The position numbers and the translations under genes are program-made. The notes below the pieces were generated by a model that was given only the letters and a program-made list of their open reading frames with translations, was not told the origin of the DNA and did not search any database. From positions 1-63,334 of the forward strand of contig DAOUUW010000002.1 of the NCBI GenBank assembly GCA_030667965.1: a stretch of 63,334 nt of DNA, written 5' to 3'. Below, piece after piece: positions 1 through 63,334 of this stretch; positions within the stretch are counted from its first letter, which is position 1; the number at the start of each line of letters is the position of its first letter. This DNA is from Deltaproteobacteria bacterium (lineage in GTDB: Bacteria; Desulfobacterota; Desulfobulbia; Desulfobulbales; SURF-16).

Positions 1-328
1 CAACATGGTTAAAATATAGGTTTTCATATGGTATAGGCTCTCGGGATATATCACATCTTATCAATGCTTCAGTGAATGATTTCGATTGGCAAGCAGCCAA
101 CATTTCCTGTGAGTCATCCAATCCGTAAACTTTCAATCCAACTTCGGAAAAGTGTATTGAGGCCAAACCTGTACCTATGCCTATATCAAGCAACTTTTCT
201 TCCGCGTTGACAAACTCGAAACTCATTCCAAAAATCACTTCATGCCCGTAGCTGCAATACGCTTTGACTTCCTTGTCATATTGACTTGCCAATTCTCTGT
301 AAATAGGTTCATTCGTATCTTGACTCAT
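1..328 (-). CDS. class I SAM-dependent methyltransferase, N-terminal part (3' end runs off the window)
   Basis: Manual minus-strand translation from ATG 328..326 gives MSQDTNEPIYRELASQYDKEVKAYCSYGHEVIFGMSFEFVNAEEKLLDIGIGTGLASIHFSEVGLKVYGLDDSQEML... LLDIGxGTG is SAM-binding motif I. The frame stays open to position 1. It is absent from the ORF track because no stop lies in the window. Confidence 0.6.
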   Translation of the reverse strand, partial: MSQDTNEPIYRELASQYDKEVKAYCSYGHEVIFGMSFEFVNAEEKLLDIGIGTGLASIHFSEVGLKVYGLDDSQEMLAACQSKSFTEALIRCDISREPIPYENLYFNHV

Positions 329-429
329 AATCGTTGCCTGGCTCTGACATACGTGTATTAGGGGACGTTGTTGTTTAGTGTGCAAAAAAATATTGACATA
401 TCAATGAAACCCCTGCATAAATGCATATT

Positions 430-483
430 ATGCCACGCCGTCCACGATTAGATATACCAGGTGCCTGCACCACATTAAATTAA
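430..483 (+). pseudogene. vestigial 5' end of an IS200-like / RAYT-type (COG1943, Y1 HUH) transposase gene
   Basis: ATG at 430 reads MPRRPRLDIPGACTTLN*. MPRRxRLDxPG followed by HH(I/V) is the typical N-terminus of this family. HHI can be read after a 1-nt shift (cac cac att). The frame then runs straight into the tandem repeat starting at 485. Confidence 0.4.
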
Positions 484-484
484 T

Positions 485-642
485 AATTGATTGGGGTCAT
501 AATTGATTGATTGGGGTCATAATTGATTGATTGGGGTCTAATTGATTAGGGTCAAATTGATTAGGGTCAGAGTAAAATTAAGCTTATTTTTCACCGGCAC
601 CTCAGTTAATTTTACTCTGACCCTAATTACATGCTAATTACA
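485..642. repeat. complex hairpin repeat, copy 1: five tandem ATTGATTRGGGTCA units, an 18-bp-stem hairpin, and two TAATTACA units
   Basis: Units lie at 485-500, 501-520, 521-540, 541-554 and 555-569. Hairpin arms are GGGTCAGAGTAAAATTAA (564-581) and TTAATTTTACTCTGACCC (606-623). TAATTACA occurs at 624-631 and 635-642. The core is nearly identical to 3270-3338, including the loop. Confidence 0.85.
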
Positions 643-1292
643 AGGTCTCCCAACTTTTTATAGCCGTAATTTACTGGTGAAAATGATGTTTTGTTAGAAA
701 TATATTGCCCGACTCTACCAAGGTGCGACCACCCGTCTTCGCCAGCTACTTGCTCTACGGCAGTCCTTAGTAATTTAACCAGTCCTGTATCTTGCCTTAA
801 TTCATTTCTTGATTTTTTTGAATTATCTTGATTCGGTATTTGTTCTTCCTCTTCTTCGAATTCAAGATTTTCTGTATAAATAAACTGAGAGCAGGCTTTA
901 ACAAACGGCATTGGCGTTTTTTTCTCCCCAAAACCATAAACCGTGATTCCATTTGACAATATTCTCATTGCTAATGGGGTAAAATCACTATCGCTGGTCA
1001 TTAGGGCAAAGGCATCGAGATTTTGGGAATACAAAATGTCCATTGCGTCGATAATCATCGCTGCATCTGTGGCATTTTTGCCTTGAGTGTAAGCAAATTG
1101 TTGTATTGGTTTTATTGCATGTGGATGAAGTTTTTCTTCCCAGCCCTTAAGGCTTTCATTCTTCCAGTTGCCATAAGCATGGCGTATATTTACTTTTCCA
1201 TATTTTGATAGTTCTTCGATCACACCTTCTATTGATTTATGACTCACATTGTCACAATCTATGAGCAATGCAATTTTGTTTTCTTCTTGCAC
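627..1292 (-). CDS. NYN (LabA-like) ribonuclease-domain protein with C-terminal OST-HTH/LOTUS domain, apparently 3'-truncated by the repeat
   Basis: KIALLIDCDNV...HAYGNW...ATDAAMIIDAMD...FALMTSDSDFTPLAMRI is the NYN/LabA signature. LVKLLRTAVEQVAGEDGWSHLGRVGQYI...YGYKKLGDLV is an OST-HTH start. The last codons and the stop (VISM*) are encoded by the TAATTACA units of the repeat. Confidence 0.8.
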   Translation of the reverse strand: MQEENKIALLIDCDNVSHKSIEGVIEELSKYGKVNIRHAYGNWKNESLKGWEEKLHPHAIKPIQQFAYTQGKNATDAAMIIDAMDILYSQNLDAFALMTSDSDFTPLAMRILSNGITVYGFGEKKTPMPFVKACSQFIYTENLEFEEEEEQIPNQDNSKKSRNELRQDTGLVKLLRTAVEQVAGEDGWSHLGRVGQYISNKTSFSPVNYGYKKLGDLVISM

Positions 1293-1311
1293 TATATTAT
1301 CCTTTGAAAAA

Positions 1312-1373
1312 TTCTAACGTTTCGCATAACCAGCGGGCCACCGAACTAGTCCGCTAAGCCGCAAGCGTTCTTC
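1312..1373. repeat. 62-nt imperfect palindrome filling the intergenic gap between two same-strand ORFs (AAC...GTT ends)
   Basis: Sequence is TTCTAACGTTTCGCATAACCAGCGGGCCACCGAACTAGTCCGCTAAGCCGCAAGCGTTCTTC. The outer arms AACGTTTCGC / GCAAGCGTT pair imperfectly; the inner stem is AGCGG/CCGCT. Confidence 0.5.
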
Positions 1374-1382
1374 CCGTCTGAG

Positions 1383-2339
1383 TTAATGCGCTTGTTCGGC
1401 ATTCTTATTTTTCAATAATTCACGGAATTGAGACAATGTCACCATGCAGTCTGCATGTAATGCGTAGCCCGCAAAACTAGATACATAAAACTTTATATCA
1501 AAGTTTGGTGAATAATCATATTCATCAATTTTGGTGTCATTCAATATTGTACTCAGCTTAGAGCTGCGAGGGTTATGATTAGCCAATATAAAGATTACCT
1601 CAGGCCTTTCATTGGCATCCAACTTGATCTTTATCCAGTTAGCAACCCGGTTAAAATTTAACAACCCAAGTTCATCCAGTTGGTTGAACTGAATCTCCAT
1701 CGTATCCAGCAAAGCCCTATATTTATTGCTATCTGAGATTAGTGCATTAATGTCCTGTAAATGCTTGAGCATTCCAGCATTGCCACTTAAGGCTCCATCT
1801 CCATATTTCATTTCAATCAATGCGGGTTTGCAAATACTGGTACTCTTTCTCTGTGATACGAGCCAGCGTAAAGCCAGGATATCAAATCGAGCTCCAATAG
1901 CTGTATCAGCAAACTCAATGTCTGAAATAAAATATTCGCTTTGATTGGCGATGGTCGAAAAGTTATTCTCCCTTGCAATTAATTGTTGAAACTCCCGTTC
2001 TGATTTGCTGTTTTCGGAGAAATAAAAATCCATAACTCCCTTAAGTACCTGAAATGAGTCCACCCATGCCTTTGCCAAATCTTGGTTTCCAATGGTACCA
2101 GGCAAGGCCGGGCTTGGTACTCCAGATTTATTGTATTCACTATCGAAGAATGCACTGTAGGAGCCATTGCGTTGTTCATTAACTCTCAGTATGTTGCCGC
2201 CCCGGTAATAGATATTGATGTAGTCCCTTCGAATTGAAAGCATGAGTGTATGGTCCTGCTTTACTCGTTCGAGTATAGGATGCAGCAAGCCACCCGAGTT
2301 CAACAGGTCATTCATAAAAGTTTGAGACAGTGCTCTCAT
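1383..2339 (-). CDS. hypothetical protein, possible PD-(D/E)xK-type nuclease fold
   Basis: A 318-aa ORF whose start abuts the stop of the upstream MBL pseudogene. It contains a candidate D...ExK arrangement (ISDIEFAD, ARFDILALRW, PALIEMKYG). I do not recognise the family. Confidence 0.55.
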   Translation of the reverse strand: MRALSQTFMNDLLNSGGLLHPILERVKQDHTLMLSIRRDYINIYYRGGNILRVNEQRNGSYSAFFDSEYNKSGVPSPALPGTIGNQDLAKAWVDSFQVLKGVMDFYFSENSKSEREFQQLIARENNFSTIANQSEYFISDIEFADTAIGARFDILALRWLVSQRKSTSICKPALIEMKYGDGALSGNAGMLKHLQDINALISDSNKYRALLDTMEIQFNQLDELGLLNFNRVANWIKIKLDANERPEVIFILANHNPRSSKLSTILNDTKIDEYDYSPNFDIKFYVSSFAGYALHADCMVTLSQFRELLKNKNAEQAH

Positions 2340-3240
2340 TTATACCTCCCACCATTCGCCATCATTATGAGCCTCCACATGGGGGAACAGCTCAGGATAT
2401 TTCTCTGGGAAAAAACTGTGAATCGGGACTACGTTGCGCGGGTTAATCGCTGATACCAGCTTTTTAAGCTCGCCCGGGACTGGCGTGCCCCGAGGTATGA
2501 ATGTTATGTTTTGGAATGGAATTCCGCACAAGCCAGTCTTTGACCATATCGTAAGCACCCTGTTCCCAGTAACCTTCCCATTGCGAGTAGATGTAGATCG
2601 CCCCGGAAAGGCAATCTCCTCGCTCAAGGTCAAATCGGTGCAAAGGGCGGAAAAGCAAGGTCGTTTTTTGGGATATCTGTTGAAGATCTTCAATAAATAT
2701 ACGATTTGCAGAGTGGCGTTGCAGCAAATCGAACCAAGCATTATTTTTAATCTGTACACGTTGGGCTTGGGGTACGTACAAAGCAACATCTGACCAATCG
2801 GACTGGGGGAGATTAACATTGCCTGTCGCCTCCAAAATGGCTGCTGTATAGAGATCGATAATCATCTTTCTTCCAGTTCTTTTGGAAGCCCTGAAAATTG
2901 AAACGATACGGTCAATATTCTGGCCTGATGTGTGGATTAGCGCCAAACCTTCTGTGCTGAAAAAGAGATCTACAAACTGGTTTTCTATTTCCTTTTCCGT
3001 GGGGAATTGCTGAGAATCTGTGATACGCCCAAGTGAAGATCCTTCTAAAAGCAGCGTATCTATGTTTTGCGGCGGATTTCCTGTCAGACGTTCAAACAAT
3101 GTCGCCTTGCGGCCATGGGAACGAAAATCACCGCTGTAGAAAAGTCTTTTTCCGGCACTCTCAATCTGAAGTGCGTAAGCGTCATAAGCCGAGTGATCTA
3201 CGAGAAAGGGAGTTACACAAAAAGGACCGACACAATAATT
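2340..3240 (-). pseudogene. beta-CASP / RNase J-like MBL-fold hydrolase gene, 5'-truncated and frameshifted
   Basis: Manual minus-strand translation of 3240->3100 gives NYCVGPFCVTPFLVDHSAYDAYALQIESAGKRLFYSGDFRSHGRKAT, continuous with ORF 2464..3099. That ORF ends HNIHTSGHASPGRA*. The expected continuation ELKKLVSAINPRNVVPIHSFFPEKYPELF... lies in another frame (tail of ORF 2340..2819). The shift falls in the CCCGGG run at about 2473-2478. The N-terminal HxHxDH region is missing; the sequence is replaced by repeat copy 2. Confidence 0.7.
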
Positions 3241-3366
3241 GGGGTCAAATAATTGGCAAACAAATAATTGGAGTCAGAGTAAAATTAAGCTTATTTTTTA
3301 CCGGTTCCTCAGTTAATTTTACTCTGACCCTAATTACAATTTAATTACACTCCTCTCCTAATTACA
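3235..3366. repeat. complex hairpin repeat, copy 2 (same orientation as copy 1)
   Basis: Degenerate AATAATTGGGGTCA-type units are followed by hairpin arms GGAGTCAGAGTAAAATTAA (3270-3288) and TTAATTTTACTCTGACCC (3313-3330). TAATTACA then occurs at 3331, 3342 and 3359. The loop differs from copy 1 by only a few bases. Confidence 0.85.
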
Positions 3367-3400
3367 CTCCCAGTGTCGATACCCAGTTTCATAAAAGAAA

Positions 3401-3586
3401 ATGATTACCACTAATTTTCAGCCTCCTGCGCAAATAACTGGCGAAGAATGAGGGTGGGAGCGGATTTATCCGCGAATTTTCTGGGTTGGCAAGCAAGCAG
3501 TTCCATCTCCTTGCCAGCCCTTTTCGCGGCTAAAGCCGCTCCTACAGCACTGCACTGATGAATGGCTGAATTTCGATGGTAATCAC
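3401..3586. mobile_element. MITE family 1, full-length copy A (186 bp) with perfect 10-bp target-site duplication
   Basis: Terminal inverted repeats are (A/G)TGATTACCACTAATTTTCAGCC ... GGCTGAATTTCGATGGTAATCAC. It has an internal long imperfect palindrome (GGGAGCGGATTTATCCGCGAA / TTCGCGGCTAAAGCCGCTCCT). ATAAAAGAAA flanks it at 3391-3400 and 3587-3596. It is near-identical to 57167-57352. Confidence 0.85.
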
Positions 3587-3680
3587 ATAAAAGAAAGTGA
3601 CTAAAATTATTGTAGTTTTCATAACAGCAACCACCAAACTTTAGTCACTTCAAACTTTAGCTCACTTTAGGCACTTATTA

Positions 3681-4280
3681 TTATAAACCTGCAGCAATGG
3701 CCTTATTCAGCTTGCCGTCAAAAAGCTCTTTCAGATGCGCCTCACTGTAATCATTATCCTTGCGCAGTTTTTTGGTTGTAGCACCAAATGACATGCGTAA
3801 CTTTTTACTATTGACCAATTCAAGTGCTTTATTAATCCTGCTCTTCACCTCATCGGGGTCAATACCTTCCGACTGGCCAAGCGGACCTAATTCTTTAACC
3901 TTGGCGGTAAAATTAGTAATAAGCTTCACAAAACGGGGAGCTTCAGCGGCTGAGGCCCACTTAAGGTTATAACGTTCAGGATTGATACCGATCTCTCCGA
4001 GAACTTTACTGACAAGTGCATCAACGCCCATTGCATCGTAATTACCAAACTGGTAATGGCATTCACCGAGTTGTCAGCCACCTGTAAAAATGCCGTCAGC
4101 CCCTTCAGCAAAGCCGCGCAGGATAAAGGAGGGGTCGATACGTCCCGTGCACATGACCCGAATGGTACGAAGGTTGGGCGGATACTGGTAACGGGAAACA
4201 CCTGCCGCATCAGCTGCGGCATAACAACACCAGTTACAGAGAAACCCCAGAATTTTAGGGCTATAATCTTCCTGACTCAT
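3681..4280 (-). CDS. mvhD: MvhD/VhuD-type [2Fe-2S] subunit (methyl-viologen-reducing hydrogenase delta-like), selenoprotein with in-frame UGA at 4074-4076
   Basis: ORFs 4074..4280 and 3681..4031 are one frame joined through TGA: ...CNWCCYAAADAAG...RVMCTGRIDPSFILRGFAEGADGIFTGG-U-QLGECHYQFGNYDAMGVDALV... The U replaces the Cys of the conserved GCxxGxCHY motif. A perfect 7-bp hairpin AUUACCA-GUU-UGGUAAU (4041-4057) follows the UGA. Confidence 0.85.
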
Positions 4281-4309
4281 ATTTACACACCTAACTAAAA
4301 TATTATGTT

Positions 4310-7300
4310 TTACATTTTACCAAAAGCCTTAATCTGGGCTTCGATCTGTTCAGCGGTAAAGCCGGCCATGGATATGGCAAAAGTGGGACAGCGAGATGCA
4401 CAGATTCCACAACCCTTGCAGGACGCAGCAAGGGTCTCGGCTTTTTTCTTCTTCCCATCTTTAAGTATCTGAATGGCCTGGTAAGGACAGAGGCTGGCGC
4501 AAATTCCACAGCCGATACACAGCTCCTTGTCAATGCTTGAGACAATCGGAGCAACCGTTACATATCCCTTGACCAGCGGAATTGCCGCCTTGGCCGCTGC
4601 AGCCTGGGCCTGCACGATAATTTCGTCAAGGGGTTTGGGTGAATGGGCCAGACCGCAGACATAAACGCCATCCACGGCAAGTTCTACCGGCCGTAATTTC
4701 ACATGGGCCTCAAGATAAAACTTGTCCTCATTGATTGTCAGTTTCAGTAACTTGCTCAGCTCCTGCGTATCTTCAGGAACAATGCCGACACTCAAAACTA
4801 TCAGGTCAGGATCAATGGTGACATCTTCCCTGAGAATCTGATCAAAGAATGAAACATGGGTCTTATTGCCTTTTTTAACAACCTCGGGTTTCCGGTCGAC
4901 TTCATAGGGAATAAAGACGACACCTTTCTCCCTGGCCTCACGATAGGCATCTTCGGCATAGCCATAAGTACGCATGTCGCGATACAAAACTATTACTTGA
5001 GATGTTGGATTTATCTCTTTGATTTTAAGTGCATTCTTAACAGCCGTATTACAGCAGACCTTACTGCAGTAATTAAGGTCGTCTCCGCGGGATCCGGCAC
5101 ATTGTATCATGACGACCGAACCGGGAGCTCGATCTTTTGATTTACCGGCGAGCCTGATCTCGAGGTCCTGCTGGGTGACGACTTTTTTCACCTTGCCCAG
5201 CATGTATTTATCCGGACGATGCTCACGGCCACCTGTAGCGATGATGATGACGCCATGATCAATGGTCTGCTCGGTTTCCTTTTTCCCTTTCTGTGTACTG
5301 ACTACCGAAGAGAAATTACCGACAAAACCACTGACAGAAGCAAGCCGACTGTTGGTCAATACTTCTATTTTGTCATGCTTCTCAACCCGCTTCACCAGAT
5401 CTGCAAGCATCGTTACCGTGTTTTCACCTTGTAAGGTGTTTTGCATTAAAGCAACATGACCGCCAAGCTTGTCATTCTTCTCCACCAGGAAACACTGGTA
5501 GCCCTGATTGGCCAGACTTTCCGCAGCAGTAAGCCCTGCAACGCCGCCACCTATAATAAGTGCCTGGGAAATTACAGGAACAGTTTGTTCGGCAAGTGGC
5601 TGAATATGACAGGCCTTGGCAACACCCATGCGGACAAGATCCTTGGACTTGGCAGTGGCCGCATCGGGCTCATTTGCATGGACCCAGGAACATTGGTCAC
5701 GAATATTTACCATCTCAAAGAGAGAACGATTAAGTCCTGCGTCTTTCAAGGTCTCCTGGAAGAGCGGCTCATGGGTCCTGGGTGAGCAGGCAGCCATGAC
5801 AACACGATTCAACCTGTGCTCCTTGATCTTTTCCTTGATGACTTCCTGGGCATCCTGGGAACAACTGTAGAGGCTGTCGCTGAAATAAACAACATTATCC
5901 ATGTCAGCCACGGAATCAACAACTCCGGGCACATCAACGGTACCTGAAATATTGATACCGCAATGGCATACCCATACACCGATGCGAACCTCATCATCTG
6001 GGCCTACGGACTGCTCATCAGGATAGGATTTATGCACGATGCCCGCACCACGCTGTTTCTTAATAAGGGCAGCAGCAATCCCGGCAGCAGCGCTTGCCTG
6101 GGTGACACTCTCGGGAATATCCTTTGGACCCTGGAATGCTCCAGCGACAAAAATACCCTCTTTACTCGTGGCAAGCGGAGAAAAGGTGTCGGTTTTGCAA
6201 AAATCATATTTATTCAATTCAAAACCAGCGATACGGGCAAGATTTTTGGCACTTTTCGGCGAATCAAGCCCCACTGAAAGGACAACCATATCAAAAGGTT
6301 CAAAATGGTGACTTTCCTCAAGAGTGGAGTAGGTCAATTTGAGCTGCTTACCCCAGGGCATAACATCGGCAACCTTAGCCCGGATAAATTTAATGCCGAA
6401 TTGTTCTTCAGCACGAATACGGGCGGCATCAAAGTTCTTACCCTGGGTGCGCATATCCATGTAAAATATGGATATCTCACATTCCGGATCATGCTCTTTT
6501 GCCACCATGGCTTCCTTGATGGCATACATACAGCATACGGATGAGCAGTAACCGTTGTCGCATCCGATGTCACGGGAACCAACACACTGGATAAAGGCAA
6601 TCTTTTTAGGATGACGCTTGTCGGAAAGACAACGAACCTCACCCTCAAAAGGTCCGGAGGGATTGAGCAGCCTTTCAAACTCAAGGCTGGTGACAACGTC
6701 CGGATGTTTTCCGTAACTATATTTCGTCAAAGCCTCGTCAGGCACCTTGCCAAATCCGGGAGACATGATAACAGCACCGACATGCAGTTCGCGCTCAACA
6801 GGTTTCTGGCTGAAATCAATGGCATTACTGCGGCATACGGGTACACAGATCTGGCAGGTATTATGCTTTAAGTACAGACAGGCGCTGGGATCAATAAAAT
6901 AAGTCGCCGGCACTGCCTGGGGATAATCAATATGAATGGGGCGGGTAATTGCCAGCCCCTCATTATAGTCATCCACCATATGGCGGGGACAATACTGGGT
7001 ACAGAGTCCGCATGCTGTACACTTGTCGGCATCAATATAACGTGGGTTCAGGCGTACCTTGGCCTTGAATGCGCCAGGTTTGCCATCAAGTGCGAGAAAA
7101 TCGGTGTTGCTTAAAATTTCAATATTTGGAGACCGACCGGCCTCAACGAGCTTCGGCGCTAAAATTCAAAGAGAACAGTCATTGGTTGGAAATGTCTTAT
7201 CAAGCTGCGCCATGGCGCCGCCGACAGAAGCTGATTTCTCAACCAGATAGACATAATAGCCAAGCTCGGTTAAATCGAGAGCAGCCTGAATGCCGGCAAC

Positions 7301-7354
7301 ACCGCCGCCGACAACCATTACTGCTCCGGATTTATTTTTATCTGTGTGACCCAT
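4310..7354 (-). CDS. hdrA: large HdrA-like flavoprotein (heterodisulfide reductase subunit A family), selenoprotein with in-frame UGA at 7166-7168
   Basis: ORF 7166..7354 (..[30 protein letters not shown]) continues through TGA into [18 protein letters not shown]...[22 protein letters not shown], which is the start of ORF 4310..6979. DCSx-U-ILAPK is the known Cys/Sec position of HdrA. A second FAD motif [15 protein letters not shown] is present. The C-terminus carries 2x CxxCxxCxxxCP ferredoxin motifs. Confidence 0.85.
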
Positions 7355-7432
7355 GCTTCACTCCGTTTACGATTTCGGATTTATTATTGCGGATTAGCTG
7401 ATTAAAATTCAAAGAATCCGACATTTATATTT

Positions 7433-7522
7433 GTGATTACCACTAATCTTCAGCCAATTTGGCCGGGCTTCGTAACCTCTTGATTTATTGGTCAAAGAAC
7501 TAACTTGTCATTCGGTAATCAC
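7433..7522. mobile_element. MITE family 1, short (90 bp) internally deleted copy C
   Basis: Ends are GTGATTACCACTAATCTTCAGCC ... CATTCGGTAATCAC. Flanks are ATTTATATTT (7423-7432) and ATTTATATCA (7523-7532), matching 8/10. Confidence 0.7.
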
Positions 7523-7529
7523 ATTTATA

Positions 7530-10500
7530 TCAGTCAACAACCTCTACCTTAATAGCGCATAGCTTGTATTCAGGGGTCCTGGACAGACGATCAAGGGCAT
7601 CCAACGTCAGGAGGTTCACAAGCGACTCAATATGGTTATATGTGGTAAAAACAGTACCCGGCTGGGTGCGGTCGGTTATTTTGACACGCAGAACAACGGA
7701 ACCGCGCCGCGAGGTCAGTTTCACCTTGTTTTTTTCTTCAATACCGAAGCGCTCAGCGTCTTCAGGATGTATTTCAGCAAAACATTCAGGGCTGATATTA
7801 TTAATCTGGGATGTTTTACCAGTCATGCTGCTGAAATTATAGCGGGCCAGATCCCTTCCCGTGGTAAACTGCATGGGATACTCATCATCAGCCAGCTCAA
7901 CAGGGGGTATATAGTCTTCGGGAATAAAAAGCCCCCTGCCCCGGGTAAATTTTTCCGTATGCAGTACAGGCGTCCCCGGATGGTCCTCAGTGGGAACCGG
8001 CCACTGCAAACCGACCTTTTCAAGCCGGTCATAGGTGATGCCCCTATATTGAGGAAGAAGAGTGCGAATCTCCTCAAAAATTTCAGCCGGGGAATTACAT
8101 TTCATGTCATAGCCCATCTTCTTGGCAAGATCGCAGAATATCTTCCAATCAGGTCTTGCTTCACCGGGCGGATCTACAGCCTTTCGTACCCGCTGAACAC
8201 GGCGCTCGGTACAGGAAAATGTCCCGTCTTTTTCAGCATAACAGGCAGCAGGCAGAACAACATCAGCCATCTCCGCCGTTTTGGTAAGAAAAATATCCTG
8301 AACCACTAGAAAATCACATTTCTCCAGGGCTCCCTGAACATGGGAAATATTGGCATCAGCTACGGCAGGATCCTCACCAAAAATATAGAGGGAACGAATA
8401 TTACCATTCATAATATTGTCCCACACCTCGGTGGCAGGTTTCCCGGGCCGCCTGGGCAGCTTGACCTGCCACAGTTTCTCGTATTTATTAAACAGATCTT
8501 CGTCACCCAATCCGCCATAACCGGGCAGCGTATTAAAAAGAGCGCCCATATCACAGGCGCCCTGCACGTTGTTCTGACCGCGCAGAGGATTACAGCCACC
8601 TCCTGCCACGCCGACCTTGCCGCACAACATGGCCAGGTTAGCAATGCTTTTTACCCGGTCCGTACCTGTCACATAATGGGTAATACCCATTCCATGGTAA
8701 ATGGCGTGTCGTCCAGGTGCTGCAAACATACGGGCAACCGTACGAATCTGTTGGGCCGGAATGCCGCAGATTTTCTCCACCATTTCAGGCGGATACTTTT
8801 TAACCAGCCGTTCCAGTTCATCAAAGTCTTCTGTTCTCTCCTCGACAAACTTCCTGTCCAGCAGATCTTCTTCAATGATGACCTTCATAAAGGAGTTAAG
8901 CAGGGCAACATCAGTGCCCGGATTGATACGCAGCCACTGGTCGGCCCGGTCGGCCAGACGTGTCCTGCGGGGATCAACCACGACCAGCTTCGCTCCCCTG
9001 TCAAGGGCCTGATGAATACGCAAACCGATAGTGGGATGGCTGGTATCAGGATTACTGCCGATCATGAGAAAGAGATCGGTATTCTTAGCGTCTTCAATGG
9101 AGTTTGTCATTGCGCCGCTGCCGAACGTGAGGGCCAAACTGGCCACCGTGGGAGCGTGTCAGAGTCGTGCGCAGTGATCGATATTATTTGTACCGATCAC
9201 CGTGCGCATAAACTTCTGCATGAGATAATTTTCTTCATTGGTCGCCCTGGCGCAGGAAAAACCAGCGATTGAGTCCGGGCCATACATGGCCTTTATATCA
9301 AAAAAATTGCGGGCCACAATCTCAAAAGCATCATCCCAGCTTGTTTCCACTAAATGGCCGTTGCGTCTGACAAGGGGTTTTTTCAGCCTGGATTTGTCAC
9401 GAACAAACTCATGGGCGAAACGGCCTTTGACGCAGAGGGCACCATAATTAGGCGCTAAATCCGGGTCTCCGGTAATCTCCATGATCGTATTACCCTTCAC
9501 CTTGAGAACCAGCTGACAGCCTGCACCACAATATGGGCAGGTTGTTCGAACTTCTTTCACTTCCTCATGGACAATGGGCACGAGGGATGCTTTTTTAACC
9601 AGGGCCCCGGTTGTACAGCTTTCCGCACATTTTCCGCAATTGACACAATTGTCTTTAAAGACAAGCTTTAAGGACCGGCCAACACCGTTTTCATCAATCT
9701 CTCCAGCTGTCACCTCCAAAGCATTGTATTCACAGCTGTTGGCGCAGGTCTGGCAGAAAATACATTTGTTAAGATCAACGCTGATGACAGGATGAGAATC
9801 ATCTTTTGCATATACCGGCTTTATCCCCATGCCGGTTTTATTGATATTTACCTTATAATCAATATCCAGCCGTTTGAGATCACAGGTATCAAAAGCCCTG
9901 CAACCGCAGGAAAGGCATCTATCAGCTTCCTTTTTGGCCATCTGTTCATTAAAACCGAGCTTTACCTCATCAAAGTCATGCCTGCATATCTCAGGAGGCC
10001 TTGTCGGCATTTTTTCCCGCAGTTTGATATTAACACCGTCGAAATTAGAAAGATCGACTTGATCAAAAGACTTGCCGCGGGTAAAATTAAAACGATCATC
10101 AGCCGGGGCTTTGCGCACATCCATAATGTGAGCATGAATATTTTCCGCTGCCCTTCTTGCCGCAACAACGGACTGAATTACCGTGCGGGTACCGTTCACC
10201 GCATCTCCAGCGGCAAATACACCGGGTACCGATGTGGTAAAATCACGAGGTGAGGCAATAATGGTATTTTTGTCCGAAACCTCAATGGCCTCTTCAAGCT
10301 TACCACCCTTAAAACCGTCATCGCACGCCATCTGTCCGAGTGAGGAAACAAGAGTGTCAACATGAAGGATATTGCTTGTGCCGGGGATAGCCTCGGGATA
10401 CCTGGCCCCTTTTGCGTCGGGCTCACCAAGTTTCATCCTTATCAACTCAACGGTAAGTCCTCCATCACCAGGCTGACATACATCGCTGTTTTCCGACTCG

Positions 10501-11666
10501 CATATCTGTACTGGAGAAGCCATGAGGAGAAACTGCACTCCTTCCCTTTCAGCCTCTCTGATAATACGCTGATTGGCCGGCATCTCTTCCTGTGAACGGG
10601 GATAAATAACCGTTACTTCAGCAACGTTCCGGCGCAACAGACAACGGGCAACTTCCATGGCAATATTATTGCCGCCGATGACCGCAGCACGACGTCCATA
10701 GTCTTTCTTTCTGCCTACGGCAACATCCTTGAGAAAATTTGCCGCAGAAAGAACCTGTGGCAATCTCCCACCGGGAATTTCAAGAGGTTTATCTATACCG
10801 GCACCGGTGGCGATCATGACGGCTGCATACCCATGATCTTTTAAATCCTGAATGGTAAAATCAACGCCCCATTTCTGGCTGAGCTTGACTGAAATGCCCA
10901 TACGCAGAATCATGTTCATTTCATAATCAAGCACATCACGGGGAATCTTATATTCAGGAATGCCGTAACGAAGCATACCTCCGAGTTTCGGGTTGGCTTC
11001 GTAAACGGTTACATCATGTCCCTTGCGGATAAGATAAAATGCTGCTGTCAAACCGGTTGGGCCACCACCTATGACGGCAACCCGCTTACCTGTCGGTTTA
11101 TCGCGGGGAATTTTCAGGTCGATATTGTGGGTCATGCACCAATCAGCAACAAAACGCTTCAAATGGTTTATTGAAACAGGTTCATCAACAAGAATACGGC
11201 GGCAGCGGGTTTCACAGAAACGAGGACAGACACGTCCGACGGAAAAAGGTAGTGGATTACGCTCCATGACAAGCCGCATGGCTTCTTCATATTCACCCTT
11301 ACTCACGTGAGCAATATATCCCTGGACATTGATCTGTCCGGGACAGGTGAAATTACATGGCGCCGTACAGTCGCCGAAATGGCTGGACGAAATAATGGCC
11401 AGCCTGTCCTGACGATGTTTTCTGAGGGCGGCTGTGTCGGTCTGCACCTTCATGCCGTCCTTAGCCAATGCAACGCAGGAGCGAACAGGCTCGTCAATGC
11501 CCTCGATTTCCACGACACACATGCCGCACGGAGCTTCACTATTCTTGCCGTTTGTCGAACAGAGAGTTGGTATTGCTATATCTGCCCGTCCGGCGACTTC
11601 AAGGATTGTCAAGCCGGATTCGGCGACAATTTCCATGCCGTTTATTTCAATATTTATTGTCGACAT
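7530..11666 (-). CDS. fdhA: fused NAD(P)H-linked formate dehydrogenase: 2Fe-2S + GltD/SfrB-like flavin-NAD(P) domain + 4Fe-4S + Mo/W-bisPGD catalytic domain; selenocysteine UGA at 9159-9161
   Basis: ORF 9159..11666 ends ...NNIDHCARL. After the TGA the same frame reads HAPTVASLALTFGSGAMTNS, the start of ORF 7530..9146. CARx-U-H is the FDH active-site Sec context. The N-terminal part has an INGxxI..CGMC 2Fe-2S motif, RVCPRFCE plus VAVIGGGPTGLTAA (GltD-like), and TTCPYCGAGCQL. A GGCC-AGUUU-GGCC hairpin (9132-9144) follows the UGA. Confidence 0.9.
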
Positions 11667-11829
11667 AAAGCTGGTCTGATCGTCCTGTTGTTCTTGCTTG
11701 TCTTGCTTTTATTCGTCCTGCACCAATCTGATCAACCGATTACTCAGCTGTCATCATTTGACAAATTAACAAGTCAGTTGCTAACTATTCAGCCAAAGGC
11801 TGATACGTTTCAAATTCTCAATAATGGAG

Positions 11830-13185
11830 CTATGCAGCCGGCTTCCACTCTTTCAGGAATGCGGGCAGATGACCAGCTTCCCGGGGACCGATAATAATAG
11901 TCCAGCCCGGCAGTTCCTCTTCAAGCTCACCTTTAAGGCTGGCAAGATAACCGGGAATAATAAGGTCACGATGCTTAACCTTATCGAGGATTCCCGATTT
12001 ATTAATAAATTGGGCAATCAGGTCGGCGCCAAATTTTCCGGCCGCCCACGCTGTAAGAACTGAAAGTCCCTCCGTATCTTTTATCAGCAACCATGAAGGG
12101 ACCTTACTGCCCTCAATCTCACCGGAAACAATAAAATAGGTAAGTGAGAAATTACAGGTGATAAGCATCGGTGAATTCTCATCCGGACCATTAATATTAT
12201 ACACATCCTCCTGAACCACCATGGGCCGCTGGGGATCGGTGAAGATGTTGAGCTGCTCAAGGAGAAGTGGGAAGAGAATGTCGCCCTGCAAATCAGAAAG
12301 AACAACAATTCCGGCATATTTAGCAATAAGCACGGATGAAATCATTGCCTCCATCATCGGATCATCTGTCATTTCACAGGGAAAGGAAATGATGGGAAAA
12401 CCAAGTGGTTTAAACTTGGATTTAATTGCAGCACGGCGGCTAACCACATTATCCTCAAGGCAGGCCCTTAAAGTACGTGCACCACTGTCAATCACCAGAT
12501 CTTTCAATCCTTCCGCCTGGAGTTTCTCGGAAAGCTCAACAGTACCGTCAAGATTTGAACCACGGAGTCCCAATGGACATCCCGCCTCTTTGGCCATTAC
12601 TGCCATCTCTGCTGCATTATCGGCAGTTGCCCCATAGAGAAGCGGAGTGCGATCACCACATATTTTAGCGCCTGCAGCAAGATTAACAGCCTTGTCACTC
12701 ATGAGAATGAGACTGGCTCTTGCAGATCCATCGATCACTTTCCGCACAAGGGCGGTAAATTTCCCCTGGTCACCGTCAGCGTCTTTCACGGCAATGAGAT
12801 CAGCCTGCATTATGACACCGACACGCTCATAACTCAGAGAATTGAACCGCTCAATTCGACCATCAACATCGGCATCGGACATGGCAGTTGTGACAAGTAC
12901 AGCGATACCCGTGGGATTCTCAAATCGTTTCTCATGACGAAAAAGGCACGTCTCACCGCCGGTTGTAAAAGCGGAATCACCGGAACCGAATTTAATGGTT
13001 CTGATTGGCGGGGCAGATGCTTCACTGATAGTTGCCTTGGTCTCATCTGTGACGTAAGGACATTTTTCAATCTCAGCCTGACCGGCCGCAACTTTCATGG
13101 CAAAGGCGAGGCAGGTGGGAATCGCGCACTCCCCGCAATTCTTCTTGGGGAGCATTTTAAGGATTTGTATCCCGGTAAGAGCCAT
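11830..13185 (-). CDS. acsC: corrinoid iron-sulfur protein large subunit (CODH/ACS gamma)
   Basis: The N-terminal 4Fe-4S motif is LPKKNCGECAIPTCLAFAMKVA...CPYV. Size is 451 aa. It sits between acsB and fdhA. Confidence 0.88.
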   Translation of the reverse strand: MALTGIQILKMLPKKNCGECAIPTCLAFAMKVAAGQAEIEKCPYVTDETKATISEASAPPIRTIKFGSGDSAFTTGGETCLFRHEKRFENPTGIAVLVTTAMSDADVDGRIERFNSLSYERVGVIMQADLIAVKDADGDQGKFTALVRKVIDGSARASLILMSDKAVNLAAGAKICGDRTPLLYGATADNAAEMAVMAKEAGCPLGLRGSNLDGTVELSEKLQAEGLKDLVIDSGARTLRACLEDNVVSRRAAIKSKFKPLGFPIISFPCEMTDDPMMEAMISSVLIAKYAGIVVLSDLQGDILFPLLLEQLNIFTDPQRPMVVQEDVYNINGPDENSPMLITCNFSLTYFIVSGEIEGSKVPSWLLIKDTEGLSVLTAWAAGKFGADLIAQFINKSGILDKVKHRDLIIPGYLASLKGELEEELPGWTIIIGPREAGHLPAFLKEWKPAA

Positions 13186-13236
13186 TATTTATCTCCTATT
13201 AATAAGCATATATAAAAAATTTCAATAGCCCTATGG

Positions 13237-15441
13237 CTACATTGCAGTTTCCATTTCCAGGGCGGGATGTCCTTTCTCTTTCAAGAATGCAAGAACCTCC
13301 TCTTCAGAGGTGCCCACTTCCTCATCGGCAATCATATCGAAGAGCTCGGGCATACCAATTGCCTCACAGCGTGCAATAAGTTTGTCTTTGAGTTCTTCCT
13401 TCAACATTTTAGGCAGCCAGACAACCCTTTCCAGACCGCCTTCAGCCATAAAGAGCTTGGCGCTGGTCAGATAATGCTTGCTGACACCCATGAAACCGGG
13501 AGTCTGCGCGCCACCGCCTGCCATACCGGCAAGTGATGTAAATTTCATACCACTGGGGGTCATCCCCATATAGTCACGGTTCACAACCATAATACCATTA
13601 CACTGGGGCAACATGGCGGCAATGGCCTCAAAACAACCACAGGCTGTCATTGGATTATTCATCAGGGAATAACAGCTGACCTCAGGTACCGCACCGCGGG
13701 AAGCCTGATTAACAAAATCATTGATGCCGGCAAAAGCGCCAAGTTCAGCGTCGACACACTCGCCTTTTTCAATGGGCTGATTCGGGCCGGTGGGATTTAT
13801 CTGGTAAGAAGCCTTGCCGTCAAGCCAGTTGTATGCACCGCACATGCCGACCCTTTCAGGGGTGATAACACAGACATGGCTTGGAGCAAAAGACTGGCAC
13901 AGGGTGCATGAGTAGAAGACCTCCTCGGTCTCATCCGTCATGCTGCCAAGACGTTTATCACGTTCCTCATAAACACCTTTGGCAAGTTCCTTAACCTCCT
14001 CAACCTTTTCCTGAATGGTGTATATCTTCACCTGAACTTTATCAAGGATTGCACCGAATTCCTGGTGCAGCTTGCCGTGCAGCACCTTGCCGATATGTTT
14101 GAAGGAAAATCCTTTTTCAACGGCAGCCTTACCAATACGAACCCACATGATATTCCGCTGGCCGATATGCATGATACCTTGCACATAGTTAATCAGGTGG
14201 TGGAACTGACGCTCCAGAATGGGCTCGAAATCCGACTGCATCTCACGACCTGCAACTTCTACAAGGATAGCCAGGGGCAGATTCTCACCCTGGCTGATAT
14301 CTGAAATATCCTTGCCCTCAAGAATGACCTCGCCATCGGTAATCTCATTCATATCCTTGGAGACGAGAACCTCAACACCACTGGTCCGACCACCGCCGCA
14401 TTCCATGTACAGATCATCCTTTCTGATCCTCTCACCTTCAAAGGCCGGACCAAAAGACATGGGGATATCAATTTTAGCAATATTGACCTTCAGTCCGCGT
14501 ACCTCGATGGCTTTCTGGACGATTTCATCATGGGGTACATTGCTGACAACATGTTCATAGGTACAGATACCGGTGGGCAGAACCTCGGGTATATCGTAAT
14601 CGGAAATAGTGGGGAAGCCCCAGTTGATGGCACCGGCTGCATTGGCGTACCACTCGTCACTGACCGGACCAAAAGCCATGACAAAGGCAAAGGTCCTGTC
14701 TTTGTTATAAATTAAATTGCCTTTATAATCTCCGGGCTTAATGCCGCCGAAAGCCATGGCAACACGGCAGGCAAAACCAATGGCAAAAACAGCAGTGGTG
14801 TAACTGTCGCCAAAAGGAACGAGACGGGTATTCCAGCCTAGCTGGACATTATTGTTTACCAGCTGCTGCGGCATATTTATTCCGTTTGACTGGTCATGCA
14901 TGAAAATGTAAAGATTTTTTTCCTGCAGTTCCAGGGCAATTCTACTGGCCACATCCTTGTCTGCCGGAGAGCCCATGATAGCGGCAAAACCCGGAGCAGT
15001 GCCGTCTACAAACTCAACACCGCGTTTGCGGAAAATAACATCGTCGGCAGCACCAAGCCAGAAATTGGAATCTGTCGGATCTTCTGTTTTGGTATAGTAT
15101 TCAGGCTGCTCTAAATAACGAATAGACTCATACATCTCCTCGGCAAAGAATGTTGCCATACCAGCGTCGAGAGCCGGGGCCAGATAAGGCAGCCAGACAT
15201 TATCAGTGACCAGATCAGGCATCAGCTTACGACATTCCAGGAAAATATCTTTCATATCACCAAGTTTTTCGACCTTGGCGCCCAGCATACTGTAAATGAC
15301 CGGCAAAAAGTAAGCGGTATTGGGAAAAGAGATTTCCTGATCAGCACCATATTTCTGCAACGCCGCCTCAAATTTTTCCTCAGCCATATCCACGATTTTA
15401 TGTGCACCACGGATAGCGGCTGAACAGATTATTTTTGACAT
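13237..15441 (-). CDS. acsB: acetyl-CoA synthase catalytic subunit (A-cluster)
   Basis: The N-terminus is AAIRGAHKIV..FPNTAYFLPVIY. Cluster cysteines are CTLCQSFAPSHVCVITPERVGMCGA and the bridging ACGCFE motif. Size is 734 aa. Confidence 0.93.
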   Translation of the reverse strand: MSKIICSAAIRGAHKIVDMAEEKFEAALQKYGADQEISFPNTAYFLPVIYSMLGAKVEKLGDMKDIFLECRKLMPDLVTDNVWLPYLAPALDAGMATFFAEEMYESIRYLEQPEYYTKTEDPTDSNFWLGAADDVIFRKRGVEFVDGTAPGFAAIMGSPADKDVASRIALELQEKNLYIFMHDQSNGINMPQQLVNNNVQLGWNTRLVPFGDSYTTAVFAIGFACRVAMAFGGIKPGDYKGNLIYNKDRTFAFVMAFGPVSDEWYANAAGAINWGFPTISDYDIPEVLPTGICTYEHVVSNVPHDEIVQKAIEVRGLKVNIAKIDIPMSFGPAFEGERIRKDDLYMECGGGRTSGVEVLVSKDMNEITDGEVILEGKDISDISQGENLPLAILVEVAGREMQSDFEPILERQFHHLINYVQGIMHIGQRNIMWVRIGKAAVEKGFSFKHIGKVLHGKLHQEFGAILDKVQVKIYTIQEKVEEVKELAKGVYEERDKRLGSMTDETEEVFYSCTLCQSFAPSHVCVITPERVGMCGAYNWLDGKASYQINPTGPNQPIEKGECVDAELGAFAGINDFVNQASRGAVPEVSCYSLMNNPMTACGCFEAIAAMLPQCNGIMVVNRDYMGMTPSGMKFTSLAGMAGGGAQTPGFMGVSKHYLTSAKLFMAEGGLERVVWLPKMLKEELKDKLIARCEAIGMPELFDMIADEEVGTSEEEVLAFLKEKGHPALEMETAM

Positions 15442-15478
15442 TGTATTTGCTCCTTCTCAGATTATCTAAAATACGGTC

Positions 15479-18157
15479 TTACGCCATCAAACTTTTGACA
15501 AGAGATTTCGTAAGATTAATGGCCTTTGGATGCCTCATGATCAACACTTCTCCACCGGCGAGCAGCATACATACAGCTGTAATCGCCTCCATCATGATCC
15601 CGCGGCGTTCCTGATCTCCTATCAATGCATCGGAGGGCATACGGCATTCTTTTGCTTTCCACACTTCACGACCAAGATTACAAATGATCGGCACCTGTAG
15701 TTTTTCATCCTGCTGGGTCAGAGCGGCTATACGAATACGTTCCATGACGGAATAGGTATATTCAATACCGTATCCAAGCGCCCCGACAGACGGATCCATC
15801 ATAACTGACTCGAGTGAAACACCGAGATTTTCAAGAAGAATATTAAGCTGTTTGGCAAGGTTCACATCAATGGGAGATGCGGCAACCATTGGATGCTGGA
15901 ATGCCATTGCCGTTGCTCCGAGAGAGCGAAAATTTCCATCAGATAAGGGTGCCAGGCAGACTTTTTTGTCGCCGACAAGAGCGGTTATTTCACGAAGTGT
16001 CTCCGTATCTTTATCTGCATTACCGCAACCCCAGATGATGGTGGGAACGTCGATGTTGTTAATGACTTCAGCAGCCGCTTTTGCTGCTTCGGCAGCATTC
16101 CTGTTCAATCCGTTAGGATCGGTGCTGACAAGGGAAAGACAGATGGCTTCGGCCTGATAGTCATCAATGCATTTTTTCGCCCATGCCGGAGGATTATCAA
16201 GCACACCTTCAAAATGTCTGGTCAATGTCTCGGGCCACTCGTCAGGAGCAACATCGAGAATATCCATGGCAATGACGGGTTTATTGGGCATAGCGCCTTC
16301 AAACAGATAAAATGGCAAGGACTGCTCGCCACCAACTGTGAGCGCTGTATCACCACTGCCCAAAATTGTCTGTTTGATTTCTCCGGTATATTTCACTGCG
16401 TATGAAGCAGCCGGTACCTTTGTAGCACGTTCAGCAAGGGGGATTTTTTCCGCTGCAATTTCGGCTGCGGCCAGATCGCCGGTAGGAGGGGCTGCTATTT
16501 TGACGGCAACTTTTTTGTCAGCCTCCTGAGCCTTACCGGCCTCTTCTGCTGCTTTTGCTGCCGCTTCTTTTTCAGCTGCCGTTTTTGCCTCAGCTGCGAC
16601 TTTTGCCTCAGCCGATTTTTTGGCTGCAGCTGCCTCTTCGGCAGCCTTTCCGTCTGCAGCCTTTTTGGCATCCTCAGCTACTTTTGCTTCTTCTGCTTTT
16701 TTTGCCAGTGCCGCCTCTACAGCAGATTTTGCCTCAGCTGCTTTTCCGGCTTCATCGGCTGCCTTGGCTTCTGCCGCTTTTTTAGCCTCCACACTGGCTG
16801 CATCGTCCTTGACCGGCGCTGCAGGTGCAGCGGAAGAAGGGACTGCGGTCTCAGTAGGTCGTTTCAGGACTGCCTCGGCACGGGCAAAATTCGCCAGGGC
16901 TTCAAACTGGTCATCGGTCAGATTAAAAGCCTTTCTCAAGGCATCAAGTCCCATTTGCACAGACTGCAACGCCATCTGACGTTCTTTTTCGTTCATGTCA
17001 TGCTCTCCTGCATCATCATATTCCGTGGCTACGCCGGCTTTTACTGATGGAACAGCTTCAGCCCGCATTTTTTCAACTTCAGTACGGGCTGCGGCTACGA
17101 TTTTCTCAGCCTCAGCCTTGGCGTCTGCCAGAAGTTTATCAGCACCAACAGTAACTTCTGCCGTTTCAACAACTTTATCGGATGCAGGGACAGCAACTTC
17201 TATAGCTTCCTCAGCAACCTTTTGCGGTACATCATCATCAAGGACCGGACGATCGGAAAGTCCCGCCCGCTTGACTATCTCAGCGACTGCTTCCTCCCAT
17301 TCGATAGCCATGATGTGAACACCGGCAACTCCTTTGATTTCTTTTACCTGGTTTATGACATCAACACAGATATTGATCCCTTCATCCTGTTTATCGGACG
17401 CATCCTGCATACGCCGAATGACGTCATCTGTGACATCCATACCGGGAACAAATTTTTTCATATATCTTGCCATACCAACGGATTTAGGCGGTGTAACACC
17501 GGCAAGAATATATACATTTTCATGGATACCGAGATCACGAACCATTTCCATGAATTTGGCAAACCTTTCAACATTATAAATGATCTGCGTCTGGACAAAA
17601 TCAGCGCCGTTGGCAACCTTTTTACCGAGACGTGGCGCACGAAACTCAAAAGGATTGGCAAAGGGATTAGCTGCACAACCGAGAAAGAGCTTCGGCTCTG
17701 CGCCCTTGATGGCCTCGCCGCACTGAAACTTTTTCTCATCACGCATGGAACGTACCATGCCGAGAAGCTGGATGGAGTCCATGTCGAAAACACCCTTGGA
17801 ACCGGGATGATTGCCGAACTTCTGATGATCACCGGTGAGGCAGAGAAGATTTTTCAGTCCCAGGGCGGAAGCTCCGAGAATATCACTCTGCATACCGATC
17901 CTGTTTCTGTCACGGCATGTCATCTGGATAACCGGCTCAACACCTTCCTGCAGGGTTATGAGCCCTGCGGCAATGCTTGACATCCGCACAATAGCGGTCT
18001 GGCAGTCGGTTATATTAGCTGCATCGACATGGCCTTTCAGCATTCTTGCCTTTTTCCTGACAACTTCAGGGTCACTGCTTTTGGGCGGTCCCAATTCTCC
18101 GGTTACCGCAAATTTCCCGGATGTCAGAATTCTTTCTAAACGACTTCCCGATTTCAT
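15479..18157 (-). CDS. fusion protein: methylenetetrahydrofolate reductase (MetF) + long Ala/Glu/Lys-rich linker + corrinoid Fe-S protein small subunit (AcsD/CdhD)
   Basis: The first ~300 aa resemble acetogen-type MetF (FAVTGELGPP..., CLTGDH, ANPFA, GADFVQTQ). The last ~300 aa resemble AcsD (LGSGDTALTVGGEQSLPFYLFEG..., IIWGCGNADKD, VMERIRIAAL). Between them are ~280 aa including a low-complexity AEAKAA-type stretch. It is one uninterrupted 892-aa ORF. Confidence 0.8.
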   Translation of the reverse strand: MKSGSRLERILTSGKFAVTGELGPPKSSDPEVVRKKARMLKGHVDAANITDCQTAIVRMSSIAAGLITLQEGVEPVIQMTCRDRNRIGMQSDILGASALGLKNLLCLTGDHQKFGNHPGSKGVFDMDSIQLLGMVRSMRDEKKFQCGEAIKGAEPKLFLGCAANPFANPFEFRAPRLGKKVANGADFVQTQIIYNVERFAKFMEMVRDLGIHENVYILAGVTPPKSVGMARYMKKFVPGMDVTDDVIRRMQDASDKQDEGINICVDVINQVKEIKGVAGVHIMAIEWEEAVAEIVKRAGLSDRPVLDDDVPQKVAEEAIEVAVPASDKVVETAEVTVGADKLLADAKAEAEKIVAAARTEVEKMRAEAVPSVKAGVATEYDDAGEHDMNEKERQMALQSVQMGLDALRKAFNLTDDQFEALANFARAEAVLKRPTETAVPSSAAPAAPVKDDAASVEAKKAAEAKAADEAGKAAEAKSAVEAALAKKAEEAKVAEDAKKAADGKAAEEAAAAKKSAEAKVAAEAKTAAEKEAAAKAAEEAGKAQEADKKVAVKIAAPPTGDLAAAEIAAEKIPLAERATKVPAASYAVKYTGEIKQTILGSGDTALTVGGEQSLPFYLFEGAMPNKPVIAMDILDVAPDEWPETLTRHFEGVLDNPPAWAKKCIDDYQAEAICLSLVSTDPNGLNRNAAEAAKAAAEVINNIDVPTIIWGCGNADKDTETLREITALVGDKKVCLAPLSDGNFRSLGATAMAFQHPMVAASPIDVNLAKQLNILLENLGVSLESVMMDPSVGALGYGIEYTYSVMERIRIAALTQQDEKLQVPIICNLGREVWKAKECRMPSDALIGDQERRGIMMEAITAVCMLLAGGEVLIMRHPKAINLTKSLVKSLMA

Positions 18158-18220
18158 TCGGTTCTATCCTTATAAATTGTATCTTTTATCTTTGAGGGCA
18201 AAAGTGCTTAGTTCAATGGC

Positions 18221-20212
18221 TTATTTGACAGGTCCGGTACAGCCGACATCCTGCAGGCCACCGCCACCAAGATCACGCCGCATCGCCATGTCAAAGAGAA
18301 CCCTTTCACGCTTCTTGTCAATACCAAGAGCTGCTCTCTTCTTATCAATGTGGGCAATCATCTTTTGCGCCAGCTTGAGGGGATCTTCCTCAATGGCCCA
18401 GACTCCGCCATAAATCTCCTCCATTCCTTCCGTCATAAACTTGTTAAATTTTTTGGCACCCGTAACAGGAAGATTCTGGAAGATAACAAATACGCCGCTG
18501 GAGACAAAATACTGCCCGATTGCCACTGCTTTTTCACTCATCCAGGACGTTGCAGTACCAGCCAGAGGCAGGTCGGAAATATCATCACCAAGCCCGCCCT
18601 CCTTGACCATTGCCGTGGCGGCAATGAGAAGGCGACTGTTATCAACACAGGAACCGCAGTGAAGAACCGGAGGCATACCAACTGTCTCGCATACTTCGGC
18701 AAGCCCGGGGCCAGCCTCTTTAGCGGCTTCCGGTCGCAGAAGGCCAACACGCCCAAGCGCGGTTGCCGCACAACCAGTAGCAAGAACAAGTATATCGTTT
18801 TTAATCAGCTCCCTGGCAACGATCTCATGATGATTATCAGACATTTTAAAATTATCGCAGCCGACGATTGCGGCAACACCGCGAATTCTGCCGTTGATGA
18901 TATTATCGTTTAACGGGCGATAACTTCCGCGGAAACGGCCTCCAAGCATATAATTAATAGTTTCATGACTGAAACCGACAACCACATCAGATTTACTTTC
19001 CTGGGGAATATAAAAATCTCCGCGTTTCTTGTAATTGGAAATGGCCTTTTTCAGAATCTCCTTGGCACTGCCCAATGCGTCTTCTTCTTCAAACTGAATA
19101 TGAACGGCTCCCGTCATCTTGGCCCGGTAGTTGGTGGTGATAATATCAGTATGAAAGGACTTTGCAACTTCAGCTACAGACTGCATGATGCACTGTACAT
19201 CGACCACCATTGCCTCGATAGCACCGGTGGCAAGTGCCATTTCCTGCTGGATGAAACCAGCTGCAACGGGAATACCGCGACGCATGAGAATCTCATTTCC
19301 GGTACAGCAGACGCCGGCCAGGTTGATACCGGTTGCCCCTGCCTTTTTAGCCAGTGCAAGAATCTCTTCATCCTGGGCGGCAAGACAAAGCGATTCGGCC
19401 AGCAGCGGCTCATGTCCATGCACGGTCACATTCACCTGATCCGTCCGGAGAACACCGAGATCAACAATGGCGCGAATCGGCACGGGGGTTCCGAACATGA
19501 TATCGGTCAGCTCGGTTGAAAGCATGGAAGATCCCCAGCCATCACCAATTGCGCAGCGGGAGCCCTGCAGCATGATATTCTTGTACTCCTGATCCACCCC
19601 CATATGGGTACGATGCAAGACCTCTACAACTTCCCGGTCTATGCCACGGGGTTCAACACCAAGTCTTTCCCATAATTCCTGACGTTTTTTTGGAGCCCTC
19701 TTCAGCATGGTTACCGGTTTATCATCCTGCTTGCCGAAATCAGCCAATGCAAGTTCGCCGACCTCAAGGGCAATTTCATTTTTGTCCTTGCCTTTGGTAT
19801 CAACCTCAAAGACCTCAGCCAATTCCATCAGCTTATCCACATCTTTGATCTCATGGGGGGTCTCCCCTTTGGCGGTGGCAATAAACCCTTTTACCATCTC
19901 GCGGGCATGATCCGTGTGGGCTGCTGAACCGGCAGCGATGGTACGGGCATAGTTCCTTGCGGCGACAGTATCAGCAGTGGCTCCGCAGATACCGATCATC
20001 TCATCAACGCCATCGATAATCTGGCAGGGGCCCATATTACAATTACGGCAGCATGTGCCGGAAGAGCCGAAAAGACAGGCAGACATGCCACGCGACTTAA
20101 CCCGGTCATAAGCAGTAATGACATTCTTAGCCGAATCCTGGGAAAGGACCTCCTTGGTGGATGTACAGGTAATATCGTTGCAGCCTTCACAGCCGGTTCT
20201 TGAGATTGCCAT
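18221..20212 (-). CDS. cooS: anaerobic carbon-monoxide dehydrogenase catalytic subunit (C-cluster)
   Basis: A 663-aa ORF with N-terminal Cys motifs CLFGSSGTCCRNCNMGPC and the typical HGHEPLL and GCDN segments. It is adjacent to the ACS genes. Confidence 0.92.
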   Translation of the reverse strand: MAISRTGCEGCNDITCTSTKEVLSQDSAKNVITAYDRVKSRGMSACLFGSSGTCCRNCNMGPCQIIDGVDEMIGICGATADTVAARNYARTIAAGSAAHTDHAREMVKGFIATAKGETPHEIKDVDKLMELAEVFEVDTKGKDKNEIALEVGELALADFGKQDDKPVTMLKRAPKKRQELWERLGVEPRGIDREVVEVLHRTHMGVDQEYKNIMLQGSRCAIGDGWGSSMLSTELTDIMFGTPVPIRAIVDLGVLRTDQVNVTVHGHEPLLAESLCLAAQDEEILALAKKAGATGINLAGVCCTGNEILMRRGIPVAAGFIQQEMALATGAIEAMVVDVQCIMQSVAEVAKSFHTDIITTNYRAKMTGAVHIQFEEEDALGSAKEILKKAISNYKKRGDFYIPQESKSDVVVGFSHETINYMLGGRFRGSYRPLNDNIINGRIRGVAAIVGCDNFKMSDNHHEIVARELIKNDILVLATGCAATALGRVGLLRPEAAKEAGPGLAEVCETVGMPPVLHCGSCVDNSRLLIAATAMVKEGGLGDDISDLPLAGTATSWMSEKAVAIGQYFVSSGVFVIFQNLPVTGAKKFNKFMTEGMEEIYGGVWAIEEDPLKLAQKMIAHIDKKRAALGIDKKRERVLFDMAMRRDLGGGGLQDVGCTGPVK

Positions 20213-20231
20213 AATTTTTCTCCGTCAAATA

Positions 20232-21125
20232 TTATATCCAACCGGCAGCCTGCCTGGCAGCCTGCACGGTATTTTTCATTAACATGGTGATAGTCATGGG
20301 GCCAACGCCGCCCGGCACAGGCGTAATGGCTGCAGCTTTTTCCTTCACCGAATCAAAATCCACATCACCGACCAGAATAGCCTTACCACTTTCCGACATG
20401 CCGATACGATTAACACCGACGTCAATGATGACTACACCTTCTTTTACCATATCAGCCGTGATCATCTTTGGTACGCCTGCGGCGGCTATTATGATATCCG
20501 CCCGTCTTGTGTGAGACGCCATGTCTTTGGTGCGCGTATGACAGACGGTGACAGTGGCATTACCTGCTTCACGTTTCTGCAGCATGAGATTAACCATCGG
20601 CTTGCCGACAATGTTGCTGCGGCCGACAACAACGACTTCAGCACCGCTGGTTTCAATACCGGAACGGATCAAAAGCTCAAGCACGCCATGGGGTGTGCAG
20701 GGCAGAAAGCATTGTTCCCCAAGGACCATTTTACCAACATTGACAGGATGAAAACCGTCCACGTCCTTGACCGGATTAATGGCATAAAGCACCCTGCCCT
20801 CGTTAATATGTTTCGGCAGGGGAAGTTGAACCAGAATACCGTTACAGGCATCATCTTTATTATATTTGTCTATAAGGGCCAGCAGGTCGTCTTCACTTGT
20901 GTCGGCGGAAAGGGTAACCTGCTTGGAATTGATACCCAGAGCATGGGCTGTTTTATTTTTTGCGGTAACATATGACTGGGATGCCGGATCCTCACCAACC
21001 AGAATGGTTACCAGTCCGGGCACCACATTGTGTTTTTCCTTTAACTCGGCAATTTCTGCTTTAAGTTCTTCACGAATGGCTTTAGCGGTTTCGGTCCCGC
21101 TGATAATTTTTGCTGTCATTATCAC
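20232..21125 (-). CDS. folD: bifunctional methylene-THF dehydrogenase / methenyl-THF cyclohydrolase
   Basis: Motifs are PGLVTILVGEDPASQSYV, ILVQLPLP, VVVGRSNIVGKP and ITPVPGGVGPMT. Confidence 0.95.
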   Translation of the reverse strand: MIMTAKIISGTETAKAIREELKAEIAELKEKHNVVPGLVTILVGEDPASQSYVTAKNKTAHALGINSKQVTLSADTSEDDLLALIDKYNKDDACNGILVQLPLPKHINEGRVLYAINPVKDVDGFHPVNVGKMVLGEQCFLPCTPHGVLELLIRSGIETSGAEVVVVGRSNIVGKPMVNLMLQKREAGNATVTVCHTRTKDMASHTRRADIIIAAAGVPKMITADMVKEGVVIIDVGVNRIGMSESGKAILVGDVDFDSVKEKAAAITPVPGGVGPMTITMLMKNTVQAARQAAGWI

Positions 21126-21346
21126 TCCTTATCTGGAAAAGACGTAGATCAAGTTATATGAATTCGGAAATTGTAATGTATCGCTGAGATTTGCTGGGAA
21201 AAAAAATAAAAGAAATAGCAAAACTGAACTAGTTATTATAGTGAATTAGTTTTCATTTTGCAAGATTTTTTTGAATTAGCACCTGCCACCAGATAGAGGA
21301 AAAATATATGATTCCAACTAGTTAGGTAATAATACCTAGAGACCTT

Positions 21347-23563
21347 CTATCGACCTCTATTTTCAGCCAAGGTGACAATAATTTCATTGGCCTGCCCCAG
21401 GCGCGTTACAAGAGTTTGGAAAAAATGCTTCGCAACATTAGGATGTTTTTCAATAATCTCCATAATCTTGTCACCGGGAAAACGCTTAATGGTCGATCGG
21501 CCCTTGGAAAGAATGGAAGCGGACCTGGGCTCCCCGGATATGGCCGACATCTCACCGAAATACTCGTACGGCTCGGTAATTTCAGCTATTTTCTTACCGT
21601 CTTTAACCACCATCACCCCACCCTGAATCAACTGAAAAAAATCAATATCCTTGTTGCCCTGACGGATGATGACATCGCCGTCTTCATATTTTTTCACATC
21701 AGGATTAACAAGGTAGGCAGGGAGGCTTTCCTCGGTAACAACCGTTCTCCTGAAAACTTCCTCAAGGCTGGTTACTCCCTGAATGGCCTTTCGAATAGCG
21801 GCATTGCGCAGGGGAACCATCCCCTCCTGGATCGCCACCTTACGCAGCTGATCTTCGGGCACTTCGGCACTGATAGCTTTTGCCACCTCATCGGTCACTT
21901 CCATCAATTCAAAAAAGCCAAGCCTGCCCTTATAGCCGCCACCGCGGCATACAAGACACCCCTTCGGGCCATAGAGCTTGAGGCCTTCAATCTGGGCCTC
22001 ACTAAAGCCGTAACTGAGCAAATCCTGTGCCCCGGGGACAGGAACCTCCATCTTGCATTCGGGGCATAACCTCCTCCCGAGTCTTTGTGATTGAATCATT
22101 GTCACCGCCGAGGCCAGCATAAATGACGGAATGCCGATGTCAATAAGACGGCCGATGGTGGCCGGACAGTCATTGGTATGCAGGGTGGAAAAAACCAGAT
22201 GACCGGTCATGGCGGCCTTGATGGCAATTTCCGCTGTTTCCATGTCACGAATCTCACCAACCATGATGATATCAGGATCCTGACGCAAAAAGGCCTTCAG
22301 GGCGGCGGCAAAGGTCATGCCCACCTCCTGGTGCACATTAACCTGGTTGATCCCCTTGAAGTTGAACTCAACAGGGTCTTCAGCAGTTAATATCTTTGTG
22401 TCCTCCTTGTTGAGCGAATTAAGCGCTGAATAAAGGGTTACCGTTTTACCGCTGCCGGTGGGACCGGTGACCAGCACAAGCCCCTGGGGCATATCCAGAC
22501 TTCGCTGCAGGGCCGCATATGTTTCAGGCTCAAAACCGAGCTTGGTCAAATCAACATTAAGGGAGGCCTTATCGAGAATACGCAGAACAATACTTTCACC
22601 AAACAGGGTGGGCAGGCTTGAAACACGGAAATCAACAACCTTGTTTCTGCCGATACGCATCTTTATCCTGCCGTCCTGGGGTACGCGCCTTTCTGTGATA
22701 TCAAGACTTGCCAGAATTTTGATCCTGGAGTTCAGAGCATTTTTGATGCTCAAAGGCAGGTTCATCGATTTATAAAGAGAACCATCAAGACGGTAGCGTA
22801 CCTGCAGAGTCTTTTCATAAGGTTCTATATGGATATCACTGACACCATCCCTCACTGCCTTTATAAGGATACCATTAACCAGTTTGATGATCGGCGCATC
22901 CGAGGCGGAAAACTGCTCCGGTCCATCGAAGTCATCATCCTCGATGGCCATATCTTCAGCAGCCTCGGAAGCAAGGGAGCCGAAATCGTCAATACTGGTG
23001 ACCTCTTCTTCTTCTTCCTCAATATCCTCGTCGACGCCAATAAGCTCGAGGTAATCCTCTTCGCTTATTGTATAATATTTCTTATAGGCCTCATGAATAT
23101 CCCGCTCCGTGGAAACACAGACGGACAAAACCCTTTTGACTTCACTCTGCAACTCTTCAACCGCACTGGTATCAGTGGGTTCAGCCATGGTTATCTGTAG
23201 GGTATTGCCAGTCATGCGCAAAGGGAGCGCACAATATTTTTTTACAATTTCAAAGGGAATAATCTTGAAAACTTCAGGATTGGGCGGTTCTTTTTTAATG
23301 TCAACCGAAGGGAAATTATGGATACGGCTGAGCACATTGAGAATAGTGGACTCTTCAATGAACCCAAGCTTGATAAGGATACTGCCCAGACGCTGGCCTG
23401 ATTTTTTCTGAATGGCCAATGCCTCGTCAAGCTGCCTGGTCAGGATATGCCCTTCCTTCCTGAGAACCTCGCCGATCTTGAGCTTACCCGCTCCGGACTG
23501 GTCTTTAACGGTTGACCTGAGGGCGGATTTTTTATTCTGCATTTTTTGCGCTGGAAAAGCCAT
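21347..23563 (-). CDS. GspE/PilB-family secretion ATPase with N-terminal MshEN-like domain and C-terminal cyclic-nucleotide-binding domain
   Basis: Walker A is VLVTGPTGSGKT, with the GspE core and a tetracysteine motif (CPECK...CLVC). The N-terminus has two RLGxxLLxxGxIxxxxLxxxLxxQ-like repeats (KIGEVLRKEGHILTRQLDEALAIQ, RLGSILIKLGFIEESTILNVLSRI). The C-terminal ~115 aa carry FGEMSAISGEPRSASI, a cNMP phosphate-binding cassette. Confidence 0.85.
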   Translation of the reverse strand: MAFPAQKMQNKKSALRSTVKDQSGAGKLKIGEVLRKEGHILTRQLDEALAIQKKSGQRLGSILIKLGFIEESTILNVLSRIHNFPSVDIKKEPPNPEVFKIIPFEIVKKYCALPLRMTGNTLQITMAEPTDTSAVEELQSEVKRVLSVCVSTERDIHEAYKKYYTISEEDYLELIGVDEDIEEEEEEVTSIDDFGSLASEAAEDMAIEDDDFDGPEQFSASDAPIIKLVNGILIKAVRDGVSDIHIEPYEKTLQVRYRLDGSLYKSMNLPLSIKNALNSRIKILASLDITERRVPQDGRIKMRIGRNKVVDFRVSSLPTLFGESIVLRILDKASLNVDLTKLGFEPETYAALQRSLDMPQGLVLVTGPTGSGKTVTLYSALNSLNKEDTKILTAEDPVEFNFKGINQVNVHQEVGMTFAAALKAFLRQDPDIIMVGEIRDMETAEIAIKAAMTGHLVFSTLHTNDCPATIGRLIDIGIPSFMLASAVTMIQSQRLGRRLCPECKMEVPVPGAQDLLSYGFSEAQIEGLKLYGPKGCLVCRGGGYKGRLGFFELMEVTDEVAKAISAEVPEDQLRKVAIQEGMVPLRNAAIRKAIQGVTSLEEVFRRTVVTEESLPAYLVNPDVKKYEDGDVIIRQGNKDIDFFQLIQGGVMVVKDGKKIAEITEPYEYFGEMSAISGEPRSASILSKGRSTIKRFPGDKIMEIIEKHPNVAKHFFQTLVTRLGQANEIIVTLAENRGR

Positions 23564-23606
23564 ATGGTAAGTGTCTAAAGGTTATAAGTAGAAAAGATAG
23601 TCTATT

Positions 23607-23646
23607 CAGGTTCAAGGTAAAAGGTTGAAGGTTGAAGGTTGAAGCC
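23607..23646. repeat. GGTTGAA heptamer tandem array, locus 1
   Basis: Sequence is CAGGTTCAAGGTAAAAGGTTGAAGGTTGAAGGTTGAAGCC. A closely related array lies at 56670-56710. Confidence 0.7.
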
Positions 23647-23703
23647 TATTCACCTGAGCAGTTCCAAAAAACATATCATATCAAATTTGGCCTCACAACA
23701 AAA

Positions 23704-23745
23704 TAAAAAAAGGGCGGCAGCGAGAATGCACTCCGCCGTCACCCT
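23704..23745 (-). terminator. putative Rho-independent terminator downstream of fhs
   Basis: The minus strand reads GGCGG-AGTGCATTCTCGCTG-CCGCC followed by a T7 run, 35-75 nt after the fhs stop. Confidence 0.5.
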
Positions 23746-23779
23746 TTAATTTAAGGACCACTTCAAAAAAACCATATGA

Positions 23780-25543
23780 CTAGAAGACGCCTTTCACCTT
23801 ACCGGTTTCAACATCAACGTCTATGCGGCGATAGGCGGGATCGGATGCTGTACCCGGCATGAGGCTGATGGCACCAGCAACCGGGACAACAAAACCTGCA
23901 CCTTTGTAGGTGAGGATATCACTTATAGGTAAAGTCCAACCTTTAGGCACACCTTTCAATTTAGGATCATGGGACAGAGAAAGATGTGTTTTAACCATAC
24001 AGGTTGAAAGCTCATTGATCTCAGGATCAGCCTTAAGACGATCAAGTTTTTGCTTTGCTTCCAGAGTATAACTAACGCCGTCCGCACCATAAACTTCCTT
24101 GGCAATAAGCTCAATACGATCATCAAGCGGAGTATCAAGCTCATAGAGAAATTTAAAGTCATTATCTTCCTCACAGGCATCAACAACGGCATCAGCAAAC
24201 TCAAGAGCACCCTCTCCACCATGCTCCCAATGACGAGAAAGAGCAACACGAGCACCAGCAGATTCACCAAGACGACGAACTGCGGCGATCTCCGCATCGG
24301 TATCAGTGTAGAATGCGTTAATACAAACAACAGGATTAATACCCGCCTTCTTAACGGTCTCAATGTGGTGAATAAGGTTTTTACACCCTTCTTCAACCCA
24401 GCCCACATTCTCGCCGTTATACTCATCCGGCATTGGCTTACCAGGTACTGGAATTGGAGCCCCACCGTGGCATTTTAATGCGCGGATAGTGGCAACTACC
24501 ACTGCACAGTTAGGCTTGAGTTTACTGTAGCGACATTTGAGGTTCCAAAACTTCTCAAAACCAATATCAGCACCAAAACCACTCTCTGTAACGTTGTAGT
24601 CAGCAATTTTAAGACCAACACGGTCAGCAATAACGGAAGACTGACCAATGGCGATGTTGGCAAAAGGTCCGGCATGAACAAGAACCGGCTGACCTTCAAT
24701 AGTTTGCATAAGGTTTGGGTTAAGGGCCTCAACCATCCAGGCAGTCATGGCACCATCAACTTCAAGATCAGCAGTTGTTATTGGTCGATCCTGCTTGTCA
24801 TAAGCAACAACGATTTTCCCAATACGCTCACGCATATCTTTAAGATCAGAGGCAATGGAAAGGATAGCCATGATCTCGGAACTTACCGCAATGGCAAATT
24901 TGGACTGCATGGTGAAACCGTCCATTTTACCGCCGATACCGATAGTAATATTTCTCAGGGCCTGGGCGCAGAAATCGATAATCCAACCGAATTCCACTTT
25001 TTTAGGATGAATATCAAGACGCTTGAGATTCCTTTGGGCCAGCTGCGCATCTGTATAATTTGCCTCATGCTGCATACGCGAGGTCAACGCAACCATACCG
25101 AGGTTATGGGCATTCATGATGGCGTTGATGTCGCCGGTCAGACCCAGAGAGAAAGGAGTAAGCGGAATACACTGGGCAAGTCCACCGCCTGCGGCGCTTC
25201 CCTTGATATTCATGGTGGGGCCGCCGGAAGGCTGACGTATGGCGCCGACCACGCTTTTATTCCTCTTACCGAGACCCTGGACAAGACCCATGGCGCAGGT
25301 GCTTTTCCCTTCTCCCAGCGGTGTAGGAGTAATGGCTGTAACATCAACATACTTGCCGTCAGGCCTGTCTTTCAGACGATTGAGGATTTTACGGTAATCG
25401 AGCTTGGCAACATAATGACCATGGGGAAGCAATTCTTCCTTTTCAAGGCCAAGCTTCTCACCCAGCTCGTACACCGTTTTCATGTTTTTTTCCGCATCTT
25501 CAGCGATTTCCCAATCAGCGTGCTTGGTTGGATCAAGAACCAT
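23780..25543 (-). CDS. fhs: formate--tetrahydrofolate ligase
   Basis: The [11 protein letters not shown]-loop and full-length (587 aa) collinear FTHFS-like sequence. Confidence 0.95.
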
Positions 25544-25692
25544 AGCTTTTCTCCTTCTAAAATTTGTTAACTATTTAATAGTTCGATATAAATGACAATG
25601 AAAACCAGGGGATTACTTCTGTGAAGTGAAGCTTTTGAAAAATTTCAATTCAGATACTACATATTCAAAATGAAGACAATCCGAAAAAATAC

Positions 25693-26646
25693 CTAGTTTT
25701 CAACATTCAAATCAGCAAAAACCGTCGGGAAGAGCTGTTTGAAATCATCGAGAAGCGGTATCATCACTTCCCGCATGGATGGATCCGCCCCTTTTGAGGT
25801 GCGCAGCTTAAACATATGCGCCCACTGAAGAAGATTTGCATAGACAATAAGCTCGGTCTTGCAGGAATTTGGCAGCACGGTGCGGGCAGCCTGGGCCGTG
25901 GAAGTATCGAGCAGTTTGATATAAAGCCTCTCCGTTTCCTCCATTGCCGCCTGCCAGATGGCATATTCCTCGCTTCCCTCTTCGTAAAACAAGGGCTTTA
26001 TAAAGGTAACCTGATTGCCGAATTTACTATCACCGTAGCGGCAATACCTCTGGCTCTCCTGCAGAAAGCCGCAGGGACGATGCCGCACCATCTCATGGGT
26101 AACGGCCCGGTTCACGACAAACTTAACGGCTATATAACGATGCTTGGCAAGCAGATCACTGGAAAACTGCTCCACTTCATCCAATGGAACTTTCTCGACA
26201 AAAACGCCGCCCTGCGGAACAAGGCCACGCTTGGGAAGTATATCTTCAAAAAACAACGGATGCTGCTCAGCAAGAAAGTGGGTAATGCTCTTGACAATTT
26301 TCAATTTGCCGTGTCCCTGGAAAAGCTCGCGAAAAGCGCGGACTGAACCGCTGATAAGAAGCGTTTTCTTCTCAATCCTGTCAATCTGCAGATATTTGGG
26401 AAGAACAGCAAAAAGCTGGACAGCATAAGACTCCGTATCAAACTCAACTTTCAACGTCAACACTGCCATTTCAGCAACAGAGTTATGACCGTGCTTTAAT
26501 ATTCTGCGAATAAAGGGTGGGGCCGAATCGACATTGATCTTATCTTCACTTTTATAACAGAGACGACCGCATACTTCGATACGAACAGCAAGACTCTGCT
26601 TGTCAAGATCAGTCAAAATTTCGTAGGAAGGAGAAATAATTTTCAT
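25693..26646 (-). CDS. thyX: FAD-dependent thymidylate synthase
   Basis: A ThyX motif variant VRHRPCGFLQESQRY (RHRxxxxxxxSxRY). At 317 aa it is longer than the minimal ThyX. Confidence 0.8.
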   Translation of the reverse strand: MKIISPSYEILTDLDKQSLAVRIEVCGRLCYKSEDKINVDSAPPFIRRILKHGHNSVAEMAVLTLKVEFDTESYAVQLFAVLPKYLQIDRIEKKTLLISGSVRAFRELFQGHGKLKIVKSITHFLAEQHPLFFEDILPKRGLVPQGGVFVEKVPLDEVEQFSSDLLAKHRYIAVKFVVNRAVTHEMVRHRPCGFLQESQRYCRYGDSKFGNQVTFIKPLFYEEGSEEYAIWQAAMEETERLYIKLLDTSTAQAARTVLPNSCKTELIVYANLLQWAHMFKLRTSKGADPSMREVMIPLLDDFKQLFPTVFADLNVEN

Positions 26647-26736
26647 AGCTGCGTAACCCGGTCACTGACACTGTTAATTTTTAGCCACGAAACCCACTAA
26701 ATTACACTAAATTTTTCGTGTTTTTTCGTGGATCTC

Positions 26737-26784
26737 GATGTCTCGCATACTCGCTTATCGGATGTCTCGCATACTCGCTTATCG
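26737..26784. repeat. perfect 2 x 24-bp tandem duplication
   Basis: GATGTCTCGCATACTCGCTTATCG occurs at 26737-26760 and again at 26761-26784, in the nifS-thyX intergenic region. Confidence 0.9.
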
Positions 26785-26800
26785 GTGGCCAATTAAATCT

Positions 26801-27982
26801 TTACCTGTTTTTCCAAAAAGGCGACATCTCGCGCAAATTGGCGATAATCCCCGGCATTTTATCTAAAACAAAATCAACCTCATCTTCATTGTTATAAACG
26901 CTGAGGCTGAAGCGAATTGAACCGTGGGCTGCGGTAAAAGGCACCCCCATAGCCCGCAGGACATGGGAGGGTTCAAGAGAACCGGAGGTACATGCCGATC
27001 CGGAAGAGGCGCAGATACCGAAACGGTCCATATGCAGAAGAATGGCCTCCCCCTCCACATACTCAAAGCTGATATTGGAGGTATTAGGCAGCCGCATTGT
27101 CTTATGCCCATTCAAAAGGGCACTTGGAATACGTTCCATCAAGCCCTCTTCAAGTTTATCACGCAAGGCTCTGACCGTTGTATTTTCTTTGGTAATATGA
27201 TCGGCCGCCAATTCACATGCCTTGCCAAGGCCGATAATGGAGGAGACGTTTTCCGTGCCGCCCCTGCGGCCGTGCTCCTGGTGTCCGCCAATAACAAAGG
27301 GTACAAAAGGCGTTCTTTTGCGTACATAGAGAACCCCCACACCCTTAGGCGCATGCAGCTTGTGGCCGGAAAGAGAAAGAAAATCCACCGGTACTTTAGA
27401 CAGATCAATAGGAATTTTGCCCACTGCCTGCACCGCATCGGTATGAAACAGAACCCCGCGGTCTTTGGCAATCTGCACCATTTCTTCAATGGGGAAAATA
27501 ACTCCTGTTTCGTTATTGGCCCACATGACGCTGACAATGGCGGTCTCAACTCCAAGGCTGTCTTCAAATCTTTGCAAGTCAATGGTTCCATCGCTTGCAA
27601 CCGGCAGCTGGGTGACCCGGTGTTTGTGGCCGGTGAGGGAATCAAGGCTTTCGCAGAGATTTTTCACGGCCGGATGCTCGACCCTGGTGGTAACAATATG
27701 CCGTTTATCCGACTGGGTCTGCAGGGCGGAAAGAATGGCAGTGGAATCACTCTCTGTACCGCAACTGGTGAAAATAATTTCTGAAGGATCAGCATTCAAT
27801 AGACCGGCAACCTGTGCCCTGGCATTTTCAACCACTTTGCCCACCTGACCGCCAAAGACATGCATGCTGGAAGGATTGCCGTATAAATCCGAGAAATAAG
27901 GCATCATGGTTTCCAACACTTCAGGGGCAACCCTGGTGGTTGCGTTGTTATCCATGTAAATTACGTTAGCCGCTGCGCTCAT
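26801..27982 (-). CDS. nifS: cysteine desulfurase NifS
   Basis: PLP-lysine context SLSGHKLHAPKG, active-site loop SSGSACTSG, 393 aa. It overlaps the nifU stop (ATGA). Confidence 0.92.
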   Translation of the reverse strand: MSAAANVIYMDNNATTRVAPEVLETMMPYFSDLYGNPSSMHVFGGQVGKVVENARAQVAGLLNADPSEIIFTSCGTESDSTAILSALQTQSDKRHIVTTRVEHPAVKNLCESLDSLTGHKHRVTQLPVASDGTIDLQRFEDSLGVETAIVSVMWANNETGVIFPIEEMVQIAKDRGVLFHTDAVQAVGKIPIDLSKVPVDFLSLSGHKLHAPKGVGVLYVRKRTPFVPFVIGGHQEHGRRGGTENVSSIIGLGKACELAADHITKENTTVRALRDKLEEGLMERIPSALLNGHKTMRLPNTSNISFEYVEGEAILLHMDRFGICASSGSACTSGSLEPSHVLRAMGVPFTAAHGSIRFSLSVYNNEDEVDFVLDKMPGIIANLREMSPFWKNR

Positions 27983-28821
27983 ATCTTGCTCTCCTCAACT
28001 ATCAGAGTTTCAAGTACCTGTTCCCTCAATTTTTTCTCCACATATTCTTTTAAAGTGGTTTGAGATTTTGCACAGCTGACACAGGCGCCCCGGAGAGATA
28101 CAATGACAAAATCGCCATCCACGTCAATGAGTTCTATATCTCCGCCGTCTTTTTTCAACGTCGGACGCACCTCCCGCTCAAAAACCTCCTCGATTTTCTT
28201 GATTTTCTGAATATTGGTCATGCGTTTGGGTCCGCTCATGGGAATGAGGATGGGACGTGCGGTATGTCTCACCTCATCAAGAAGATCCTGGATACGCTCT
28301 TCACATTTTCCGCAGCCGCCGCCGGCCTTGGTAAAATTCGTCACCTCTTCCACAGTGCGCAGATCGCTTTCTTCAACAGCACGCTTAATCTCCAGATCGG
28401 TTACGCCAAAACATTCACATACCACCTCGCCTTCCGCCATGGGAAGAGCAACCCCACGGAAATTAGCTATGGCCGCTTCCAGCGCCTCTCTGCCCATGAC
28501 AGAGCAGTGCATTTTCTCTTTGGGAAGTTCCACCAGGAAATCGGCAATATCTTCATTGGTGATCTTTTCCGCTTCTACCAGGCTCATCCCTTTGATTATC
28601 TCGGTCAAGGCCGATGACGAGGCAATGGCGCTGGCACAGCCGAAGGTCTGAAACTTGGCATCAACGATGATCTCCTTGGCGTCATCAAGCTTCAGGAAAA
28701 GTTTCAAGGCGTCACCGCAGGCCAGGGAGCCAACATCCCCTATCCCGTCGGCATCCTCTATTTCCCCGACATTTCTAGGGTTTAAAAAATGTTCTTTTAC
28801 TTTATCGGTATATTCCCACAT
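27979..28821 (-). CDS. nifU: Fe-S cluster assembly scaffold NifU (IscU-like N-domain, central 2Fe-2S, C-terminal Nfu domain)
   Basis: Motifs are GSLACGDALKLFL..FGCASAIASSS, central CECFGV...GGGCGKC, and C-terminal LRGACVSCAKS. Confidence 0.92.
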   Translation of the reverse strand: MWEYTDKVKEHFLNPRNVGEIEDADGIGDVGSLACGDALKLFLKLDDAKEIIVDAKFQTFGCASAIASSSALTEIIKGMSLVEAEKITNEDIADFLVELPKEKMHCSVMGREALEAAIANFRGVALPMAEGEVVCECFGVTDLEIKRAVEESDLRTVEEVTNFTKAGGGCGKCEERIQDLLDEVRHTARPILIPMSGPKRMTNIQKIKKIEEVFEREVRPTLKKDGGDIELIDVDGDFVIVSLRGACVSCAKSQTTLKEYVEKKLREQVLETLIVEESKI

Positions 28822-28988
28822 AACCAGTCGTGTCCTTTTTCGTTAACTAAAACAAACCAGCAGATTTTTCTCGTGTCGCAACAATGGTCCTGCAATGCTG
28901 CCGGTTCAATTTTTCTGATCACTTCCCTTTTTTACTGGCAAATAACATAGTGATTCGACCCTCAAAAAGCAACCAAATAAAACAGAGT

Positions 28989-30824
28989 TCAGTGCTGGTG
29001 AAAAAAATCATAAACAGCTCGGGCAAGTTCCGGACCAAAGCCGCTGACAGCGGACAGTTCGCCAATTGATGCTTTTTTGATACCTGCCAGGCTGCCGAAT
29101 TTCTGCAGCAATTTCTTTTTGCGGTTTACACCTATTCCAGACACCATGTCCAGCTCTGAAGCAAAGGTTTTTTTATGCCGCAGCTTCCGGTGAAAGGTCA
29201 CTCCATATCGATGGGACTCATCCCTCACCCTCATGAGAAAGAGCAGAACCTGTGAGTGGCGCGCTGCAGCAATGGGGTTCTTGCGGCCCGGCCTGTAGAG
29301 TTTTTCTCCTTCCTCTTTTTTTTCCTTGGCAATGCCAACCAGCTCCACCCTTCCCTCCAGACCGAAATGTATCGCCGCCTGCCTTGCCACATTGAGCTGT
29401 CCTTTCCCTCCGTCCACCATGAAAAGATCAGGCAGATCATCATCGCGTATGCCTCGCTCAAATCTTCTCATGATCACTTCAGCCATCATCGAGTAATCAT
29501 CCGGACCCATGACGGTCTTAATCTTATAATGTCGATAGCGTCCTGCCGCCTTTTCTCCTTTGATAAAACACACCAAAGACCCCACAGCCTGTTTACCGCT
29601 GATATTGGAGATATCAAGACACTCGATCCTGTCAGGCCTGCGTGACAACCCCAGTGATTTTTCAAGGGAGGCGGCAAGCACTTCCCAGGTCTTTTCCTGC
29701 TTTTCCCTGTCGGCAAAAACCTGATCAGCATTGGTCTGGGCCATAGTAATTAAATGACGCTTGTCGCCGCGGACCGGCACCTTAAACAATACGGTGCTGT
29801 TTTTGTTTTCCGAAAGCCATTGTGTAAGCAGGAGACTGTCATCAGGCATAAAGGGGACAAGAATTTCCCCGGCAGGTATATCGCCATCGTCGTAATACCT
29901 TTTTACACTTTCCGCCAACACTTCCGCGTCCTTTCCAACAGGCTCAGCCAGATAAAAAACCTGCTGCCCAAGCACCCTGCCGGACCGGACAGTGATAATG
30001 GAAACAGCAACAGAGGCGCTTTTCCGGACAAACCCGAAGACATCCAGATCATCGGACAGCAATCCTGCCACGATCTGCTTTTCCAATGTTTTCTCAAGGG
30101 CGGCAATGCGGTCCCGGTAAAGAGCAGCTTCCTCAAAACGCAGTACAGAAACAGCTGCCGACATATTGGCCTTCAAACGCTGCATCAGCTCGGAATTTCT
30201 TCCCTCAAGCACCAAAAGCACATCACGTACCATTTCCAGGTACCGTTCAGAATCCGCCTTACCGACACAGGGCGCCATACAGCTTTTCATCTGGTGGTTG
30301 AGACACGGTCTTGCTCTTTTTTTAATCTCTTTCCCCTTACAGCGACGCAGGGGAAACATTGACTGCAGGAGTTTCAGGGTAGACCACATGGCCCCCACGG
30401 AACTGAAAGGGCCGAAATAGCGGGCCTTGTCCTTTTTCTTACGCCTTGTCATCAAAACCCTGGGCCATTCTTCATCCACCGTGACTTTAATAAGCGGATA
30501 ATTTTTATCATCCCGCAGAATGACATTATATTTGGGGCAATGTTTTTTGATAAGGGAGGCTTCCAGGATAAGCGCCTCCTTTTCCGTACGGGTGATAATC
30601 GTCTCCACCCTGTCAATGCGGCCCACCATAACCGTGGTTTTAGAGTAGTCTTCGCCCTGGTAACGGGCATACGAAGCCAGGCGCTTACGTAAATCCTTTG
30701 CCTTGCCGACATAAATAATCTTGCCGGCCCTGTTTTTCATCAGGTAGACACCGGGCGCACGGGCAACGGTTTTGAGAAATGCGGCGTTGAGTCTCGGGTG
30801 CTTCTGATTATGTTGCGGCATCAT
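28989..30824 (-). CDS. uvrC: excinuclease ABC subunit C
   Basis: GIY-YIG start (GVYLMKNRAGKIIYVGKAKDLRKRLASY), a UvrBC domain, and a C-terminal (HhH)2. Size is 611 aa. Confidence 0.95.
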   Translation of the reverse strand: MMPQHNQKHPRLNAAFLKTVARAPGVYLMKNRAGKIIYVGKAKDLRKRLASYARYQGEDYSKTTVMVGRIDRVETIITRTEKEALILEASLIKKHCPKYNVILRDDKNYPLIKVTVDEEWPRVLMTRRKKKDKARYFGPFSSVGAMWSTLKLLQSMFPLRRCKGKEIKKRARPCLNHQMKSCMAPCVGKADSERYLEMVRDVLLVLEGRNSELMQRLKANMSAAVSVLRFEEAALYRDRIAALEKTLEKQIVAGLLSDDLDVFGFVRKSASVAVSIITVRSGRVLGQQVFYLAEPVGKDAEVLAESVKRYYDDGDIPAGEILVPFMPDDSLLLTQWLSENKNSTVLFKVPVRGDKRHLITMAQTNADQVFADREKQEKTWEVLAASLEKSLGLSRRPDRIECLDISNISGKQAVGSLVCFIKGEKAAGRYRHYKIKTVMGPDDYSMMAEVIMRRFERGIRDDDLPDLFMVDGGKGQLNVARQAAIHFGLEGRVELVGIAKEKKEEGEKLYRPGRKNPIAAARHSQVLLFLMRVRDESHRYGVTFHRKLRHKKTFASELDMVSGIGVNRKKKLLQKFGSLAGIKKASIGELSAVSGFGPELARAVYDFFHQH

Positions 30825-30870
30825 AAAATCTAATCACTTCTCTGAACTTAGCGCCCTATACGGACGGGCT

Positions 30871-31060
30871 TTAGACAGGATCAACAAGATAGACATCAAT
30901 GTCATTAACTTAAGCTATCAATTTATTTTTCCCCTCACCTAAATCCTCCCGGAGTCTCTCTCCGGTCGCTTACCTCCCAAAGGGGCGAGGATTTTAAAGG
31001 ATGGCTTAAGTTAATGACATTGAGATAGACATGATAAAAAAATCCAGTTAATCCTGTCTA
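30871..31060. repeat. 190-bp nested palindromic (MITE/REP-like) element
   Basis: Outer arms are TTAGACAGGATCAAC..AGATAGACATCAATGTCATTAACTTAAGC and GCTTAAGTTAATGACATTGAGATAGACATGAT..TTAATCCTGTCTAA. Inner palindromes are AAATCCTC/GAGGATTT and CCGGAG-tctct-CTCCGG. Confidence 0.75.
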
Positions 31061-31128
31061 AAAAAAAACAAAAAATGGGAATTCCTATGCTTTTGAATTA
31101 TGGAAAGGGTCTGCATCTGCAAAGGTGT

Positions 31129-31173
31129 TTGCAAAAATGTTAGTCTCCTTTAAAGCAGATTGCAGTTCCGCAA
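31129..31173 (+). promoter_or_regulatory. upstream activator sites for promoter P1 (two 14-mers)
   Basis: TTGCAAAAATGTTA lies at 31129-31142 and TTGCAGTTCCGCAA at 31160-31173. These are 125 and 94 nt upstream of the promoter GG. Confidence 0.65.
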
Positions 31174-31252
31174 TTGCATGAACGTCCTCAATCGGACACC
31201 AAAAGAAAGCAACCATCCGATATTTAAAGAAAAAAAGCACACACCATCTTTC

Positions 31253-31268
31253 TGGCATGCAAAATGCT
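31253..31268 (+). promoter_or_regulatory. sigma54 -24/-12 promoter P1 (upstream of EBP paralog 1)
   Basis: TGGCATGCAAAATGCT, with GG-N10-GC spacing exact. Confidence 0.7.
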
Positions 31269-31417
31269 AATTATTTAGGAAAAACCCGTTTTCTCCAGTG
31301 AACAGGTGTCAATATGAATCGCCCCGGCAGCTCTCTTTTATTTTTACCGCCCCGTAACCTTGTATGGCAGGATAATGTTTTCAAAATGAAGAATAATAAA
31401 ACCGGAAAGACATAACT

Positions 31418-32872
31418 GTGATCACGAAAAAAACAACACGCCAGGACAGACATGCCCGCCCCGTTTCTTTCGTAACTCCTGCAGATACAACTGCTGTACC
31501 AGACCAGCCAAAGGACGATTTTCGTCAAATCTCAACAGAAACTATCCTTGAAAGTATTTCCTACGGTGTTTTTACCATTGATATGGATTGGCGAATCACC
31601 TCTTTCAATAAAACCGCGGAAGAATTGACCGGCATAAACCGCCTGAACGCTATTGGACGCCGTTGTACTGATATTTTCCGATCCAACATGTGCGGCAAAG
31701 ACTGCGCCATCAAGCAAACATTGGCAACACATACCCCCATTATTGACCGCACCGTTTTTATTCGCAACACAGAGGAGAGACAGATCCCTGTTTCCGTTTC
31801 AACGTCTGTTCTGCATAACAACCAAAATGAAGTTATTGGTGCTGCTCAAATTTTTCGGAACCTGCAGTATTCTGTAAAACTGACAGGCAAAGAAACCAGA
31901 CAAATACACGTCAGTGAGTTGATAACCAGGAACAAGAACATGGGGAGAATTATCAGAATTCTTCCCCAGATTGCTGCCAGCGAATGCCCGGTCCTTATTG
32001 AAGGTGAAAACGGAACAGGCAAAGAATTGCTGGCACGTCTCATCCATACCCTCAGCTGCCGCAACAACAAACCATTTATTTCTATTGACTGCGGAGCTCT
32101 TGCACAGCACCTGCTCGAGACGGAATTATTCGGCAGCGACCCAGAGATACTTACCTGTTCCTGCAAGGTCAGGCCGTGCTGCTTTGAGCGAGCTGAAGGA
32201 AGCACTCTTCATCTTAACGGAATAAACACTCTCAGCCTGCCTGTCCAGGCGCGGCTCTTACAAATTTTACATGAAAAAACCTGCGAACCATACTGCAACG
32301 CAAGTCCTATGCGCACAGATATACGGATGATTAGCTCAAGCACCCGCCGTGTTTCTTCACTTATAAATGAAGGAACATTCCTGCAAAACCTGTACTACCG
32401 GATCAATATTATAAAACTTACTCTTCCGCCTTTACGTAACCGCAAAGAAGATCTCCCAATGCTGATTGATCATTTCATTTCCCAATGCAACCTGTCACAG
32501 AACAAATCCGTCAAGGGCGTCAGTCATGAAACCATGGATCTGTTAATGAGATATGATTTTCCAGACAACATCAGCGAGCTGAAAAACATAATAGAAAATG
32601 CTTTTTTACTGTGCTCCGAAGACCATATAATTCCCGCAAATATTTCAGTAAAACCAAGGAAGAGCACTTTTGTCAAGTCCCAGCCCCTGGCCATGGGAAT
32701 GGCTGTTCAGGCCGTTGAGGCCCAGGCCATCATCGCCGCACTGAAACGAAATAATTACAATAGAAAAGCCGCAGCGCATGAGCTTGGTATTCACAAAAGT
32801 ACGTTTTTCCGCAAAATCAAACATCTCGGCATATCATTGCCACAGGTAAACGACCGCTTCCAAAATTCATAA
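31418..32872 (+). CDS. PAS-domain sigma54 enhancer-binding-protein homolog, paralog 1 (degenerate AAA+ motifs), Fis-type HTH
   Basis: Walker A is LIEGENGTGKE. The AAA+ core is collinear with the NtrC family, and the C-terminal HTH is AAAHELGIHKSTFFRKIKHLGI. It has GAFTGA->EILTCS, Walker B LFLDE->LHLNG, FREDL->FLQNL and GNVRELEN->DNISELKN. GTG start. Confidence 0.85.
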   Translation: MITKKTTRQDRHARPVSFVTPADTTAVPDQPKDDFRQISTETILESISYGVFTIDMDWRITSFNKTAEELTGINRLNAIGRRCTDIFRSNMCGKDCAIKQTLATHTPIIDRTVFIRNTEERQIPVSVSTSVLHNNQNEVIGAAQIFRNLQYSVKLTGKETRQIHVSELITRNKNMGRIIRILPQIAASECPVLIEGENGTGKELLARLIHTLSCRNNKPFISIDCGALAQHLLETELFGSDPEILTCSCKVRPCCFERAEGSTLHLNGINTLSLPVQARLLQILHEKTCEPYCNASPMRTDIRMISSSTRRVSSLINEGTFLQNLYYRINIIKLTLPPLRNRKEDLPMLIDHFISQCNLSQNKSVKGVSHETMDLLMRYDFPDNISELKNIIENAFLLCSEDHIIPANISVKPRKSTFVKSQPLAMGMAVQAVEAQAIIAALKRNNYNRKAAAHELGIHKSTFFRKIKHLGISLPQVNDRFQNS

Positions 32873-32972
32873 GCCGGAACATTCAACTCGACAAAGCCGG
32901 TGCAGGAAAATAAAGCCAGAGACAGCATAAACACCTTTCATAGTTCTAACTCAAATCCCAAACAGCGATTCA

Positions 32973-33018
32973 TTGCATTCATGCAAACATGGTAATATAC
33001 TTTATTGCAGGTACGCAA
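32973..33018 (+). promoter_or_regulatory. upstream activator sites for promoter P2
   Basis: TTGCATTCATGCAA lies at 32973-32986 and TTGCAGGTACGCAA at 33005-33018. These are 122 and 90 nt upstream of the GG. Confidence 0.65.
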
Positions 33019-33093
33019 AGTCCATGAAGAGTCGCAATTATGCCCAAAGAATCAACATTTTGATATCACTACAAAAAAATCGTGTCGCATTTA

Positions 33094-33109
33094 TGGCACA
33101 CTACATGCA
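33094..33109 (+). promoter_or_regulatory. sigma54 -24/-12 promoter P2 (upstream of 4-TM protein 1)
   Basis: TGGCACACTACATGCA, with GG-N10-GC exact. Confidence 0.75.
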
Positions 33110-33268
33110 GATACCATAATTAACTTCTTTCTTGACCTCCCCCACCTAAGGTTATGTAAGAAGTTGCAAAAAAAATGAACAAAGGAACCCCCATGAATTA
33201 TTAATTTTATTTCTGGGAGTTACTTAATAACTAAAAACCTCTTTAAATGAAAAATCTGGAGGATTATC

Positions 33269-33682
33269 ATGAGCGAACTATTAATTCTATTGGCTATAAT
33301 TCCCCTGGCCTGTTACCAGCTGACCAAAAATTTCAAAACTAAGCATAGATGGGCGATGATTGGAGTATCCAGCGGCCTGGTTATTGCTCCAATCAGTTTT
33401 GGACTGCTTCAGTTTACCTACGTGCCTATTATTGGTAAAATCATGGGATTCATTGGTCTTATTTTCAACCTGACTCATGGTTCAGTGGGTTATTTCTGTC
33501 TGGTAGGCAGCGGAGTAATTGACCCGGGCGCCGTGCTTTCAGCCTCACAACTTGTTATGATTAACGTTGTGAATGCGGCCCTTTTTTCCTTCGCTTACGG
33601 AATGATCGGATACTCCGTTGACAAGAAGATCGAAGAGACAAGCCCTCAACCTCAACCGAGCTACAGCACTGTAAAACATTAA
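33269..33682 (+). CDS. small 4-TM membrane protein of unknown function, paralog 1
   Basis: 137 aa with four hydrophobic segments. A good RBS (GGAGGA) lies 6 nt upstream. It has very long identical stretches with ORF 36446..36853 (e.g. VIAPISFGLLQFTYVPIIGK.MGFIGLIFNLTHGSVGYFCLVGSG). Confidence 0.8.
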   Translation: MSELLILLAIIPLACYQLTKNFKTKHRWAMIGVSSGLVIAPISFGLLQFTYVPIIGKIMGFIGLIFNLTHGSVGYFCLVGSGVIDPGAVLSASQLVMINVVNAALFSFAYGMIGYSVDKKIEETSPQPQPSYSTVKH

Positions 33683-33706
33683 TCTTCCCAAATGAGAAAT
33701 AATTAC

Positions 33707-33743
33707 AAGCAAGTACCGTTGAGACGGTACTTGCTTTTTTTTT
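33707..33743 (+). terminator. Rho-independent terminator after 4-TM gene 1
   Basis: AAGCAAGTACCGT-TGAG-ACGGTACTTGCTT followed by a T run. Confidence 0.85.
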
Positions 33744-33819
33744 CTACGACAATGACCGCTAACATGCCCCTTGAGGGTGAACATCTGGAGCACTGCTGAA
33801 CAGTTACAGACCGAGTTTT

Positions 33820-34136
33820 TCATAACTTTTTTACACATGCTGAATAGTTACAAAATTTGGAGTGATCCCCAAAATATTCGTTCAATTTTTTCAAGGCAAC
33901 CTTTGGAGCTTTTCTTTTCCCTGCCGGTTTTTCCCTAACAAGATCGGCAATTCCACTAATGTTGCCATTCCATAGCAGTTCCCGAACCTGTGTGGAGAGC
34001 TTTCGGCTTTCCTTGTCTGACATTTCAGGGCATCAGAGATTAATTTTTTCACAATGCTGATATTCTGATTTGCGTGTGTATAGTCCAAAATCCGTTTTGT
34101 ATCACTACTTTTTTGTATTGCACCCCTTTTGAGCAA
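33820..34136 (-). pseudogene. frameshifted C-terminal remnant of a transposase (ISKra4/ISLre2-like, tentative)
   Basis: Two overlapping minus-strand ORFs read ..ILDYTHANQNISIVKKLISDALK.. and ..STQVRELLWNGNISGIADLV...ALKKLNEYFGDHSKFCNY. The pattern resembles the LDxxHAxEH...L.YL..N..RM.Y tail of that family. No intact transposase gene is present. Confidence 0.35.
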
Positions 34137-34162
34137 ATAGTATTTTTTAGAATTATCAATGC

Positions 34163-34208
34163 ATTACAGTGTTCACTGGAAGACTGGCTGAGTTTCAGTG
34201 GTAATCAC
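34163..34208. mobile_element. MITE family 1, solo right-end fragment
   Basis: ATTACAGTGTTCACTGGAAGACTGGCTGAGTTTCAGTGGTAATCAC aligns with the right ~45 bp of copies A and B. Confidence 0.55.
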
Positions 34209-34267
34209 AATAAAAAAAACTTCCTGCTGAGAATAAACTCAAAACGGCCCATAAAGCGGCTGCATAT

Positions 34268-34312
34268 TTGCAAAAATGTAAATGCAGCACCTGACGGATT
34301 GCAGTTCCGCAA
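34268..34312 (+). promoter_or_regulatory. upstream activator sites for promoter P3
   Basis: TTGCAAAAATGTAA lies at 34268-34281 and TTGCAGTTCCGCAA at 34299-34312, the latter identical to the P1 proximal site. These are 127 and 96 nt upstream of the GG. Confidence 0.65.
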
Positions 34313-34393
34313 TCATGCGCAGTTCCGTTTCTCCCTCTCCTGTGTCAACCAACTTATTGATATCTAAAGACAAAAAAAACAAGCGTAGATTTC

Positions 34394-34409
34394 TGGCACA
34401 CAAAATGCT
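34394..34409 (+). promoter_or_regulatory. sigma54 -24/-12 promoter P3 (upstream of EBP paralog 2)
   Basis: TGGCACACAAAATGCT, with GG-N10-GC exact. The -12 region is part of a 2 x 20-bp tandem duplication (34400-34439). Confidence 0.7.
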
Positions 34410-34685
34410 TTTTACACGAACAAAATGCTTTTTACACGAGTAAACTGCTGGGGTAAATATCCCAGAATAAAGGGATAATATCACGTTTGCTCGGCTAACT
34501 AATCTTTTTTTCCGTCATTGTAGGGCAGCACCTGAGAACAGCCTCTTGAATTTTATTAACCCCAAAAGACTGAAATTTAATGCAACTCAGGTTTTCCAAT
34601 AAGTTAACAAACAGACGACCTCAGCTGGAGATGACGAGACTGGTAATCCTCTCAAGAGAAACAAAGCCCGCAAAAGAGCTTATAC

Positions 34686-36155
34686 GTGAGTGCTAAAAAA
34701 AAAAGGTATTTGGAAAAGGGGAAATCATCCGCCACCTCTGTTGTGTCTGCCGACAACGTTGCAAACGTGAAACAAACATGTCAATTCCGGCAAATTTCAA
34801 CAGACTTAATTATGGAAAGCATTTCCTACGGAATTTTTTCAGTAGATTTGGATTGGAGAATCACGTCTTTCAACAGGACGGCGGAAAAAATCACCGGGAT
34901 TAGCCGCCTGAATGCAATTGGCCGACCCTGTTCAAGTATCTTTCTTTCAAATATGTGCGGAAAGGATTGTGCGGTGCAACAAACATTGTCAACAAAATCT
35001 GCCGTTCTCAACAGGACAGCTTTAATTACCGACTCTCAGGGACGACAAATCCCTATTAGTATTTCAACATCACTTTTGCGTAACTGTAATAACAAAATCA
35101 TAGGATCAGCACAAATTTTCCGAGATATCAGTCAGTCAGCATTTCCCCCAGGTATTGAATCCAGGCAGATACACTTAACAGAATTGGTGAGCAGAAACAA
35201 AATAATGGGGAAAATCATCAAAATACTTCCCCAGATTGCAGCCAGTGAAAGCACTGTCCTCATTGAAGGAGAAAATGGAACCGGCAAAGAAGCGCTGGCA
35301 CACCTTATCCACACCTTCAGCTGTCGCAACAATAAACCCTTTGTGAGCATAGACTGTGGAGCTCTGCCTCCGCACTTGCTTGCGACGGAGTTATACGGCA
35401 ATGAAGACGAGTTCCTCACCTGTTCCAGCAAAGCCAGACCGAGCTGTTTTGACAGGGCTGAAGGAAGCACTCTTTTTCTCGACGAAATAAATAAAATAAG
35501 CTTGCCCGTACAGGAACGACTTCTCAGGATTTTACAGAAGAAAACCTGTGAACCACGTGGCAGCACCAATTCCATGCATACTGATATCCGTGTCATTACT
35601 TCTAGTTCCGATCAACTTTCTTCACTCGTCAAGGAAGGGGCATTTCTGCAAAATCTTTATTATCAGGTCAATATTATCCAACTGCATCTTCCTTCCCTGC
35701 GGGACCGTAAAGAAGATCTTCCCCTGTTAATAGATCATTTTGTCTTCCGGTGGAACAGAATGAAAGGCAAAACCGTTAAAGGCATCAGTCATGAAACAAT
35801 GGATCTGCTCATGAATTATGACTTTCCCGGCAATATCAGTGAACTGAACAAAGTAATAGAACATGCCTTTGCCCTATGCGACGAAGACTACATTCAAACT
35901 TCGCATCTGCCGGAGAAAATAAAACAAGAGGCGCGGATAAAGTCCGATCCTGTGGGAATAGAAACCGCTGTCCAGGCCGTTGAGGCCCAGGCCATTATTG
36001 CGGCACTTAAACGAAATAATTTCAACAGAAAGGCGGCTGCTCTCGACCTGGGCATCCACAAAAGCACCTTTTTCCGCAAAATAAAACATCTGGGCATTGT
36101 TCTGCCGCAGGTTGACGGACGTTTCCGTCAACCTGTAAACGGCAACAACAAATAA
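34686..36155 (+). CDS. PAS-domain sigma54 enhancer-binding-protein homolog, paralog 2 (GAFTGA degenerate, Walker B intact), Fis-type HTH
   Basis: Walker A is LIEGENGTGKE and Walker B is TLFLDEIN. It has GAFTGA->EFLTCS, FLQNLYYQVNI and FPGNISELNK. The HTH is AAALDLGIHKSTFFRKIKHLGI. GTG start. Confidence 0.85.
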   Translation: MSAKKKRYLEKGKSSATSVVSADNVANVKQTCQFRQISTDLIMESISYGIFSVDLDWRITSFNRTAEKITGISRLNAIGRPCSSIFLSNMCGKDCAVQQTLSTKSAVLNRTALITDSQGRQIPISISTSLLRNCNNKIIGSAQIFRDISQSAFPPGIESRQIHLTELVSRNKIMGKIIKILPQIAASESTVLIEGENGTGKEALAHLIHTFSCRNNKPFVSIDCGALPPHLLATELYGNEDEFLTCSSKARPSCFDRAEGSTLFLDEINKISLPVQERLLRILQKKTCEPRGSTNSMHTDIRVITSSSDQLSSLVKEGAFLQNLYYQVNIIQLHLPSLRDRKEDLPLLIDHFVFRWNRMKGKTVKGISHETMDLLMNYDFPGNISELNKVIEHAFALCDEDYIQTSHLPEKIKQEARIKSDPVGIETAVQAVEAQAIIAALKRNNFNRKAAALDLGIHKSTFFRKIKHLGIVLPQVDGRFRQPVNGNNK

Positions 36156-36214
36156 GATTAACAAAAATAAGATTAACAACCGGATCGCGCAGCTGCAACG
36201 GATTGAAGAGGATA

Positions 36215-36258
36215 TTGCAAACATGCAATATCTAAATTGCATGTTTGCACCCACGCAA
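36215..36258 (+). promoter_or_regulatory. upstream activator sites for promoter P4
   Basis: TTGCAAACATGCAA lies at 36215-36228 and TTGCACCCACGCAA at 36245-36258. An overlapping TTGCATGTTTGCAC lies at 36237-36250. The first two are 122 and 92 nt upstream of the GG. Confidence 0.65.
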
Positions 36259-36335
36259 ACAAACAAAGAGTCGCAGCAGCACCATGTGACACCTAACGAC
36301 CTGACATAACTTAATAAAAAAATGAGTCGCTCTTA

Positions 36336-36351
36336 TGGCACACTCCATGCA
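36336..36351 (+). promoter_or_regulatory. sigma54 -24/-12 promoter P4 (upstream of 4-TM protein 2)
   Basis: TGGCACACTCCATGCA, with GG-N10-GC exact. Confidence 0.75.
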
Positions 36352-36445
36352 TTAATACTTTAGTAAAACACATCGACATCTGCAAGAAGGACAAAAGAGC
36401 AGGTCACCCGATAACTATTAACCTCTTTACAAGAGGAGGAATACC

Positions 36446-36853
36446 ATGAGCGAACTACTAATTCTTTTAGCGATCATACCTATAGCCTGTTATCAGTTAA
36501 CCAAAACTTTCTCTACTCGGCATCGGTGGATGTTATGCGGTGTTACCACCGGTCTGGTTATCGCCCCAATCAGTTTTGGCCTGCTTCAATTCACCTATGT
36601 ACCGATAATTGGTAAGGTCATGGGATTCATAGGTCTCATTTTCAACCTGACTCATGGTTCGGTGGGTTATTTCTGTCTGGTAGGAAGCGGAATACTTGAT
36701 CCGGGCGTCTTGATTTCAGCCTCACAACTTGTCATGATTAACGTTGTTAATGGGGTCCTTTTTTCCTTCGCTTACGGCATGATCGGATACTCCATTGACA
36801 GGAAGATCGAGGAGACAATCCCTACACGGAGCTACAGCGCTATTAAGCACTAA
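36446..36853 (+). CDS. small 4-TM membrane protein of unknown function, paralog 2
   Basis: 135 aa, collinear with ORF 33269..33682, with RBS GGAGGA. Confidence 0.8.
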   Translation: MSELLILLAIIPIACYQLTKTFSTRHRWMLCGVTTGLVIAPISFGLLQFTYVPIIGKVMGFIGLIFNLTHGSVGYFCLVGSGILDPGVLISASQLVMINVVNGVLFSFAYGMIGYSIDRKIEETIPTRSYSAIKH

Positions 36854-36880
36854 TCTTCCTAAAATGAACAAAAATTATAC

Positions 36881-36916
36881 AAGCAAGTACCATTGTCGAC
36901 GGTGCTTGCTTTTTTC
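36881..36916 (+). terminator. Rho-independent terminator after 4-TM gene 2 (homologous to 33707-33743)
   Basis: AAGCAAGTACC-ATTGTCGAC-GGTGCTTGCTT followed by a T run. Confidence 0.7.
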
Positions 36917-36949
36917 TGTGATCATAACAGCAACCAGACGGAAATTAAA

Positions 36950-37183
36950 ATGATCAGCACGACGAATACAAAGACAAAAAACGATTCAGCAACCTATAAC
37001 ACCACTTCCGGCAATGCCGATAATATAGCTGACAATGTTAACAACGTGACATTTATCATTTTGATATGTCTGGCCGGTATTATTGGCTTATGGGGTTTTT
37101 TAAGTCTCATAGCCGGACTGGTATACAGTGGAGGAATACTGGATCTTGCTTCGGAATGGTTAGGAGCCGTGATAGGTCTGTAA
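36950..37183 (+). CDS. 77-aa single-pass membrane protein, unknown function
   Basis: I prefer the internal ATG at 36950 to the track start at 36893, which lies inside the terminator hairpin. An Asn/Thr-rich polar N-terminus is followed by one TM (FIILICLAGIIGLWGFLSLIAGLV). A strong terminator follows. Confidence 0.45.
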   Translation: MISTTNTKTKNDSATYNTTSGNADNIADNVNNVTFIILICLAGIIGLWGFLSLIAGLVYSGGILDLASEWLGAVIGL

Positions 37184-37216
37184 TTGTGATATTTTGTTAA
37201 CATTCGGATGATCACC

Positions 37217-37250
37217 AGCAAATCCCCCCAACTCGTTGGGGGGATTTGCT
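37217..37250 (+). terminator. strong Rho-independent-type hairpin
   Basis: AGCAAATCCCCCCAA-CTCG-TTGGGGGGATTTGCT, a perfect 15-bp stem. Confidence 0.75.
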
Positions 37251-37406
37251 GTGTTCAACATAAACAAAAACGACAATGGCGTATCCACACGTAATGCAAT
37301 AATCATTACAGGGTCATGAATAAAATTTTTTCAATCCCCTCCAACTATCATCATAAAGCTATCATTAAGCAAATCTTGATACATCACTCTGTCTCTCCTT
37401 AAATCA

Positions 37407-37460
37407 ATGCAAACATGCAAACAGACTAAATTGTAGAGTTGCAGTCATGCAACTCTACAA
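37407..37460 (+). promoter_or_regulatory. upstream activator sites for promoter P5, proximal site embedded in a perfect 30-bp palindrome
   Basis: ATGCAAACATGCAA lies at 37407-37420 and TTGCAGTCATGCAA at 37439-37452. The latter sits inside TTGTAGAGTTGCA-GTCA-TGCAACTCTACAA (37431-37460). The sites are 125 and 93 nt upstream of the GG. Confidence 0.65.
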
Positions 37461-37530
37461 AAAGGCCATAGTCGCCAACGTAATAACATAACTATTTGAT
37501 ATAATAACAAAAAAAATTAAGAAATCCCCA

Positions 37531-37546
37531 TGGCACATAAGATGCA
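37531..37546 (+). promoter_or_regulatory. sigma54 -24/-12 promoter P5 (upstream of cytochrome operon)
   Basis: TGGCACATAAGATGCA, with GG-N10-GC exact. Confidence 0.75.
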
Positions 37547-37681
37547 TTTTAAGATGTTTAACGTGTTTGATATTGCACATCGTCTTTCTCTATCACCACC
37601 GGTTCCATGTTATTTTTGGATGAACCGCAAAAAATGATAAACAGAGTGCCGCAACTTTTTATGAATAGGAGATGAAATGCT

Positions 37682-38803
37682 ATGAAAAAAATGACCAGGT
37701 TAACAAAATGTTATGGCTTATTTTTTCTTTTTCTATGCTTCCTGTGGCCATCCGCAGGTTTGGCGATAGAAAACTCGGAATGTATGGATTGCCACAGCGA
37801 TGAGAGCCTCACCAAGGAATGCACGGACAACATATTGCAAACCAGCATTACAGAATCGCTTTATGTTGATGAAGACAAATTCAACCACTCGGTCCACAAT
37901 ATCAACGGCATAACCTGCATTGATTGCCATACCGACATTGAGGAGCTCAACTGGGACGAGGAACTGCCGCACAAGATGTACCTTGAACCGGTCGTCTGCA
38001 CCACATGCCATGAAGAGGAAGGAGAAGCCTACAAGAAAAGCGTTCATATGGAAATTCTCAAAAAGGGCATAACAATGCGCTGCTATGCCTGTCATGGCTA
38101 CCATTATGTTGAATATTCGGAAACGGCAACAGTTGCAGAACGGGGAAACAATTACTGTCTGAAATGCCATAACCCCTATCAGTACCACGAGTGGCTGCCG
38201 GCCAAAGAAGCACATTTTTCCATGGTTGAATGTGTTGTCTGCCATTCTCCAGAAGTACCGAATAAGATCCATCTGAACTTCATTGATCTGGTAAGTAACA
38301 AGCTTTACACCAGCAACGAAATCCTCGATGCACTGGGCGTTGATTACGACGAATTCATGCCTCTGCTTGACACAAACAAAGACGGCATCATTAATTCCTC
38401 TGAACTTGAGAATCTCGCTCTCATGCTCAGACTAAAAAATATTCATGCTGTTTTCCATGTGGAACTCCTGGCAGAGCTGCTACCAATTGCCCATGAGGTA
38501 AAAAGGGGTACGGCAGAACAAGACTGCGTGAAATGTCATTCAGCCAATTCCACTTATTTTGATTCCGTTTCCATTCTCATGACCAGGGATGACGGCACCA
38601 TCGACCGCTATGAAGTGGACAGGGCCGTACTGGAAAGCTACAACCTGAGTCACTTTTACCTGATGTCGGGGACACGGGTGAAACTGCTGGACAAAATAGG
38701 CTTTCTCCTGCTGGCAGGTGGCGCCTGTGGCGCGCTTGGACATTTGACCATCAGAATTTTTACGATCCCGATACGTAGAAAAAGAAAAACTGACAAAAAA
38801 TGA
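37682..38803 (+). CDS. membrane-anchored periplasmic heptaheme c-type cytochrome with an internal EF-hand-like loop
   Basis: It has a signal peptide and seven CxxCH motifs (CMDCH, CIDCH, CTTCH, CYACH, CLKCH, CVVCH, CVKCH). The C-terminal TM is IGFLLLAGGACGALGHLTIRIF. DTNKDGIINSSE matches DxNxDGxIxxxE. Confidence 0.9.
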   Translation: MKKMTRLTKCYGLFFLFLCFLWPSAGLAIENSECMDCHSDESLTKECTDNILQTSITESLYVDEDKFNHSVHNINGITCIDCHTDIEELNWDEELPHKMYLEPVVCTTCHEEEGEAYKKSVHMEILKKGITMRCYACHGYHYVEYSETATVAERGNNYCLKCHNPYQYHEWLPAKEAHFSMVECVVCHSPEVPNKIHLNFIDLVSNKLYTSNEILDALGVDYDEFMPLLDTNKDGIINSSELENLALMLRLKNIHAVFHVELLAELLPIAHEVKRGTAEQDCVKCHSANSTYFDSVSILMTRDDGTIDRYEVDRAVLESYNLSHFYLMSGTRVKLLDKIGFLLLAGGACGALGHLTIRIFTIPIRRKRKTDKK

Positions 38804-38878
38804 TGCTCTTGTAAAAATGGTCAGCCTTTTTATGAAAACATCACAACAAAATATTTAGGTAAAAGAGGAGTTAACGTC

Positions 38879-39496
38879 ATGAATAACGAAAAACGGTTAT
38901 ACGTCCATCCTGGGCCGGTTCGTGTCTGGCACTGGGTAAATGCCTTAGGTTTTGTCATTCTCATTCTCACCGGCTTTCAGATTCGATTTGCGGATATATT
39001 GAATATAATGCCCCTGCAGGATGCCATCACCATACATAACTATGTCGGCTTTACACTCATCGGCAATTACTTTATCTGGCTTATTTACTATCTGAGCACC
39101 GGTAAGATTAAAATATATATCCTGGACGTCCGCACCCTTGTTCCCATGGCTATTAAACAGATGCTGTATTACGGATATGGTATTTTCAGGGGAGATGAAA
39201 ACCCTCACCATATGACCCCGGATAACAAATTTAATGCCCTGCAGCAGCAGGCCTATGCAGCTATCATGCTGATATTTCTGCCGGCCCAGATGCTCTCCGG
39301 TGTCTTTTTATGGAAGGTAAAAGGCTATTCAGACTATATTCACCTGCTCGGAGGAATCAAAACTATAGATACCATCCATGTAATCCTCTTCTTCTTTTTC
39401 GGTTCTTTTGTCATGATCCATTGCTATCTGGCAACATTGGGCCACACACCCCTTGCCCATTTTAAAGCGATGTTCACCGGTTACGAAGACCATTAA
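38879..39496 (+). CDS. dihaem b-type cytochrome, HydC/FdnI/PhsC family (PF01292-like)
   Basis: The N-terminus VHPGPVRVWHWVNALGFVILILTGFQIRF is typical of the family. It has four to five TM segments and four conserved-position His residues. Confidence 0.8.
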   Translation: MNNEKRLYVHPGPVRVWHWVNALGFVILILTGFQIRFADILNIMPLQDAITIHNYVGFTLIGNYFIWLIYYLSTGKIKIYILDVRTLVPMAIKQMLYYGYGIFRGDENPHHMTPDNKFNALQQQAYAAIMLIFLPAQMLSGVFLWKVKGYSDYIHLLGGIKTIDTIHVILFFFFGSFVMIHCYLATLGHTPLAHFKAMFTGYEDH

Positions 39497-39517
39497 TATC
39501 TAAACAGGCCTTCCTCC

Positions 39518-39560
39518 TCCCCTCTTCCCGAAGCTCATCTCGGGTTGGGGGGTTTTTTTT
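39518..39560. terminator. bidirectional terminator between convergent cytochrome b and kinase genes
   Basis: CCCCTCTTCCCGA-AGCTCA-TCTCGGGTTGGGGGG followed by T8. Confidence 0.6.
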
Positions 39561-39605
39561 GTCCTTTTTCCCAGCTTCACTTGTAACTATTTATAGGCTC
39601 GACTG

Positions 39606-41258
39606 TTATTTAAACTGGTTCTTCATTTTAACGATGGGCAGGATGATCGTGAAAAGGGCCCCACCCAATGAGCTGTTGCTTGCCTCAATATCTGCGCCAA
39701 GCTTCTGGATAATGCTGTAAGAGATTGCAAGACCAAGCCCTGTACCTTTGCCGGGTTCCTTGGTGGTGAAAAACGGATCAAAAATTTTATCTATTATTTC
39801 GGATTTAATACCAGGTCCGTTATCTTCAAATTTGAGCACAATTTGTTCAACAGTGCTTCTGGTTGTAATCTTTACAACTCCGCCATCTCCTGCGGCATCC
39901 ATGCCGTTGTTTGTCAAATTAAGAATGACCTGCAGCAACTTTGAGGCGTCGGTCATTGTGGTTGGCAGATCTTTTTGCAGATCTTTTTCAATGCTAATTC
40001 TGCTGTGTTTAGCGTCGGTTTGGAGAAAAGAAATTGCCTCTTCCACCACGTCATTCATATTCACGGCTTCCTTTTCAGATTGCATTTTTCGGGAAAATCC
40101 CAACAATCTGTGGGTAACGCTACTTGCCCTTTTCACGTAGTGGCGTATCTTTTTCAGGGACTCCCTGTATTCTTCAGCATTTTTAACATTCAAAGAATCC
40201 TCTTCACTCATCAGATCTTCAATCCAGCCGACCTGGTCGGTAATCAGCTGCAGAGGATTATTCACTTCATGGGCAACGCCACCTGCCAGTCTTCCCAGGG
40301 AAGCCATTTTATCAACTTGCAGCATATGGCTGTCCAGTGCTGCCTTCTCACGATCAGCTGCCTCCATGCCTTTCATCATCCAACGCATCATTAAATTCGA
40401 TATGAGAACAATGATCCATGAAGCAATAAAAATTGAAACCAGCACCATATTGCGGCCACTGGAGAACATGTTAATATCGCTGGTTGATTTGACTTTAACA
40501 ACAAGAAGCCATCCAACGTCTCTAATCCAGCTTGTCACATATAGATGACCTTTAATTTGTTTTACTTCGGTCCCCTCATGAGAATAAACAAGTTCCTTTT
40601 CTTCCTCAGCCAGTGCTACTTGCCCAAATCGGCTGGGCGTCTGAAATTTGCCCTTGTAATTGACAATAAAGGCATCACCGGCGTCTCCTATCTGGGCGCT
40701 TCGTACGAGACCGTTTAAAATCTCAGAATTTATTGTGCTGCGTAACACCCATTTTTTCAAAGGACCGGCAACTGCCACCACGATATGGGGCAATCCACGA
40801 TAACCGGATGAAATATCGCTTATATGACTGCCACTAATCATTACTTCTTGAAACCACTCGGTATCTGCATAATTTTTGCCAACAAGTTTTTGCTCATAAG
40901 GACCGACATATGCTACAAGATCTCCTGAAGCATTAAGCACGCCCAGATCAACAATACCCACATCTCCCAGCGACATGAATACCTTCTCCAGGTCATCCTG
41001 ACTGGTTAAATCATTACAATTGCAAAGTTGAATCAGCTGTTCCAGTAACCCTTTTTGTCCCTTAAGAAAAAAAGAAATGAGCTCCTTTCTGTTTTCCACC
41101 GTTCTTTTCAATCCGACGGCAGTGTTTTCCACATAAGATTTTTCATAAAAAGTTGAGGAGCTCCAACTGATCAGGTACAGAGGGATAATTGACACAAGTA
41201 TCAATATGATTGAAAAATTCCTCCACAACCTCTTATAATAAGTAATGTTCTTCTGCAT
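39606..41258 (-). CDS. Cache-domain sensor histidine kinase, paralog HK1
   Basis: Two TM segments flank a periplasmic Cache-like domain. The H-box is [10 protein letters not shown]. HATPase N and G boxes are [15 protein letters not shown] and GKGTGLGL. Confidence 0.9.
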
Positions 41259-41301
41259 TGTATTGGAAAATGTACCTTATGATTCTGCCTGTAATGTAAG
41301 T

Positions 41302-41404
41302 TTGATGGTCTCGTAAAAAGTCTAAAATTCGGATTTTTTGCGTCGTAAGTCGTTGAGTTAGTGTCACCAATTTTTGAGATTTCGACTTTTTACGAGACCA
41401 TCAA
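41302..41404. repeat. palindromic repeat family 2 (TTGATGGTCTCGTAAAAAGT arms), copy 1
   Basis: TTGATGGTCTCGTAAAAAGT lies at 41302-41321 and ACTTTTTACGAGACCATCAA at 41385-41404. The same arms occur at 44999-45069. Confidence 0.8.
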
Positions 41405-41605
41405 GTTTGTTTATTTATGAAAATTTCCGTTCGAGATCCAGGCCTGCGGAAAAAATAACCGAAGGTATATACTTGATATTCCGAGGATTATTTTTTCCGC
41501 ATTACGCAGAAATCGGGCAAAAAGACCATAAACAAAAAAACCTCCGCACACACCTCGATCCTTTGACTCAAACGGAGAGAGGTGTGTGATTGTAAGAACG
41601 AACAA

Positions 41606-42103
41606 TCAGTTTTTGCTAACTCTGAAAGATTCCTGGTCAATGTCGTGCTTTTTTATTTTGTCATATAGAGATTTCCGGGAAATCCCCTGGGAATTATACA
41701 CTGCAGTGATTCTGCCTTTATGAATTTGCAGCGCCGCCTGGATATGCTCCTTTTCCGCTTTTTCAACCACATGTTTTAACAGCACTTTACGTTCAACCGA
41801 ACTTGTGACAGCATCTGCATCATCGTCAACATTAAAAGAGGAATTGCCGAAAATACAAAGTCGGCGGACATGATTTTTTAATTCCCTTACATTACCGGGC
41901 CACACTTGCTCCAGCATATGGTCTATTGTGACCTTATCGAAGGGTTTCACCTCCCGCTTGCTGTCACGGCAATACTCTGCTCTGAAATATTCAGCCAAAA
42001 GCAGAATGTCTGATTTTCGTGAACGTAAAGGCGGCACCTCTATCGGCAGCACATTCAAACGATAAAATAAATCCTCCCGAAAATGCCCTTTCTCAATCGT
42101 CAA
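41606..42103 (-). pseudogene. C-terminal fragment of a canonical sigma54 enhancer-binding protein, 5'-truncated
   Basis: It begins inside the AAA+ domain at GHFREDLFYRLNV, then WPGNVRELKN and a Fis-type HTH. There is no Walker A/B or N-terminal domain. The upstream sequence is an IS256 remnant. Confidence 0.75.
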
Positions 42104-42226
42104 TGTTAGTGTATCATTCTTTCTGCAATTTGGATTTGGCCAGGAGGAGGTGAATCCAAAAAAGGTTGAAAAAGGTGGGTCAATTCACATCCTCTAAATT
42201 TTTTCCACGCCAGGAAAAGGAGGAGC

Positions 42227-42590
42227 TTGATAATGACCCACCAACCGGAACCTACCATAATTGATAAAGTAATTGAAACCATTATTGCCAACGGCATTGA
42301 CGGATTAGGGGAGGCTTTCACTTTACTGTTCAACGAAGCCATGAAAATTGAGCGATCCAAGGTATTACGCGCTGCCCCATGGGAACGAAACGAGGAGCGA
42401 CTGGGACACGCCAACGGCTATAAACCAAAATCCATTAATAGTCGTCTTGGTAAACTGCATTTACAAATTCCACAAGTACGTGGAGATATTGAATTCTATC
42501 CATCATCTTTGGAAAAAGGATTGCGTAGTGAACGTGCGCTGAAGAAAGTGGCCATGGCCGAGATGTACATACAAGGCGGCTCAACCGACA
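42227..42590 (+). pseudogene. IS256-family (Mutator-type) transposase, N-terminal fragment only
   Basis: The typical IS256 N-terminal third is present: RLGHANGYKPKSINSRLGKLHLQIPQVRG..FYPSSLEKGLRSERAL...MAEMYIQG. Similarity is lost after about residue 120 and no DDE domain is present. Confidence 0.75.
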
Positions 42591-42915
42591 AGGCTCCATC
42601 GGAGTGTTATTCTTGCCTGAGCTACATAGCTCAGGGGCAACATCACCGAAGGCTTGTCATTGACGGTCGTAGTCGAACCAAGTTACTTCGGATGTGCCAA
42701 TAAGATGAATTAGTTTTCAACTTTTACAGAATAAATGTTTCTTTATCAAAATTTTTTCATATTAATCTTATGGCAGTCAGCAACGATCGATTAATTGCCG
42801 GCCATAAAACCATGATTGATTCATGGGGTATTAATGATGTCACACCTACTTCGATATCTATAAAGCCTTTTATAAACCGTATGAAAACTCTGCTTTCATA
42901 AAATCAAGCACTGCA

Positions 42916-44562
42916 ATGAACAATAAATATTACGCAAGCCTCCGCAAAAGGTTCTTAATTCTAATAATTGGCGTGTCCCTGACGCCCCTTGTGGGCATCT
43001 CCTGGAGCACAGCCTACTACTTCCATAAGCATGCAATAAAACATGTAACACATGACCTTGAGCGAATGGTCTCTACAAGACAAGAAATTATCACACGTTC
43101 TCTGGAAAACCAGAAAGAACAGTTGGCGAGACTGTTAAGACTGTATTCGTCCGAAGACCTGAAAAACCAGAGCAATCTTGAAAGAATCTTTGTTGCCCTT
43201 TCATCCGACTCCATAATTGACCTGAGCGTGATAGACGGCTCCGGAAACCATGTAGCATACGTCGGACCGTACAGTGAAAAACTCTTAAGCCAAAACTACA
43301 AAGAGACTCAATGGTTTCAGGATGTAATGCATAAAGGCAGCTATATAAGTGATATTTTTAGCGGTTTTCGAGAGGTGCCTCATTTCGTTGTCGCCGTGGT
43401 GAACCCTCTTAGAAATTTGATTTTACGGACTACGATAAATTCCGATTATTACAATTCACTGTTGCGTGGAGCACAAATCTCCGTAAATGGGGATGCATTC
43501 ATTGTCAACCGGCTGGGAGAGCTTCAGACACAAAGAAGGTTCGGTGAAAAAACCATATCTGAGGAAGAAGCGAGATTGCTCACCTTTCATGAAGGGACGC
43601 AAGTCAATTCGATAAAAAATAACCTCTATGTAACAAGCTGGATGAAAGACGGGGAATGGCTTCTGCTGGTCAAGGTTAAAAGAAATTCTGTGCTCAAAAT
43701 GTTCCTTGAAGCACGCAACCTTGATATTGTCCTGCTGATAATCGCTTCGCTGCTGATTATAACCGTTTCAATTATGATTGTGCGTCAAATGGTTAATAAA
43801 ATTGCAAAAGCTGATTACAAAAGAGCCTCGCTGGATAGTCAGATGTTACAGGTTGAAAAGATGGCGTCACTTGGCAGGTTAGCTGCAGGCGTGGCCCATG
43901 AAGTCAACAACCCCCTGCAGCTTATAACAGACCAGGCAGGTTGGATTAATGAACTCATGGACGATGAAGATCCGAAAAAAATTAAAAACATCGTCGAATA
44001 TCAAGCGTCTGTTAAAAAGATACTAAACAATGTGAAAAGAGCCAGCGCCGTCACCCATAAACTGCTTGGATTTTCAAGAAAAATGGAGACGGAAAAAGAA
44101 AACGTTGACATAAATATTCTTGTTCGAGAGACGGTATCCTTTGTTGAAGACGAAGCAAACAAGGAAGAAATCTCCATAAATCTCGATCTGCAGGATGAAA
44201 TACCGGCCACAATGACTGATGCAGCCCAGATTCAGCAGGTATTTTTCAATCTTATTAATAACGGCATGGACGCTGTGGAAAAAGGCGGTTCCATTGATAT
44301 TTCCACCACAAGTGACAACAAAAATATCATAATTTATTTTGCCGATTCCGGGCCTGGAATTGCCGATGCAATCTTAGACAAAATTTTTGATCCTTTCTTT
44401 ACAACTAAAGCTCCGGGTAAAGGAACCGGCCTAGGGTTATCCATCTGCTACAGCATCATTAAAAAATTGGGGGGGGAAATTAATGCAAAAAACAGAGAAA
44501 AGTACGGAAGCGTTTTTACGGTCATACTGCCTATTGTTAATTTAACTAACAGGGTTTCATAG
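42916..44562 (+). CDS. Cache-domain sensor histidine kinase, paralog HK2
   Basis: It is collinear with HK1 and shares long near-identical blocks ([30 protein letters not shown]). The HATPase motifs are complete. Confidence 0.9.
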
Positions 44563-44610
44563 TCAAGCAGAAATCCGGACCATAAAAAACCTATTAAGTT
44601 GGTGACAATA

Positions 44611-44985
44611 ATGAATGATTTCAAAGTGTTAGTTGTCGACGACGAAAAAGACTTTCTGGAAATGACCGTTAAAAGGCTAAGCAAAAGAGGGATTGACTGT
44701 CAGGGAGTTCAAAGCGGTGAAAAAGCTGTTGAAAAGATGAAAAACTATCACTGCGACGTGGTGCTTCTGGACGTAAAAATGAAGGGCATGTCCGGCATTG
44801 AAACTTTGCGCGAGATAAAACGGAGCAACCCCCTTGTGGAAGTAATCATGCTAACAGGTCATGCATCTGTGGAATCGGGAATAGAGGGTATGAAGCTCGG
44901 GGCCTTTGATTACCTTATGAAACCAATGGAATTCGAACCGCTTCTTGAAAAACTTCAGGAAGCTTACGAGAAAAAAAATTCATGA
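44611..44985 (+). CDS. single-domain response regulator (REC only)
   Basis: MNDFKVLVVDDE...VLLDVKMKGMSG...MLTGH...KP. I prefer the ATG at 44611 to the TTG at 44599. Confidence 0.85.
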   Translation: MNDFKVLVVDDEKDFLEMTVKRLSKRGIDCQGVQSGEKAVEKMKNYHCDVVLLDVKMKGMSGIETLREIKRSNPLVEVIMLTGHASVESGIEGMKLGAFDYLMKPMEFEPLLEKLQEAYEKKNS

Positions 44986-44998
44986 ACAGAAACTAGAG

Positions 44999-45069
44999 TT
45001 TGATGGTCTCGTAAAAAGTTAAAATTGACTGGGAATGACGACAAAACGGACTTTTTACGAGACCATCAA
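44999..45069. repeat. palindromic repeat family 2, copy 2 (plus a solo arm at 45166-45184)
   Basis: TTTGATGGTCTCGTAAAAAGT ... ACTTTTTACGAGACCATCAA lies directly after the REC gene stop. CACTTTTTACGAGGCCATC occurs again at 45166-45184. Confidence 0.8.
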
Positions 45070-45256
45070 AGTTAACGCAAATCAAAATGGCAAAACCATA
45101 CTGAAATTTTTTGTTCAGGACATACAACCTGGTTAAAGATCGACAAAGACAAAAGAGACAAATCGCACTTTTTACGAGGCCATCTTAATGTGAGGCTGGA
45201 AATTTATTTGCGCCAAGGTTCAAGGGCAAAAAAAACAGAACCGGGAATAATGATAA

Positions 45257-46987
45257 TTGGGCTTCAATTTTGACATAGATAATACTTCCAGCGACAAGGA
45301 AAGTATAAAAAAATACTTCAGAGAACTTCGAACAAGGCTCATTATCTGGCTTTTGGCCGGTTTTGTTGTGCCTTATTGTGCCTTGTATGCCTACTTTCAT
45401 CTGCAATATGATTACACATTAAAAAAAACCAGCAAACTTAACCTTACAGTCCTTGCCGAAAGCCAAAGAAACACCGTTGACCTTTTCCTTCAGGAAAGAG
45501 TTGTTAATCTTTTCAACCTTTTCCACTGCTGCGAATTCCGCATCTTCCCCTCACAAGAAGACATGGATGCCCATTTACAAAACCTCCGTCATGTGAATTC
45601 TGCATTTGTTGATGTCGGATTTCTCAGTTCAGATGGTATCCATATAGGGTACGCCGGACCATTTCCATATCTCCAGGACCAAGATTACAGCGGAGAAAAC
45701 TGGTTTAAAACTCTCATGGGGCAAGAAAGAAATTATTATATCAGTAATATATCCACAGGGTTCAGGGATAAACTTCATTTTACAATCGCGATCAGGATGA
45801 TGATCGACAACCAGTTTTTCATTATGCGCTCCACGATGGGCACTGACACATTCAACCCTTTCATGAAATCTGCAGAACACGGAAGGGAAGTTGAATGTTC
45901 ACTGATAAACAAAGAGGGACTATACCAATTCGTTTCTCCGCACAGGGGGACATTGCTTGAGATGAGCGACTACGTTCCGGAGAAAACCACTGGAACCGGG
46001 GTCGATCTGGTGAAAAAAAACGGCGGCGCAACCCTTGTCGCCTATACATGGCTTACGGAAACTCCCTGGGCGTTAATTGTCAGACAGCCTTTAAGCATCG
46101 TTCATTCCGGCATGGAGAAGGCAAGAACTATTATTATCAGCAGTTTCATTATTATCATCATTATCTTTGTCGGGCTTATCTGTTTTTTCACCACCTGGAT
46201 AACAGCTAAAATACAGGCTATTGTGGAGAAGAAGAATGAACTGCTCTTCCAACTCCAGCATTCTTCCAAACTGGCATCTATTGGAAAACTAACTGCTGAG
46301 GTGGCACACGAAATTAACAACCCCCTGTCCATAATCACCTCCACCAGCGGCGTTATCAGGGACATGTTGGACCCTGAAATCGATATGGACTTTTCAGGTC
46401 CCAAAAGTATCATCGCTGAACTTGAAACCATCGACAAAGCCGCATTCAGGGCGAAGAACAGCACCATGTACCTTTTGGAGATTGGCCATAAACATGCACC
46501 ACAACTCACTTTATGCAATGTTAATGATATCCTCGAAGAAATAATGATCGGTCTTAAGGAACGTCAATTCCAACTTGACAACATCAAGGTCTGCCGGAAT
46601 TATGCCCCGGACATACCGGAAATCATGGTCGATCACGACCTTATTACCCAGGTTTTGCTTAATCTTATGAACAATGCCGGCGACTCCATTCCCGGCCCTG
46701 GGACAATTACGTTAGCCACAAAACATGATGACGAATATGTCCATATTTCTATAACCGATACTGGTGCGGGAATGGATTCAAAACAGCTCAAAGAGATATT
46801 CAATCCTTTCTACACAACAAAAGAAAAAGGAAAAGGAACCGGCCTCGGGTTGAGCCTTTCTGTGGATATTTTAAACGCAATGAACGGAAAAATTGATGCG
46901 CAGAGCATTAAAGGCACTGGAAGTTCATTTACCGTATCATTGCCGATAATAAGAAAAGGAGAAGAAAATGAAGGAAAACAACATTAA
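45257..46987 (+). CDS. Cache-domain sensor histidine kinase, paralog HK3
   Basis: The H-box is EVAHEINNPL. HATPase motifs are NLMNNAGDS, DTGAGM and GKGTGLGL. The TTG start is uncertain. Confidence 0.85.
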   Translation: MGFNFDIDNTSSDKESIKKYFRELRTRLIIWLLAGFVVPYCALYAYFHLQYDYTLKKTSKLNLTVLAESQRNTVDLFLQERVVNLFNLFHCCEFRIFPSQEDMDAHLQNLRHVNSAFVDVGFLSSDGIHIGYAGPFPYLQDQDYSGENWFKTLMGQERNYYISNISTGFRDKLHFTIAIRMMIDNQFFIMRSTMGTDTFNPFMKSAEHGREVECSLINKEGLYQFVSPHRGTLLEMSDYVPEKTTGTGVDLVKKNGGATLVAYTWLTETPWALIVRQPLSIVHSGMEKARTIIISSFIIIIIIFVGLICFFTTWITAKIQAIVEKKNELLFQLQHSSKLASIGKLTAEVAHEINNPLSIITSTSGVIRDMLDPEIDMDFSGPKSIIAELETIDKAAFRAKNSTMYLLEIGHKHAPQLTLCNVNDILEEIMIGLKERQFQLDNIKVCRNYAPDIPEIMVDHDLITQVLLNLMNNAGDSIPGPGTITLATKHDDEYVHISITDTGAGMDSKQLKEIFNPFYTTKEKGKGTGLGLSLSVDILNAMNGKIDAQSIKGTGSSFTVSLPIIRKGEENEGKQH

Positions 46988-47360
46988 TCTTCTTTTTGTT
47001 GATGATGAAGAGGAGTTCTTGAATTCAATGAGCAGAAGGCTAAGCAAGAGAGGTTTTAATGTAATTACCGTTAACCGTGGAGAAAAAGCCGTTACGCTGG
47101 CAAAAAGTACTCCTTTTGACATTGCTATGATAGATATGAAAATGCCGGGAATTGGCGGAGAAGAAACACTCAAGGCAATAAAAGAAGAAAACAAATATCT
47201 GGAGGCAGTGATTCTTTCAGGGAACCGTTTTGTTGGGGACGGTTTTGCCCCCAAAGATAGCGCGGCGTTTTTATATCTGCAGAAACCCTGCGAACTGGAC
47301 AAAATCCTTGAGGCTCTAAATAAAGCTTATCAAAAAACTCTTTTAAACAGGAAGGCATAA
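46968..47360 (+). CDS. single-domain response regulator (REC only)
   Basis: NLLFVDDEEEF...IAMIDMKMPGIGG...ILSG...KP. It overlaps the HK3 stop by 20 nt. Confidence 0.85.
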   Translation: MKENNINLLFVDDEEEFLNSMSRRLSKRGFNVITVNRGEKAVTLAKSTPFDIAMIDMKMPGIGGEETLKAIKEENKYLEAVILSGNRFVGDGFAPKDSAAFLYLQKPCELDKILEALNKAYQKTLLNRKA

Positions 47361-47471
47361 TTTATTAGTCCTGCTTTTTTTAGATTGCAAAGCAATTTGC
47401 ACCAACCTCTGGTAATCTTCTGAACAGTGATGAAAAAGTATACCATTCAATTTCCAGCTAAAATAAAATAA

Positions 47472-49973
47472 ATGGAAAATTTTTTAGTTAAATACTTGTT
47501 TCATAAAAAATCCCCTCCGGAAGGAATCCGTCTTCACTCCAAGGAAATGCTCCAGAATTTTCGTTTCCTGCTGAATGCCCAAAACAACTGCCTGGATATC
47601 TTGGCTGAAATGAAACAGGCCTTGAACAGCGACAAGCCCTACAGCATGTCCTTTATCCGCTCCCGCAGCACTGCAATGCTTGTCAACACATATAAAATGA
47701 TCCGGCATCTTCTACAGATGACAGGCGGACGCCATGTGGATCTTGAAGATGCCTTTACCGATATACAGCATCAACTAAAATCCATCCTGGAAGATAATAT
47801 CAGTACAACGTCAACAACGTGGATCATAGCAATTGAAAATATTGACCACGGCATTGCTGATATGGTTGGGGACAAAATGGCTGTCCTGGGTGAAGTGCGC
47901 AACAGGTGTGAAATACTCGTTCCTTCCGGTTTTGCCATCACCTCTGTCGCCGGTCGATATTTTTTAAGTCACAACAATCTCCAAGATGAAATTAACCGTC
48001 AACTCCAGACACTGAATCCGGAAAACCTTGAAGAACTCTACAGGGCCTGCAGTTCCATTCAACAATTTATCATCAGAGCGCCTTTGCCACGAGAACTTGA
48101 GGAAGCAATACTTGCAGCCTATGATACGTTGTCCCGGCAAACAAAGCCCGACGTCCCCCTTGCCGTGATTTCCAGCGCTATTTTCGATGACAGATATCTA
48201 TCATCCTATGACTCTCAATATCACACGGAACTGTCAGTCACCCGGGAATTTCTCACACAGGCGTATAAAGAAATTATTGCAAGTAAATACACGGCCAACG
48301 CCAAAATGTACCGTTTGAAAAGAGGGTTTTGGGGTGAAAATCTCACTTTGGGAGTTGGCTGTCTGACCATGATTGAAGGAGGCATCAGCGGGTTCATCTA
48401 CTCACGTAACCCGTGGGATATAAATAGTTCATGGACACTGCTGCGCTATCACAACAGGCAGGACGGTTCCAAAGCAGCCATCACCGGCAAGACAAATAAA
48501 GTCCTCATTGACCGACACCCTCCCTATGAAAAAATTTCGGAACTTAAAGATATAACAGAACTGACGGGAAAACAGACAGAAGAGCTTGTACAGACCGCTG
48601 TCCGCCTTGAGAAACATTTCGGCGCCCCACAGCATATTGAATGGATAATCGATGAAAAAGGCCGGCTTGTCATTCTCCAATGCCGCCCGCTCCATGCTCC
48701 GTCCTCAAGTGATGACGGGGCTATACTTTCAGAACCATCAACAAAGGAAGAGGAGGAACCTTTGTGCCGGGGAAAAGTTACAGCCAGTCCCGGTATCGCC
48801 ACAGGACCGGTGTATATAGTACGATCAAATATTGACCTGCTTCAATTCCCCTCAGGCGCTGTGCTTGTTACACCACACCCTTTACCACAATGGGCGCCTC
48901 TGTTAAATAATGCTGCTGCGCTGGTAACGGAAACAGAAGACATTGCCGGTGATCTTGCCACTTTAGCCAGAGAATATGGTCTTCCTGCCCTTTTCGGGGT
49001 GAAACAGGCCTGCACGAAACTAAAAAATAAAGATCTCATCAGAGTGGATGCCGGTAATTGCCGTATCTATTCAGCCAGGCAGGAAAACATTACAGACGAC
49101 CCGGTTAAGCCTCGCAATTTAATGACCCGAAGCCCTGTTCAGCTTAATCTAAAAAAAATTCTACAGCATATTGCCCCTTTAAACCTTATCAACCCTGATT
49201 CGCGTAATTTCAAAGCAGACTCATGTAAAACCCTGCACGACATCATCTGTTTCTGTTATGAAAAATCATTGCTCGAGATGTTTAATTTTGGCAAAAAGCA
49301 TCATGATGTTGACCTTACTGCAAAAAAAATCTCGAATAAAACCCCGGATAAATGGCTGCTTATCGATATTAAAAACGGTATTCGCCCCGGAACGGACAAG
49401 AAAAATAAAAGTATCAGCATTACAGACATCGTCTCGCTGCCCATGCTGGCCATGTGGGAAGGTCTGCATGCCTTTCCCCGGAAGGGAAAAAAGAATTATA
49501 TCAGTAAATTGAGAACTGTTTTAAGAAAAAAACCCCTGAAAAAATGGAATTATTTTCTTATATCTAAAGAATTTTGCAATACCAGCATCCGGCGGGATTC
49601 CTTTTTCTCAATGTCCGAAGCCGTTGCAAGCGAGCGTCATAAAGCTAACTACATTACTTTTCATATCAGCTGTTTAATTTCGGATAACCATCGAAAAGCT
49701 CTACATTTACATCTTTTATCAGATATTTTGCAAAATTTCGGTTTCAGAACATACAAGAATGAAAACGTATTAAACGCCAGACTGACGAATGAAGCACCGG
49801 AACTTATTTGGGAAAAGTTAAAAGTTCTCGGGTATCTTATAATGAATACAGGACTGAATGAACTGACTCTGACAGGAAACTCACAGGTAAAATCCTGTCG
49901 TGATCAGCTTCTCAACGATATTGACGTCATCCTTGCAAAAAATTCTCACCCAGCAACAAACTTTCATCATTAA
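47472..49973 (+). CDS. PEP synthase / pyruvate phosphate dikinase-like protein (PPDK_N ATP-grasp + swivel domain with His replaced by Asp + uncharacterised C-terminal domain)
   Basis: The PPDK_N-like segment is GDKMAVLGEVRNRCEILVPSGFAITS. The swivel-domain segment is GKVTASPGIATGPVYIV..GAVLVTPHPLPQWAPLL..AAALVTETEDIAGDLATLAREYGLPALFG. The canonical GGxTSHAAIVARE aligns with EDIAGDLATLARE. Confidence 0.75.
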   Translation: MENFLVKYLFHKKSPPEGIRLHSKEMLQNFRFLLNAQNNCLDILAEMKQALNSDKPYSMSFIRSRSTAMLVNTYKMIRHLLQMTGGRHVDLEDAFTDIQHQLKSILEDNISTTSTTWIIAIENIDHGIADMVGDKMAVLGEVRNRCEILVPSGFAITSVAGRYFLSHNNLQDEINRQLQTLNPENLEELYRACSSIQQFIIRAPLPRELEEAILAAYDTLSRQTKPDVPLAVISSAIFDDRYLSSYDSQYHTELSVTREFLTQAYKEIIASKYTANAKMYRLKRGFWGENLTLGVGCLTMIEGGISGFIYSRNPWDINSSWTLLRYHNRQDGSKAAITGKTNKVLIDRHPPYEKISELKDITELTGKQTEELVQTAVRLEKHFGAPQHIEWIIDEKGRLVILQCRPLHAPSSSDDGAILSEPSTKEEEEPLCRGKVTASPGIATGPVYIVRSNIDLLQFPSGAVLVTPHPLPQWAPLLNNAAALVTETEDIAGDLATLAREYGLPALFGVKQACTKLKNKDLIRVDAGNCRIYSARQENITDDPVKPRNLMTRSPVQLNLKKILQHIAPLNLINPDSRNFKADSCKTLHDIICFCYEKSLLEMFNFGKKHHDVDLTAKKISNKTPDKWLLIDIKNGIRPGTDKKNKSISITDIVSLPMLAMWEGLHAFPRKGKKNYISKLRTVLRKKPLKKWNYFLISKEFCNTSIRRDSFFSMSEAVASERHKANYITFHISCLISDNHRKALHLHLLSDILQNFGFRTYKNENVLNARLTNEAPELIWEKLKVLGYLIMNTGLNELTLTGNSQVKSCRDQLLNDIDVILAKNSHPATNFHH

Positions 49974-50156
49974 CATATAAAGCAGACCTTCTCTTCAGCA
50001 GAGAAAAATCTCGTGTTAAAAATTTCCCTTTTTTCCAGCTTCACTTTTTTCTCGCCTTCAGCTAAAGACTTTAGTAGATTTGCATTCATTTTTCCCTGCA
50101 AACAACCATATCAAACAATCTTTGATACATTTTCAGATAACGTTTAACTACCATAA

Positions 50157-51257
<1,101 letters not shown>

Positions 51258-51419
51258 AGAATACCAAAAAAAATTATCAAGGATAAAAACTTGACTTGAT
51301 AACTATATAAAAGGTAACCTTTTTGTAACCTTTTTGTTATATTGTTCGTATTTTAACGATATTATTAGTATAATAAAGAATTCCCGCAAAAAGTCATAAC
51401 TAAACGCAAAGTAATATTC

Positions 51420-52583
51420 ATGCAAAAGTCTCCCTTTATATTCATTGTTTTTTTGCTGGGCTGGACTCTTTTCTGCATTAAACCCCAATCGGCCGGGGCA
51501 GCTGAGCAGGGTATTTCCGATTCCAGCATACTGGTCGGCACATCCGCGCCGCTCACGGGACATGCCTCCTACCTCGGCCACGGTATTACCGGCATGAATG
51601 CCTACTTTAATCACATCAACAACCAGGGCGGTATCCTCGGACGTACGATCGAGAGTATAGCCTACGACGATGATTATAACCCGCCTCTTATGATCAGCAA
51701 TGTACAAAAACTGATTGATAAGGATAATGTTTTCGCCCTTATCGGTCTTGTCGGCACACCAACTACATTGACCGTGGTCAACCTGTGCCAGGAGCAGCAA
51801 ATACCCATGCTTTTTCCATTTACAGGCGCGATTGAGCTCCGCCGCCCGGTAAAAAAATACATTTTTAATCTTCGCCCGAGTTACTGGGACGAATGCGCCG
51901 CAGCTGTGGACTATTTCATCAAGCATGGGAAAAGACGTTTTGCCGTGTTTTATCAGGATGACGCCTACGGTCTTAACGGACGCATCGGGGTTGAACGCCG
52001 CCTGATCAAATACGACCTTGATCTGGCGGCAGAGGCTTCGTATATCCGCGGGGAGTCGGATGTGGAAAACCAGGTGCAGGAGATCAAAAAATACAATCCT
52101 GATGTTGTGGTCATGATCGGCACTGCTGATCCCTGTTCCGCATTTGTCCGGATGGCGGTCGGGCAAGGAATGAAAGACGTCTGGTTCTCCAATGTCTCCT
52201 TTGTGGGTGGTCAAGAACTGGCAAAATATTTGCTGGGCTGCAAGGCCGCGGTGTTCGCTACCCAGGTGTTTCCCTCCGCATCCGATACTTCTTACCCGGC
52301 TGTCAGGCAATACAGGCAACTCATGAAGACATTTTTCCCGAAAACCGAACCCAGCCAGATTTCACTTGAGGGGTTTCTCAATGCCAAGCTTTTTGTCGAG
52401 GCCCTGAAAAGAAACAGCAATGTTCCTGACAGGGAAAGGCTTGTCAGCGCCCTTGAAGATATGCATGAAGTTGATATCGGCATTGGGGAAAATGTCAATT
52501 TCAGCCGGATTGATCACCAGGGACTTGAAAAGGTTTATATCACCAGGATAGAAGATGGAAAAATCATTTATCTCCAGGATTAA
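51420..52583 (+). CDS. periplasmic substrate-binding protein, LivK/Peripla_BP_6 type
   Basis: It has a signal peptide, ILVGTSAPLTGHASYLG and DDDYNP. It overlaps the downstream hybrid kinase gene. Confidence 0.8.
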   Translation: MQKSPFIFIVFLLGWTLFCIKPQSAGAAEQGISDSSILVGTSAPLTGHASYLGHGITGMNAYFNHINNQGGILGRTIESIAYDDDYNPPLMISNVQKLIDKDNVFALIGLVGTPTTLTVVNLCQEQQIPMLFPFTGAIELRRPVKKYIFNLRPSYWDECAAAVDYFIKHGKRRFAVFYQDDAYGLNGRIGVERRLIKYDLDLAAEASYIRGESDVENQVQEIKKYNPDVVVMIGTADPCSAFVRMAVGQGMKDVWFSNVSFVGGQELAKYLLGCKAAVFATQVFPSASDTSYPAVRQYRQLMKTFFPKTEPSQISLEGFLNAKLFVEALKRNSNVPDRERLVSALEDMHEVDIGIGENVNFSRIDHQGLEKVYITRIEDGKIIYLQD

Positions 52584-54702
52584 AAGCCTGTTCCTAGCCG
52601 ACACATCATACCACATCACCCGCTCTTTCGCCGGCAAAATGCTTCCACTTTCCTTCCTTGCCGGTATCTTCATATGTGTTGCCATCCCCACAAGTTATTA
52701 TTATCTGGAAAGGATCGACGCCGGCAAGCGGGCACAAACGCATGCAAACGATCTCGCCTCCTTCTTCAGACAGGTCCTGGAAACAGATCCCCTGACCTGG
52801 AAAGAAGAGGTTCATTCGAAAGTCGCCGTTGCCGATATAGACTGTATAAAAATTTTTGACCGAAATCATAACCTGATTGCGCATTTGACACCACACAATC
52901 TTCCTAAATATTCATGGTCACTCATAATGGCGGAAAAAAAAGTAATGTACGGCGGCGATACTTATGCCGTGGTCAGAGTGGGCATTTTTCTTACGGAAAT
53001 AGAAAAAAACACCCTCATGTTACTGCTGTTTTCCCTTGCATGTGGAACGATTGAAGGCATTGCGCTCTTCCTGCTTCCTGTCTTCAAAATACAGAATGTG
53101 GAGGACAGGGTCAACAGGACGCACCAGAAACTTCTGGACGAGCAGCACAAACTGAAATCCTCCGAAGAGAAATTCAGGACCTTTTTTGAATTTTCCCCTG
53201 ACGCAACCGTCATTTCAACGGAGAACGGAAAAATACTTTCCGCTAATCAGGCCTTTCTGGAGATGTTTCAAATTGATAAAGAGGATTTCAGCAGCATAAA
53301 GACGACGGATCAGTATTGTGATCCAGGCGCAAGAGACCGGCTTCTCGCCGAGTTGTTCGAGAGCGGAGAAGTAAAAAATACGGAAGTTGTTTTCAAGAAA
53401 AAAGACGGCTTGGAGCTGCCCGCACTAATTTCCATGAATTTGATCAGCGCCCTCACCATGGAGGGTGATGGCCGCCTGGAAAACGAAAAGTTCTTGCTGC
53501 TGAGCGTCATAAGAGACATCAGTGAAAAAAAAGAAACGGAGAAACAGCTTACCCAGGCCCAGAAAATGGAAAGTATCGGCATGCTTGCGGGAGGAGTGGC
53601 CCATGACTTCAATAATATTCTTGCGGGTATGATGGGGTACGCAGGCCTGATCAAAATCCAGACTCCTGAAGATAATGATCTGCACAAGTATGCGCAGATA
53701 ATGGAGAAGACGGCACGAAGAGGCTCCGAGCTGACCAGTAAGCTCCTGGCCTTTGCCCGGGGAGGGAAATACCTGCTTGAGGATGTCAATCTCAATCAAA
53801 TAGCCGAAGAGGTACTGGCAATACTGAAGCATACCATTGAAAAGAAGATTGTTATTGTCAAAGAATTTGACCCGGACCTCAAGAATGTGAGGGCCGATGC
53901 CTCGCAAATAAACCAGGTGCTGCTCAACCTCTGCGTCAACGCCAGGGATGCCATGGCTGGTCTGGACGAATGTAAACTCTCGATCAAAACGTTTAATATT
54001 CATCTTGAACAGAGGGGTTTTCCTATGGGGAATGTCTGCCAACCCGGGGAATACGCAGTTATTTCAGTCTCTGATACAGGTTCCGGCATATGCTCGGAAC
54101 TTTTGACCAAGATATTTGATCCTTTCTTCAGCACAAAAGAAAAGGGGCATGGAACCGGCCTTGGACTTTCCATGGTTTACGGTATCATAAAAAACCATGA
54201 CGGATATATTGATTTGATCAGCGAATCCGGAAAAGGCACCAGCTTTGTGATATACCTGCCTGCCGTCCAGGCTGTGGAAGAAGGGAAATATGTCACGACC
54301 GCGAGAGACCGAAAAAAGGCCGAGGAGATACCCGGCGGAACCGAAACAATCCTACTGATCGATGATGAAGATGTTGTCCGGAACCTCAGCAAGGCTCTTC
54401 TGGAACAAAAAGGGTACAAAGTTCTGCCGGCAGAGGACGGCAAGGAAGGGATATCCGTTTACAAGACCGAGCACGACAAAATTGATCTTGTGCTCCTGGA
54501 TATGATTATGCCGAATAAAACCGGTTCGGAAGTTTTTTATGAACTTAAAAATATGAATCCGGATGTACAAGTCATTATTGTGAGCGGCTTCAGCCTGGAT
54601 AGCCAAGCCAGGCAGTTGCTCAATGACGGAGCCTGTACCTTTATCCAGAAGCCTTATCCGGTACATCAACTGCTGCATGCAATCCGCAAAGTGTTAGATT
54701 GA
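52555..54702 (+). CDS. hybrid sensor histidine kinase (TM-PAS-HisKA-HATPase-REC)
   Basis: The H-box is GVAHDFNNIL. HATPase motifs are NLCVNARDA, DTGSGI and GHGTGLGL. The C-terminal REC reads ILLIDDED...VLLDMIMP. Confidence 0.9.
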   Translation: MEKSFISRIKSLFLADTSYHITRSFAGKMLPLSFLAGIFICVAIPTSYYYLERIDAGKRAQTHANDLASFFRQVLETDPLTWKEEVHSKVAVADIDCIKIFDRNHNLIAHLTPHNLPKYSWSLIMAEKKVMYGGDTYAVVRVGIFLTEIEKNTLMLLLFSLACGTIEGIALFLLPVFKIQNVEDRVNRTHQKLLDEQHKLKSSEEKFRTFFEFSPDATVISTENGKILSANQAFLEMFQIDKEDFSSIKTTDQYCDPGARDRLLAELFESGEVKNTEVVFKKKDGLELPALISMNLISALTMEGDGRLENEKFLLLSVIRDISEKKETEKQLTQAQKMESIGMLAGGVAHDFNNILAGMMGYAGLIKIQTPEDNDLHKYAQIMEKTARRGSELTSKLLAFARGGKYLLEDVNLNQIAEEVLAILKHTIEKKIVIVKEFDPDLKNVRADASQINQVLLNLCVNARDAMAGLDECKLSIKTFNIHLEQRGFPMGNVCQPGEYAVISVSDTGSGICSELLTKIFDPFFSTKEKGHGTGLGLSMVYGIIKNHDGYIDLISESGKGTSFVIYLPAVQAVEEGKYVTTARDRKKAEEIPGGTETILLIDDEDVVRNLSKALLEQKGYKVLPAEDGKEGISVYKTEHDKIDLVLLDMIMPNKTGSEVFYELKNMNPDVQVIIVSGFSLDSQARQLLNDGACTFIQKPYPVHQLLHAIRKVLD

Positions 54703-54843
54703 CGCCCAACTACATATCCTTTCGGTTCTCGGATGGGGATGAAAGTACCTCCATTCCTACTTGTTTTGTTGGATACATTGTTTGAGCCAACATTTTTTCT
54801 CAAAACCGATGAGCTATTTGTTTCCAGCTCCTTAATGATTTAA

Positions 54844-55599
54844 ATGAATCGCAACTTACCAACCGTTGTTCTGGTGGAACCCCAGGGCGCGCGCAATATC
54901 GGCTCGGTCTGCCGGGTGATGAAAAACTTCGGTTTTTCAGATCTCAGGCTGGTACAACCCCGGGCTGACCATCTCAGTAAAGATGCCGGGGACATGGCGG
55001 TCAGCGCAAAAGATATGCTGCCAAAGGCCGGAGTTTACAAGACCCTGGCCCATGCCCTGGCAGACTGTCATTATTGTCTTGGCACCACCCGCCGTTTCGG
55101 CAAATACAGACAAAATTTTCTTGAACCCCATGAGGTAAAAGCAACTCTCGCGCCTCTGCCGTCTGCAGCAAAATCCGCTCTGATTTTTGGCCGGGAGGAT
55201 AGCGGTCTCACCACAGCTGAGCTTGATTTATGCCAGGGTTTTATCACCATTACCACGGATGAAGCCCTGCCGTCAATGAACCTTGCCCAGGCGGTCGGCA
55301 TCTGTCTGTATGAGCTTTCCCGCGACTCTATTGTAAAACACACCGAAGATATCCATGACCTCCCTGACAATAAAACGTTGGAACGTATGTATGACCACAT
55401 GCGCCGCAGTCTGCTCGACGCGGACTTTCTTGATCCCCAGAACCCCGATCATATCCTGCGAACATTTCGCCACATTTTCGCACGCTCCGGCCTTGACCAA
55501 CGGGAAGTCCGCATTCTGCACGGTATCTGGAGGCGCATTGACTGGTTAAATAGCGAAAGAAATCGTTTGATCGACTCACCCACCAACCAGCTGCCATGA
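54844..55599 (+). CDS. SpoU/TrmH-family RNA 2'-O-methyltransferase (TrmJ-like)
   Basis: VVLVEPQGARNIGSVCRVMKNFG, LIFGREDSGLT and LPSMNLAQAVGICLYE. Confidence 0.8.
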   Translation: MNRNLPTVVLVEPQGARNIGSVCRVMKNFGFSDLRLVQPRADHLSKDAGDMAVSAKDMLPKAGVYKTLAHALADCHYCLGTTRRFGKYRQNFLEPHEVKATLAPLPSAAKSALIFGREDSGLTTAELDLCQGFITITTDEALPSMNLAQAVGICLYELSRDSIVKHTEDIHDLPDNKTLERMYDHMRRSLLDADFLDPQNPDHILRTFRHIFARSGLDQREVRILHGIWRRIDWLNSERNRLIDSPTNQLP

Positions 55600-56699
55600 G
55601 CGAATACAGCCAATTCACAGCAAACCTTCTTGAGTGGTTTACCATACACAGCAGGGACCTGCCCTGGCGCCGCACCTATGACCCCTATCATGTGTGGGTA
55701 TCGGAGATTATGCTGCAGCAAACCCGGATGGACCGGGTTGTCGCCTATTTCAGCCGCTGGATAGTACGTTTTCCAACGATAAACATCCTGGCCGATGCAG
55801 CAGAAGACGAAGTACTTCGCCTCTGGGAAGGATTAGGCTATTACTCCCGGGCACGCAATCTTCACAAAACAGCCCGTATCCTCTGCGAAAACGGCTGCCA
55901 TCTACCGGAGGATTACGAAAACCTGCTTGCCCTGCCCGGCATAGGACCGTACACTGCCGGAGCCATTATGAGTATTGCCTATAATAGATGCTACCCTGCC
56001 GTTGATGCCAATGTTGAACGTGTTTTTTCCCGCTATTTTGATCTTGCCTCTCCTGTAAAGGAGAAAAAAAACAAATCGTTTATCCTGGCAAAACTTAAAA
56101 AAATGCAGCCTGACGATCAATGCCGCTTCTTCAACCAGGCATTGATGGAGCTTGGCGCCCTCATATGTCTTCCTGCAACTCCTGTTTGTCATAAATGCCC
56201 GGTTGCCGCCTTCTGCCTGTCCCGACAACGCGGAACCACGCCAAACCGTCCCCTTCTTCAACCAAAAAAGAAAACAATCCGCATTGATATGGCCACCGGT
56301 ATCGTGTTCAGAAAGGGAAAAATCCTCATCCAGAAAAGACTCAGTGATGATGTGTGGGCCAACTTATGGGAATTCCCGGGAGGAAGGATCAAACAAGGAG
56401 AAACGCCTGAACAGGCAGTAATCAGGGAATTCTTTGAAGAAACAAATTTACATATCAATGTGACAAAAAAAATAACCACCGTGCAACACAGCTACATGCA
56501 TTACAGGGTTACCCTGCATGGCTTTTTCTGTGAAATTTCAGACGGGAAAAACAAAAAACCAGCCCTGCACGCAGCACAGGAAAACAGGTGGGTGGCAATT
56601 GACGAACTAAAAAAATTCGCCTTTCCGGCAGGACACCGAAAACTGATTGACTATCTGCTTGAGGATATTCAGGTAGATAGGTTGAAGGCTGAAGGTTGA
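55596..56699 (+). CDS. mutY: A/G-specific adenine DNA glycosylase with C-terminal NUDIX-like domain
   Basis: LPWRRTYDPYHVWVSEIMLQQT, GLGYYSRARNLH, a CxxxxxxCxxCxxxxxC cluster loop, and WEFPGG. The last five codons and the stop lie in the GGTTGAA repeat. Confidence 0.9.
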   Translation: MSEYSQFTANLLEWFTIHSRDLPWRRTYDPYHVWVSEIMLQQTRMDRVVAYFSRWIVRFPTINILADAAEDEVLRLWEGLGYYSRARNLHKTARILCENGCHLPEDYENLLALPGIGPYTAGAIMSIAYNRCYPAVDANVERVFSRYFDLASPVKEKKNKSFILAKLKKMQPDDQCRFFNQALMELGALICLPATPVCHKCPVAAFCLSRQRGTTPNRPLLQPKKKTIRIDMATGIVFRKGKILIQKRLSDDVWANLWEFPGGRIKQGETPEQAVIREFFEETNLHINVTKKITTVQHSYMHYRVTLHGFFCEISDGKNKKPALHAAQENRWVAIDELKKFAFPAGHRKLIDYLLEDIQVDRLKAEG

Positions 56700-56710
56700 A
56701 GGTTGAACAC
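56670..56710. repeat. GGTTGAA heptamer tandem array, locus 2
   Basis: CAGGTAGATAGGTTGAAGGCTGAAGGTTGAAGGTTGAACAC, related to 23607-23646. Confidence 0.7.
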
Positions 56711-56718
56711 TTTCCTGC

Positions 56719-57129
56719 TTAATACGAGAGAGAAACGACAAGGCCAAGTTTTTTAATCTGATCAAGCAACTGATCCATCTTGATCGGTTTGGTCAGATAT
56801 GCCTCACAGCGCCCGTCAACTTTGGCTTTTTTGATATTTTCAGGGTCACTTAAGGCCGTTATCATAATCACCTTGACCTGCAGGCCGTCAACAACTCCCA
56901 GATCATCTTCAACCTTCCGTATCCTCAACAACGTCTCCTGACCGTCCATCTCAGGCATCATGATGTCCAGGCAGACAAGATCAAAAGGATCTCTTTCCTT
57001 TAAGGCTTGAGTGAAAAGATCGATTGCCTGCCGGCCATTTTCCACCGCATGGGTTGTACCAACTTCGGTGAGCATTTCCTGCAAAACAGCCCTGGTCATT
57101 ACATCATCTTCAGCTATGAGAATCTTCAT
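56719..57129 (-). CDS. single-domain CheY-like response regulator
   Basis: MKILIAEDD...LVCLDIMMPEMDG...MITAL...KP. Confidence 0.85.
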   Translation of the reverse strand: MKILIAEDDVMTRAVLQEMLTEVGTTHAVENGRQAIDLFTQALKERDPFDLVCLDIMMPEMDGQETLLRIRKVEDDLGVVDGLQVKVIMITALSDPENIKKAKVDGRCEAYLTKPIKMDQLLDQIKKLGLVVSLSY

Positions 57130-57166
57130 GGAGCAGACTGTACCTTATTGCTATACATAAAAAATT

Positions 57167-57352
57167 GTGATTACCACTAATTTTCAGCCTCCTGCGTAAA
57201 TAACTGGCGAAAAATGAGGGTGGGAGCGGATTTATCCGCGAATTTTCTGGGTTGGCAAGCAAGCAGTTCCATCTCCTTGCCGGCCCTTTTCGCGGCTAAA
57301 GCCACTCCTACAGCACTGCACTGATGAATGGCTGAATTTCGATGGTAATCAC
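57167..57352. mobile_element. MITE family 1, full-length copy B with 10-bp target-site duplication (9/10)
   Basis: GTGATTACCACTAATTTTCAGCC ... GGCTGAATTTCGATGGTAATCAC. Flanks are ATAAAAAATT (57157-57166) and ATAGAAAATT (57353-57362). It is near-identical to 3401-3586. Confidence 0.85.
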
Positions 57353-57363
57353 ATAGAAAATTA

Positions 57364-57427
57364 TCTCACAGAGGCACTGATCACAGAGTTTTTTTTATTT
57401 CTCTGTGTCTCTGCGCGCTCTGTGAGA
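57364..57427. terminator. bipartite hairpin downstream of lpxB (possible terminator or REP)
   Basis: The outer stem is TCTCACAGAG / CTCTGTGAGA. The inner stem is CACAGAG / CTCTGTG around a T/A-rich loop. Confidence 0.4.
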
Positions 57428-57475
57428 GATTTCACCGAAAAACGTCAATTATAAATTCATACGGATAATAATTTT

Positions 57476-58633
57476 TTAATCTTTTTTTTGCCATAACTTT
57501 TTTCGGGCGGTAATCAGGGCAATCTTTGCCGCCCTTTCTGAAGCCCCTTTTTCGCCAAGCAATGTACGCACCTCAGCTAATCCCTCCAGCATTGCCTTCC
57601 TCTCCGGCTTGCCGGGCCAAATATCATCAATAGCCGCTTTAATCTTTTCCGGTGTGGAGTCATGCTGCATAAGCTCAGGGACTATTTCTCCGCCGGCAAC
57701 AAGATTTACCAACGACCCATAGTCAACATCAACAAGAAGATTGCCGACAAACCAGGTCAAAGGCGACATTTTATACGAAACCACCATGGGAACATCAAGA
57801 ATGGCAAGTTCAAGTGTAACGGTCCCCGAGGCTGCCATGACACAATCGCATGAGGCCATGAGATCGTAACGGTTCTCGCTGATAACCCGCACATCCTCCG
57901 GGAATGTATCAACACCGCAGTCACGCAGATCATCAAGGGAAAGGGTGGGCGCCAGGGGCAGGAGGAAGGTTATATCCGGATGTGTTTGGCGAAGCTTATC
58001 AGCCGCATCCAGAAAAACAGGCAACATGGCACGCAATTCCTTTTTTCGGCTACCCGGCAAAAGTCCGACAATTACCCTGTCCGAATCAAGGCGGTGGATC
58101 CGGCAGAAATCCTGCCGGGTCATGGTTGTTTTCACCGAATCCATAAGGGGGTGCCCGGCATAATCAACCTCAACGCCCTTTTTCCGGTAAAATTCTTTTT
58201 CAAAGGGCAGGATAACCGCCATACGATCTACCAGACGGCCTATCTTTTTTACCCGGCCGCTGCGCCAGGCCCACACCTGGGGGCTGATATAATAAAAAAT
58301 AGGCACACCCAGTTTTTTTGCTTTAGCGGCGAGAAGAAGATTGAAATCAGGATAATCAATAAGGATTAAAAGGTCCGGAGGATTATTGCGCAGCTCGTTA
58401 ACCAGGCTTTTCCAGGCTGCCCGAATGTCCATGAGATGGGTCAGCACTTCAACAAGACCGACAACCGCCATTTTGGCGGCATCAACCAGTATGTCAACAC
58501 CCTGCCGGAGCAGATACTTGCCGCCCATGCCGCAGAAGGAAATCTCGGGCTCGATCTCTTTCATGGCGGAGACTAGATGGGCCCCGTGCAGATCGCCGGA
58601 AGCCTCTCCGCTTACGATCATTACCCGCAGCAC
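57476..58633 (-). CDS. lpxB: lipid-A-disaccharide synthase
   Basis: IVSGEASGDLHGAHL, GMGG, DYPDFNL and GSR motifs, 385 aa. Confidence 0.92.
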   Translation of the reverse strand: MLRVMIVSGEASGDLHGAHLVSAMKEIEPEISFCGMGGKYLLRQGVDILVDAAKMAVVGLVEVLTHLMDIRAAWKSLVNELRNNPPDLLILIDYPDFNLLLAAKAKKLGVPIFYYISPQVWAWRSGRVKKIGRLVDRMAVILPFEKEFYRKKGVEVDYAGHPLMDSVKTTMTRQDFCRIHRLDSDRVIVGLLPGSRKKELRAMLPVFLDAADKLRQTHPDITFLLPLAPTLSLDDLRDCGVDTFPEDVRVISENRYDLMASCDCVMAASGTVTLELAILDVPMVVSYKMSPLTWFVGNLLVDVDYGSLVNLVAGGEIVPELMQHDSTPEKIKAAIDDIWPGKPERKAMLEGLAEVRTLLGEKGASERAAKIALITARKKLWQKKD

Positions 58634-59592
58634 AATGTGTCTTTATAACGATTCAAATGATTTTTTATCTGGTTAATGATCTGCAAGGCAACATCAAGTG
58701 CCTGCCGCCCTTCCCGGCCGGAAACCCGAGGCGTCTGCCGTGTTTGGACATTTCCGACAAAATCAGTCAATTCATCAGCCAGGGCATCTTTTTCGGTAAA
58801 ACAAAAATGAATTGTTTCCTCATTTGGATACCCATTGTCCTGCATGCCGTCGCGTCGCTCAATGACAGTGATCTCCTTGGTAGCATAATTCACCGTAATA
58901 GAGCCTCCCGGCTGATAAATCCGCAGACTGCGTACATTGTCATGGGCAACGCGGCTCACCGTTACATTTGCCGTACAGCCGTTTTCAAAGAAAAGTTGGG
59001 CAGTGGCCACATCGGTTTCCCTGGTCACCACCGGGGCGCCGATGGTTTTAATGGACTGCAGAGGTGAAGGAACAACATGCAAAATGATGTCAATGTCGTG
59101 AATCATCAGATCAAGCACTACATCCACGTCGGAGCCACGGGGATTAAATGAATGAACCCGCTGCGATTCAACAAAAAGCGGGCAGGTCAGATAATCCTCC
59201 ATGGCAACAATTGCCGGATTAAAACGTTCCAGATGACCAACCTGGAAAATACGCCCACCCTGATCGGCCCTGTCAATAAGTTCATCGGCCTGGGCCAGGG
59301 TTACAGTCATGGGTTTTTCAAGCATGACATCGACATTTTCGGCAAAGCAGGCCTTTGTCAACTCAAAATGCAGTGGAGTCGGCACCACGACACTGACAGC
59401 ATCAACCCGGCGCAGCAACTCTTTATAATCCACGAAGGCAATAGTTGCATTTTCAGCGGCCACCCGGCGGGCGGCTTCAGCCGAAACATCAGCAACGCCG
59501 ACCAGGTCAACATCCTCCATGGCAGCGTATTTCTGCGCGTGGAATTTCCCGAGATACCCCACTCCGATGACACCGATTTTTATTTTCTGCAT
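58621..59592 (-). CDS. Gfo/Idh/MocA-family NAD(P)-dependent oxidoreductase
   Basis: The Rossmann start is KIGVIGVGYLGKFHA, with an EKP motif (MLEKPM). It overlaps the lpxB start by 13 nt. Confidence 0.85.
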   Translation of the reverse strand: MQKIKIGVIGVGYLGKFHAQKYAAMEDVDLVGVADVSAEAARRVAAENATIAFVDYKELLRRVDAVSVVVPTPLHFELTKACFAENVDVMLEKPMTVTLAQADELIDRADQGGRIFQVGHLERFNPAIVAMEDYLTCPLFVESQRVHSFNPRGSDVDVVLDLMIHDIDIILHVVPSPLQSIKTIGAPVVTRETDVATAQLFFENGCTANVTVSRVAHDNVRSLRIYQPGGSITVNYATKEITVIERRDGMQDNGYPNEETIHFCFTEKDALADELTDFVGNVQTRQTPRVSGREGRQALDVALQIINQIKNHLNRYKDTLCCG

Positions 59593-59779
59593 TGATTTTT
59601 AACAGAGTAATGATTTTAAGCTGGATGATTTCTTTCAGAGATATAAAGATAACAGATTTGCCCTGTCCTGACACTGAATTGTTCAAAACAAATCGTCAGG
59701 TCAGTATAAAAAAAAGGGGGGGGAAAGGAAGGATTGCTATAGATTGACGGCAATTCCTGCAGCAGATTTTTTTTCAGCA

Positions 59780-61513
59780 TTATCCATGGAAACTTCCCTC
59801 TCTCTTTTCGGGACTTTTCGGCAAGATCACGGTAAACAATGTTCCCTTGCCCTCTTCCGATTCAACGGTAATATTACCGCCAAGTTTTTTTACCAGGCCA
59901 TAGGTAATTGAAAGTCCCAGGCCGGTGCCTTTGCCCTCCTTTTTCGTTGAAAAAAAAGGATCAAAAATACGATTTATCACTTTGGCAGGCATTCCCTTGC
60001 CGGTGTCTTCGATAAGCACATGAATGTTATTTTCATCCCAACAAGTGCTCGTTATACGCATAGTGCCGTCTTTACCAATGGCATCAATGCCGTTGTTTAT
60101 TATATTAAGAAAAATCTGCTGGAGTTGCCCCCGGTCGCTGTAAACTGTGGGCAGATTATCGTCAAAGCTAAGTTCAAATACTATATGGTTATACAGGGCC
60201 TCCCTTTCAAGAAAACCGAGCACCTCCCTGAGAAGAGCATTTATATCAATATGTTCCAGGGCGGCATCCATCCTGCGGGCAAATCCCAGAAGCCGGTGTG
60301 TTATAACCTTGCAGCGCTCAACCGCGTTCTGAATTCCCTCAATAGATTTGCCGAACTTGTCCTTGTATTGAAATTCATCCGACATCTCCAACAGATCCGT
60401 CATCAATCCGGCCTTCTGGTCGATGATGGCCAGCGGATTGTTTATCTCATGGGCAACGCCGGCTGCCAGACGTCCTATGGAGGCAAGTTTGTTCGTATGT
60501 TCACACTCGGACATGGCAGCATTACGTTTTTCATCGGCCGCCTGGAGGCGTTTCGTGATAATGCTGACCGTCTGGAGAATGACCATCAGGGCCACAACGG
60601 AGCAGCCGAAAAGAATCATACGCTGGTGATACCGGAAGGACTTCCACTTCTCACCGTGGATATAACTTTTTTTTATCAATCCGAGAATCCAGGGAGTATT
60701 TTCTATGTAAACACACGTTTCCAGAAACTTAACATATTCATAGCTTTGCTCCTTCATGCATATTTCGCCCGTTTTGGGGCGTGAAAACAGGGCAAACTCT
60801 TCAAGAACATCACCGAACATATGAGACTGAGTCTGCAGGATGCCCTTGTGGTTGAGCAGGAAAACATCATGGGACGCCTCGGTGCTGATAGTTGCAATAT
60901 ACTGCTGCAGGGTAGCGTAGTTGATGCTTAGTCTCAGAATCCAGGATTCCTCTCTGCCCGGCATTTTATTACTCACCGCAACAACGAAATGGGGTATTTT
61001 CCTGAACCCCATAAACACATCACTGATGTAAACCTGGTCGCCAAGCACCTTGTCGTACCAATCCTGATCACTGTAATCATAACCCTGCAAACGAAAAGGT
61101 CCGGCATAAACCCTCTGAATTCCGTCAGGATCTATAACTCCAAGATCAACAAATCCTTTGTAATGCTCTTTTAAATGGACAAAGAGCTTGCTTGCGGCTC
61201 CCTGGTCAAGAAGCTCATCATAGGTGTACACACTGGCAACAAAGGCAACAAGGGCGCGCAGCTCGTGGACAAAGGCCTCAATTGTTTTCTGGGATCCCGT
61301 GGCGTTCCAGCTCAGCTGCTCTCTTTCCTCCTGCACTAAAAGCTTGCTGTATTCCACGGTACTCAGACCTGTTGCAAAGACAAGAGGGGTGAGAAATATG
61401 ATAATCATCGACAGGTAGAGCATTATCCTCAGACGCTTGTAGCTCCTCTGATTTTCAGAACCGAAAAAAACTGAAGAAAAAAACTGAATCAGCTTCTCAT
61501 TAAATTTATTCAT
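59780..61513 (-). CDS. Cache-domain sensor histidine kinase, paralog HK4
   Basis: It has the same architecture as HK1-3. The H-box is GVAHEINNPL. HATPase motifs are NIINNGIDA, DTGKGM and GKGTGLGL. Confidence 0.9.
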   Translation of the reverse strand: MNKFNEKLIQFFSSVFFGSENQRSYKRLRIMLYLSMIIIFLTPLVFATGLSTVEYSKLLVQEEREQLSWNATGSQKTIEAFVHELRALVAFVASVYTYDELLDQGAASKLFVHLKEHYKGFVDLGVIDPDGIQRVYAGPFRLQGYDYSDQDWYDKVLGDQVYISDVFMGFRKIPHFVVAVSNKMPGREESWILRLSINYATLQQYIATISTEASHDVFLLNHKGILQTQSHMFGDVLEEFALFSRPKTGEICMKEQSYEYVKFLETCVYIENTPWILGLIKKSYIHGEKWKSFRYHQRMILFGCSVVALMVILQTVSIITKRLQAADEKRNAAMSECEHTNKLASIGRLAAGVAHEINNPLAIIDQKAGLMTDLLEMSDEFQYKDKFGKSIEGIQNAVERCKVITHRLLGFARRMDAALEHIDINALLREVLGFLEREALYNHIVFELSFDDNLPTVYSDRGQLQQIFLNIINNGIDAIGKDGTMRITSTCWDENNIHVLIEDTGKGMPAKVINRIFDPFFSTKKEGKGTGLGLSITYGLVKKLGGNITVESEEGKGTLFTVILPKSPEKREGSFHG

Positions 61514-61863
61514 TCGGTCGGCCTGATTTTTTTGGCGCCTGAAAGGATGGTTCCGGGCTTGAGCGTACCCTCTTTTACCATGTCAAGTGCTTCCCGGTAA
61601 GGACCTATGATAGAGTCAAGGACTTCAATTTTTTTCCATACAAGATATTGCAAATGGGTTTCTTCAATGCCGCCGCAGACAACTCTTGATATATCTTCTT
61701 TGATGATGAGTCCGCAGAGTTCTTCCGGGGAGGGGCGTGTCATCAGTATAATCCTTAGTTTGCCGATAATATGCCGGCCCCGGTAATCTGCAATAAGAAC
61801 TTCCGAGGTGAGATCAAACCTCGGCGCCACATTGTTTTCCTGTATGGTAATGAGAATTTTCAT
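61510..61863 (-). CDS. NifB/NifX-family (dinitrogenase FeMo-cofactor-binding domain-like) small protein
   Basis: MKILITIQENNVAPRFDLTSEVLIA...VVCGGIEE resembles the Nitro_FeMo-Co fold family. I prefer the internal ATG at 61863 to the track start at 61920, which would overlap the upstream EBP by 52 nt. The stop overlaps the HK4 start (ATGA). Confidence 0.65.
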   Translation of the reverse strand: MKILITIQENNVAPRFDLTSEVLIADYRGRHIIGKLRIILMTRPSPEELCGLIIKEDISRVVCGGIEETHLQYLVWKKIEVLDSIIGPYREALDMVKEGTLKPGTILSGAKKIRPTE

Positions 61864-61868
61864 GTTTT

Positions 61869-63284
61869 CTATGCCAGGCCGTGACGATTCAATTTGCGCC
61901 ACAGGGTTGTCCGGCCCCAACCAAGTATTTTGGCCGCTCTGGAACGATTGCCGCCTGTTTGTTTTAATGCCTCCACAATCATCTCTTTTTCTATCTCTTG
62001 CCAGCTTCCGCTTACAGTTTTTTCTCCGGTTTTGGCGAGAAGCTCCAAAGCCGGCATGGCTTTTTCGGAATGTTCATCTCTTCTTTCATAAGCTGAAATA
62101 TGCGGTTTTCCCTCAACAGGAATAAAGAGATACCTGGGCAGACCCTCCTTCTGTATTTTCTCTCCCTGGCATATATTGACTGCATATTCAACGATATTTC
62201 GCAATTCACGGACATTTCCAGGATAGGCATAGACTGTCAAGATATTAAGAGCCTTAGGGGTATAGCCTTTTATCGACTTGTGCAAACCTGCGCTAAACTC
62301 ACGTACAAAAAAATCCAACAGCAGGCGGATATCCCCTTCCCGTTCTCGCAAAGCCGGTACGTGCAGGCGCAGAACATTGAGACGATAAAAAAGGTCTTCC
62401 CTGAACTCTCCTTTCTTGACCAGTTCCCGCAAAGGCCGATGGGTGGCGGCAATGATACGCACGTTAACATGCACCTTTTTGACTCCCCCCACGGGGAAGA
62501 ATTCCATGTCATCAAGTACCGAGAGAAGTTTAACCTGCAGGGTCAGGGGCAGATCCCCTATCTCGGTGAGAAAAATTGTACCGTCCTGGGCTAGACGGAA
62601 AAGGCCGGGCCTGTCCTTGACCGCCCCGGTAAAAGCCCCCCGGACATGTCCGAACAGTTCCGATTCAAGCAGGGACTCAGGCAGGGCGCCGCAGTTGACC
62701 TTGATAAAGGGATATCGCGATCTTTTTGACGACTTGTGGATGGACTCGGCGATCAAATCTTTGCCCGTTCCCGTCTCTCCAGTGATGAGCACTGAAGCAT
62801 CGGTGTGGGCCAACACCGGCAGGAGTTCAAACATTTCCTGCATTTTAGGGCTATGGCCAAGGATTTCCTCAACGCCGCTCATGGTATGCCGTTTTTTGTC
62901 AAAGGACTGAAGGGACGAGATGTCCTCAAGGAAAACCAGCAACCCGGTCGAATCGCCGGATTCGTTCTTTAAAGACGAAACCGTAAAATGGACCGGTATT
63001 TTTTTGTGATGCCGACTGATAATGTCGCCGGAGATGGAAAGATACTCTTCTGTTTCAATTACATTACGGAACAACTTTCCGTTATTGCCTATATTACTGC
63101 GCAGGATGAAATCAGCATGCACCCCCCTGGCGTCGACATTGGCAAATCCGGTGAGGACTTCAAGGAAACGGTTCATTTCCATTATACAAAGGTCTCTGTC
63201 CAGAATGGCGACGCCATGGGGAACACCATTGAGTATCTCTGTAACGGGAATGTTGTCACAGTTTGCAAAAGATGCTGGTTCCAT
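61869..63284 (-). CDS. PAS-domain sigma54 enhancer-binding protein with canonical GAFTGA
   Basis: Walker A is LITGETGTGKD. ELFGHVRGAFTGA, FREDLFYRLNV and YPGNVRELRN are present. The HTH is AAKILGWGRTTLWRKL. Walker B reads IFLTEIG (Thr instead of Asp). Confidence 0.9.
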   Translation of the reverse strand: MEPASFANCDNIPVTEILNGVPHGVAILDRDLCIMEMNRFLEVLTGFANVDARGVHADFILRSNIGNNGKLFRNVIETEEYLSISGDIISRHHKKIPVHFTVSSLKNESGDSTGLLVFLEDISSLQSFDKKRHTMSGVEEILGHSPKMQEMFELLPVLAHTDASVLITGETGTGKDLIAESIHKSSKRSRYPFIKVNCGALPESLLESELFGHVRGAFTGAVKDRPGLFRLAQDGTIFLTEIGDLPLTLQVKLLSVLDDMEFFPVGGVKKVHVNVRIIAATHRPLRELVKKGEFREDLFYRLNVLRLHVPALREREGDIRLLLDFFVREFSAGLHKSIKGYTPKALNILTVYAYPGNVRELRNIVEYAVNICQGEKIQKEGLPRYLFIPVEGKPHISAYERRDEHSEKAMPALELLAKTGEKTVSGSWQEIEKEMIVEALKQTGGNRSRAAKILGWGRTTLWRKLNRHGLA

Positions 63285-63334
63285 AAACTATCTCACCTGA
63301 TGCATTTATAGGGCTGGATCAGTATTTCAGCAGG

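Follow-up and report, generated by a model that had tools for sequence, protein, structure and literature searches.

A probable sigma-54 regulon with paired upstream dyads, two disabled EBP homologs and a cytochrome c/b module in a Desulfobulbales contig

Genes, promoters and upstream elements of the locus

The sequence analyzed, hereafter called the window, is a stretch of 63,334 bp. As an earlier preliminary description of this DNA had noted, it carries two paralogous PAS-AAA+-HTH_8 genes, two paralogous 4-TM genes, and genes for a multihaem cytochrome c and a cytochrome b561:

31418..32872, +: EBP1, with a PAS domain (C-X8-C-X3-C), a degenerate AAA+ domain and HTH_8
33269..33682, +: 4-TM protein A, 137 aa; terminator at 33707-33745
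34686..36155, +: EBP2, with a PAS domain (C-X8-C-X3-C), a degenerate AAA+ domain and HTH_8
36446..36853, +: 4-TM protein B, 135 aa, 81% identical to A; terminator-like hairpin at 36878-36915
36950..37183, +: small membrane protein, 77 aa; hairpin at 37216-37251
37682..38803, +: heptahaem c-type cytochrome, with seven CXXCH, a signal or anchor at the N-terminus and a TM helix at the C-terminus
38879..39496, +: cytochrome b561 / Ni_hydr_CYTB family membrane protein

4-TM protein A could not be assigned to any family in Pfam or NCBIfam. Homologues of the small membrane protein were found 3' of the 4-TM gene in several related Desulfobulbales loci (L002, L005, L019, L020, L030, L031, L033 and L034). 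The best NCBIfam match of the cytochrome b561 was PhsC-like and fell below the cutoff. Based upon domain content, the cytochrome pair resembles, and may correspond to, a split version of the CbcL-type quinol:periplasm module.

The promoter pattern TGGCAY-N6-TGCW (GG-N10-GC) was scanned on both strands of the whole window. Exactly five matches were obtained, all on the + strand and at the positions previously reported for them. Dinucleotide shuffles gave an expectation of 0.76 +/- 0.79 matches with a maximum of three, and 0 of 100 shuffles reached five. Sigma-70-like sites in the region did not exceed the chance level. The promoters (P1 to P5) and the elements upstream of them are as follows:

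31129..31142, +: P1 distal weak dyad TTGCAAAAATGTTA, two mismatches, right half
31160..31173, +: P1 proximal dyad TTGCAGTTCCGCAA, asymmetric CGCAA half, centre about -112 from the predicted start
31230-31236: P1 A7 tract
31253..31268, +: P1 sigma-54 -24/-12 promoter TGGCATGCAAAATGCT, predicted start about 31279
32973..32986, +: P2 distal dyad TTGCATTCATGCAA, centre about -140
33005..33018, +: P2 proximal dyad TTGCAGGTACGCAA, centre about -108
33053..33065, +: P2 IHF-like site CAACATTTTGATA (YAA-N4-TTGATW)
33073-33079: P2 A7 tract
33094..33109, +: P2 sigma-54 promoter TGGCACACTACATGCA, predicted start about 33120
34268..34281, +: P3 distal weak dyad TTGCAAAAATGTAA, one mismatch, overlapping CTGCATATTTGCAA at 34260
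34299..34312, +: P3 proximal dyad TTGCAGTTCCGCAA, identical to P1 proximal
34350..34362, +: P3 IHF-like site CAACTTATTGATA
34372-34379: P3 A8 tract
34394..34409, +: P3 sigma-54 promoter TGGCACACAAAATGCT, predicted start about 34420
36215..36228, +: P4 distal dyad TTGCAAACATGCAA
36245..36258, +: P4 proximal dyad TTGCACCCACGCAA, overlapping TTGCATGTTTGCAC at 36237
36316-36322: P4 A7 tract
36336..36351, +: P4 sigma-54 promoter TGGCACACTCCATGCA, predicted start about 36362
37407..37420, +: P5 distal dyad ATGCAAACATGCAA, one mismatch
37439..37452, +: P5 proximal dyad TTGCAGTCATGCAA, within a 30-bp palindrome at 37431-37460
37489..37501, +: P5 IHF-like site TAACTATTTGATA
37509-37516: P5 A8 tract
37531..37546, +: P5 sigma-54 promoter TGGCACATAAGATGCA, predicted start about 37557

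The TTGCA-N4-YGCAA dyads are 14 bp long, and the two of a pair are set 30-33 bp apart. Counted from the T of TGG to the dyad start, they lie at 121 and 89 (P2), at 121 and 91 with an overlapping third site at 36237 (P4), at 124 and 92 (P5), at 93 with a weak site at 124 (P1), and at 95 with a weak site at 126 (P3). The preliminary description had assigned two dyads to every promoter; this holds strictly for P2 and P4 and nearly for P5, but P1 and P3 have only a weak variant as their distal site. The identity of TTGCAGTTCCGCAA at P1 and P3 was borne out. There are 10 exact matches to TTGC-N6-GCAA in the window, seven of them within 31160-37452, and allowing at most one mismatch gave 34 matches in the window against 15.9 +/- 5.2 expected. 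Relative to P2, whose dyads are centred about 108 and 140 bp upstream of the predicted start, those of the other four promoters lie up to about 6 bp farther upstream. Such spacing is that expected of two regulator dimers bound on one DNA face and nucleating an AAA+ hexamer. Between dyads and promoter there is an IHF-like site (YAA-N4-TTGATW) at a fixed -41 to -44, about 42 bp upstream of the promoter, together with an A-tract. The exact IHF-like site is present at P2, P3 and P5, and in 15 of 57 promoter-dyad composites, with near-matches visible in many others.

P1/P3 and P2/P4 stem from a cassette of regulator and 4-TM gene that was duplicated in tandem long ago, so that the five sites in the window amount to roughly three independent promoters. 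At the DNA level the copies share 71% and 81% identity in their coding regions; between the genes, almost nothing except the promoter and dyads has escaped divergence, and BLAST aligns only 37-51 nt around the promoters. Independent support for the promoters is provided by other genomes.

Conservation in related Desulfobulbales loci

Of 43 related Desulfobulbales loci, about 35 have the composite of dyad and promoter in front of the same genes (4-TM, heptahaem cytochrome c with cytochrome b561, and regulator). A search of about 0.76 Mb, comprising 40 related loci and the window, returned 59 composites of a promoter with a perfect dyad, 58 of which are on the module strand in front of 4-TM, cytochrome or regulator genes. 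Composites were placed likewise in three further loci. Loci of the GAFTEA clade have a weaker GGAAT-N6-TGCA promoter with a dyad about 91 bp upstream of the GG. Most of the 40 loci have the 4-TM gene together with those for the heptahaem cytochrome and cytochrome b561. With synteny and cis-elements shared by roughly 40 Desulfobulbales loci, the earlier view of a non-random architecture tying an unknown 4-TM family to a cytochrome c/b module is well founded. Because the same composite recurs before the same genes in these loci, the region is very probably a true sigma-54 regulon, enhancer-dependent and built along classical lines, with promoters served by upstream activator sequences.

Two regulators lacking the sigma-54 contact loop

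The EBP homologs had been proposed to activate their own genes, and their sequences speak against this. Neither has the GAFTGA loop or the sensor-II arginine; of the arginines in the FRxDLYYRL segment, the first is missing from both proteins and the second from EBP2. In EBP1, GAFTGA is replaced by EILTCS, the Walker B DE by NG, and GNxREL by DNISEL. In EBP2, whose Walker A and B are intact, the corresponding replacements are EFLTCS for GAFTGA, FLQNLYYQV for FRxDLYYRL and GNISEL for GNxREL; an alignment with ZraR (1OJL) places FLQNLYYQV against FRQDLYYRL and GNISEL against GNIREL. Walker A is kept in both proteins, both match PF00158 (E = 1e-43 to 1e-47), and purifying selection acts on the AAA+ domain. 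Insofar as dN/dS between EBP1 and EBP2 is low (0.14 in the AAA+ domain and 0.055 in the HTH, at dS > 1.3), the pair are not pseudogenes. The E[IF]LTCS region is 68% identical between them, with dN/dS of 0.18. Judged from sequence, the two proteins may retain nucleotide-dependent activity, or even some non-canonical contact with sigma-54. Activation of sigma-54 by GAFTGA-less proteins of this kind would not be expected, and the atypical GAFTGA-less EBPs described previously do not use sigma-54 (PMC6158489).

EBP1 and EBP2 belong to a clade of such disabled regulators. In an alignment of seven members (the window pair and five database proteins) the L1-loop sequences are unrelated, with GNISEL in six of the seven and GNITEL in the other. 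With L001 added for the tree, the eight-member clade was monophyletic in 198 of 200 bootstraps, even when the AAA+ core was excluded. The whole clade has lost GAFTGA and the sensor-II arginine, and most members have also lost residues of the arginine-finger region; strong purifying selection has maintained its Cys-triad PAS domain and HTH. This PAS domain is of the type found in OrpR, where it binds an Fe-S cluster. All 120 best homologues carry C-X8-C-X3-C, and in OrpR residues C52/C61/C65 are needed for redox sensing via a [4Fe-4S] cluster (PMC8359166). The two window proteins are more likely redox-sensing modulators than activators.

Over deep divergence the order is always the same: a sigma-54 promoter with dyads, then the gene for the disabled regulator and, directly 3' of it, the 4-TM gene. 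The weak distal variant TTGCA-N4-TGKAA was found at seven of eight regulator promoters (P1, P3 and five further loci). The asymmetric proximal dyad TTGCA-N4-CGCAA accounts for 20 of 28 sites in disabled-regulator loci versus 1 of 25 in loci without such a regulator, counts that take no account of common descent and may go back to a single evolutionary event or a few. In L003, L019-21, L026, L027 and L034, the same gene position is occupied by PAS-HTH proteins with no AAA+ domain.

Activation and modulation of the regulon

A canonical GAFTGA EBP is encoded beside cytochrome b in L001-3, L019-21, L026, L027, L041 and L043. Related loci whose contigs reach far enough likewise encode one, and the only disabled-regulator loci without it are the window, L004 and the short L034. 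Loci with the canonical EBP and no disabled regulator bear the same dyads. On the 63-kb contig of the window a canonical GAFTGA EBP of matching kind was not found, and the sole intact EBP there (61869-63284) has an HTH of a different kind; the activation step is therefore assumed here. In the related genomes, the canonical GAFTGA EBP whose gene adjoins the cytochromes is the most likely activator. The activator of this genome would have to lie off the contig, and either a GAFTGA EBP of the DKTTLWRKMKKY type or another EBP able to bind TTGCA-N4-TGCAA would be expected. We regard as reasonably probable a classical sigma-54 regulon in which EBP1 and EBP2 are redox-sensing, dyad-binding modulators and the true activator is encoded elsewhere.

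At the loci of intact sister proteins with an identical recognition helix (L033 and L037) the dyad is instead TCGCA-N4-TGCGA, so the disabled proteins may prefer a site other than TTGCA-N4-YGCAA. Both also fit the definition of atypical EBPs, and no extra motif specific to disabled-regulator loci was found in a search for one. These observations would suit TyrR/VpsR/NtrX-like proteins that act at sigma-70 promoters elsewhere, or at other sites, and are mere cargo of a regulon whose dyads are used only by the canonical EBP. We consider this unlikely, given the strict positional linkage to the 4-TM gene and its dyad promoter, the co-occurrence of the asymmetric proximal dyad with these regulators, and the chance-level sigma-70-like sites.

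It is quite improbable that EBP1 and EBP2 activate all five promoters, their own included, through an L1 loop in which E[IF]LTCS replaces GAFTGA. The position of their genes behind dyad promoters and directly upstream of the 4-TM genes, the strong PF00158 match, the intact Walker A, the constrained AAA+ domain, the retention of E[IF]LTCS between the paralogues and the lack of another suitable EBP on the contig are all compatible with it. The residues lost from both proteins, the loss of the Walker B DE from EBP1 and the precedent of characterized GAFTGA-less EBPs argue against it, as do the canonical EBP in related loci with such a protein (except L004 and the short L034) and the AAA+-less proteins in the same gene position. 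The L1 segment, moreover, has no conserved sequence at all clade-wide, whereas a functional sigma-54 contact ought to be conserved.

The copied promoter pairs might suggest that tandem duplication and chance matches in AT-rich intergenic sequence produced the whole pattern, which would then have no regulatory meaning. This is effectively refuted by the conservation of the composite at the same genes in about 40 genomes; the divergence of the surrounding intergenic DNA and the shuffles also speak against it.

The modulator reading would have EBP1 and EBP2 bind the dyads, especially the promoter-proximal asymmetric TTGCA-N4-CGCAA, as their co-occurrence suggests; once bound, they would modulate, and probably antagonize, hexamer assembly by the true activator. 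The cis-architecture follows the classical UAS-IHF-promoter layout and is itself known. What can fairly be called new is the gene set and the role of the disabled regulators, for neither of which a paper was found in the literature, and to these the earlier description of an undescribed system should be confined. The output of the regulon is a membrane electron-transfer set of heptahaem cytochrome c, cytochrome b561, small TM protein and 4-TM protein. In the canonical GAFTGA EBP there are between one and three PAS domains of the OrpR type, bearing the C-X8-C-X3-C triad, and since this triad holds a redox-sensitive [4Fe-4S] cluster in OrpR, expression of the regulon is probably tied to the cellular redox state. 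As the EBP genes are transcribed from the sigma-54 promoters with the weakest dyads, EBP1 and EBP2 made at the regulon's own promoters would close a redox-gated feedback loop.

Sigma-54 promoters, dyads and genes of the locus

The pattern TGGCAY-N6-TGCW, which has the exact GG-N10-GC spacing, was found five times on the two strands of the 63,334-bp window (P1 to P5). Dinucleotide-preserving shuffles gave 0.76 +/- 0.79 expected matches, and five were reached in none of 100 shuffles. Five -24/-12 promoters had been proposed in the preliminary description, and they were borne out by their exact positions, by the shuffles and by their conservation across genomes. The base preceding TGC is A in all five, not T as in the TGGCAC-N5-TTGCW-like reference. 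The pairs P1/P3 and P2/P4 reflect an old tandem duplication of a cassette consisting of a regulator and a four-transmembrane (4-TM) protein gene, so the window holds about three independent promoters rather than five. Transcription starts were predicted by taking the C of GC as -12.

Sigma-54 promoters of the window, all on the plus strand, with dyad distances in bp from the T of TGG to the dyad start
P1: 31253, +, predicted start about 31279; distal dyad 124 (TTGCAAAAATGTTA, two mismatches), proximal dyad 93
P2: 33094, +, predicted start about 33120; distal dyad 121, proximal dyad 89; exact IHF-like site at 33053
P3: 34394, +, predicted start about 34420; distal dyad 126 (TTGCAAAAATGTAA, one mismatch), proximal dyad 95; exact IHF-like site at 34350
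P4: 36336, +, predicted start about 36362; distal dyad 121, proximal dyad 91
P5: 37531, +, predicted start about 37557; distal dyad 124 (one mismatch), proximal dyad 92; exact IHF-like site at 37489

The window holds 10 exact TTGC-N6-GCAA sequences, of which seven lie at 31160-37452, and 34 matches were found with one mismatch allowed, against 15.9 expected. The same pair of TTGCA-N4-YGCAA dyads had been described upstream of every promoter; two per promoter at fixed distances were indeed present, but the distal ones at P1, P3 and P5 carry one or two mismatches. Distal and proximal dyads start 30-33 bp apart, about three helical turns. Their centres at P2 lie at about -108 and -140 from the predicted start, the positions of the NtrC sites of E. 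coli glnAp2; those at P1, P3, P4 and P5 are shifted upstream by as much as about 6 bp. An IHF-like sequence, YAA-N4-TTGATW, lies between the -24 element and the proximal dyad; it starts 41-44 bp upstream of TGG and has two mismatches at each of P1 and P4. An A7-8 tract is present 20-23 bp upstream of TGG at all five promoters. A relaxed scan of the window for further regulon members returned the same five sites and one weak match at 13349, which is probably a chance occurrence. An Rfam scan of the whole window showed no known RNA element.

Other repeated sequences were observed around these promoters. The proximal dyad of P5 sits within a perfect 13+13 bp palindrome (TTGTAGAGTTGCAGTCATGCAACTCTACAA, 37431-37460), far longer than the usual 14-bp core. 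A perfect 20-bp tandem duplication (ACAAAATGCTTTTTACACGA, twice; 34400-34439) begins inside the P3 promoter, so that a second copy of the -12 TGCT element lies a short way downstream of the real one. Both 4-TM promoters have the pentamer GTCGC 10 bp upstream of TGG (33083-33087 and 36325-36329), and further copies occur 60-66 bp upstream of TGG at P2, P4 and P5 (33031-33035, 36270-36274 and 37471-37475). Among related Desulfobulbales loci (L numbers), the copy at -10 from TGG is shared by the 4-TM promoters of L003, L004 and L043; it is absent from L001, L002, L041 and the clade with short regulators, and a near match, GTCGT, has the same position in L006, which is without a disabled regulator. 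Nested inverted repeats lie between uvrC and P1 (30870-31062), with arms at 30896-30919 and 31000-31023 (24 nt, 96% complementary) and at 30870-30890 and 31042-31062; this element is MITE-like or a large hairpin, and had no Rfam match.

Genes and gene fragments of the locus
31418-32872: EBP1, with PAS, AAA+ and HTH_8 domains
33269-33682: 4-TM A, 81% identical to 4-TM B
34686-36155: EBP2, with PAS, AAA+ and HTH_8 domains
36446-36853: 4-TM B, 81% identical to 4-TM A
36950-37183: membrane protein of 77 aa
37682-38803: cytochrome c, seven CXXCH motifs; signal or anchor at the N-terminus, TM helix at the C-terminus
38879-39496: cytochrome b561/Ni_hydr_CYTB protein (PF01292, E = 9e-26; best NCBIfam match PhsC-like, below cutoff)
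39606-41258, minus strand: dCache histidine kinase
41606-42118, minus strand: C-terminal EBP fragment
42227-42703, plus strand: ORF, fragment of an IS256/Mutator-family transposase
42916-44562: dCache histidine kinase, paralogous
44599-44985: stand-alone receiver protein
45257-46987: dCache histidine kinase, paralogous
46968-47360: stand-alone receiver protein

Both 4-TM genes and the small TM gene are followed by rho-independent terminator hairpins. For the contig's UvrC protein no database match exceeds 72% identity, or about 71% at full length, and its best named matches are in Desulfobulbaceae, Desulfurivibrio and Thermodesulfobacteriota MAGs, which places the window in an uncultured Desulfobulbales lineage. 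Kinases similar to those in the stretch downstream of the cytochromes (39606-47360) also flank the module in L001-L004, L008, L028, L029 and L032. The EBP fragment within this stretch comprises the AAA lid and HTH_8 C-terminus of a response-regulator type protein and breaks off beside the transposase fragment. It has the look of a regulator gene that an insertion destroyed, and it is flanked on both sides by dCache histidine kinase genes, which are paralogues of each other.

When one genome per species was scanned, 40 related loci were obtained, among them those of the cultured Desulfogranum mediterraneum (DSM 13871), D. marinum, Desulfobulbus rhabdoformis, Hydrosulfovibrio ferrireducens and strain B35. 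The 4-TM gene adjoins orthologues of the heptahaem cytochrome and cytochrome b561 in most of them, which supports the earlier proposal that genes of unknown function are linked here to a respiratory module. These loci and the window (about 0.76 Mb, both strands) were searched for composites, defined as a sigma-54 match with a perfect dyad 55-175 bp upstream. Fifty-nine were found, and all but one (58/59) lay on the module strand upstream of a 4-TM gene, the cytochrome operon or a regulator gene. Three further loci, fetched through regulator homologues (L041-L043), showed the same pattern. It is mainly because of this phylogenetic footprint that the promoters and dyads are taken to be functional.

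The disabled regulators and their PAS sensor

The two EBP homologs of the window match PF00158 (E = 2e-43 and 2e-47) and HTH_8 (E = 4e-10 and 3e-8). They belong to a group, type A, that has the HTH sequence LGIHKSTFFRKIKxLGIxLPxxDGRF and is encoded directly upstream of the 4-TM gene.

Forms of the type A regulator
Intact, GAFTGA present: L033, L037
Full length without GAFTGA: window (twice), L001, L002, L004, L041, L043
Reduced to PAS-HTH, 189-244 aa, no AAA+: L003, L019-21, L026, L027, L034

When EBP2 was compared with ZraR (1OJL), GAFTGA was replaced by EFLTCS, FRQDLYYRL by FLQNLYYQV and GNIREL by GNISEL. EBP1 has EILTCS at the GAFTGA position; its second Arg is retained, and the Asp-Glu of Walker B is gone (LHLNGI, with DE replaced by NG). 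FRxDL has become FLQNL in both proteins and GNxREL has become GNISEL in EBP2 and DNISEL in EBP1; Walker A is kept in both and Walker B in EBP2 only. The preliminary description had suggested apparent autoregulation by the two EBP homologs. A real regulon with a link to respiration stands, but autoregulation by functional EBPs is not supported, because both EBP1 and EBP2 have lost GAFTGA and catalytic arginines. Judged by sequence, they are atypical EBPs as defined in PMC6158489.

An alignment was made of seven GAFTGA-less proteins, namely the window pair and the database homologues P0077, P0087, P0100, P0102 and P0125. The sequences of their L1 loops show no relationship among themselves; all seven carry the sensor-II substitution, as GNISEL in six proteins and GNITEL in the seventh, and Walker A is largely retained. 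With the AAA+ core excluded, these seven and the L001 protein formed a clade in 198 of 200 bootstraps, with the intact L033-type proteins as its sister, so the motor was disabled once. A small tree of PAS and HTH sequences had suggested an independent loss of GAFTGA in the window lineage, and this was overturned by the larger bootstrapped analysis with its single clade. The genes of the intact sister proteins P0068 and P0071 are at contig ends. EBP1 and EBP2 share 63% identity, their synonymous sites are saturated, and dN/dS was 0.14 for the AAA+, 0.13 for the PAS and 0.055 for the HTH domain. Since its loss of the motor, the disabled clade has diversified without decay.

The motif C-X8-C-X3-C was found in the PAS domain of all 120 best EBP2 homologues, and the cysteine triad reads RRCTDIFRSNMCGKDC in EBP1 and RPCSSIFLSNMCGKDC in EBP2. 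The residue two after the first Cys, a conserved Asp/Glu and candidate fourth ligand, is D in EBP1, S in EBP2 and D or E in intact relatives. In OrpR (DVU2106) of Desulfovibrio vulgaris, C52, C61 and C65 are needed for redox sensing via a [4Fe-4S] cluster, the oxidised cluster inhibits the AAA+ domain, and the protein works with IHF (PMC8359166). The window proteins have the same PAS, AAA+ and HTH_8 order and the same cysteine spacing, and both systems have the regulator co-localised with its sigma-54 promoters as well as IHF, represented in the window by IHF-like sites. Unlike the window regulators, OrpR has a functional AAA+ domain, recognizes GGGCGYRTTTTGCGCCC and targets the orp operons (PMC8359166), whereas the window has TTGCA-N4-YGCAA dyads, cytochrome and 4-TM genes, EBPs without GAFTGA and catalytic arginines, and an EBP2 without the acidic residue two after the first Cys. 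What is shared is the sensor type and not orthology. By analogy with OrpR, redox is the probable signal, which would be received through an Fe-S PAS domain of this type.

A candidate activator and a proposed role for the disabled regulators

A second group of regulators, type B, consists of canonical EBPs with ELFGYKKGAFTGA, where some clades have GAFTDA or GAFTEA. Each has between one and three PAS domains, and the HTH ends in DKTTLWRKMKKY; the gene usually adjoins that of cytochrome b, and L041 16096-17628 encodes one such canonical EBP. It stands beside the cytochromes in all loci with a disabled type A regulator except the window, L004 and the short L034 contig, and loci with type B only have the same TTGCA-N4-TGCAA dyads. 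Together, these observations point to type B, or a close equivalent, as the activator. No type B gene was found on the window contig when it was searched by tblastn with the GAFTGA EBPs of L001, L003 and L010; the matches were EBP1, EBP2, an unrelated PAS-EBP (61869-63284) and the fragment at 41606-42118, which is about 30% identical and of a different family. Several long-contig loci (L004, L005, L007) also have no type B gene within 10 kb, which makes an off-locus activator plausible.

In a sub-clade with GAFTEA EBPs the promoter is weaker, GGAAT-N6-TGCA, and the dyad lies about 91 bp upstream of GG. The GAFTEA loci mostly have this non-canonical -24 element (GGAAT, not GGCAC), about 70-75 bp upstream of the 4-TM start. 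The GGAAT group comprises L014, L016, L017, L018, L022, L024 and L040, of which L040 has GAFTGA, and in the clade of L028, L029, L032 and L038 canonical promoters go with GAFTDA. In the GAFTEA/GGAAT loci the strength of the promoter may co-vary with the activator loop.

The proximal dyads differ between type A loci and loci with type B only. The asymmetric proximal form TTGCA-N4-CGCAA, or its reverse complement, was found at 20 of 28 sites in type A loci versus 1 of 25 in loci with type B only (Fisher p = 5e-7, ignoring shared ancestry), and distal dyads are symmetric in both. A His or an Asp at the start of the recognition helix (HKSTFFRKIK versus DKTTLWRKMK) may explain this half-site preference. 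The weakest pair of sites belongs to the promoters of the regulator genes, with an asymmetric proximal dyad and a degenerate distal one. The weak distal variant, TTGCA-N4-TGKAA, is not noise; it recurs at seven of the eight regulator promoters (P1, P3 and those of five further loci). The position of the type A gene and its own sigma-54 promoter with dyads are conserved throughout the clade. From this conservation, the variant dyad and the weakness of the regulators' own promoter, we infer that the disabled regulators act at these enhancers. In the preferred reading, they would occupy the proximal dyad and limit, or otherwise tune, assembly of the activator hexamer, and could thereby serve as a redox-gated feedback element.

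Binding to the dyads calls for caution, since the intact sisters have the same recognition helix and are found with a different dyad, GTCGCA-N4-TGCGAC (core TCGCA-N4-TGCGA). It occurs in L033 (6840-6990, 9670-9720 and 10825-10845) and L037 (4290-4360), where type A is intact with GAFTGA and no type B gene is nearby, and twice a sigma-54-like promoter follows it, again at a distance of about 93-95 bp. Mapping of this core onto the asymmetric CGCAA half-site was tried and dropped, because the altered positions differ. A separate operator for the disabled regulators was sought by k-mer contrasts between loci with and without them, and nothing consistent was found.

Two other roles are conceivable for the disabled regulators, namely as co-activators or at other, sigma-70 promoters. 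The atypical GAFTGA-less EBPs TyrR, PhhR, HupR, HsfA, NtrX and VpsR do not use sigma-54 (PMC6158489), and this comparison set, which also includes Caulobacter NtrC (PMC6158489; bioRxiv 10.1101/2023.06.06.543975), resembles the window EBPs in that GAFTGA is changed or missing and Walker B or catalytic residues are altered. Those proteins act at sigma-70 promoters or by repression in regulons outside sigma-54 control, whereas the genes of the window EBPs have their own sigma-54 promoters within a sigma-54 regulon. The related loci differ from them further in having a canonical paralogue alongside and in the shrinkage of same-position proteins to PAS-HTH. Sigma-70-like sites in the region were at chance level (25 versus 19.4 +/- 4.5 expected). 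The modulator reading in its complete form is possible but rather doubtful: the EBP-derived clade, with an Fe-S-type PAS and HTH kept and the AAA+ dead or deleted, would be dedicated modulators at the variant proximal dyad, competing or co-assembling with an OrpR-like activator and expressed from the regulon's weakest promoters, and the regulon would encode an unrecognised, Desulfobulbales-specific membrane electron-transfer complex of four components (4-TM protein, small TM protein, heptahaem cytochrome c and cytochrome b561).

In eight loci without a disabled regulator there is a conserved ORF of about 120 aa, helix-turn-helix-like by eye (MSGKPIN..KTQKTAAAMAGISERSGRRIEKGE..). It is placed between the cytochrome gene and a composite promoter whose dyads lie about 100 and 67 bp upstream of TGG. 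No homologue was found in the window. It may be an alternative small regulator of the same regulon.

ORF of about 120 aa in related loci
L007: 11460-11903
L008: 6173-6571
L010: 10995-11363
L011: 7013-7381
L015: 3531-3857
L023: 11239-11601
L035: 10936-11379
L039: 8837-9181

Known systems and the membrane module

In its cis-architecture the window resembles NtrC-type enhancers such as those of glnAp2 and nifH, with GG-N10-GC, two dimer sites and IHF or an intrinsic bend between. It differs from them in the TTGCA-N4-YGCAA dyad, in a Cys-triad PAS sensor in place of a receiver domain and in promoter-adjacent regulator genes whose products are predicted to be incapable of acting as activators themselves. 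Morett and Bork reportedly proposed that Fis derived from NtrC's C-terminal DNA-binding domain. The PAS-HTH forms of the related loci are likewise an HTH_8 module freed from the AAA+ motor; unlike Fis, they retain the PAS sensor, and their gene is still in the original regulon and position.

The domain content of the module resembles that of Geobacter CbcL-type proteins, which have a periplasmic multihaem c domain and a b cytochrome of the HydC/FdnI/PhsC type (PF01292). CbcL is a single fused polypeptide, whereas the c and b parts of the module are separate, with seven CXXCH motifs and a C-terminal anchor in the former and with the 4-TM and small TM proteins alongside. A CbcL homologue is among the differentially transcribed cytochromes of Desulfurivibrio alkaliphilus (Nature 2025, PMC12545173), and it could not be linked to the module. 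The 4-TM proteins gave no Pfam or NCBIfam match. Their AlphaFold model had a pLDDT of 74.6, and Foldseek found nothing below E = 1 for it in the PDB. Homologues numbered 53 in a set of 5.8 billion proteins, and all those with a source name were hypothetical proteins from Desulfobulbales-type MAGs. A profile search of 1.84 billion representatives gave only 142 clusters (50% identity), nearly all of stand-alone proteins of 125-140 aa, and the ten distant or longer family members inspected have no Pfam domain.

The literature search found no paper describing the module or these regulators. The cis-architecture is classical, the sensor is OrpR-like and GAFTGA-less EBPs are a known class. What appears to be new is an evolutionarily stable GAFTGA-less clade whose genes lie within a sigma-54 regulon, beside a canonical paralogue, and are expressed from that regulon, together with the apparent series from disabled AAA+ to domain deletion in same-position proteins, which echoes the proposed origin of Fis. 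The gene set also appears to be new, especially the 4-TM family, which has no detectable relatives of known function.

Sigma-54 promoters are usually seen as on/off devices under one ATPase activator, and this locus suggests a second layer of control, in which a disabled activator paralogue that keeps its sensor and DNA-binding domain, and is made by the same regulon, probably edits enhancer occupancy. If the modulator reading is true, such promoters would gain a feedback loop of their own and a second redox input. The analysis also yields a defined enhancer sequence, and the tie to the cytochrome c/b module gives the uncharacterised 4-TM family a conserved set of partners. The module genes occur in the Desulfobulbales, an order of sulfur-cycling and electroactive bacteria, and the cultured carriers offer experimental entry points.

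Follow-up and report, generated by a model that had tools for sequence, protein, structure and literature searches.

A degenerate enhancer-binding protein as a probable modulator of sigma54-dependent transcription at a cbcBA-like cytochrome locus

Sigma54 promoters are usually viewed as controlled only by the on/off switching of ATPase activators. The 63,334-nucleotide stretch of Desulfobulbales DNA analyzed here (hereafter, the window) raises the question of what an enhancer-binding protein (EBP) does at such promoters when its own sequence looks unfit for activation. The gene in question, EBP1 (31418–32872; positions are those of the window, and the genes of the locus, their motifs and their promoter elements lie on the + strand), starts with GTG and encodes a 484-aa protein whose N-terminus agrees with those of homologues in alignment. 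A Logan assembly made independently (L088, SRR22839552) reproduces its sequence, with 0 mismatches across 2824 bp. A Pfam search identified PAS, Sigma54_activat, AAA_lid_14, and HTH_8 domains; the Sigma54_activat match (PF00158; E=2e-43, residues 168–334) scored 148.5 bits, versus 229 bits for the canonical EBP at 61869–63284. The PAS domain carries a three-cysteine motif, C83-x8-C92-x3-C96 (Cys3; 31664–31705), whose cysteines are invariant in the 100 family sequences compared, and the Fis-type HTH_8 (32711–32821) is near-invariant both in the degenerate clade described below and in its canonical sister group. The AAA+ fold is intact in a predicted structure (AF2), which superposes on FleQ, ZraR, NtrC1, and PspF (TM ~0.9, rmsd ~1.8–2 Å), with pLDDT <50 at residues 245–249 of the L1 loop. 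EBP1 is thus, by domain and fold, a member of the bacterial enhancer-binding protein AAA+ clade. Comparison with NCBIfam equivalogs (PrdR, AtoC, DhaR, NifA, TyrR, and others) gave no match above a curated cutoff: the top match, PrdR, reached 266.9 bits against a cutoff of 795, and the remaining matches fell far below theirs. The same search assigned an equivalog to none of the proteins of the locus.

A preliminary description of this DNA had depicted EBP1 as ATPase-dead and deficient in sigma54 contact, and the residue correspondences on which it relied held up against Pfam and in gapless phmmer alignments to ZraR (1ojl) and NtrC1 across the AAA+ core. As described, Walker A is intact (GENGTGKE, 32003–32026), and the L1 loop reads EILTCS exactly at the position of GAFTGA (32144–32161). 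The arginine-finger region reads FLQNLYYRINI (32378–32410; canonical FRQDLYYRLNV, given earlier as FREDLYYRLNV), with the first Arg changed to Leu (R322L) and the trans finger R328 kept, and the sensor II region reads DNISELKN (32564–32587; canonical GNIRELEN, given earlier as GNVRELEN), with Arg changed to Ser (R386S). The replacement of the Walker B motif by TLHLNG (canonical TLFLDE; D267N, E268G), a loss specific to EBP1, was likewise read correctly, but its span needed correction: the six codons occupy 32204–32221, and the earlier 32207–32221 covers LHLNG. In addition, the switch Asn is Asp (D224; ISIDCGAL versus vxvNCaal), L2 reads EPYCN versus canonical EPLGG, and the sensor I Asn is absent. 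We take the two arginine fingers to be the equivalents of PspF R162 and R168, and the sensor II Arg that of PspF R227. Neither a DE pair nor a GAFTGA-like loop was found elsewhere in EBP1, the ZraR and NtrC1 alignments being gapless through the AAA+ core. Because the deviant positions are 92–100% conserved in 130 canonical homologues, the deviations are not alignment noise. Lacking the Walker B acidic pair, GAFTGA, L2, the switch and sensor I Asn residues, the first Arg finger, and the sensor II Arg, EBP1 cannot, judging from these residues, be a conventional sigma54-remodeling ATPase.

The locus encodes a second EBP, EBP2 (34686–36155), a paralog with 63% identity to EBP1 that is also degenerate. 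EBP2 keeps the Walker B DE, reads EFLTCS at GAFTGA, FLQNLYYQV in the arginine-finger region, and GNISELNK at sensor II, and has lost both Arg fingers and the sensor II Arg (R322L, R328Q, R386S); most of the EBP1 losses in the switch Asn, L2, and sensor I are common to it. Private changes since the duplication number 27 for EBP1 and 26 for EBP2, and the idea that EBP1 is decaying faster was therefore rejected. Together with the degenerate motifs of EBP2, these counts also contradict the contrast implied earlier, of EBP1 as the dead copy of a live paralog. The suggestion that EBP1 might act as a heteromeric partner of EBP2 is improbable too, as EBP2 equally lacks the sigma54-contact loop; since the degeneracy is common to both, a hetero-ring of the two would be unable to contact sigma54. 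The dN/dS between the paralogs is ~0.14 overall, 0.14 in the AAA+ domain, 0.14 in the L1 region, and 0.06 in the HTH. The AAA+ domain including L1 is thus under purifying selection, which implies some AAA+-dependent role in the source lineage. The two copies arose by a lineage-specific duplication, and a separate promoter and small-TM gene accompany each of them.

Desulfobulbaceae-like bacteria encode a small clade of degenerate PAS(Cys3)-AAA+-HTH proteins, of which EBP1 and EBP2 are members; a neighbor-joining tree unites the degenerate sequences in a single clade. Comparison of 11 degenerate with 130 canonical sequences revealed where conservation was relaxed: canonical-conserved positions were retained at 29/78 in the AAA+ alpha/beta subdomain, 20/26 in the lid, 30/42 in PAS, and 12/12 in the HTH. 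Across the clade, conservation is lacking in L1, L2, the switch Asn, sensor I, both R-fingers, and sensor II (lost sites: N224, 229–259, 291–293, N309, R322, R328, and R386), while PAS, Walker A, the lid, and the near-invariant HTH are kept. The L1/L2 segments of other members are mutually unrelated (GAVAGA, RFFAAF, EIPRSL, KSLEGK, IEFPAS, PEISPP, RAPAPS), and the sensor II Arg is gone in 10 of the 11. These other members are single-copy and show assorted combinations of losses. One ortholog (L092) has internal deletions; in another (L094), the whole AAA+ module is deleted, leaving a 231-aa PAS(Cys3)-HTH protein whose gene occupies the orthologous position and follows the same promoter and dyad. 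Sequence comparison thus places the degeneracy, common to a clade that is single-copy elsewhere, before the EBP1/EBP2 duplication. The lineage appears to descend from canonical PAS(Cys3)-AAA+-HTH sigma54 activators that controlled the cbcBA-like cytochrome locus, and its members could represent living intermediates: a point-degenerate AAA+ domain in EBP1 and EBP2, internal deletions in L092, and complete removal of the module in L094.

The gene order of the locus is conserved: EBP, small 4-TM protein, ~75-aa protein, seven-haem cytochrome c, and cytochrome b, a cbcBA-like arrangement with three footprinted sigma54 promoters bearing TTGC-N6-GCAA dyads. In the window, small 4-TM protein 1 (33269–33682; 137 aa, without a Pfam match) is a predicted direct target gene and is followed by a terminator (33707–33736); small 4-TM protein 2 (36446–36853; 135 aa) is 81% identical to it. 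Downstream lie a synteny-conserved single-TM protein of ~77 aa (36950–37183), a CbcA-like cytochrome c with a signal peptide, seven CXXCH motifs, and a C-terminal TM anchor (37682–38803), and a CbcB-like b-type cytochrome that matches Ni_hydr_CYTB and resembles thiosulfate-reductase cytochrome b (NF011582-like; 38879–39496). The small TM family is confined to Desulfobulbaceae-like genomes; 163/163 of its clusters are annotated as hypothetical, with no Geobacter member seen among them. A search of the cable-bacteria literature yielded nothing on sigma54 regulation of this locus. The contig also bears signs of IS activity and, at 41606–42184, what remains of a truncated EBP.

The preliminary description had placed EBP1 behind a sigma54 promoter with matching dyads and given it a Fis-type HTH, and both features were recovered. 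Upstream of EBP1, a motif scan located the -24/-12 motif TGGCATGCAAAATGCT (31253–31268), which is conserved in a seven-locus alignment (A5). The same alignment contains an invariant island at the dyad ATTGCAGTTCCGCAAT (ATTGC-N6-GCAAT; 31159–31174), the candidate enhancer of P_ebp1, and a conserved island, TTGCAgAAatg, at a distal half-conserved element of this enhancer, TTTGCAAAAATG (31128–31139). In front of small TM gene 1, two dyads 32 bp apart, CATTGCATTCATGCAAAC and TATTGCAGGTACGCAAAG (32971–33020), form the candidate enhancer of P_tm1, followed by an IHF-like site, CAACATTTTGATA (33053–33065), 41 bp upstream of the -24 element of a sigma54 motif found by scanning (33094–33109). P_ebp2 comprises the dyad GATTGCAGTTCCGCAATC (34297–34314; dyad scan and footprint alignment), an IHF-like site (34350–34362), and a sigma54 motif (34394–34409). 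For P_tm2, the dyad scan gave TATTGCAAACATGCAATA and GTTTGCACCCACGCAAAC as the candidate enhancer (36213–36260) and the motif scan a sigma54 promoter (36336–36351). The cytochrome operon promoter, P_cyt, has a dyad of the GTTGC-N6-GCAAC class, AGTTGCAGTCATGCAACT (37437–37454; dyad scan), an IHF-like site (37489–37501), and a sigma54 motif (37531–37546); GGTTGC-N6-GCAACC is present in all related loci.

The sigma54 motifs and the dyads exceed chance expectation. The window holds five -24/-12 motifs versus 0.76 expected, every one of them on the + strand in the interval from 31.2 to 37.6 kb, and ten TTGC-N6-GCAA dyads versus 2.1 expected, seven of the ten within enhancers of the locus. In L001, L002, L074/75, L089, L090, L092, and L094, -24/-12 motifs stand at the same three positions, and the two-dyad arrangement of P_tm1 is repeated. 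The footprint alignment showed conservation of the dyad, the IHF-like site (~42 bp upstream of the -24 element), and the -24/-12 motif only. A conserved UAS-IHF-sigma54 architecture precedes the genes for the pseudo-EBP and the small TM protein as well as the cytochrome operon.

Related loci point to a protein that could drive these promoters. Downstream of cytochrome b in L002, L074, L075, L089, L092, and L094 lies a canonical EBP, here called type-2, which has GAFTGA, DE, FRxDLxFR, GNIRELEN, and a different HTH, and carries the same PAS Cys3 motif as the degenerate clade. In L077, type-2 is the sole EBP within reach, yet TTGC dyads stand at all promoters. No type-2 EBP turned up anywhere in the 63-kb window, nor in L001 to a distance of 10 kb. 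Two other candidates for an active partner in the window were rejected: the other full EBP, at 61869–63284, has a different HTH and no Cys3 PAS, and the fragment at 41606–42184 is a remnant truncated by an IS, its HTH different again. Type-2 is the likely ATPase partner or competitor of the pseudo-EBPs, and a putative one in the source genome. ATTGC dyads are assigned to the pseudo-EBP, and GGTTGC dyads to type-2, by correlation. The canonical sister group, with nearly the same HTH as the pseudo-EBPs, adjoins GTCGC-N6-GCGAC-like dyads (L008), so the TTGC dyads could all belong to type-2.

We propose, with a probability of roughly 0.55, that EBP1, and equally EBP2, is a pseudo-EBP that binds enhancer DNA and modulates, probably antagonizes, a separate canonical activator. 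Having lost catalytic and sigma54-contact residues yet remained conserved, EBP1 most likely tunes rather than drives the respiratory cytochrome cluster. The protein retains a Cys-bearing PAS sensor, the lid, a folded AAA+ core whose Walker A could serve nucleotide binding or an oligomerization scaffold, and a Fis-type HTH that hardly varies. With this HTH it would bind ATTGC-N6-GCAAT dyads, both in the enhancer of its own promoter and in that of the small-TM gene. As it is unable to remodel the sigma54 holoenzyme, a canonical type-2, BccR-like EBP would supply the ATPase, and the pseudo-EBP would modulate it, most likely by enhancer occupancy or competition, or by non-productive PAS/AAA+ hetero-association. 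The outcome would be signal-dependent damping, together with negative feedback because the pseudo-EBP gene is itself sigma54-driven. Against this reading speak the purifying selection on the AAA+ domain, the Thr retained in EILTCS and EFLTCS, and the predicted activity of a Desulfovibrio EBP with GVATGV (PMC4641369). The preliminary description had offered two roles for a pseudo-ATPase EBP; the DNA-bound anti-activator fits the comparative data best, and the partnership with EBP2 is improbable because EBP2 is degenerate as well. More tentatively, such EBP relics may generally be signal-sensing occupants of sigma54 enhancers, acting as anti-activators or gatekeepers of a cbcBA-like low-potential respiratory module with a single base flanking the dyad (ATTGC versus GGTTGC) setting them apart from the true activator.

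Several other readings of the same data were weighed. One is positive regulation, in which the pseudo-EBP on ATTGC enhancers recruits type-2 subunits through AAA+/PAS contacts into mixed rings where only canonical subunits hydrolyze ATP and touch sigma54. The dyads at classical UAS distance in P_ebp and P_tm are all of the ATTGC class, and both promoters are of the classical UAS-IHF-sigma54 type, which implies that some activator must be brought there; moreover, selection has kept the AAA+ fold, Walker A, and the lid in EBP1 and EBP2, type-2 carries the Cys3 motif too, and hetero-oligomers of paralogous EBPs are documented for RedR1/RedR2 (PMC10084136) and VnfA/AnfA (PMC9542535). We nonetheless consider such recruitment unlikely: with an L094 ortholog that lacks the AAA+ domain altogether, the clade cannot in general work by AAA+ ring mixing, and L077 runs the same promoter set with type-2 alone. 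A different kind of mixed ring is suggested by the reciprocal private losses of the two paralogs, D267N/E268G with R328 kept in EBP1 and R328Q with DE kept in EBP2: EBP2 would give Walker A/B in cis and EBP1 the trans Arg finger R328, creating competent ATP sites at EBP2|EBP1 interfaces. Such sites would still be crippled, and sigma54 not engaged, as both proteins lack the sensor II Arg, R322, the switch Asn, the sensor I Asn, L2, and GAFTGA. With a lineage-specific duplication, a promoter and small-TM gene for each copy, and single-copy members with assorted losses in the rest of the clade, this complementation is highly improbable.

EBP1 might instead resemble TyrR, NtrX, VpsR, or Rhodobacter NtrC, activating or repressing sigma70-type promoters with nucleotide as an allosteric ligand only. 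This is an established fate of GAFTGA-less EBP derivatives (VpsR, PMC6158489; Caulobacter NtrC, 10.1101/2023.06.06.543975). It appears to be a common route, ~12 of the 150 top family representatives in neighboring lineages (~8%) lacking GAFTGA; NtrX and VpsR both turn up among the sequence/structure matches of EBP1, NtrX among the best structural ones. Such a role is quite improbable here, given that all conserved promoter elements beside the dyads are -24/-12 motifs with an IHF-like site, and a sigma70 promoter scan gave 9–10/12 matches, close to background, with none at the conserved islands. To the notion that EBP1 is still a genuine sigma54 activator, with a non-canonical L1 (E-I/F-L-T-C-S) and catalytic arrangement, we give very little credence. 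The absence of the Walker B acidic residues, the unrelated L1/L2 segments of clade members, the loss of the sensor II Arg in nearly all of them, and the AAA+-less L094 ortholog outweigh what speaks for it, namely that the critical Thr of GAFTGA persists in EBP1 and EBP2 within an L1 region of low dN/dS, that theirs is the only EBP kind adjacent to P_ebp and P_tm in the window, and that Desulfovibrio DVUA0100 (GVATGV) is predicted active (PMC4641369). Finally, a functionless duplicate heading for pseudogene status would accord with the IS activity, the truncated remnant, and the missing catalytic residues, but is effectively refuted by the intact ORF, a dN/dS of 0.14, HTH, PAS, and lid conservation across a ~50% diverged clade, the footprinted promoter and dyad, and the identical sequence in an independent assembly.

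If the pseudo-EBP does antagonize a canonical activator, enhancer-dependent transcription would gain a further layer, a repressor or gatekeeper in the form of an enhancer-occupying, activator-derived non-activator, and the clade would show such a repressor-like layer evolving from the activator itself. A Cys3 PAS sensor and paired regulators may help Desulfobulbaceae-like bacteria fit respiratory electron routing to redox conditions. The case also bears on annotation, in that EBP1-like proteins are routinely called "sigma-54 interacting transcriptional regulator" and tallied as activators in regulon reconstructions.

The closest known context is that of BccR (GSU0598) and the sigma54-driven cbcBA operon (GSU0597–GSU0593) of Geobacter sulfurreducens, which encodes two small hypothetical proteins, a seven-haem cytochrome c anchored in the membrane by its C-terminus, and a dihaem b-type cytochrome that bears a thiosulfate-reductase-like annotation, with an EBP-family regulator alongside and a second EBP-like regulator, GSU0596 (bioRxiv 10.1101/2021.04.15.440034). 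By gene content and the description of the Geobacter locus, the window is alike: an EBP-family gene adjoins a sigma54-driven operon for an anchored cytochrome c with seven CXXCH motifs and a Ni_hydr_CYTB cytochrome b, and two EBP classes occur in related loci. In contrast, BccR takes its input through a receiver domain and is indispensable as an activator in Geobacter, whereas the regulator here has PAS(Cys3) input instead of REC and a degenerate core, and the small TM family is restricted to Desulfobulbaceae-like genomes. In Desulfovibrio vulgaris, the single-component EBP DVU3142 similarly lies beside sigma54-driven ohcBAC, a multihaem cytochrome c and cytochrome b complex (PMC4641369). The same species offers a crippled paralog inside a regulon, DVU2960, whose GAFTGA is defective (GAFPGA) and which lies in a sigma54 operon controlled by its canonical paralog DVU2956; DVU2960 differs by one substitution only and showed no binding to the UAS tested (PMC4641369). 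Unlike DVU2960, EBP1 is degenerate globally (L1, L2, sensors, fingers), its HTH is strongly conserved, and dyads are footprinted before its own gene.

TyrR, HupR, and Rhodobacter NtrC act at sigma70 promoters. Together with NtrX (PDB 5m7n), VpsR (PDB 7v2b; PMC6158489), and Caulobacter NtrC, they resemble EBP1 in retaining the AAA+ fold and HTH while having lost the sigma54-contact loop, often with the ATPase as well; they use nucleotide or DNA binding alone. The pseudo-EBP would belong with these GAFTGA-less derivatives; whereas they work at sigma70 promoters, all conserved promoters of the regulon here are UAS-IHF -24/-12 promoters, and the new element would be a variant acting at sigma54 -24/-12 enhancers. 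HrpR/HrpS, RedR1/RedR2 (PMC10084136), and VnfA/AnfA (PMC9542535) are, like EBP1 and EBP2, tandem or co-regulated paralogs, whose hetero-oligomers shape sigma54 output. Unlike in EBP1 and EBP2, both partners in those pairs keep GAFTGA and the catalytic residues. The anti-activators of PspA–PspF, NifL–NifA, and HrpV–HrpS are unrelated proteins that bind the AAA+ domain of an EBP. The analogy with PspA, NifL, and HrpV would be functional, in the negative modulation of sigma54 activation by an antagonist often encoded inside the regulon; unlike them, the antagonist proposed here would be an EBP relic acting from enhancer DNA.

EBP1, the ORF at 31418-32872 (+), encodes 484 aa from a GTG start, with an N-terminus that matches those of its homologues in the alignment and with PAS, Sigma54_activat, AAA_lid_14 and HTH_8 domains (Pfam). 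Its Sigma54_activat score was 148.5 bits, compared with 229 bits for the canonical enhancer-binding protein (EBP) encoded at 61869-63284 (-). Using phmmer, the AAA+ core aligned gap-free over its full length to ZraR (1ojl) and NtrC1. In these alignments, Walker A reads GENGTGKE, EILTCS (32144-32161, +) occupies the position of the GAFTGA loop, TLHLNG (32204-32221, +) that of the Walker B TLFLDE, FLQNLYYRINI that of FRQDLYYRLNV, and DNISELKN that of GNIRELEN. Because gapless alignment to solved activators fixes these correspondences, all of the substitutions listed for EBP1 in the preliminary description are real, including the loss at Walker B, whose start had been placed one codon off. Nor are they assembly errors, since 31049-33872 is base-identical in an independent Logan assembly of run SRR22839552. 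EBP1, clearly descended from a sigma54 activator, lacks the catalytic and sigma54-contact features that define the bEBP family, and its annotation as a sigma54 activator is therefore unwarranted.

A search of 5.8 billion proteins placed EBP1 in a large family whose members come from Thermodesulfobacteriota and neighbouring phyla, with a PAS-AAA+-HTH architecture and an invariant C-x8-C-x3-C motif in the PAS domain. The canonical motifs (GAFT[GDN]A, DE, FRxDLYYR, GNIRELEN) are present in nearly all of them. The degenerate exceptions, which we call pseudo-EBPs (EBP1, EBP2, P0039, P0042, P0043, P0047, P0098, P0109, P0121, P0122 and the proteins of the related loci L074 and L075), formed a single clade in a neighbour-joining tree, with P0017 and P0022, both from Ca. 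Desulfobia pelagia, as the closest canonical relatives. Across this clade, the L1 sequences are mutually unrelated (GAVAGA, RFFAAF, EIPRSL, KSLEGK, IEFPAS, PEISPP, RAPAPS), the Walker B pair varies (DE, QE, EQ, DD, SE, EE, NG), as does the trans finger (R, Q, H), and every member but one has S, T, C or D at sensor II. Counted over positions at least 90% conserved among 130 canonical sequences, the clade has kept 29 of 78 in the AAA+ alpha/beta subdomain, 20 of 26 in the lid, 30 of 42 in the PAS domain and 12 of 12 in the HTH, and the positions lost are exactly the known functional ones (roles as summarised in PMC7175178). In a 50%-identity representative library (82,457 EBP-like proteins, E < 1e-30), the entire clade collapsed into one representative, EBP2 itself. 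About 12 of the best 150 representatives, from other lineages, likewise lack GAFTGA, so loss of this loop is recurrent across the superfamily.

The earlier proposal that EBP1 is the heteromeric partner of a functional paralog 2 does not hold, as EBP2 (34686-36155, +; 63% identity to EBP1) itself lacks GAFTGA (EFLTCS), both arginine fingers (FLQNLYYQVNI) and the sensor II Arg (GNISELNK). The Walker B DE is retained in EBP2; the switch Asn (D224), the L2 motif and the sensor I Asn are missing from both paralogs. Some losses are reciprocal, EBP1 lacking DE and keeping R328, EBP2 keeping DE and lacking R328; they are probably incidental, because sensor II, R322, the switch Asn, L2 and L1 are gone from both. 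Relative to the consensus of their relatives, EBP1 carries 27 private substitutions, D267N and E268G among them, and EBP2 carries 26, including R328Q. The dN/dS ratio between the two was 0.14 overall (AAA+ 0.14, PAS 0.13, lid 0.065, HTH 0.056), values that are approximate owing to a saturated dS of ~1.8. These low ratios, together with the 27 versus 26 private changes, rule out either paralog as a decaying duplicate, and purifying selection maintains both.

The fold of EBP1 is predicted to be intact. Its AlphaFold2 model had a mean pLDDT of 80, falling below 50 at the L1 tip, and the modelled AAA+ domain matched FleQ, ZraR, NtrC1, PspF and FlrC with a target-normalised TM of ~0.9 and an rmsd of ~1.8-2 Å. 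At the orthologous position in L094 (Desulfobulbaceae MAG GCA_020444175.1, 8711-9406), a 231-aa protein has the Cys3 PAS fused straight to the same HTH, the entire AAA+ module being gone; the sigma54 promoter and ATTGC dyad upstream of its gene, and the small-TM gene downstream, are the same, and a separate canonical EBP, termed type-2, lies at 14243-15592. The pseudo-EBP of L092 (Desulfobulbaceae DB1), with the finger region deleted, is an intermediate form. Judged from sequence, with L094 as the strongest evidence, the conserved task of the clade would be sensing and DNA binding, not ATP-driven remodelling.

The window shares synteny with L001, L002, L074/75, L089, L090, L092 and L094, in the order pseudo-EBP, four-TM protein (131-140 aa), single-TM protein of ~75 aa, multihaem cytochrome c and Ni_hydr_CYTB cytochrome b. 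The cytochrome c of the window combines seven CXXCH motifs with a signal peptide and a C-terminal anchor; the cytochrome b is similar to the b subunit of thiosulfate reductase, with a score under the curated cutoff. Unlike its relatives, the window carries a lineage-specific tandem duplication of promoter, pseudo-EBP, promoter and small-TM gene. Rearrangement has affected the stretch downstream of its cytochrome b, where an EBP remnant truncated by an IS lies with a histidine kinase and part of a Mutator transposase. The small four-TM proteins of the window, TM1 (33269-33682) and TM2 (36446-36853), had no Pfam or NCBIfam match; their family comprises 163 clusters, every one "hypothetical" and mostly from Desulfobulbaceae-like genomes, and its predicted membrane segments contain invariant polar residues (N67-L-x-H70-G71, N99, N102, Y110-G111, D118; alignment A4). 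In L093, a four-TM gene has a sigma54 promoter and two dyads, with no EBP or cytochromes nearby.

The window contains five copies of the motif TGGCAY-N6-TGCW (0.76 expected), always on the + strand, before EBP1 (31253), TM1 (33094), EBP2 (34394), TM2 (36336) and the cbcBA-like cytochrome operon (37531), and the three promoter classes were found again in each related locus. TTGC-N6-GCAA dyads numbered 10 against 2.1 expected, seven of them at 60-125 bp 5' of sigma54 promoters, and IHF-consensus sites lie ~42 bp 5' of three promoters. As had been described, EBP1 retains its HTH (HTH_8) and a sigma54 promoter with dyads. A seven-locus alignment of the pseudo-EBP promoter region revealed four conserved islands amid divergence, namely TTGCAgAAatg, ATTGCAnTTnnGCAAT, an IHF-like site and TGGCAc-N-AAATGCT, and a sigma70 consensus scan was close to background; these are therefore classical UAS-IHF-sigma54 promoters needing an active EBP. 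The conserved dyads come in two flavours, (A/T)ATTGC-N6-GCAAT before pseudo-EBP and small-TM genes and GGTTGC-N6-GCAACC before the cytochrome operon. A 20-bp stretch (ACAAAATGCTTTTTACACGA x2) is perfectly duplicated in tandem at 34400-34439; the duplication begins within the -12 element of the promoter of EBP2, where the AAATGCT -12 motif is consequently doubled.

Immediately 3' of cytochrome b, L002, L074, L075, L089, L092 and L094 encode the fully canonical type-2 EBP (Walker A GPSGSGKE, GAFTGA, DE, FRxDLFFR, GNIRELEN), which carries its own Cys3 PAS and a different HTH (LGI[DE]KTTLWRKMKKY) and, in L092, an additional C-terminal receiver domain. No type-2 gene was found nearby in the window or L001. 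In L077, type-2 is the sole EBP within reach, yet every promoter has TTGC dyads. We infer that type-2 is the ATPase firing these promoters and that the sites held by the pseudo-EBP are those of the ATTGC subset. Canonical type-1 loci have no type-2. One of them, the sister locus of Ca. Desulfobia pelagia (L008, 5392-9880), has a permuted gene order, with cytochrome c first, followed by cytochrome b, two small-TM genes, an 80-aa gene and finally the EBP; its upstream dyads are GTCGC-N6-GCGAC-like, not TTGC-N6-GCAA, and its -24/-12 elements are weaker (TGGTCC-N6-TGCT, CGGCAC-N6-TGCT).

EBP1 and EBP2 are without the determinants for hydrolysis and sigma54 contact, a trait found across the clade, and the pseudo-EBP genes sit inside a sigma54 regulon with conserved dyads. 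The suggestion that EBP1 is a dead, DNA-bound anti-activator is plausible. EBP1 and EBP2 would bind ATTGC dyads, use the Cys3 PAS to detect a signal (probably a redox or metal cue) and modulate a canonical activator. We favour antagonism, by enhancer competition or non-productive complexes, which would give negative feedback because the pseudo-EBP gene is itself sigma54-driven. Alternatively, the pseudo-EBP may act as a positive adaptor, a role that would best account for the AAA+ core still being constrained in both paralogs.

Elsewhere in the window, 41606-42184 (-) encodes a truncated EBP remnant consisting only of the AAA+ end, lid and HTH, in which FREDLFYRLNV and GNVRELKN are canonical. 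Part of a Mutator-family transposase (42227-42703, +) directly borders it, and a dCache histidine kinase (39606-41258, -) adjoins it; the arrangement looks like an IS-disrupted two-component EBP. This kinase is one of four dCache_1-HisKA-HATPase_c paralogs (the others at 42916-44562 (+), 45257-46987 (+) and 59780-61513 (-)); after one of the four comes a stand-alone receiver protein (44599-44985). The PAS-EBP at 61869-63284 (-), beside a dCache histidine kinase and a small Nitro_FeMo-Co-like protein, is canonical in GAFTGA, both Arg fingers and sensor II; its Walker B reads FLTEIG (Asp to Thr), a conserved oddity, since the Ca. Desulfobia pelagia ortholog (L008, 16623-18110, -) shares it. The ORFs 9159-11666 and 7530-9146 form one formate dehydrogenase-like protein (7530-11666, -; junction 9159-9161) with a flavin/Fe-S and a molybdopterin domain, and the in-frame TGA between them (HCARL-TGA-HAPTVA) has a context typical of a selenocysteine codon. 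The stretches 11830-20212, 23780-25543 and 21347-23563 (all -) hold a Wood-Ljungdahl cluster, encoding CODH (Prismane family), ACS beta, two CdhD-like proteins (one MTHFR-fused) and formate-tetrahydrofolate ligase, and, amid these genes, one for a PilB/T2SSE-type ATPase bearing a C-terminal cyclic-nucleotide-binding domain.

Compared by description, the window locus fits the published G. sulfurreducens cbcBA operon, which encodes two small hypothetical proteins, the seven-haem anchored CbcA and the dihaem CbcB, and has a sigma54 promoter, with BccR as its EBP activator and another EBP-like gene within the operon (bioRxiv 10.1101/2021.04.15.440034). A similar EBP-cytochrome pairing occurs in Desulfovibrio DVU3142-ohcBAC, and DVU2960 (GAFPGA), which did not bind the enhancer tested, is one described parallel, likewise a defective EBP paralog located within a sigma54 regulon (PMC4641369). 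RedR1/RedR2 (PMC10084136) and VnfA/AnfA (PMC9542535) are interacting EBP paralogs, both active.

GAFTGA-less EBPs as a general phenomenon are already known. Such derivatives include TyrR, NtrX, VpsR and the Rhodobacter and Caulobacter NtrC, and they act at sigma70 promoters. The pseudo-EBPs would represent a coherent example, with a mechanism that we infer, of an activator turned enhancer occupant at an ecologically relevant respiratory locus. Relative to the known GAFTGA-less EBPs, what is new is the global degeneration alongside a near-invariant HTH, the classical sigma54 enhancers at both their own and their predicted target promoters, and a natural ortholog that has dispensed with AAA+ altogether.

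Follow-up and report, generated by a model that had tools for sequence, protein, structure and literature searches.

A GAFTGA-less EBP accompanied by sigma-54 promoters: a degenerate AAA+ regulator in a cytochrome gene cluster

The locus raises the question of how an EBP homologue that has lost GAFTGA can head a gene cluster whose promoters are of the -24/-12 type, and which protein then acts at those promoters. Loss of GAFTGA is the textbook sign of a switch to sigma-70: the atypical EBPs TyrR, PhhR, HupR, HsfA, NtrX, VpsR and the NtrC proteins of R. capsulatus and Caulobacter lack the loop, often have an altered Walker B or other altered ATPase residues, and serve sigma-70 promoters, as do all characterised GAFTGA-less EBPs (PMC6158489; bioRxiv 10.1101/2023.06.06.543975), a precedent that an earlier sequence-only reading of this DNA had rightly pointed out. 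We analysed the second of two EBP-A paralogues in the 63-kb window, by which we mean the whole stretch of 63,334 nucleotides, together with its relatives in other genomes.

Paralogue 2 and the state of its AAA+ domain

Paralogue 2 has the same order of domains as canonical PAS-type EBPs (NtrC/NifA/ZraR), namely PAS, AAA+, lid and Fis-type HTH, and is 63% identical to paralogue 1 (dN 0.26, dS saturated). The features of the two proteins are as follows.

31418..32872, + strand: EBP-A paralogue 1, 484 aa, with EILTCS, TLHLNGIN as a dead Walker B, FLQNLYYRIN with its second Arg finger kept, and DNISEL
34686..36155, + strand: EBP-A paralogue 2, PAS / degenerate AAA+ / lid / HTH_8 regulator, 489 aa, GTG start backed by homologue alignment
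34806..35135, + strand: PAS sensor domain with three invariant Cys, C82, C91 and C95 (GRPCSSIFLSNMCGKDC at 34920-34976)
35187..35684, + strand: AAA+ (Sigma54_activat) domain, fold kept and functional motifs decayed (PF00158, ZraR match, AF2, motif table)
35268..35291, + strand: Walker A GENGTGKE, intact (alignment)
35409..35426, + strand: L1 loop EFLTCS replacing GAFTGA, only Thr retained (translation and alignment)
35469..35492, + strand: Walker B TLFLDEIN, intact (alignment)
35637..35675, + strand: arginine-finger segment GAFLQNLYYQVNI, both Arg gone (Arg/Arg in 53/53 canonical homologues)
35820..35852, + strand: sensor II segment DFPGNISELNK, Arg to Ser (Arg in 53/53 canonical homologues)
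35976..36086, + strand: Fis-type HTH (…LGIHKSTFFRKIK), 77-89% identity within the degenerate clade

Paralogue 2 matched the Pfam profiles PAS_9, Sigma54_activat (PF00158), AAA_lid_14 and HTH_8. The PF00158 match covered profile positions 2-167 of 168 (E 2e-47, 161 bits; the canonical third EBP of the window scored 229 bits), and among PDB entries the protein matched ZraR (1ojl, E 3e-66), NtrC1, FleQ and PspF. In the AF2 model pLDDT exceeded 85 across most of the AAA+ core and fell below 50 at the tip of the L1 loop (residues 243-247); the model, which is silent on function, thus indicates that the AAA+ fold is retained. Paralogue 2 represents its own 50% cluster, and a search of the representative library gave a score gap only.

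The motifs were scored in an alignment of 60 sequences, 53 of them canonical homologues. In the canonical set G-A-F-T-x-A was invariant (53/53) except for the first G (52/53), as was the DE of Walker B; of these two motifs and the finger, sensor and GRF residues described next, only Walker B is unchanged in paralogue 2. The EFLTCS of paralogue 2 aligned with GAFTGA without a gap, its finger region reads FLQNLYYQVN against the canonical FRxDLYYRxN, and its sensor I reads RVITSSS, with loss of an Asn present in 48/53 canonical homologues; the GRF Arg (50/53) and the glutamate-switch Asn were altered as well. In total, paralogue 2 departs from canonical EBPs at GAFTGA, at both Arg fingers, at the Asn of sensor I and the Arg of sensor II, at the GRF Arg and at the Asn of the glutamate switch. 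Set against the features that define a bEBP, it has an AAA+ domain of the PF00158 type, Walker A and Walker B (the latter is defective in paralogue 1) and a C-terminal HTH with putative enhancers upstream of -24/-12 promoters; it has neither GAFTGA or a conservative variant at the L1 tip, nor the arginine fingers, the sensor I Asn or the sensor II Arg (GNVREL). Neither paralogue has the GRF Arg, the first Arg finger, the Asn of sensor I or the Arg of sensor II. Within its clade paralogue 2 shows the least decay (Walker A/B, ELYG, Thr and Phe beside the loop, L2 EPRGS) and, given this state, may have residual activity.

These results bear out much of the sequence-only reading, which had reported intact Walker motifs, EFLTCS at the GAFTGA position, GNISELNK as the sensor II context, and Thr as the sole GAFTGA residue common to both paralogues. 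It had also pointed to a third EBP with a perfect GAFTGA (61869-63284, minus strand), which the sequence indeed reads, and had concluded that the divergence is not genome-wide, in agreement with the presence of this canonical EBP and a fragment of another in the same window. It had overlooked the loss of both arginine fingers, the changes at the sensor I Asn, GRF Arg and glutamate-switch Asn, and the TLHLNGIN of paralogue 1.

Promoters and putative enhancers of the cluster

In every member of the degenerate clade the gene order is regulator, small membrane protein, haem c cytochrome, cytochrome b. The genes and putative regulatory sites around the two paralogues are listed below.

31160-31173, + strand: putative enhancer TTGCAGTTCCGCAA of P1 (pattern)
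31253-31267, + strand: P1, TGGCATGCAAAATGC (pattern)
32973-32986 and 33005-33018, + strand: two putative enhancers of P2 (pattern)
33050-33062, + strand: IHF-like site AATCAACATTTTG of P2 (similarity)
33094-33108, + strand: P2 (pattern)
33269..33682, + strand: small membrane protein 1, 137 aa, without a Pfam or NCBIfam match, conserved in all related clusters
33707-33736: terminator after small membrane protein 1
34267-34280, + strand: weaker putative enhancer half-site TTTGCAAAAATGTA of P3 (pattern)
34299..34312, + strand: putative enhancer palindrome TTGCAGTTCCGCAA of P3, about 95 bp upstream of the -24 element
34347..34359, + strand: IHF-like site AACCAACTTATTG between enhancer and P3, proposed from its likeness to WATCAANNNNTTR
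34394..34408, + strand: P3, -24/-12 promoter TGGCACACAAAATGC upstream of paralogue 2 (pattern match; conserved upstream of orthologues)
36215-36228 and 36245-36258, + strand: two putative enhancers of P4 (pattern)
36336-36350, + strand: P4 (pattern)
36446..36853, + strand: small membrane protein 2, 135 aa, a paralogue of small membrane protein 1 (81% nucleotide identity)
36893..37183, + strand: small conserved ORF, 96 aa, one hydrophobic stretch
37439-37452, + strand: putative enhancer TTGCAGTCATGCAA of P5 (pattern)
37486-37498, + strand: IHF-like site of P5 (similarity)
37531-37545, + strand: P5 (pattern)
37682..38803, + strand: haem c cytochrome with seven CXXCH motifs (profile matches)
38879..39496, + strand: membrane cytochrome b, Ni_hydr_CYTB / PhsC-like (profile matches)

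By eye, the haem c cytochrome has an N-terminal hydrophobic stretch (a probable signal peptide) and a C-terminal one (a probable anchor). An IS fragment and a truncated EBP lie near the paralogues.

The pattern TGGCAYN5WTGC had five matches in the window, all on the + strand, intergenic and in this locus (1.0 expected; 0/100 shuffles reached five), in line with the earlier view that the apparent targets are -24/-12 promoters. The palindrome TTGCA-N4-YGCAA occurred at seven distinct sites in the window, all 76 to 125 bp upstream of the five -24 elements; counted on both strands there were 10 matches against 0.75 expected. Related clusters have three -24/-12 promoters each, compared with five here. 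Each promoter is preceded by palindromes some 110 and 140 bp away and by an IHF-like site, and across loci at ~50% protein identity the -24/-12 element, the paired enhancers and the IHF-like site in between are all kept. The spacing of the putative enhancers and the IHF-like site resemble those of classic NtrC promoters such as glnAp2. Palindromes of this kind accompany other Cys-PAS EBPs with related recognition helices, and we infer from the position of the TTGCA-N4-YGCAA sites and from the conservation of the HTH that EBP-A binds them. At the canonical EBP-A loci L004, L008 and L075 the strict enhancer and promoter patterns were mostly unmatched, though visual inspection of L004 picked out elements like those of sigma-54 (among them TGGTCC-N5-TTGC) as well as GTCGCA/TGCGAC repeats.

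AAA+ decay in the EBP-A clade and its EBP-B neighbour

The degenerate EBP-A clade comprises the window pair, P0024, P0034, P0047, P0049, P0072, L069, L071 and L126. In neighbour-joining trees, the method used for all trees of EBP-A relatives, it was monophyletic with bootstrap values of 187/200 (PAS, lid and HTH) and 200/200 (full length), and the window paralogues formed its earliest branch. Its shared derived states are the absence of GAFTGA, Ser, Thr or Asp for the sensor II Arg, Cys for the GRF Arg, GST for GGT ahead of Walker B, the HTH sequence GIHKSTFFRKIK and the head position in the small-protein / cytochrome c / cytochrome b cluster, and paralogue 2 shows them all.

The sequence-only reading had taken the divergence to be specific to the duplicated pair. 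Here it does not hold, since GAFTGA loss, sensor II Arg-to-Ser and GRF Arg-to-Cys are common to positional orthologues elsewhere; what is private to the pair is the exact string E(F/I)LTCS, not the loss of the motif. The conservation of this string that the same reading had thought worth looking for was not seen: a search of 5.8 billion proteins found no close orthologue with E(F/I)LTCS, the nearest sequence outside the window being at most 56% identical, and the L1 sequence differs in each clade member and is deleted in L069/L071. Because the loop is not conserved across the clade, it points to relaxed constraint and not to a new sigma-54-contacting motif. The same reading would have taken orthologues with a canonical GAFTGA as a sign of local sequence error; this does not apply, for the nearest canonical relatives (P0012, 56%) branch off as a sister group of their own and neither paralogue is disrupted.

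The decay is specific to the AAA+ domain. Identity to P0012 in this domain was 72-84% for canonical relatives and 33-51% for the degenerate clade, whereas the PAS (54-63%) and HTH (72-81%) of the degenerate clade both stood above its AAA+; the HTH is the best-conserved portion of the EBP-A protein. The AAA+ domain of the EBP-A clade thus outpaces PAS and HTH in divergence, the opposite of what canonical relatives show. Some sister lineages have lost the AAA+ domain completely; their PAS-HTH_8 proteins measure 188-235 aa, typically about 190 aa, form at least 18 clusters at 90% identity, have more than one junction type and, by tree placement alone, are nested inside the degenerate clade. They share with paralogue 2 the cluster position, the PAS Cys motif, the HTH GIHKSTFFRKIK, the promoters and the enhancers. 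They differ in having no AAA+ at all, whereas paralogue 2, as an intermediate, still has the fold and its P-loop. The AAA-less loci fully keep the three sigma-54 promoters and the putative enhancers, so another EBP must act there.

A candidate for this role is EBP-B. This fully canonical EBP has a Cys-PAS domain, GAFTGA and a recognition helix like that of EBP-A (…KTTLWRKMK), and its gene adjoins the cytochrome b gene in relatives; the C-x8-C-x3-C PAS motif of paralogue 2 is common to EBP-B and to the canonical relatives. Of the 11 loci that have a degenerate or AAA-less regulator and sufficient flanking sequence, nine had EBP-B beside the cluster (L002, L163, L069, L071, L073, L092, L165, L167 and L168), and it was absent from 3/3 canonical EBP-A loci (L004, L008 and L075); these counts are small and phylogenetically non-independent. 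No EBP-B orthologue was found in the 63-kb window, nor within 10 kb in L001, and an EBP-B partner in the source organism, a hypothetical one, would have to be encoded outside the window. Two proteins of the window were considered and rejected: the third EBP (61869-63284) as the missing activator, being 37% identical to EBP-B, without the Cys-PAS motif and with a different HTH, and the truncated EBP (41606-42103) as an EBP-B remnant, being 30% identical with a different HTH.

A proposed enhancer-bound regulator and the alternatives

We consider it probable, though with considerable reserve, that paralogue 2 sits on the enhancers and senses a signal without being able to remodel sigma-54, activation being carried out by a canonical EBP. 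Under this proposal the PAS domain with its Cys residues would still sense a signal in both paralogues, and both would most likely still bind the TTGCA-N4-YGCAA enhancers at the five sigma-54 promoters. The predicted targets are the promoters of paralogue 2 itself, of its twin, of both genes for small membrane proteins, and of the paired genes for cytochrome c and cytochrome b. The AAA+ module of EBP-A would no longer be able to engage or remodel sigma-54, and therefore a separate canonical EBP would have to drive open-complex formation; this activator role would fall to EBP-B in the relatives and, in the source organism, to a protein encoded beyond the 63-kb window. Paralogue 2 would tune activation from the enhancer, in one of two ways. 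It may be a naturally occurring dominant-negative that competes for sites and, expressed from a sigma-54 promoter itself, exerts negative feedback, or it may target, or co-assemble with, the canonical ATPase. The part of EBP-B as activator is predicted, and the effect of EBP-A may be that of an antagonist or of a helper.

The first alternative is direct, GAFTGA-independent activation of sigma-54 by a mixed ring of paralogues 1 and 2 with cross-subunit ATP sites, in which Walker A/B would come from paralogue 2, the second Arg finger from paralogue 1, and the hydrophobic, Thr-keeping E(F/I)LTCS loops would contact sigma-54 region I. The defects of the two proteins are complementary (paralogue 2 has a Walker B without a finger, paralogue 1 a finger without a Walker B), both genes have been kept since an old duplication and lie behind sigma-54 promoters with enhancers at classic distances, and the window holds no canonical partner. 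In addition, DVUA0100 of Desulfovibrio vulgaris has the divergent loop GVATGV and was predicted still to serve sigma-54 promoters (PMC4641369), but it keeps the G, T and G of the motif. We nevertheless regard this arrangement as unlikely, given that the four residues listed above are gone from both paralogues, that single-copy relatives conserve neither the loop nor either finger, and that some relatives delete the loop or the whole AAA+ domain with promoters unchanged. In PspF, moreover, changing any single GAFTGA position abolished open-complex formation and hence activation (PMC3467059, Table 1), and the low AF2 confidence at the loop tip also weighs against it. A more specific proposal, which we think very unlikely, is that the heteromeric pair is a working sigma-54 activator without GAFTGA, with composite ATP sites and Cys-rich E(F/I)LTCS…C loops that engage sigma-54, perhaps in a redox-dependent manner; it would make the pair the first known case of sigma-54 activation independent of GAFTGA.

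Alternatively, EBP-A could be a sigma-70-type atypical EBP in the manner of TyrR, NtrX, VpsR or R. capsulatus NtrC, switching sigma-70 promoters of these intergenic regions on or off, with the -24/-12 elements serving another regulator or being incidental. The precedent of all characterised GAFTGA-less EBPs speaks for this, and the conserved Walker A fits ATP-binding-dependent oligomerisation, on which TyrR relies. Sigma-70-like hexamer pairs in the locus were, however, not enriched (24 against 18.8 ± 4.3), and none was consistently placed relative to the enhancers by eye; the conserved geometry is that of sigma-54 looping and not of class I or class II sigma-70 activation. Sigma-70 target promoters with sites near or over -35/-10, which mark the atypical EBPs, are not what the locus offers. 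Paralogue 2 is less similar to TyrR, NtrX and VpsR than to canonical EBPs, its NCBIfam scores fall well below the cut-offs for orthology (TyrR 167 against 576, NtrX 205 against 600), and its nearest relatives are canonical Cys-PAS EBPs. A sigma-70 role is thus distinctly unlikely. EBP-A resembles the atypical EBPs in being an EBP homologue without GAFTGA, but its clade is accompanied throughout by sigma-54 promoters with distal enhancers; it is a new variant among atypical EBPs, the earlier ones all being tied to sigma-70 promoters.

That paralogue 2 is a functionless decaying pseudogene or a sequence or assembly error, as its many lost catalytic residues and the nearby IS fragment and truncated EBP might suggest, is effectively refuted by two intact ORFs of 484 and 489 aa, the same state in independent assemblies from several sources, strong PAS and HTH conservation, a conserved upstream promoter and enhancer, and a dN/dS of 0.21 between L069 and L071. 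This ratio, the sole usable estimate and one with too few differing sites for per-domain values, suggests purifying selection in that related pair; together with the intact ORFs and the confident AF2 AAA+ core it indicates that the EBP-A gene is maintained and not dying.

The degenerate clade breaks the link between GAFTGA loss and sigma-70, since its motor was lost stepwise to full deletion with enhancers and sigma-54 promoters kept and an intact EBP usually beside the operon, and the automatic label 'sigma-54-interacting transcriptional regulators' is probably wrong for it. If paralogue 2 does act as an enhancer-bound protein beside a canonical activator, the clade would show a sigma-54 activator recast by evolution as a modulator bound at enhancers, whether antagonist or targeting subunit, and a scheme commonly drawn with a single EBP for each promoter would gain a further level of control. 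The graded natural series of canonical, decayed and AAA-less proteins could reveal which AAA+ features serve non-remodelling roles. Paralogous EBP-type pairs acting on the same sigma-54 promoters exist in HrpR/HrpS of Pseudomonas syringae, both with GAFTGA, and FleQ/FleT of Rhodobacter sphaeroides, where FleT has no DNA-binding domain; mixed PspF rings with L1-defective subunits were still about 55% active (PMC3467059). The proposed EBP-A and EBP-B resemble such systems in that one partner may be incomplete, but compared with FleQ/FleT it is here the DNA-binding partner that has lost motor functions, and the pairing is a predicted one. The cytochromes, the small membrane proteins and the PAS domain with its Cys residues suggest that these uncultured Desulfobulbales-like bacteria keep a respiratory module under redox control. 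The sigma-54 EBP DVU3142 (Ohc regulon), itself fully canonical, likewise controls a membrane complex of cytochrome c and cytochrome b (PMC4641369).

Catalytic motifs and sensory domain of paralogue 2

Paralogue 1 and paralogue 2 are the window's two copies of EBP-A, the regulator family at the head of the gene cluster described below; EBP-A proteins without GAFTGA are termed degenerate. Pfam assigned PAS_9, Sigma54_activat (PF00158, E 2e-47), AAA_lid_14 and HTH_8 domains to paralogue 2.

EBPs of the window and Walker motifs of paralogue 2
31418-32872, paralogue 1, 63% identical to paralogue 2, loop EILTCS
34686-36155, + strand, paralogue 2, GTG start, 489 aa
35268-35291, Walker A of paralogue 2, GENGTGKE, intact
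35469-35492, Walker B of paralogue 2, TLFLDEIN, intact
61869-63284, - strand, third EBP, perfect GAFTGA, both arginine fingers, GNVREL

Translation and an ungapped alignment with homologues placed EFLTCS (35409-35426) at the GAFTGA position of paralogue 2, and the sequence-only reading was correct in this, in the intact Walker motifs, in the sensor II context GNISEL and in the loops reported for paralogue 1 and the third EBP. Paralogue 2 was then aligned with 53 canonical and 6 further degenerate homologues and the key positions were tabulated. In all 53 canonical proteins the loop has A-F-T and ends in A, Arg stands at both finger positions and at sensor II, and Walker B has DE; the Asn preceding the loop is kept in 52/53, the Arg of GRF in 50/53 and that Asn of sensor I in 48/53. 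Among all these positions of the 60-sequence alignment, paralogue 2 retains Walker B only. Its finger segment is FLQNLYYQVN, so that both arginines are lost, and the sensor I, sensor II, GRF and pre-loop Asn segments read RVITSSS, GNISEL, PSCF and SIDC, respectively. How these residues serve ATP hydrolysis and L1 coupling is established for the PspF/NtrC1 family. As a candidate functional sigma-54 activator, paralogue 2 is defective at L1, the arginine fingers and sensors I and II. In PspF, substitution at any single GAFTGA position prevents open-complex formation (PMC3467059, Table 1). The AAA+ fold of paralogue 2 is retained, as its sequence strongly matches solved EBP AAA+ domains (ZraR 1ojl, E 3e-66) and its AF2 model has a confident core (mean pLDDT 80.6); the L1 tip (residues 243-247) is the sole AAA+ segment with pLDDT below 50, and outside the domain confidence is low at both termini and in the PAS-AAA+ linker. 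In paralogue 1, Walker B is dead (TLHLNGIN) and the second finger Arg is kept (FLQNLYYRIN); its L1 region (32144-32161 and downstream) is unusually Cys-rich, with four Cys in 9 residues (EILTCSCKVRPCCF), the equivalent in paralogue 2 having two (EFLTCSSKARPSCF). Walker B of the third EBP reads TIFLTEIG, Thr replacing an Asp found at this position in 53/53 homologues of the EBP-A family.

The PAS domain of paralogue 2 carries a C-x8-C-x3-C motif (34920-34976) whose three Cys are invariant in 60 aligned EBP-A-family proteins, which points to metal or redox sensing. The motif also occurs in other GAFTDA-type EBPs and in EBP-B, a second, canonical EBP encoded beside the cluster in relatives, and has variant spacing in the PAS protein of locus L119. 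Paralogue 2 works most like the atypical EBPs, although it lacks the link to sigma-70 promoters that defines that group, and no orthology to a named atypical EBP was found among those compared. A divergent loop at sigma-54 promoters has its closest predicted precedent in DVUA0100 of D. vulgaris (GVATGV), and DVU3142/Ohc, a sigma-54 EBP controlling a cytochrome c/cytochrome b complex, is a functional parallel (PMC4641369). Our literature searches, none of them directed at these topics in particular, returned no description of the degenerate clade, the PAS-HTH_8 derivatives or the EBP-A/EBP-B pairing.

Promoters and enhancers of the locus

The pattern TGGCAYN5WTGC has exactly five matches in the 63 kb, all intergenic and on the + strand, against 1 expected by chance (0/100 shuffles reached five).

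-24/-12 elements
31253, + strand, P1, before paralogue 1
33094, + strand, P2, before small protein 1
34394, + strand, P3, before paralogue 2
36336, + strand, P4, before small protein 2
37531, + strand, P5, before the cytochrome c gene

Seven distinct sites carry the palindrome TTGCA-N4-YGCAA, giving 10 both-strand matches versus 0.75 expected, a number never attained in shuffled sequence. Each starts 76 to 125 bp upstream of a -24 element of P1 to P5, paired palindromes having their centres 30-32 bp apart, and sequences that we call IHF-like from their similarity to the consensus lie between enhancer and promoter (e.g., AATCAACATTTTG at 33050-33062). This layout is the classical sigma-54 looping architecture, and the earlier claim that the promoters are of the -24/-12 type therefore holds. 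Sigma-70-like hexamer pairs were not enriched in the locus (24 vs 18.8 ± 4.3). A strong terminator lies 3' of small protein 1. An exact tandem repeat of 20 nt (ACAAAATGCTTTTTACACGA twice, 34400-34439) begins within P3 and doubles its -12 element (ATGC).

Related clusters, loss of the AAA+ domain and EBP-B

A search of 5.8 billion proteins with paralogue 2 returned none above 56% identity outside the window. The majority of matches were canonical; five lacked GAFTGA (P0024, P0034, P0047, P0049 and P0072) and read GNIS/TEL, with Cys for the GRF Arg. Their contigs share one cluster, comprising the regulator, a membrane protein of ~135 aa, a 70-96-aa protein, a multihaem cytochrome c of ~370 aa (seven CXXCH motifs in the window) and then cytochrome b. 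A scan of species-representative genomes added loci L069 and L071, with L1 deleted and sensor II reading GNIDEL, and three loci in which the cluster's EBP-A is canonical (L004 of Candidatus Desulfobia pelagia, encoding P0012, L008 and L075); about a dozen more loci with the cluster came from screening metagenomes for two palindromes plus a promoter. Every degenerate locus has the same set of three promoters and their enhancers, before the regulator, small-protein and cytochrome genes, and the window differs solely by tandem duplication of the regulator/small-protein module. In L126 (2-925), an internal deletion in a degenerate EBP-A takes out the arginine-finger segment (…GVRLIAATSRDDRTRQIHCITLKLPPLR…). 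The 13-kb stretches L120 and L150 hold the cluster with enhancers and sigma-54 promoters, and neither EBP-A nor EBP-B was detected in them.

The AAA+ domain is the best conserved one in canonical relatives (72-84% identity to P0012) but falls to 33-51% in the degenerate clade, where PAS (54-63%) and HTH (72-81%) are better conserved and each member has a different L1 sequence. Several lineages lack the AAA+ and lid entirely and have PAS fused straight to HTH.

AAA-less PAS-HTH_8 proteins
11470-12069, - strand, L073
6624-7310, - strand, L092
3488-4345, - strand, L119
9001-9600, L165
9001-9696, L167

One junction is common to L073, L092 and L134 and others occur in L119 and L167, so this family, derived from EBP-A by complete AAA+/lid loss, has more than one deletion junction. 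A search with an AAA-less query gave at least 18 clusters (90% identity) of 188-235-aa PAS and HTH_8 proteins; such proteins are annotated merely as 'PAS domain protein'. In neighbour-joining trees, the only kind built, all degenerate proteins, including the window pair, group with the AAA-less proteins as a single clade (bootstrap 187/200 for PAS+lid+HTH, 200/200 for full length, 101/200 for PAS+HTH alone), with the window pair sister to all others. This placement makes the loss of sigma-54-related residues ancestral to the clade; the divergence, earlier taken as specific to the duplicated pair, is shared, and the survey of relatives left only the string E(F/I)LTCS private to the pair.

In L002 the cluster is followed by a canonical EBP-B with GAFTGA, FRSDLFFRLN, GNIRELEN, the C-x8-C-x3-C PAS motif and an HTH (LGIDKTTLWRKMKKY). 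Orthologues 66-75% identical adjoin the cluster in L163, L069, L071, L137, L073, L092, L165, L167 and L168. EBP-B is present at 9 of the 11 degenerate or AAA-less loci with enough flank (the exceptions being L001 and this window) and at 0/3 loci with canonical EBP-A, counts that are small and come from loci that are not phylogenetically independent. The recognition helices are similar in EBP-A (HKSTFFRKIK), in EBP-B ([D/E]KTTLWRKMK) and in further Cys-PAS EBPs whose genes lie beside palindromes of this kind (H[P/Q]STLWRKMK), and EBP-A and EBP-B may therefore read the same sites.

Possible modes of action

AAA-less lineages conserve the sigma-54 promoters and enhancers in full, so another EBP must drive them, EBP-B being the obvious candidate; by homology, activation by a canonical EBP is likely in this organism too. 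The reading we favour, with a little better than even confidence, is that paralogue 2 would retain signal sensing and enhancer binding, with sigma-54 engagement beyond its reach, and would modulate activation by a canonical EBP whose gene lies beyond the window, itself an entire 63-kb contig. As an antagonist it would compete for enhancers and, given the sigma-54 promoter ahead of its own gene, exert negative feedback; as a helper it would target or co-assemble with the ATPase. Mixed PspF rings with L1-defective subunits are still about 55% active (PMC3467059).

Direct activation by a mixed ring of paralogues 1 and 2 with complementary ATP-site halves would suit a window in which no partner EBP is found and paralogue 2 is the least decayed clade member, but four further catalytic residues are missing from both paralogues and single-copy relatives conserve neither loop nor fingers, so that we regard it as improbable. 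Marginally less credible still is a sigma-70 role like that of TyrR, NtrX or VpsR, which agrees with the literature (PMC6158489; bioRxiv 10.1101/2023.06.06.543975) but is at odds with the conservation of the -24/-12 elements and the geometry of the distal enhancers. That the degenerate genes are still maintained is seen from intact ORFs and a dN/dS of 0.21 (L069 vs L071); a pseudogene or sequencing error is effectively excluded.

A canonical EBP truncated to its C-terminal 165 aa (41606-42103, - strand; FREDLFYRLNV, WPGNVREL, own HTH) lies beside an IS256-family transposase fragment (42227-42703, + strand), the two being flanked by inverted paralogous dCache histidine kinases (39606-41258, - strand; 42916-44562, + strand). 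We rejected it as the missing partner, as it is only 30% identical to EBP-B. Elsewhere in the window, a Wood-Ljungdahl block (4310-25543, - strand) encodes CODH/ACS subunits, an MTHFR-CdhD fusion, FolD and formate-tetrahydrofolate ligase, then ThyX, NifS/NifU-like genes and UvrC. A T2SSE/MshE-type secretion ATPase (21347-23563, - strand) has an MshEN domain and a C-terminal cyclic-nucleotide-binding domain. An in-frame TGA (9159-9161; motif DHCARL-U-HAPTVA), probably a selenocysteine codon, divides a formate-dehydrogenase-like molybdopterin enzyme (7530-11666, - strand) into two ORFs.
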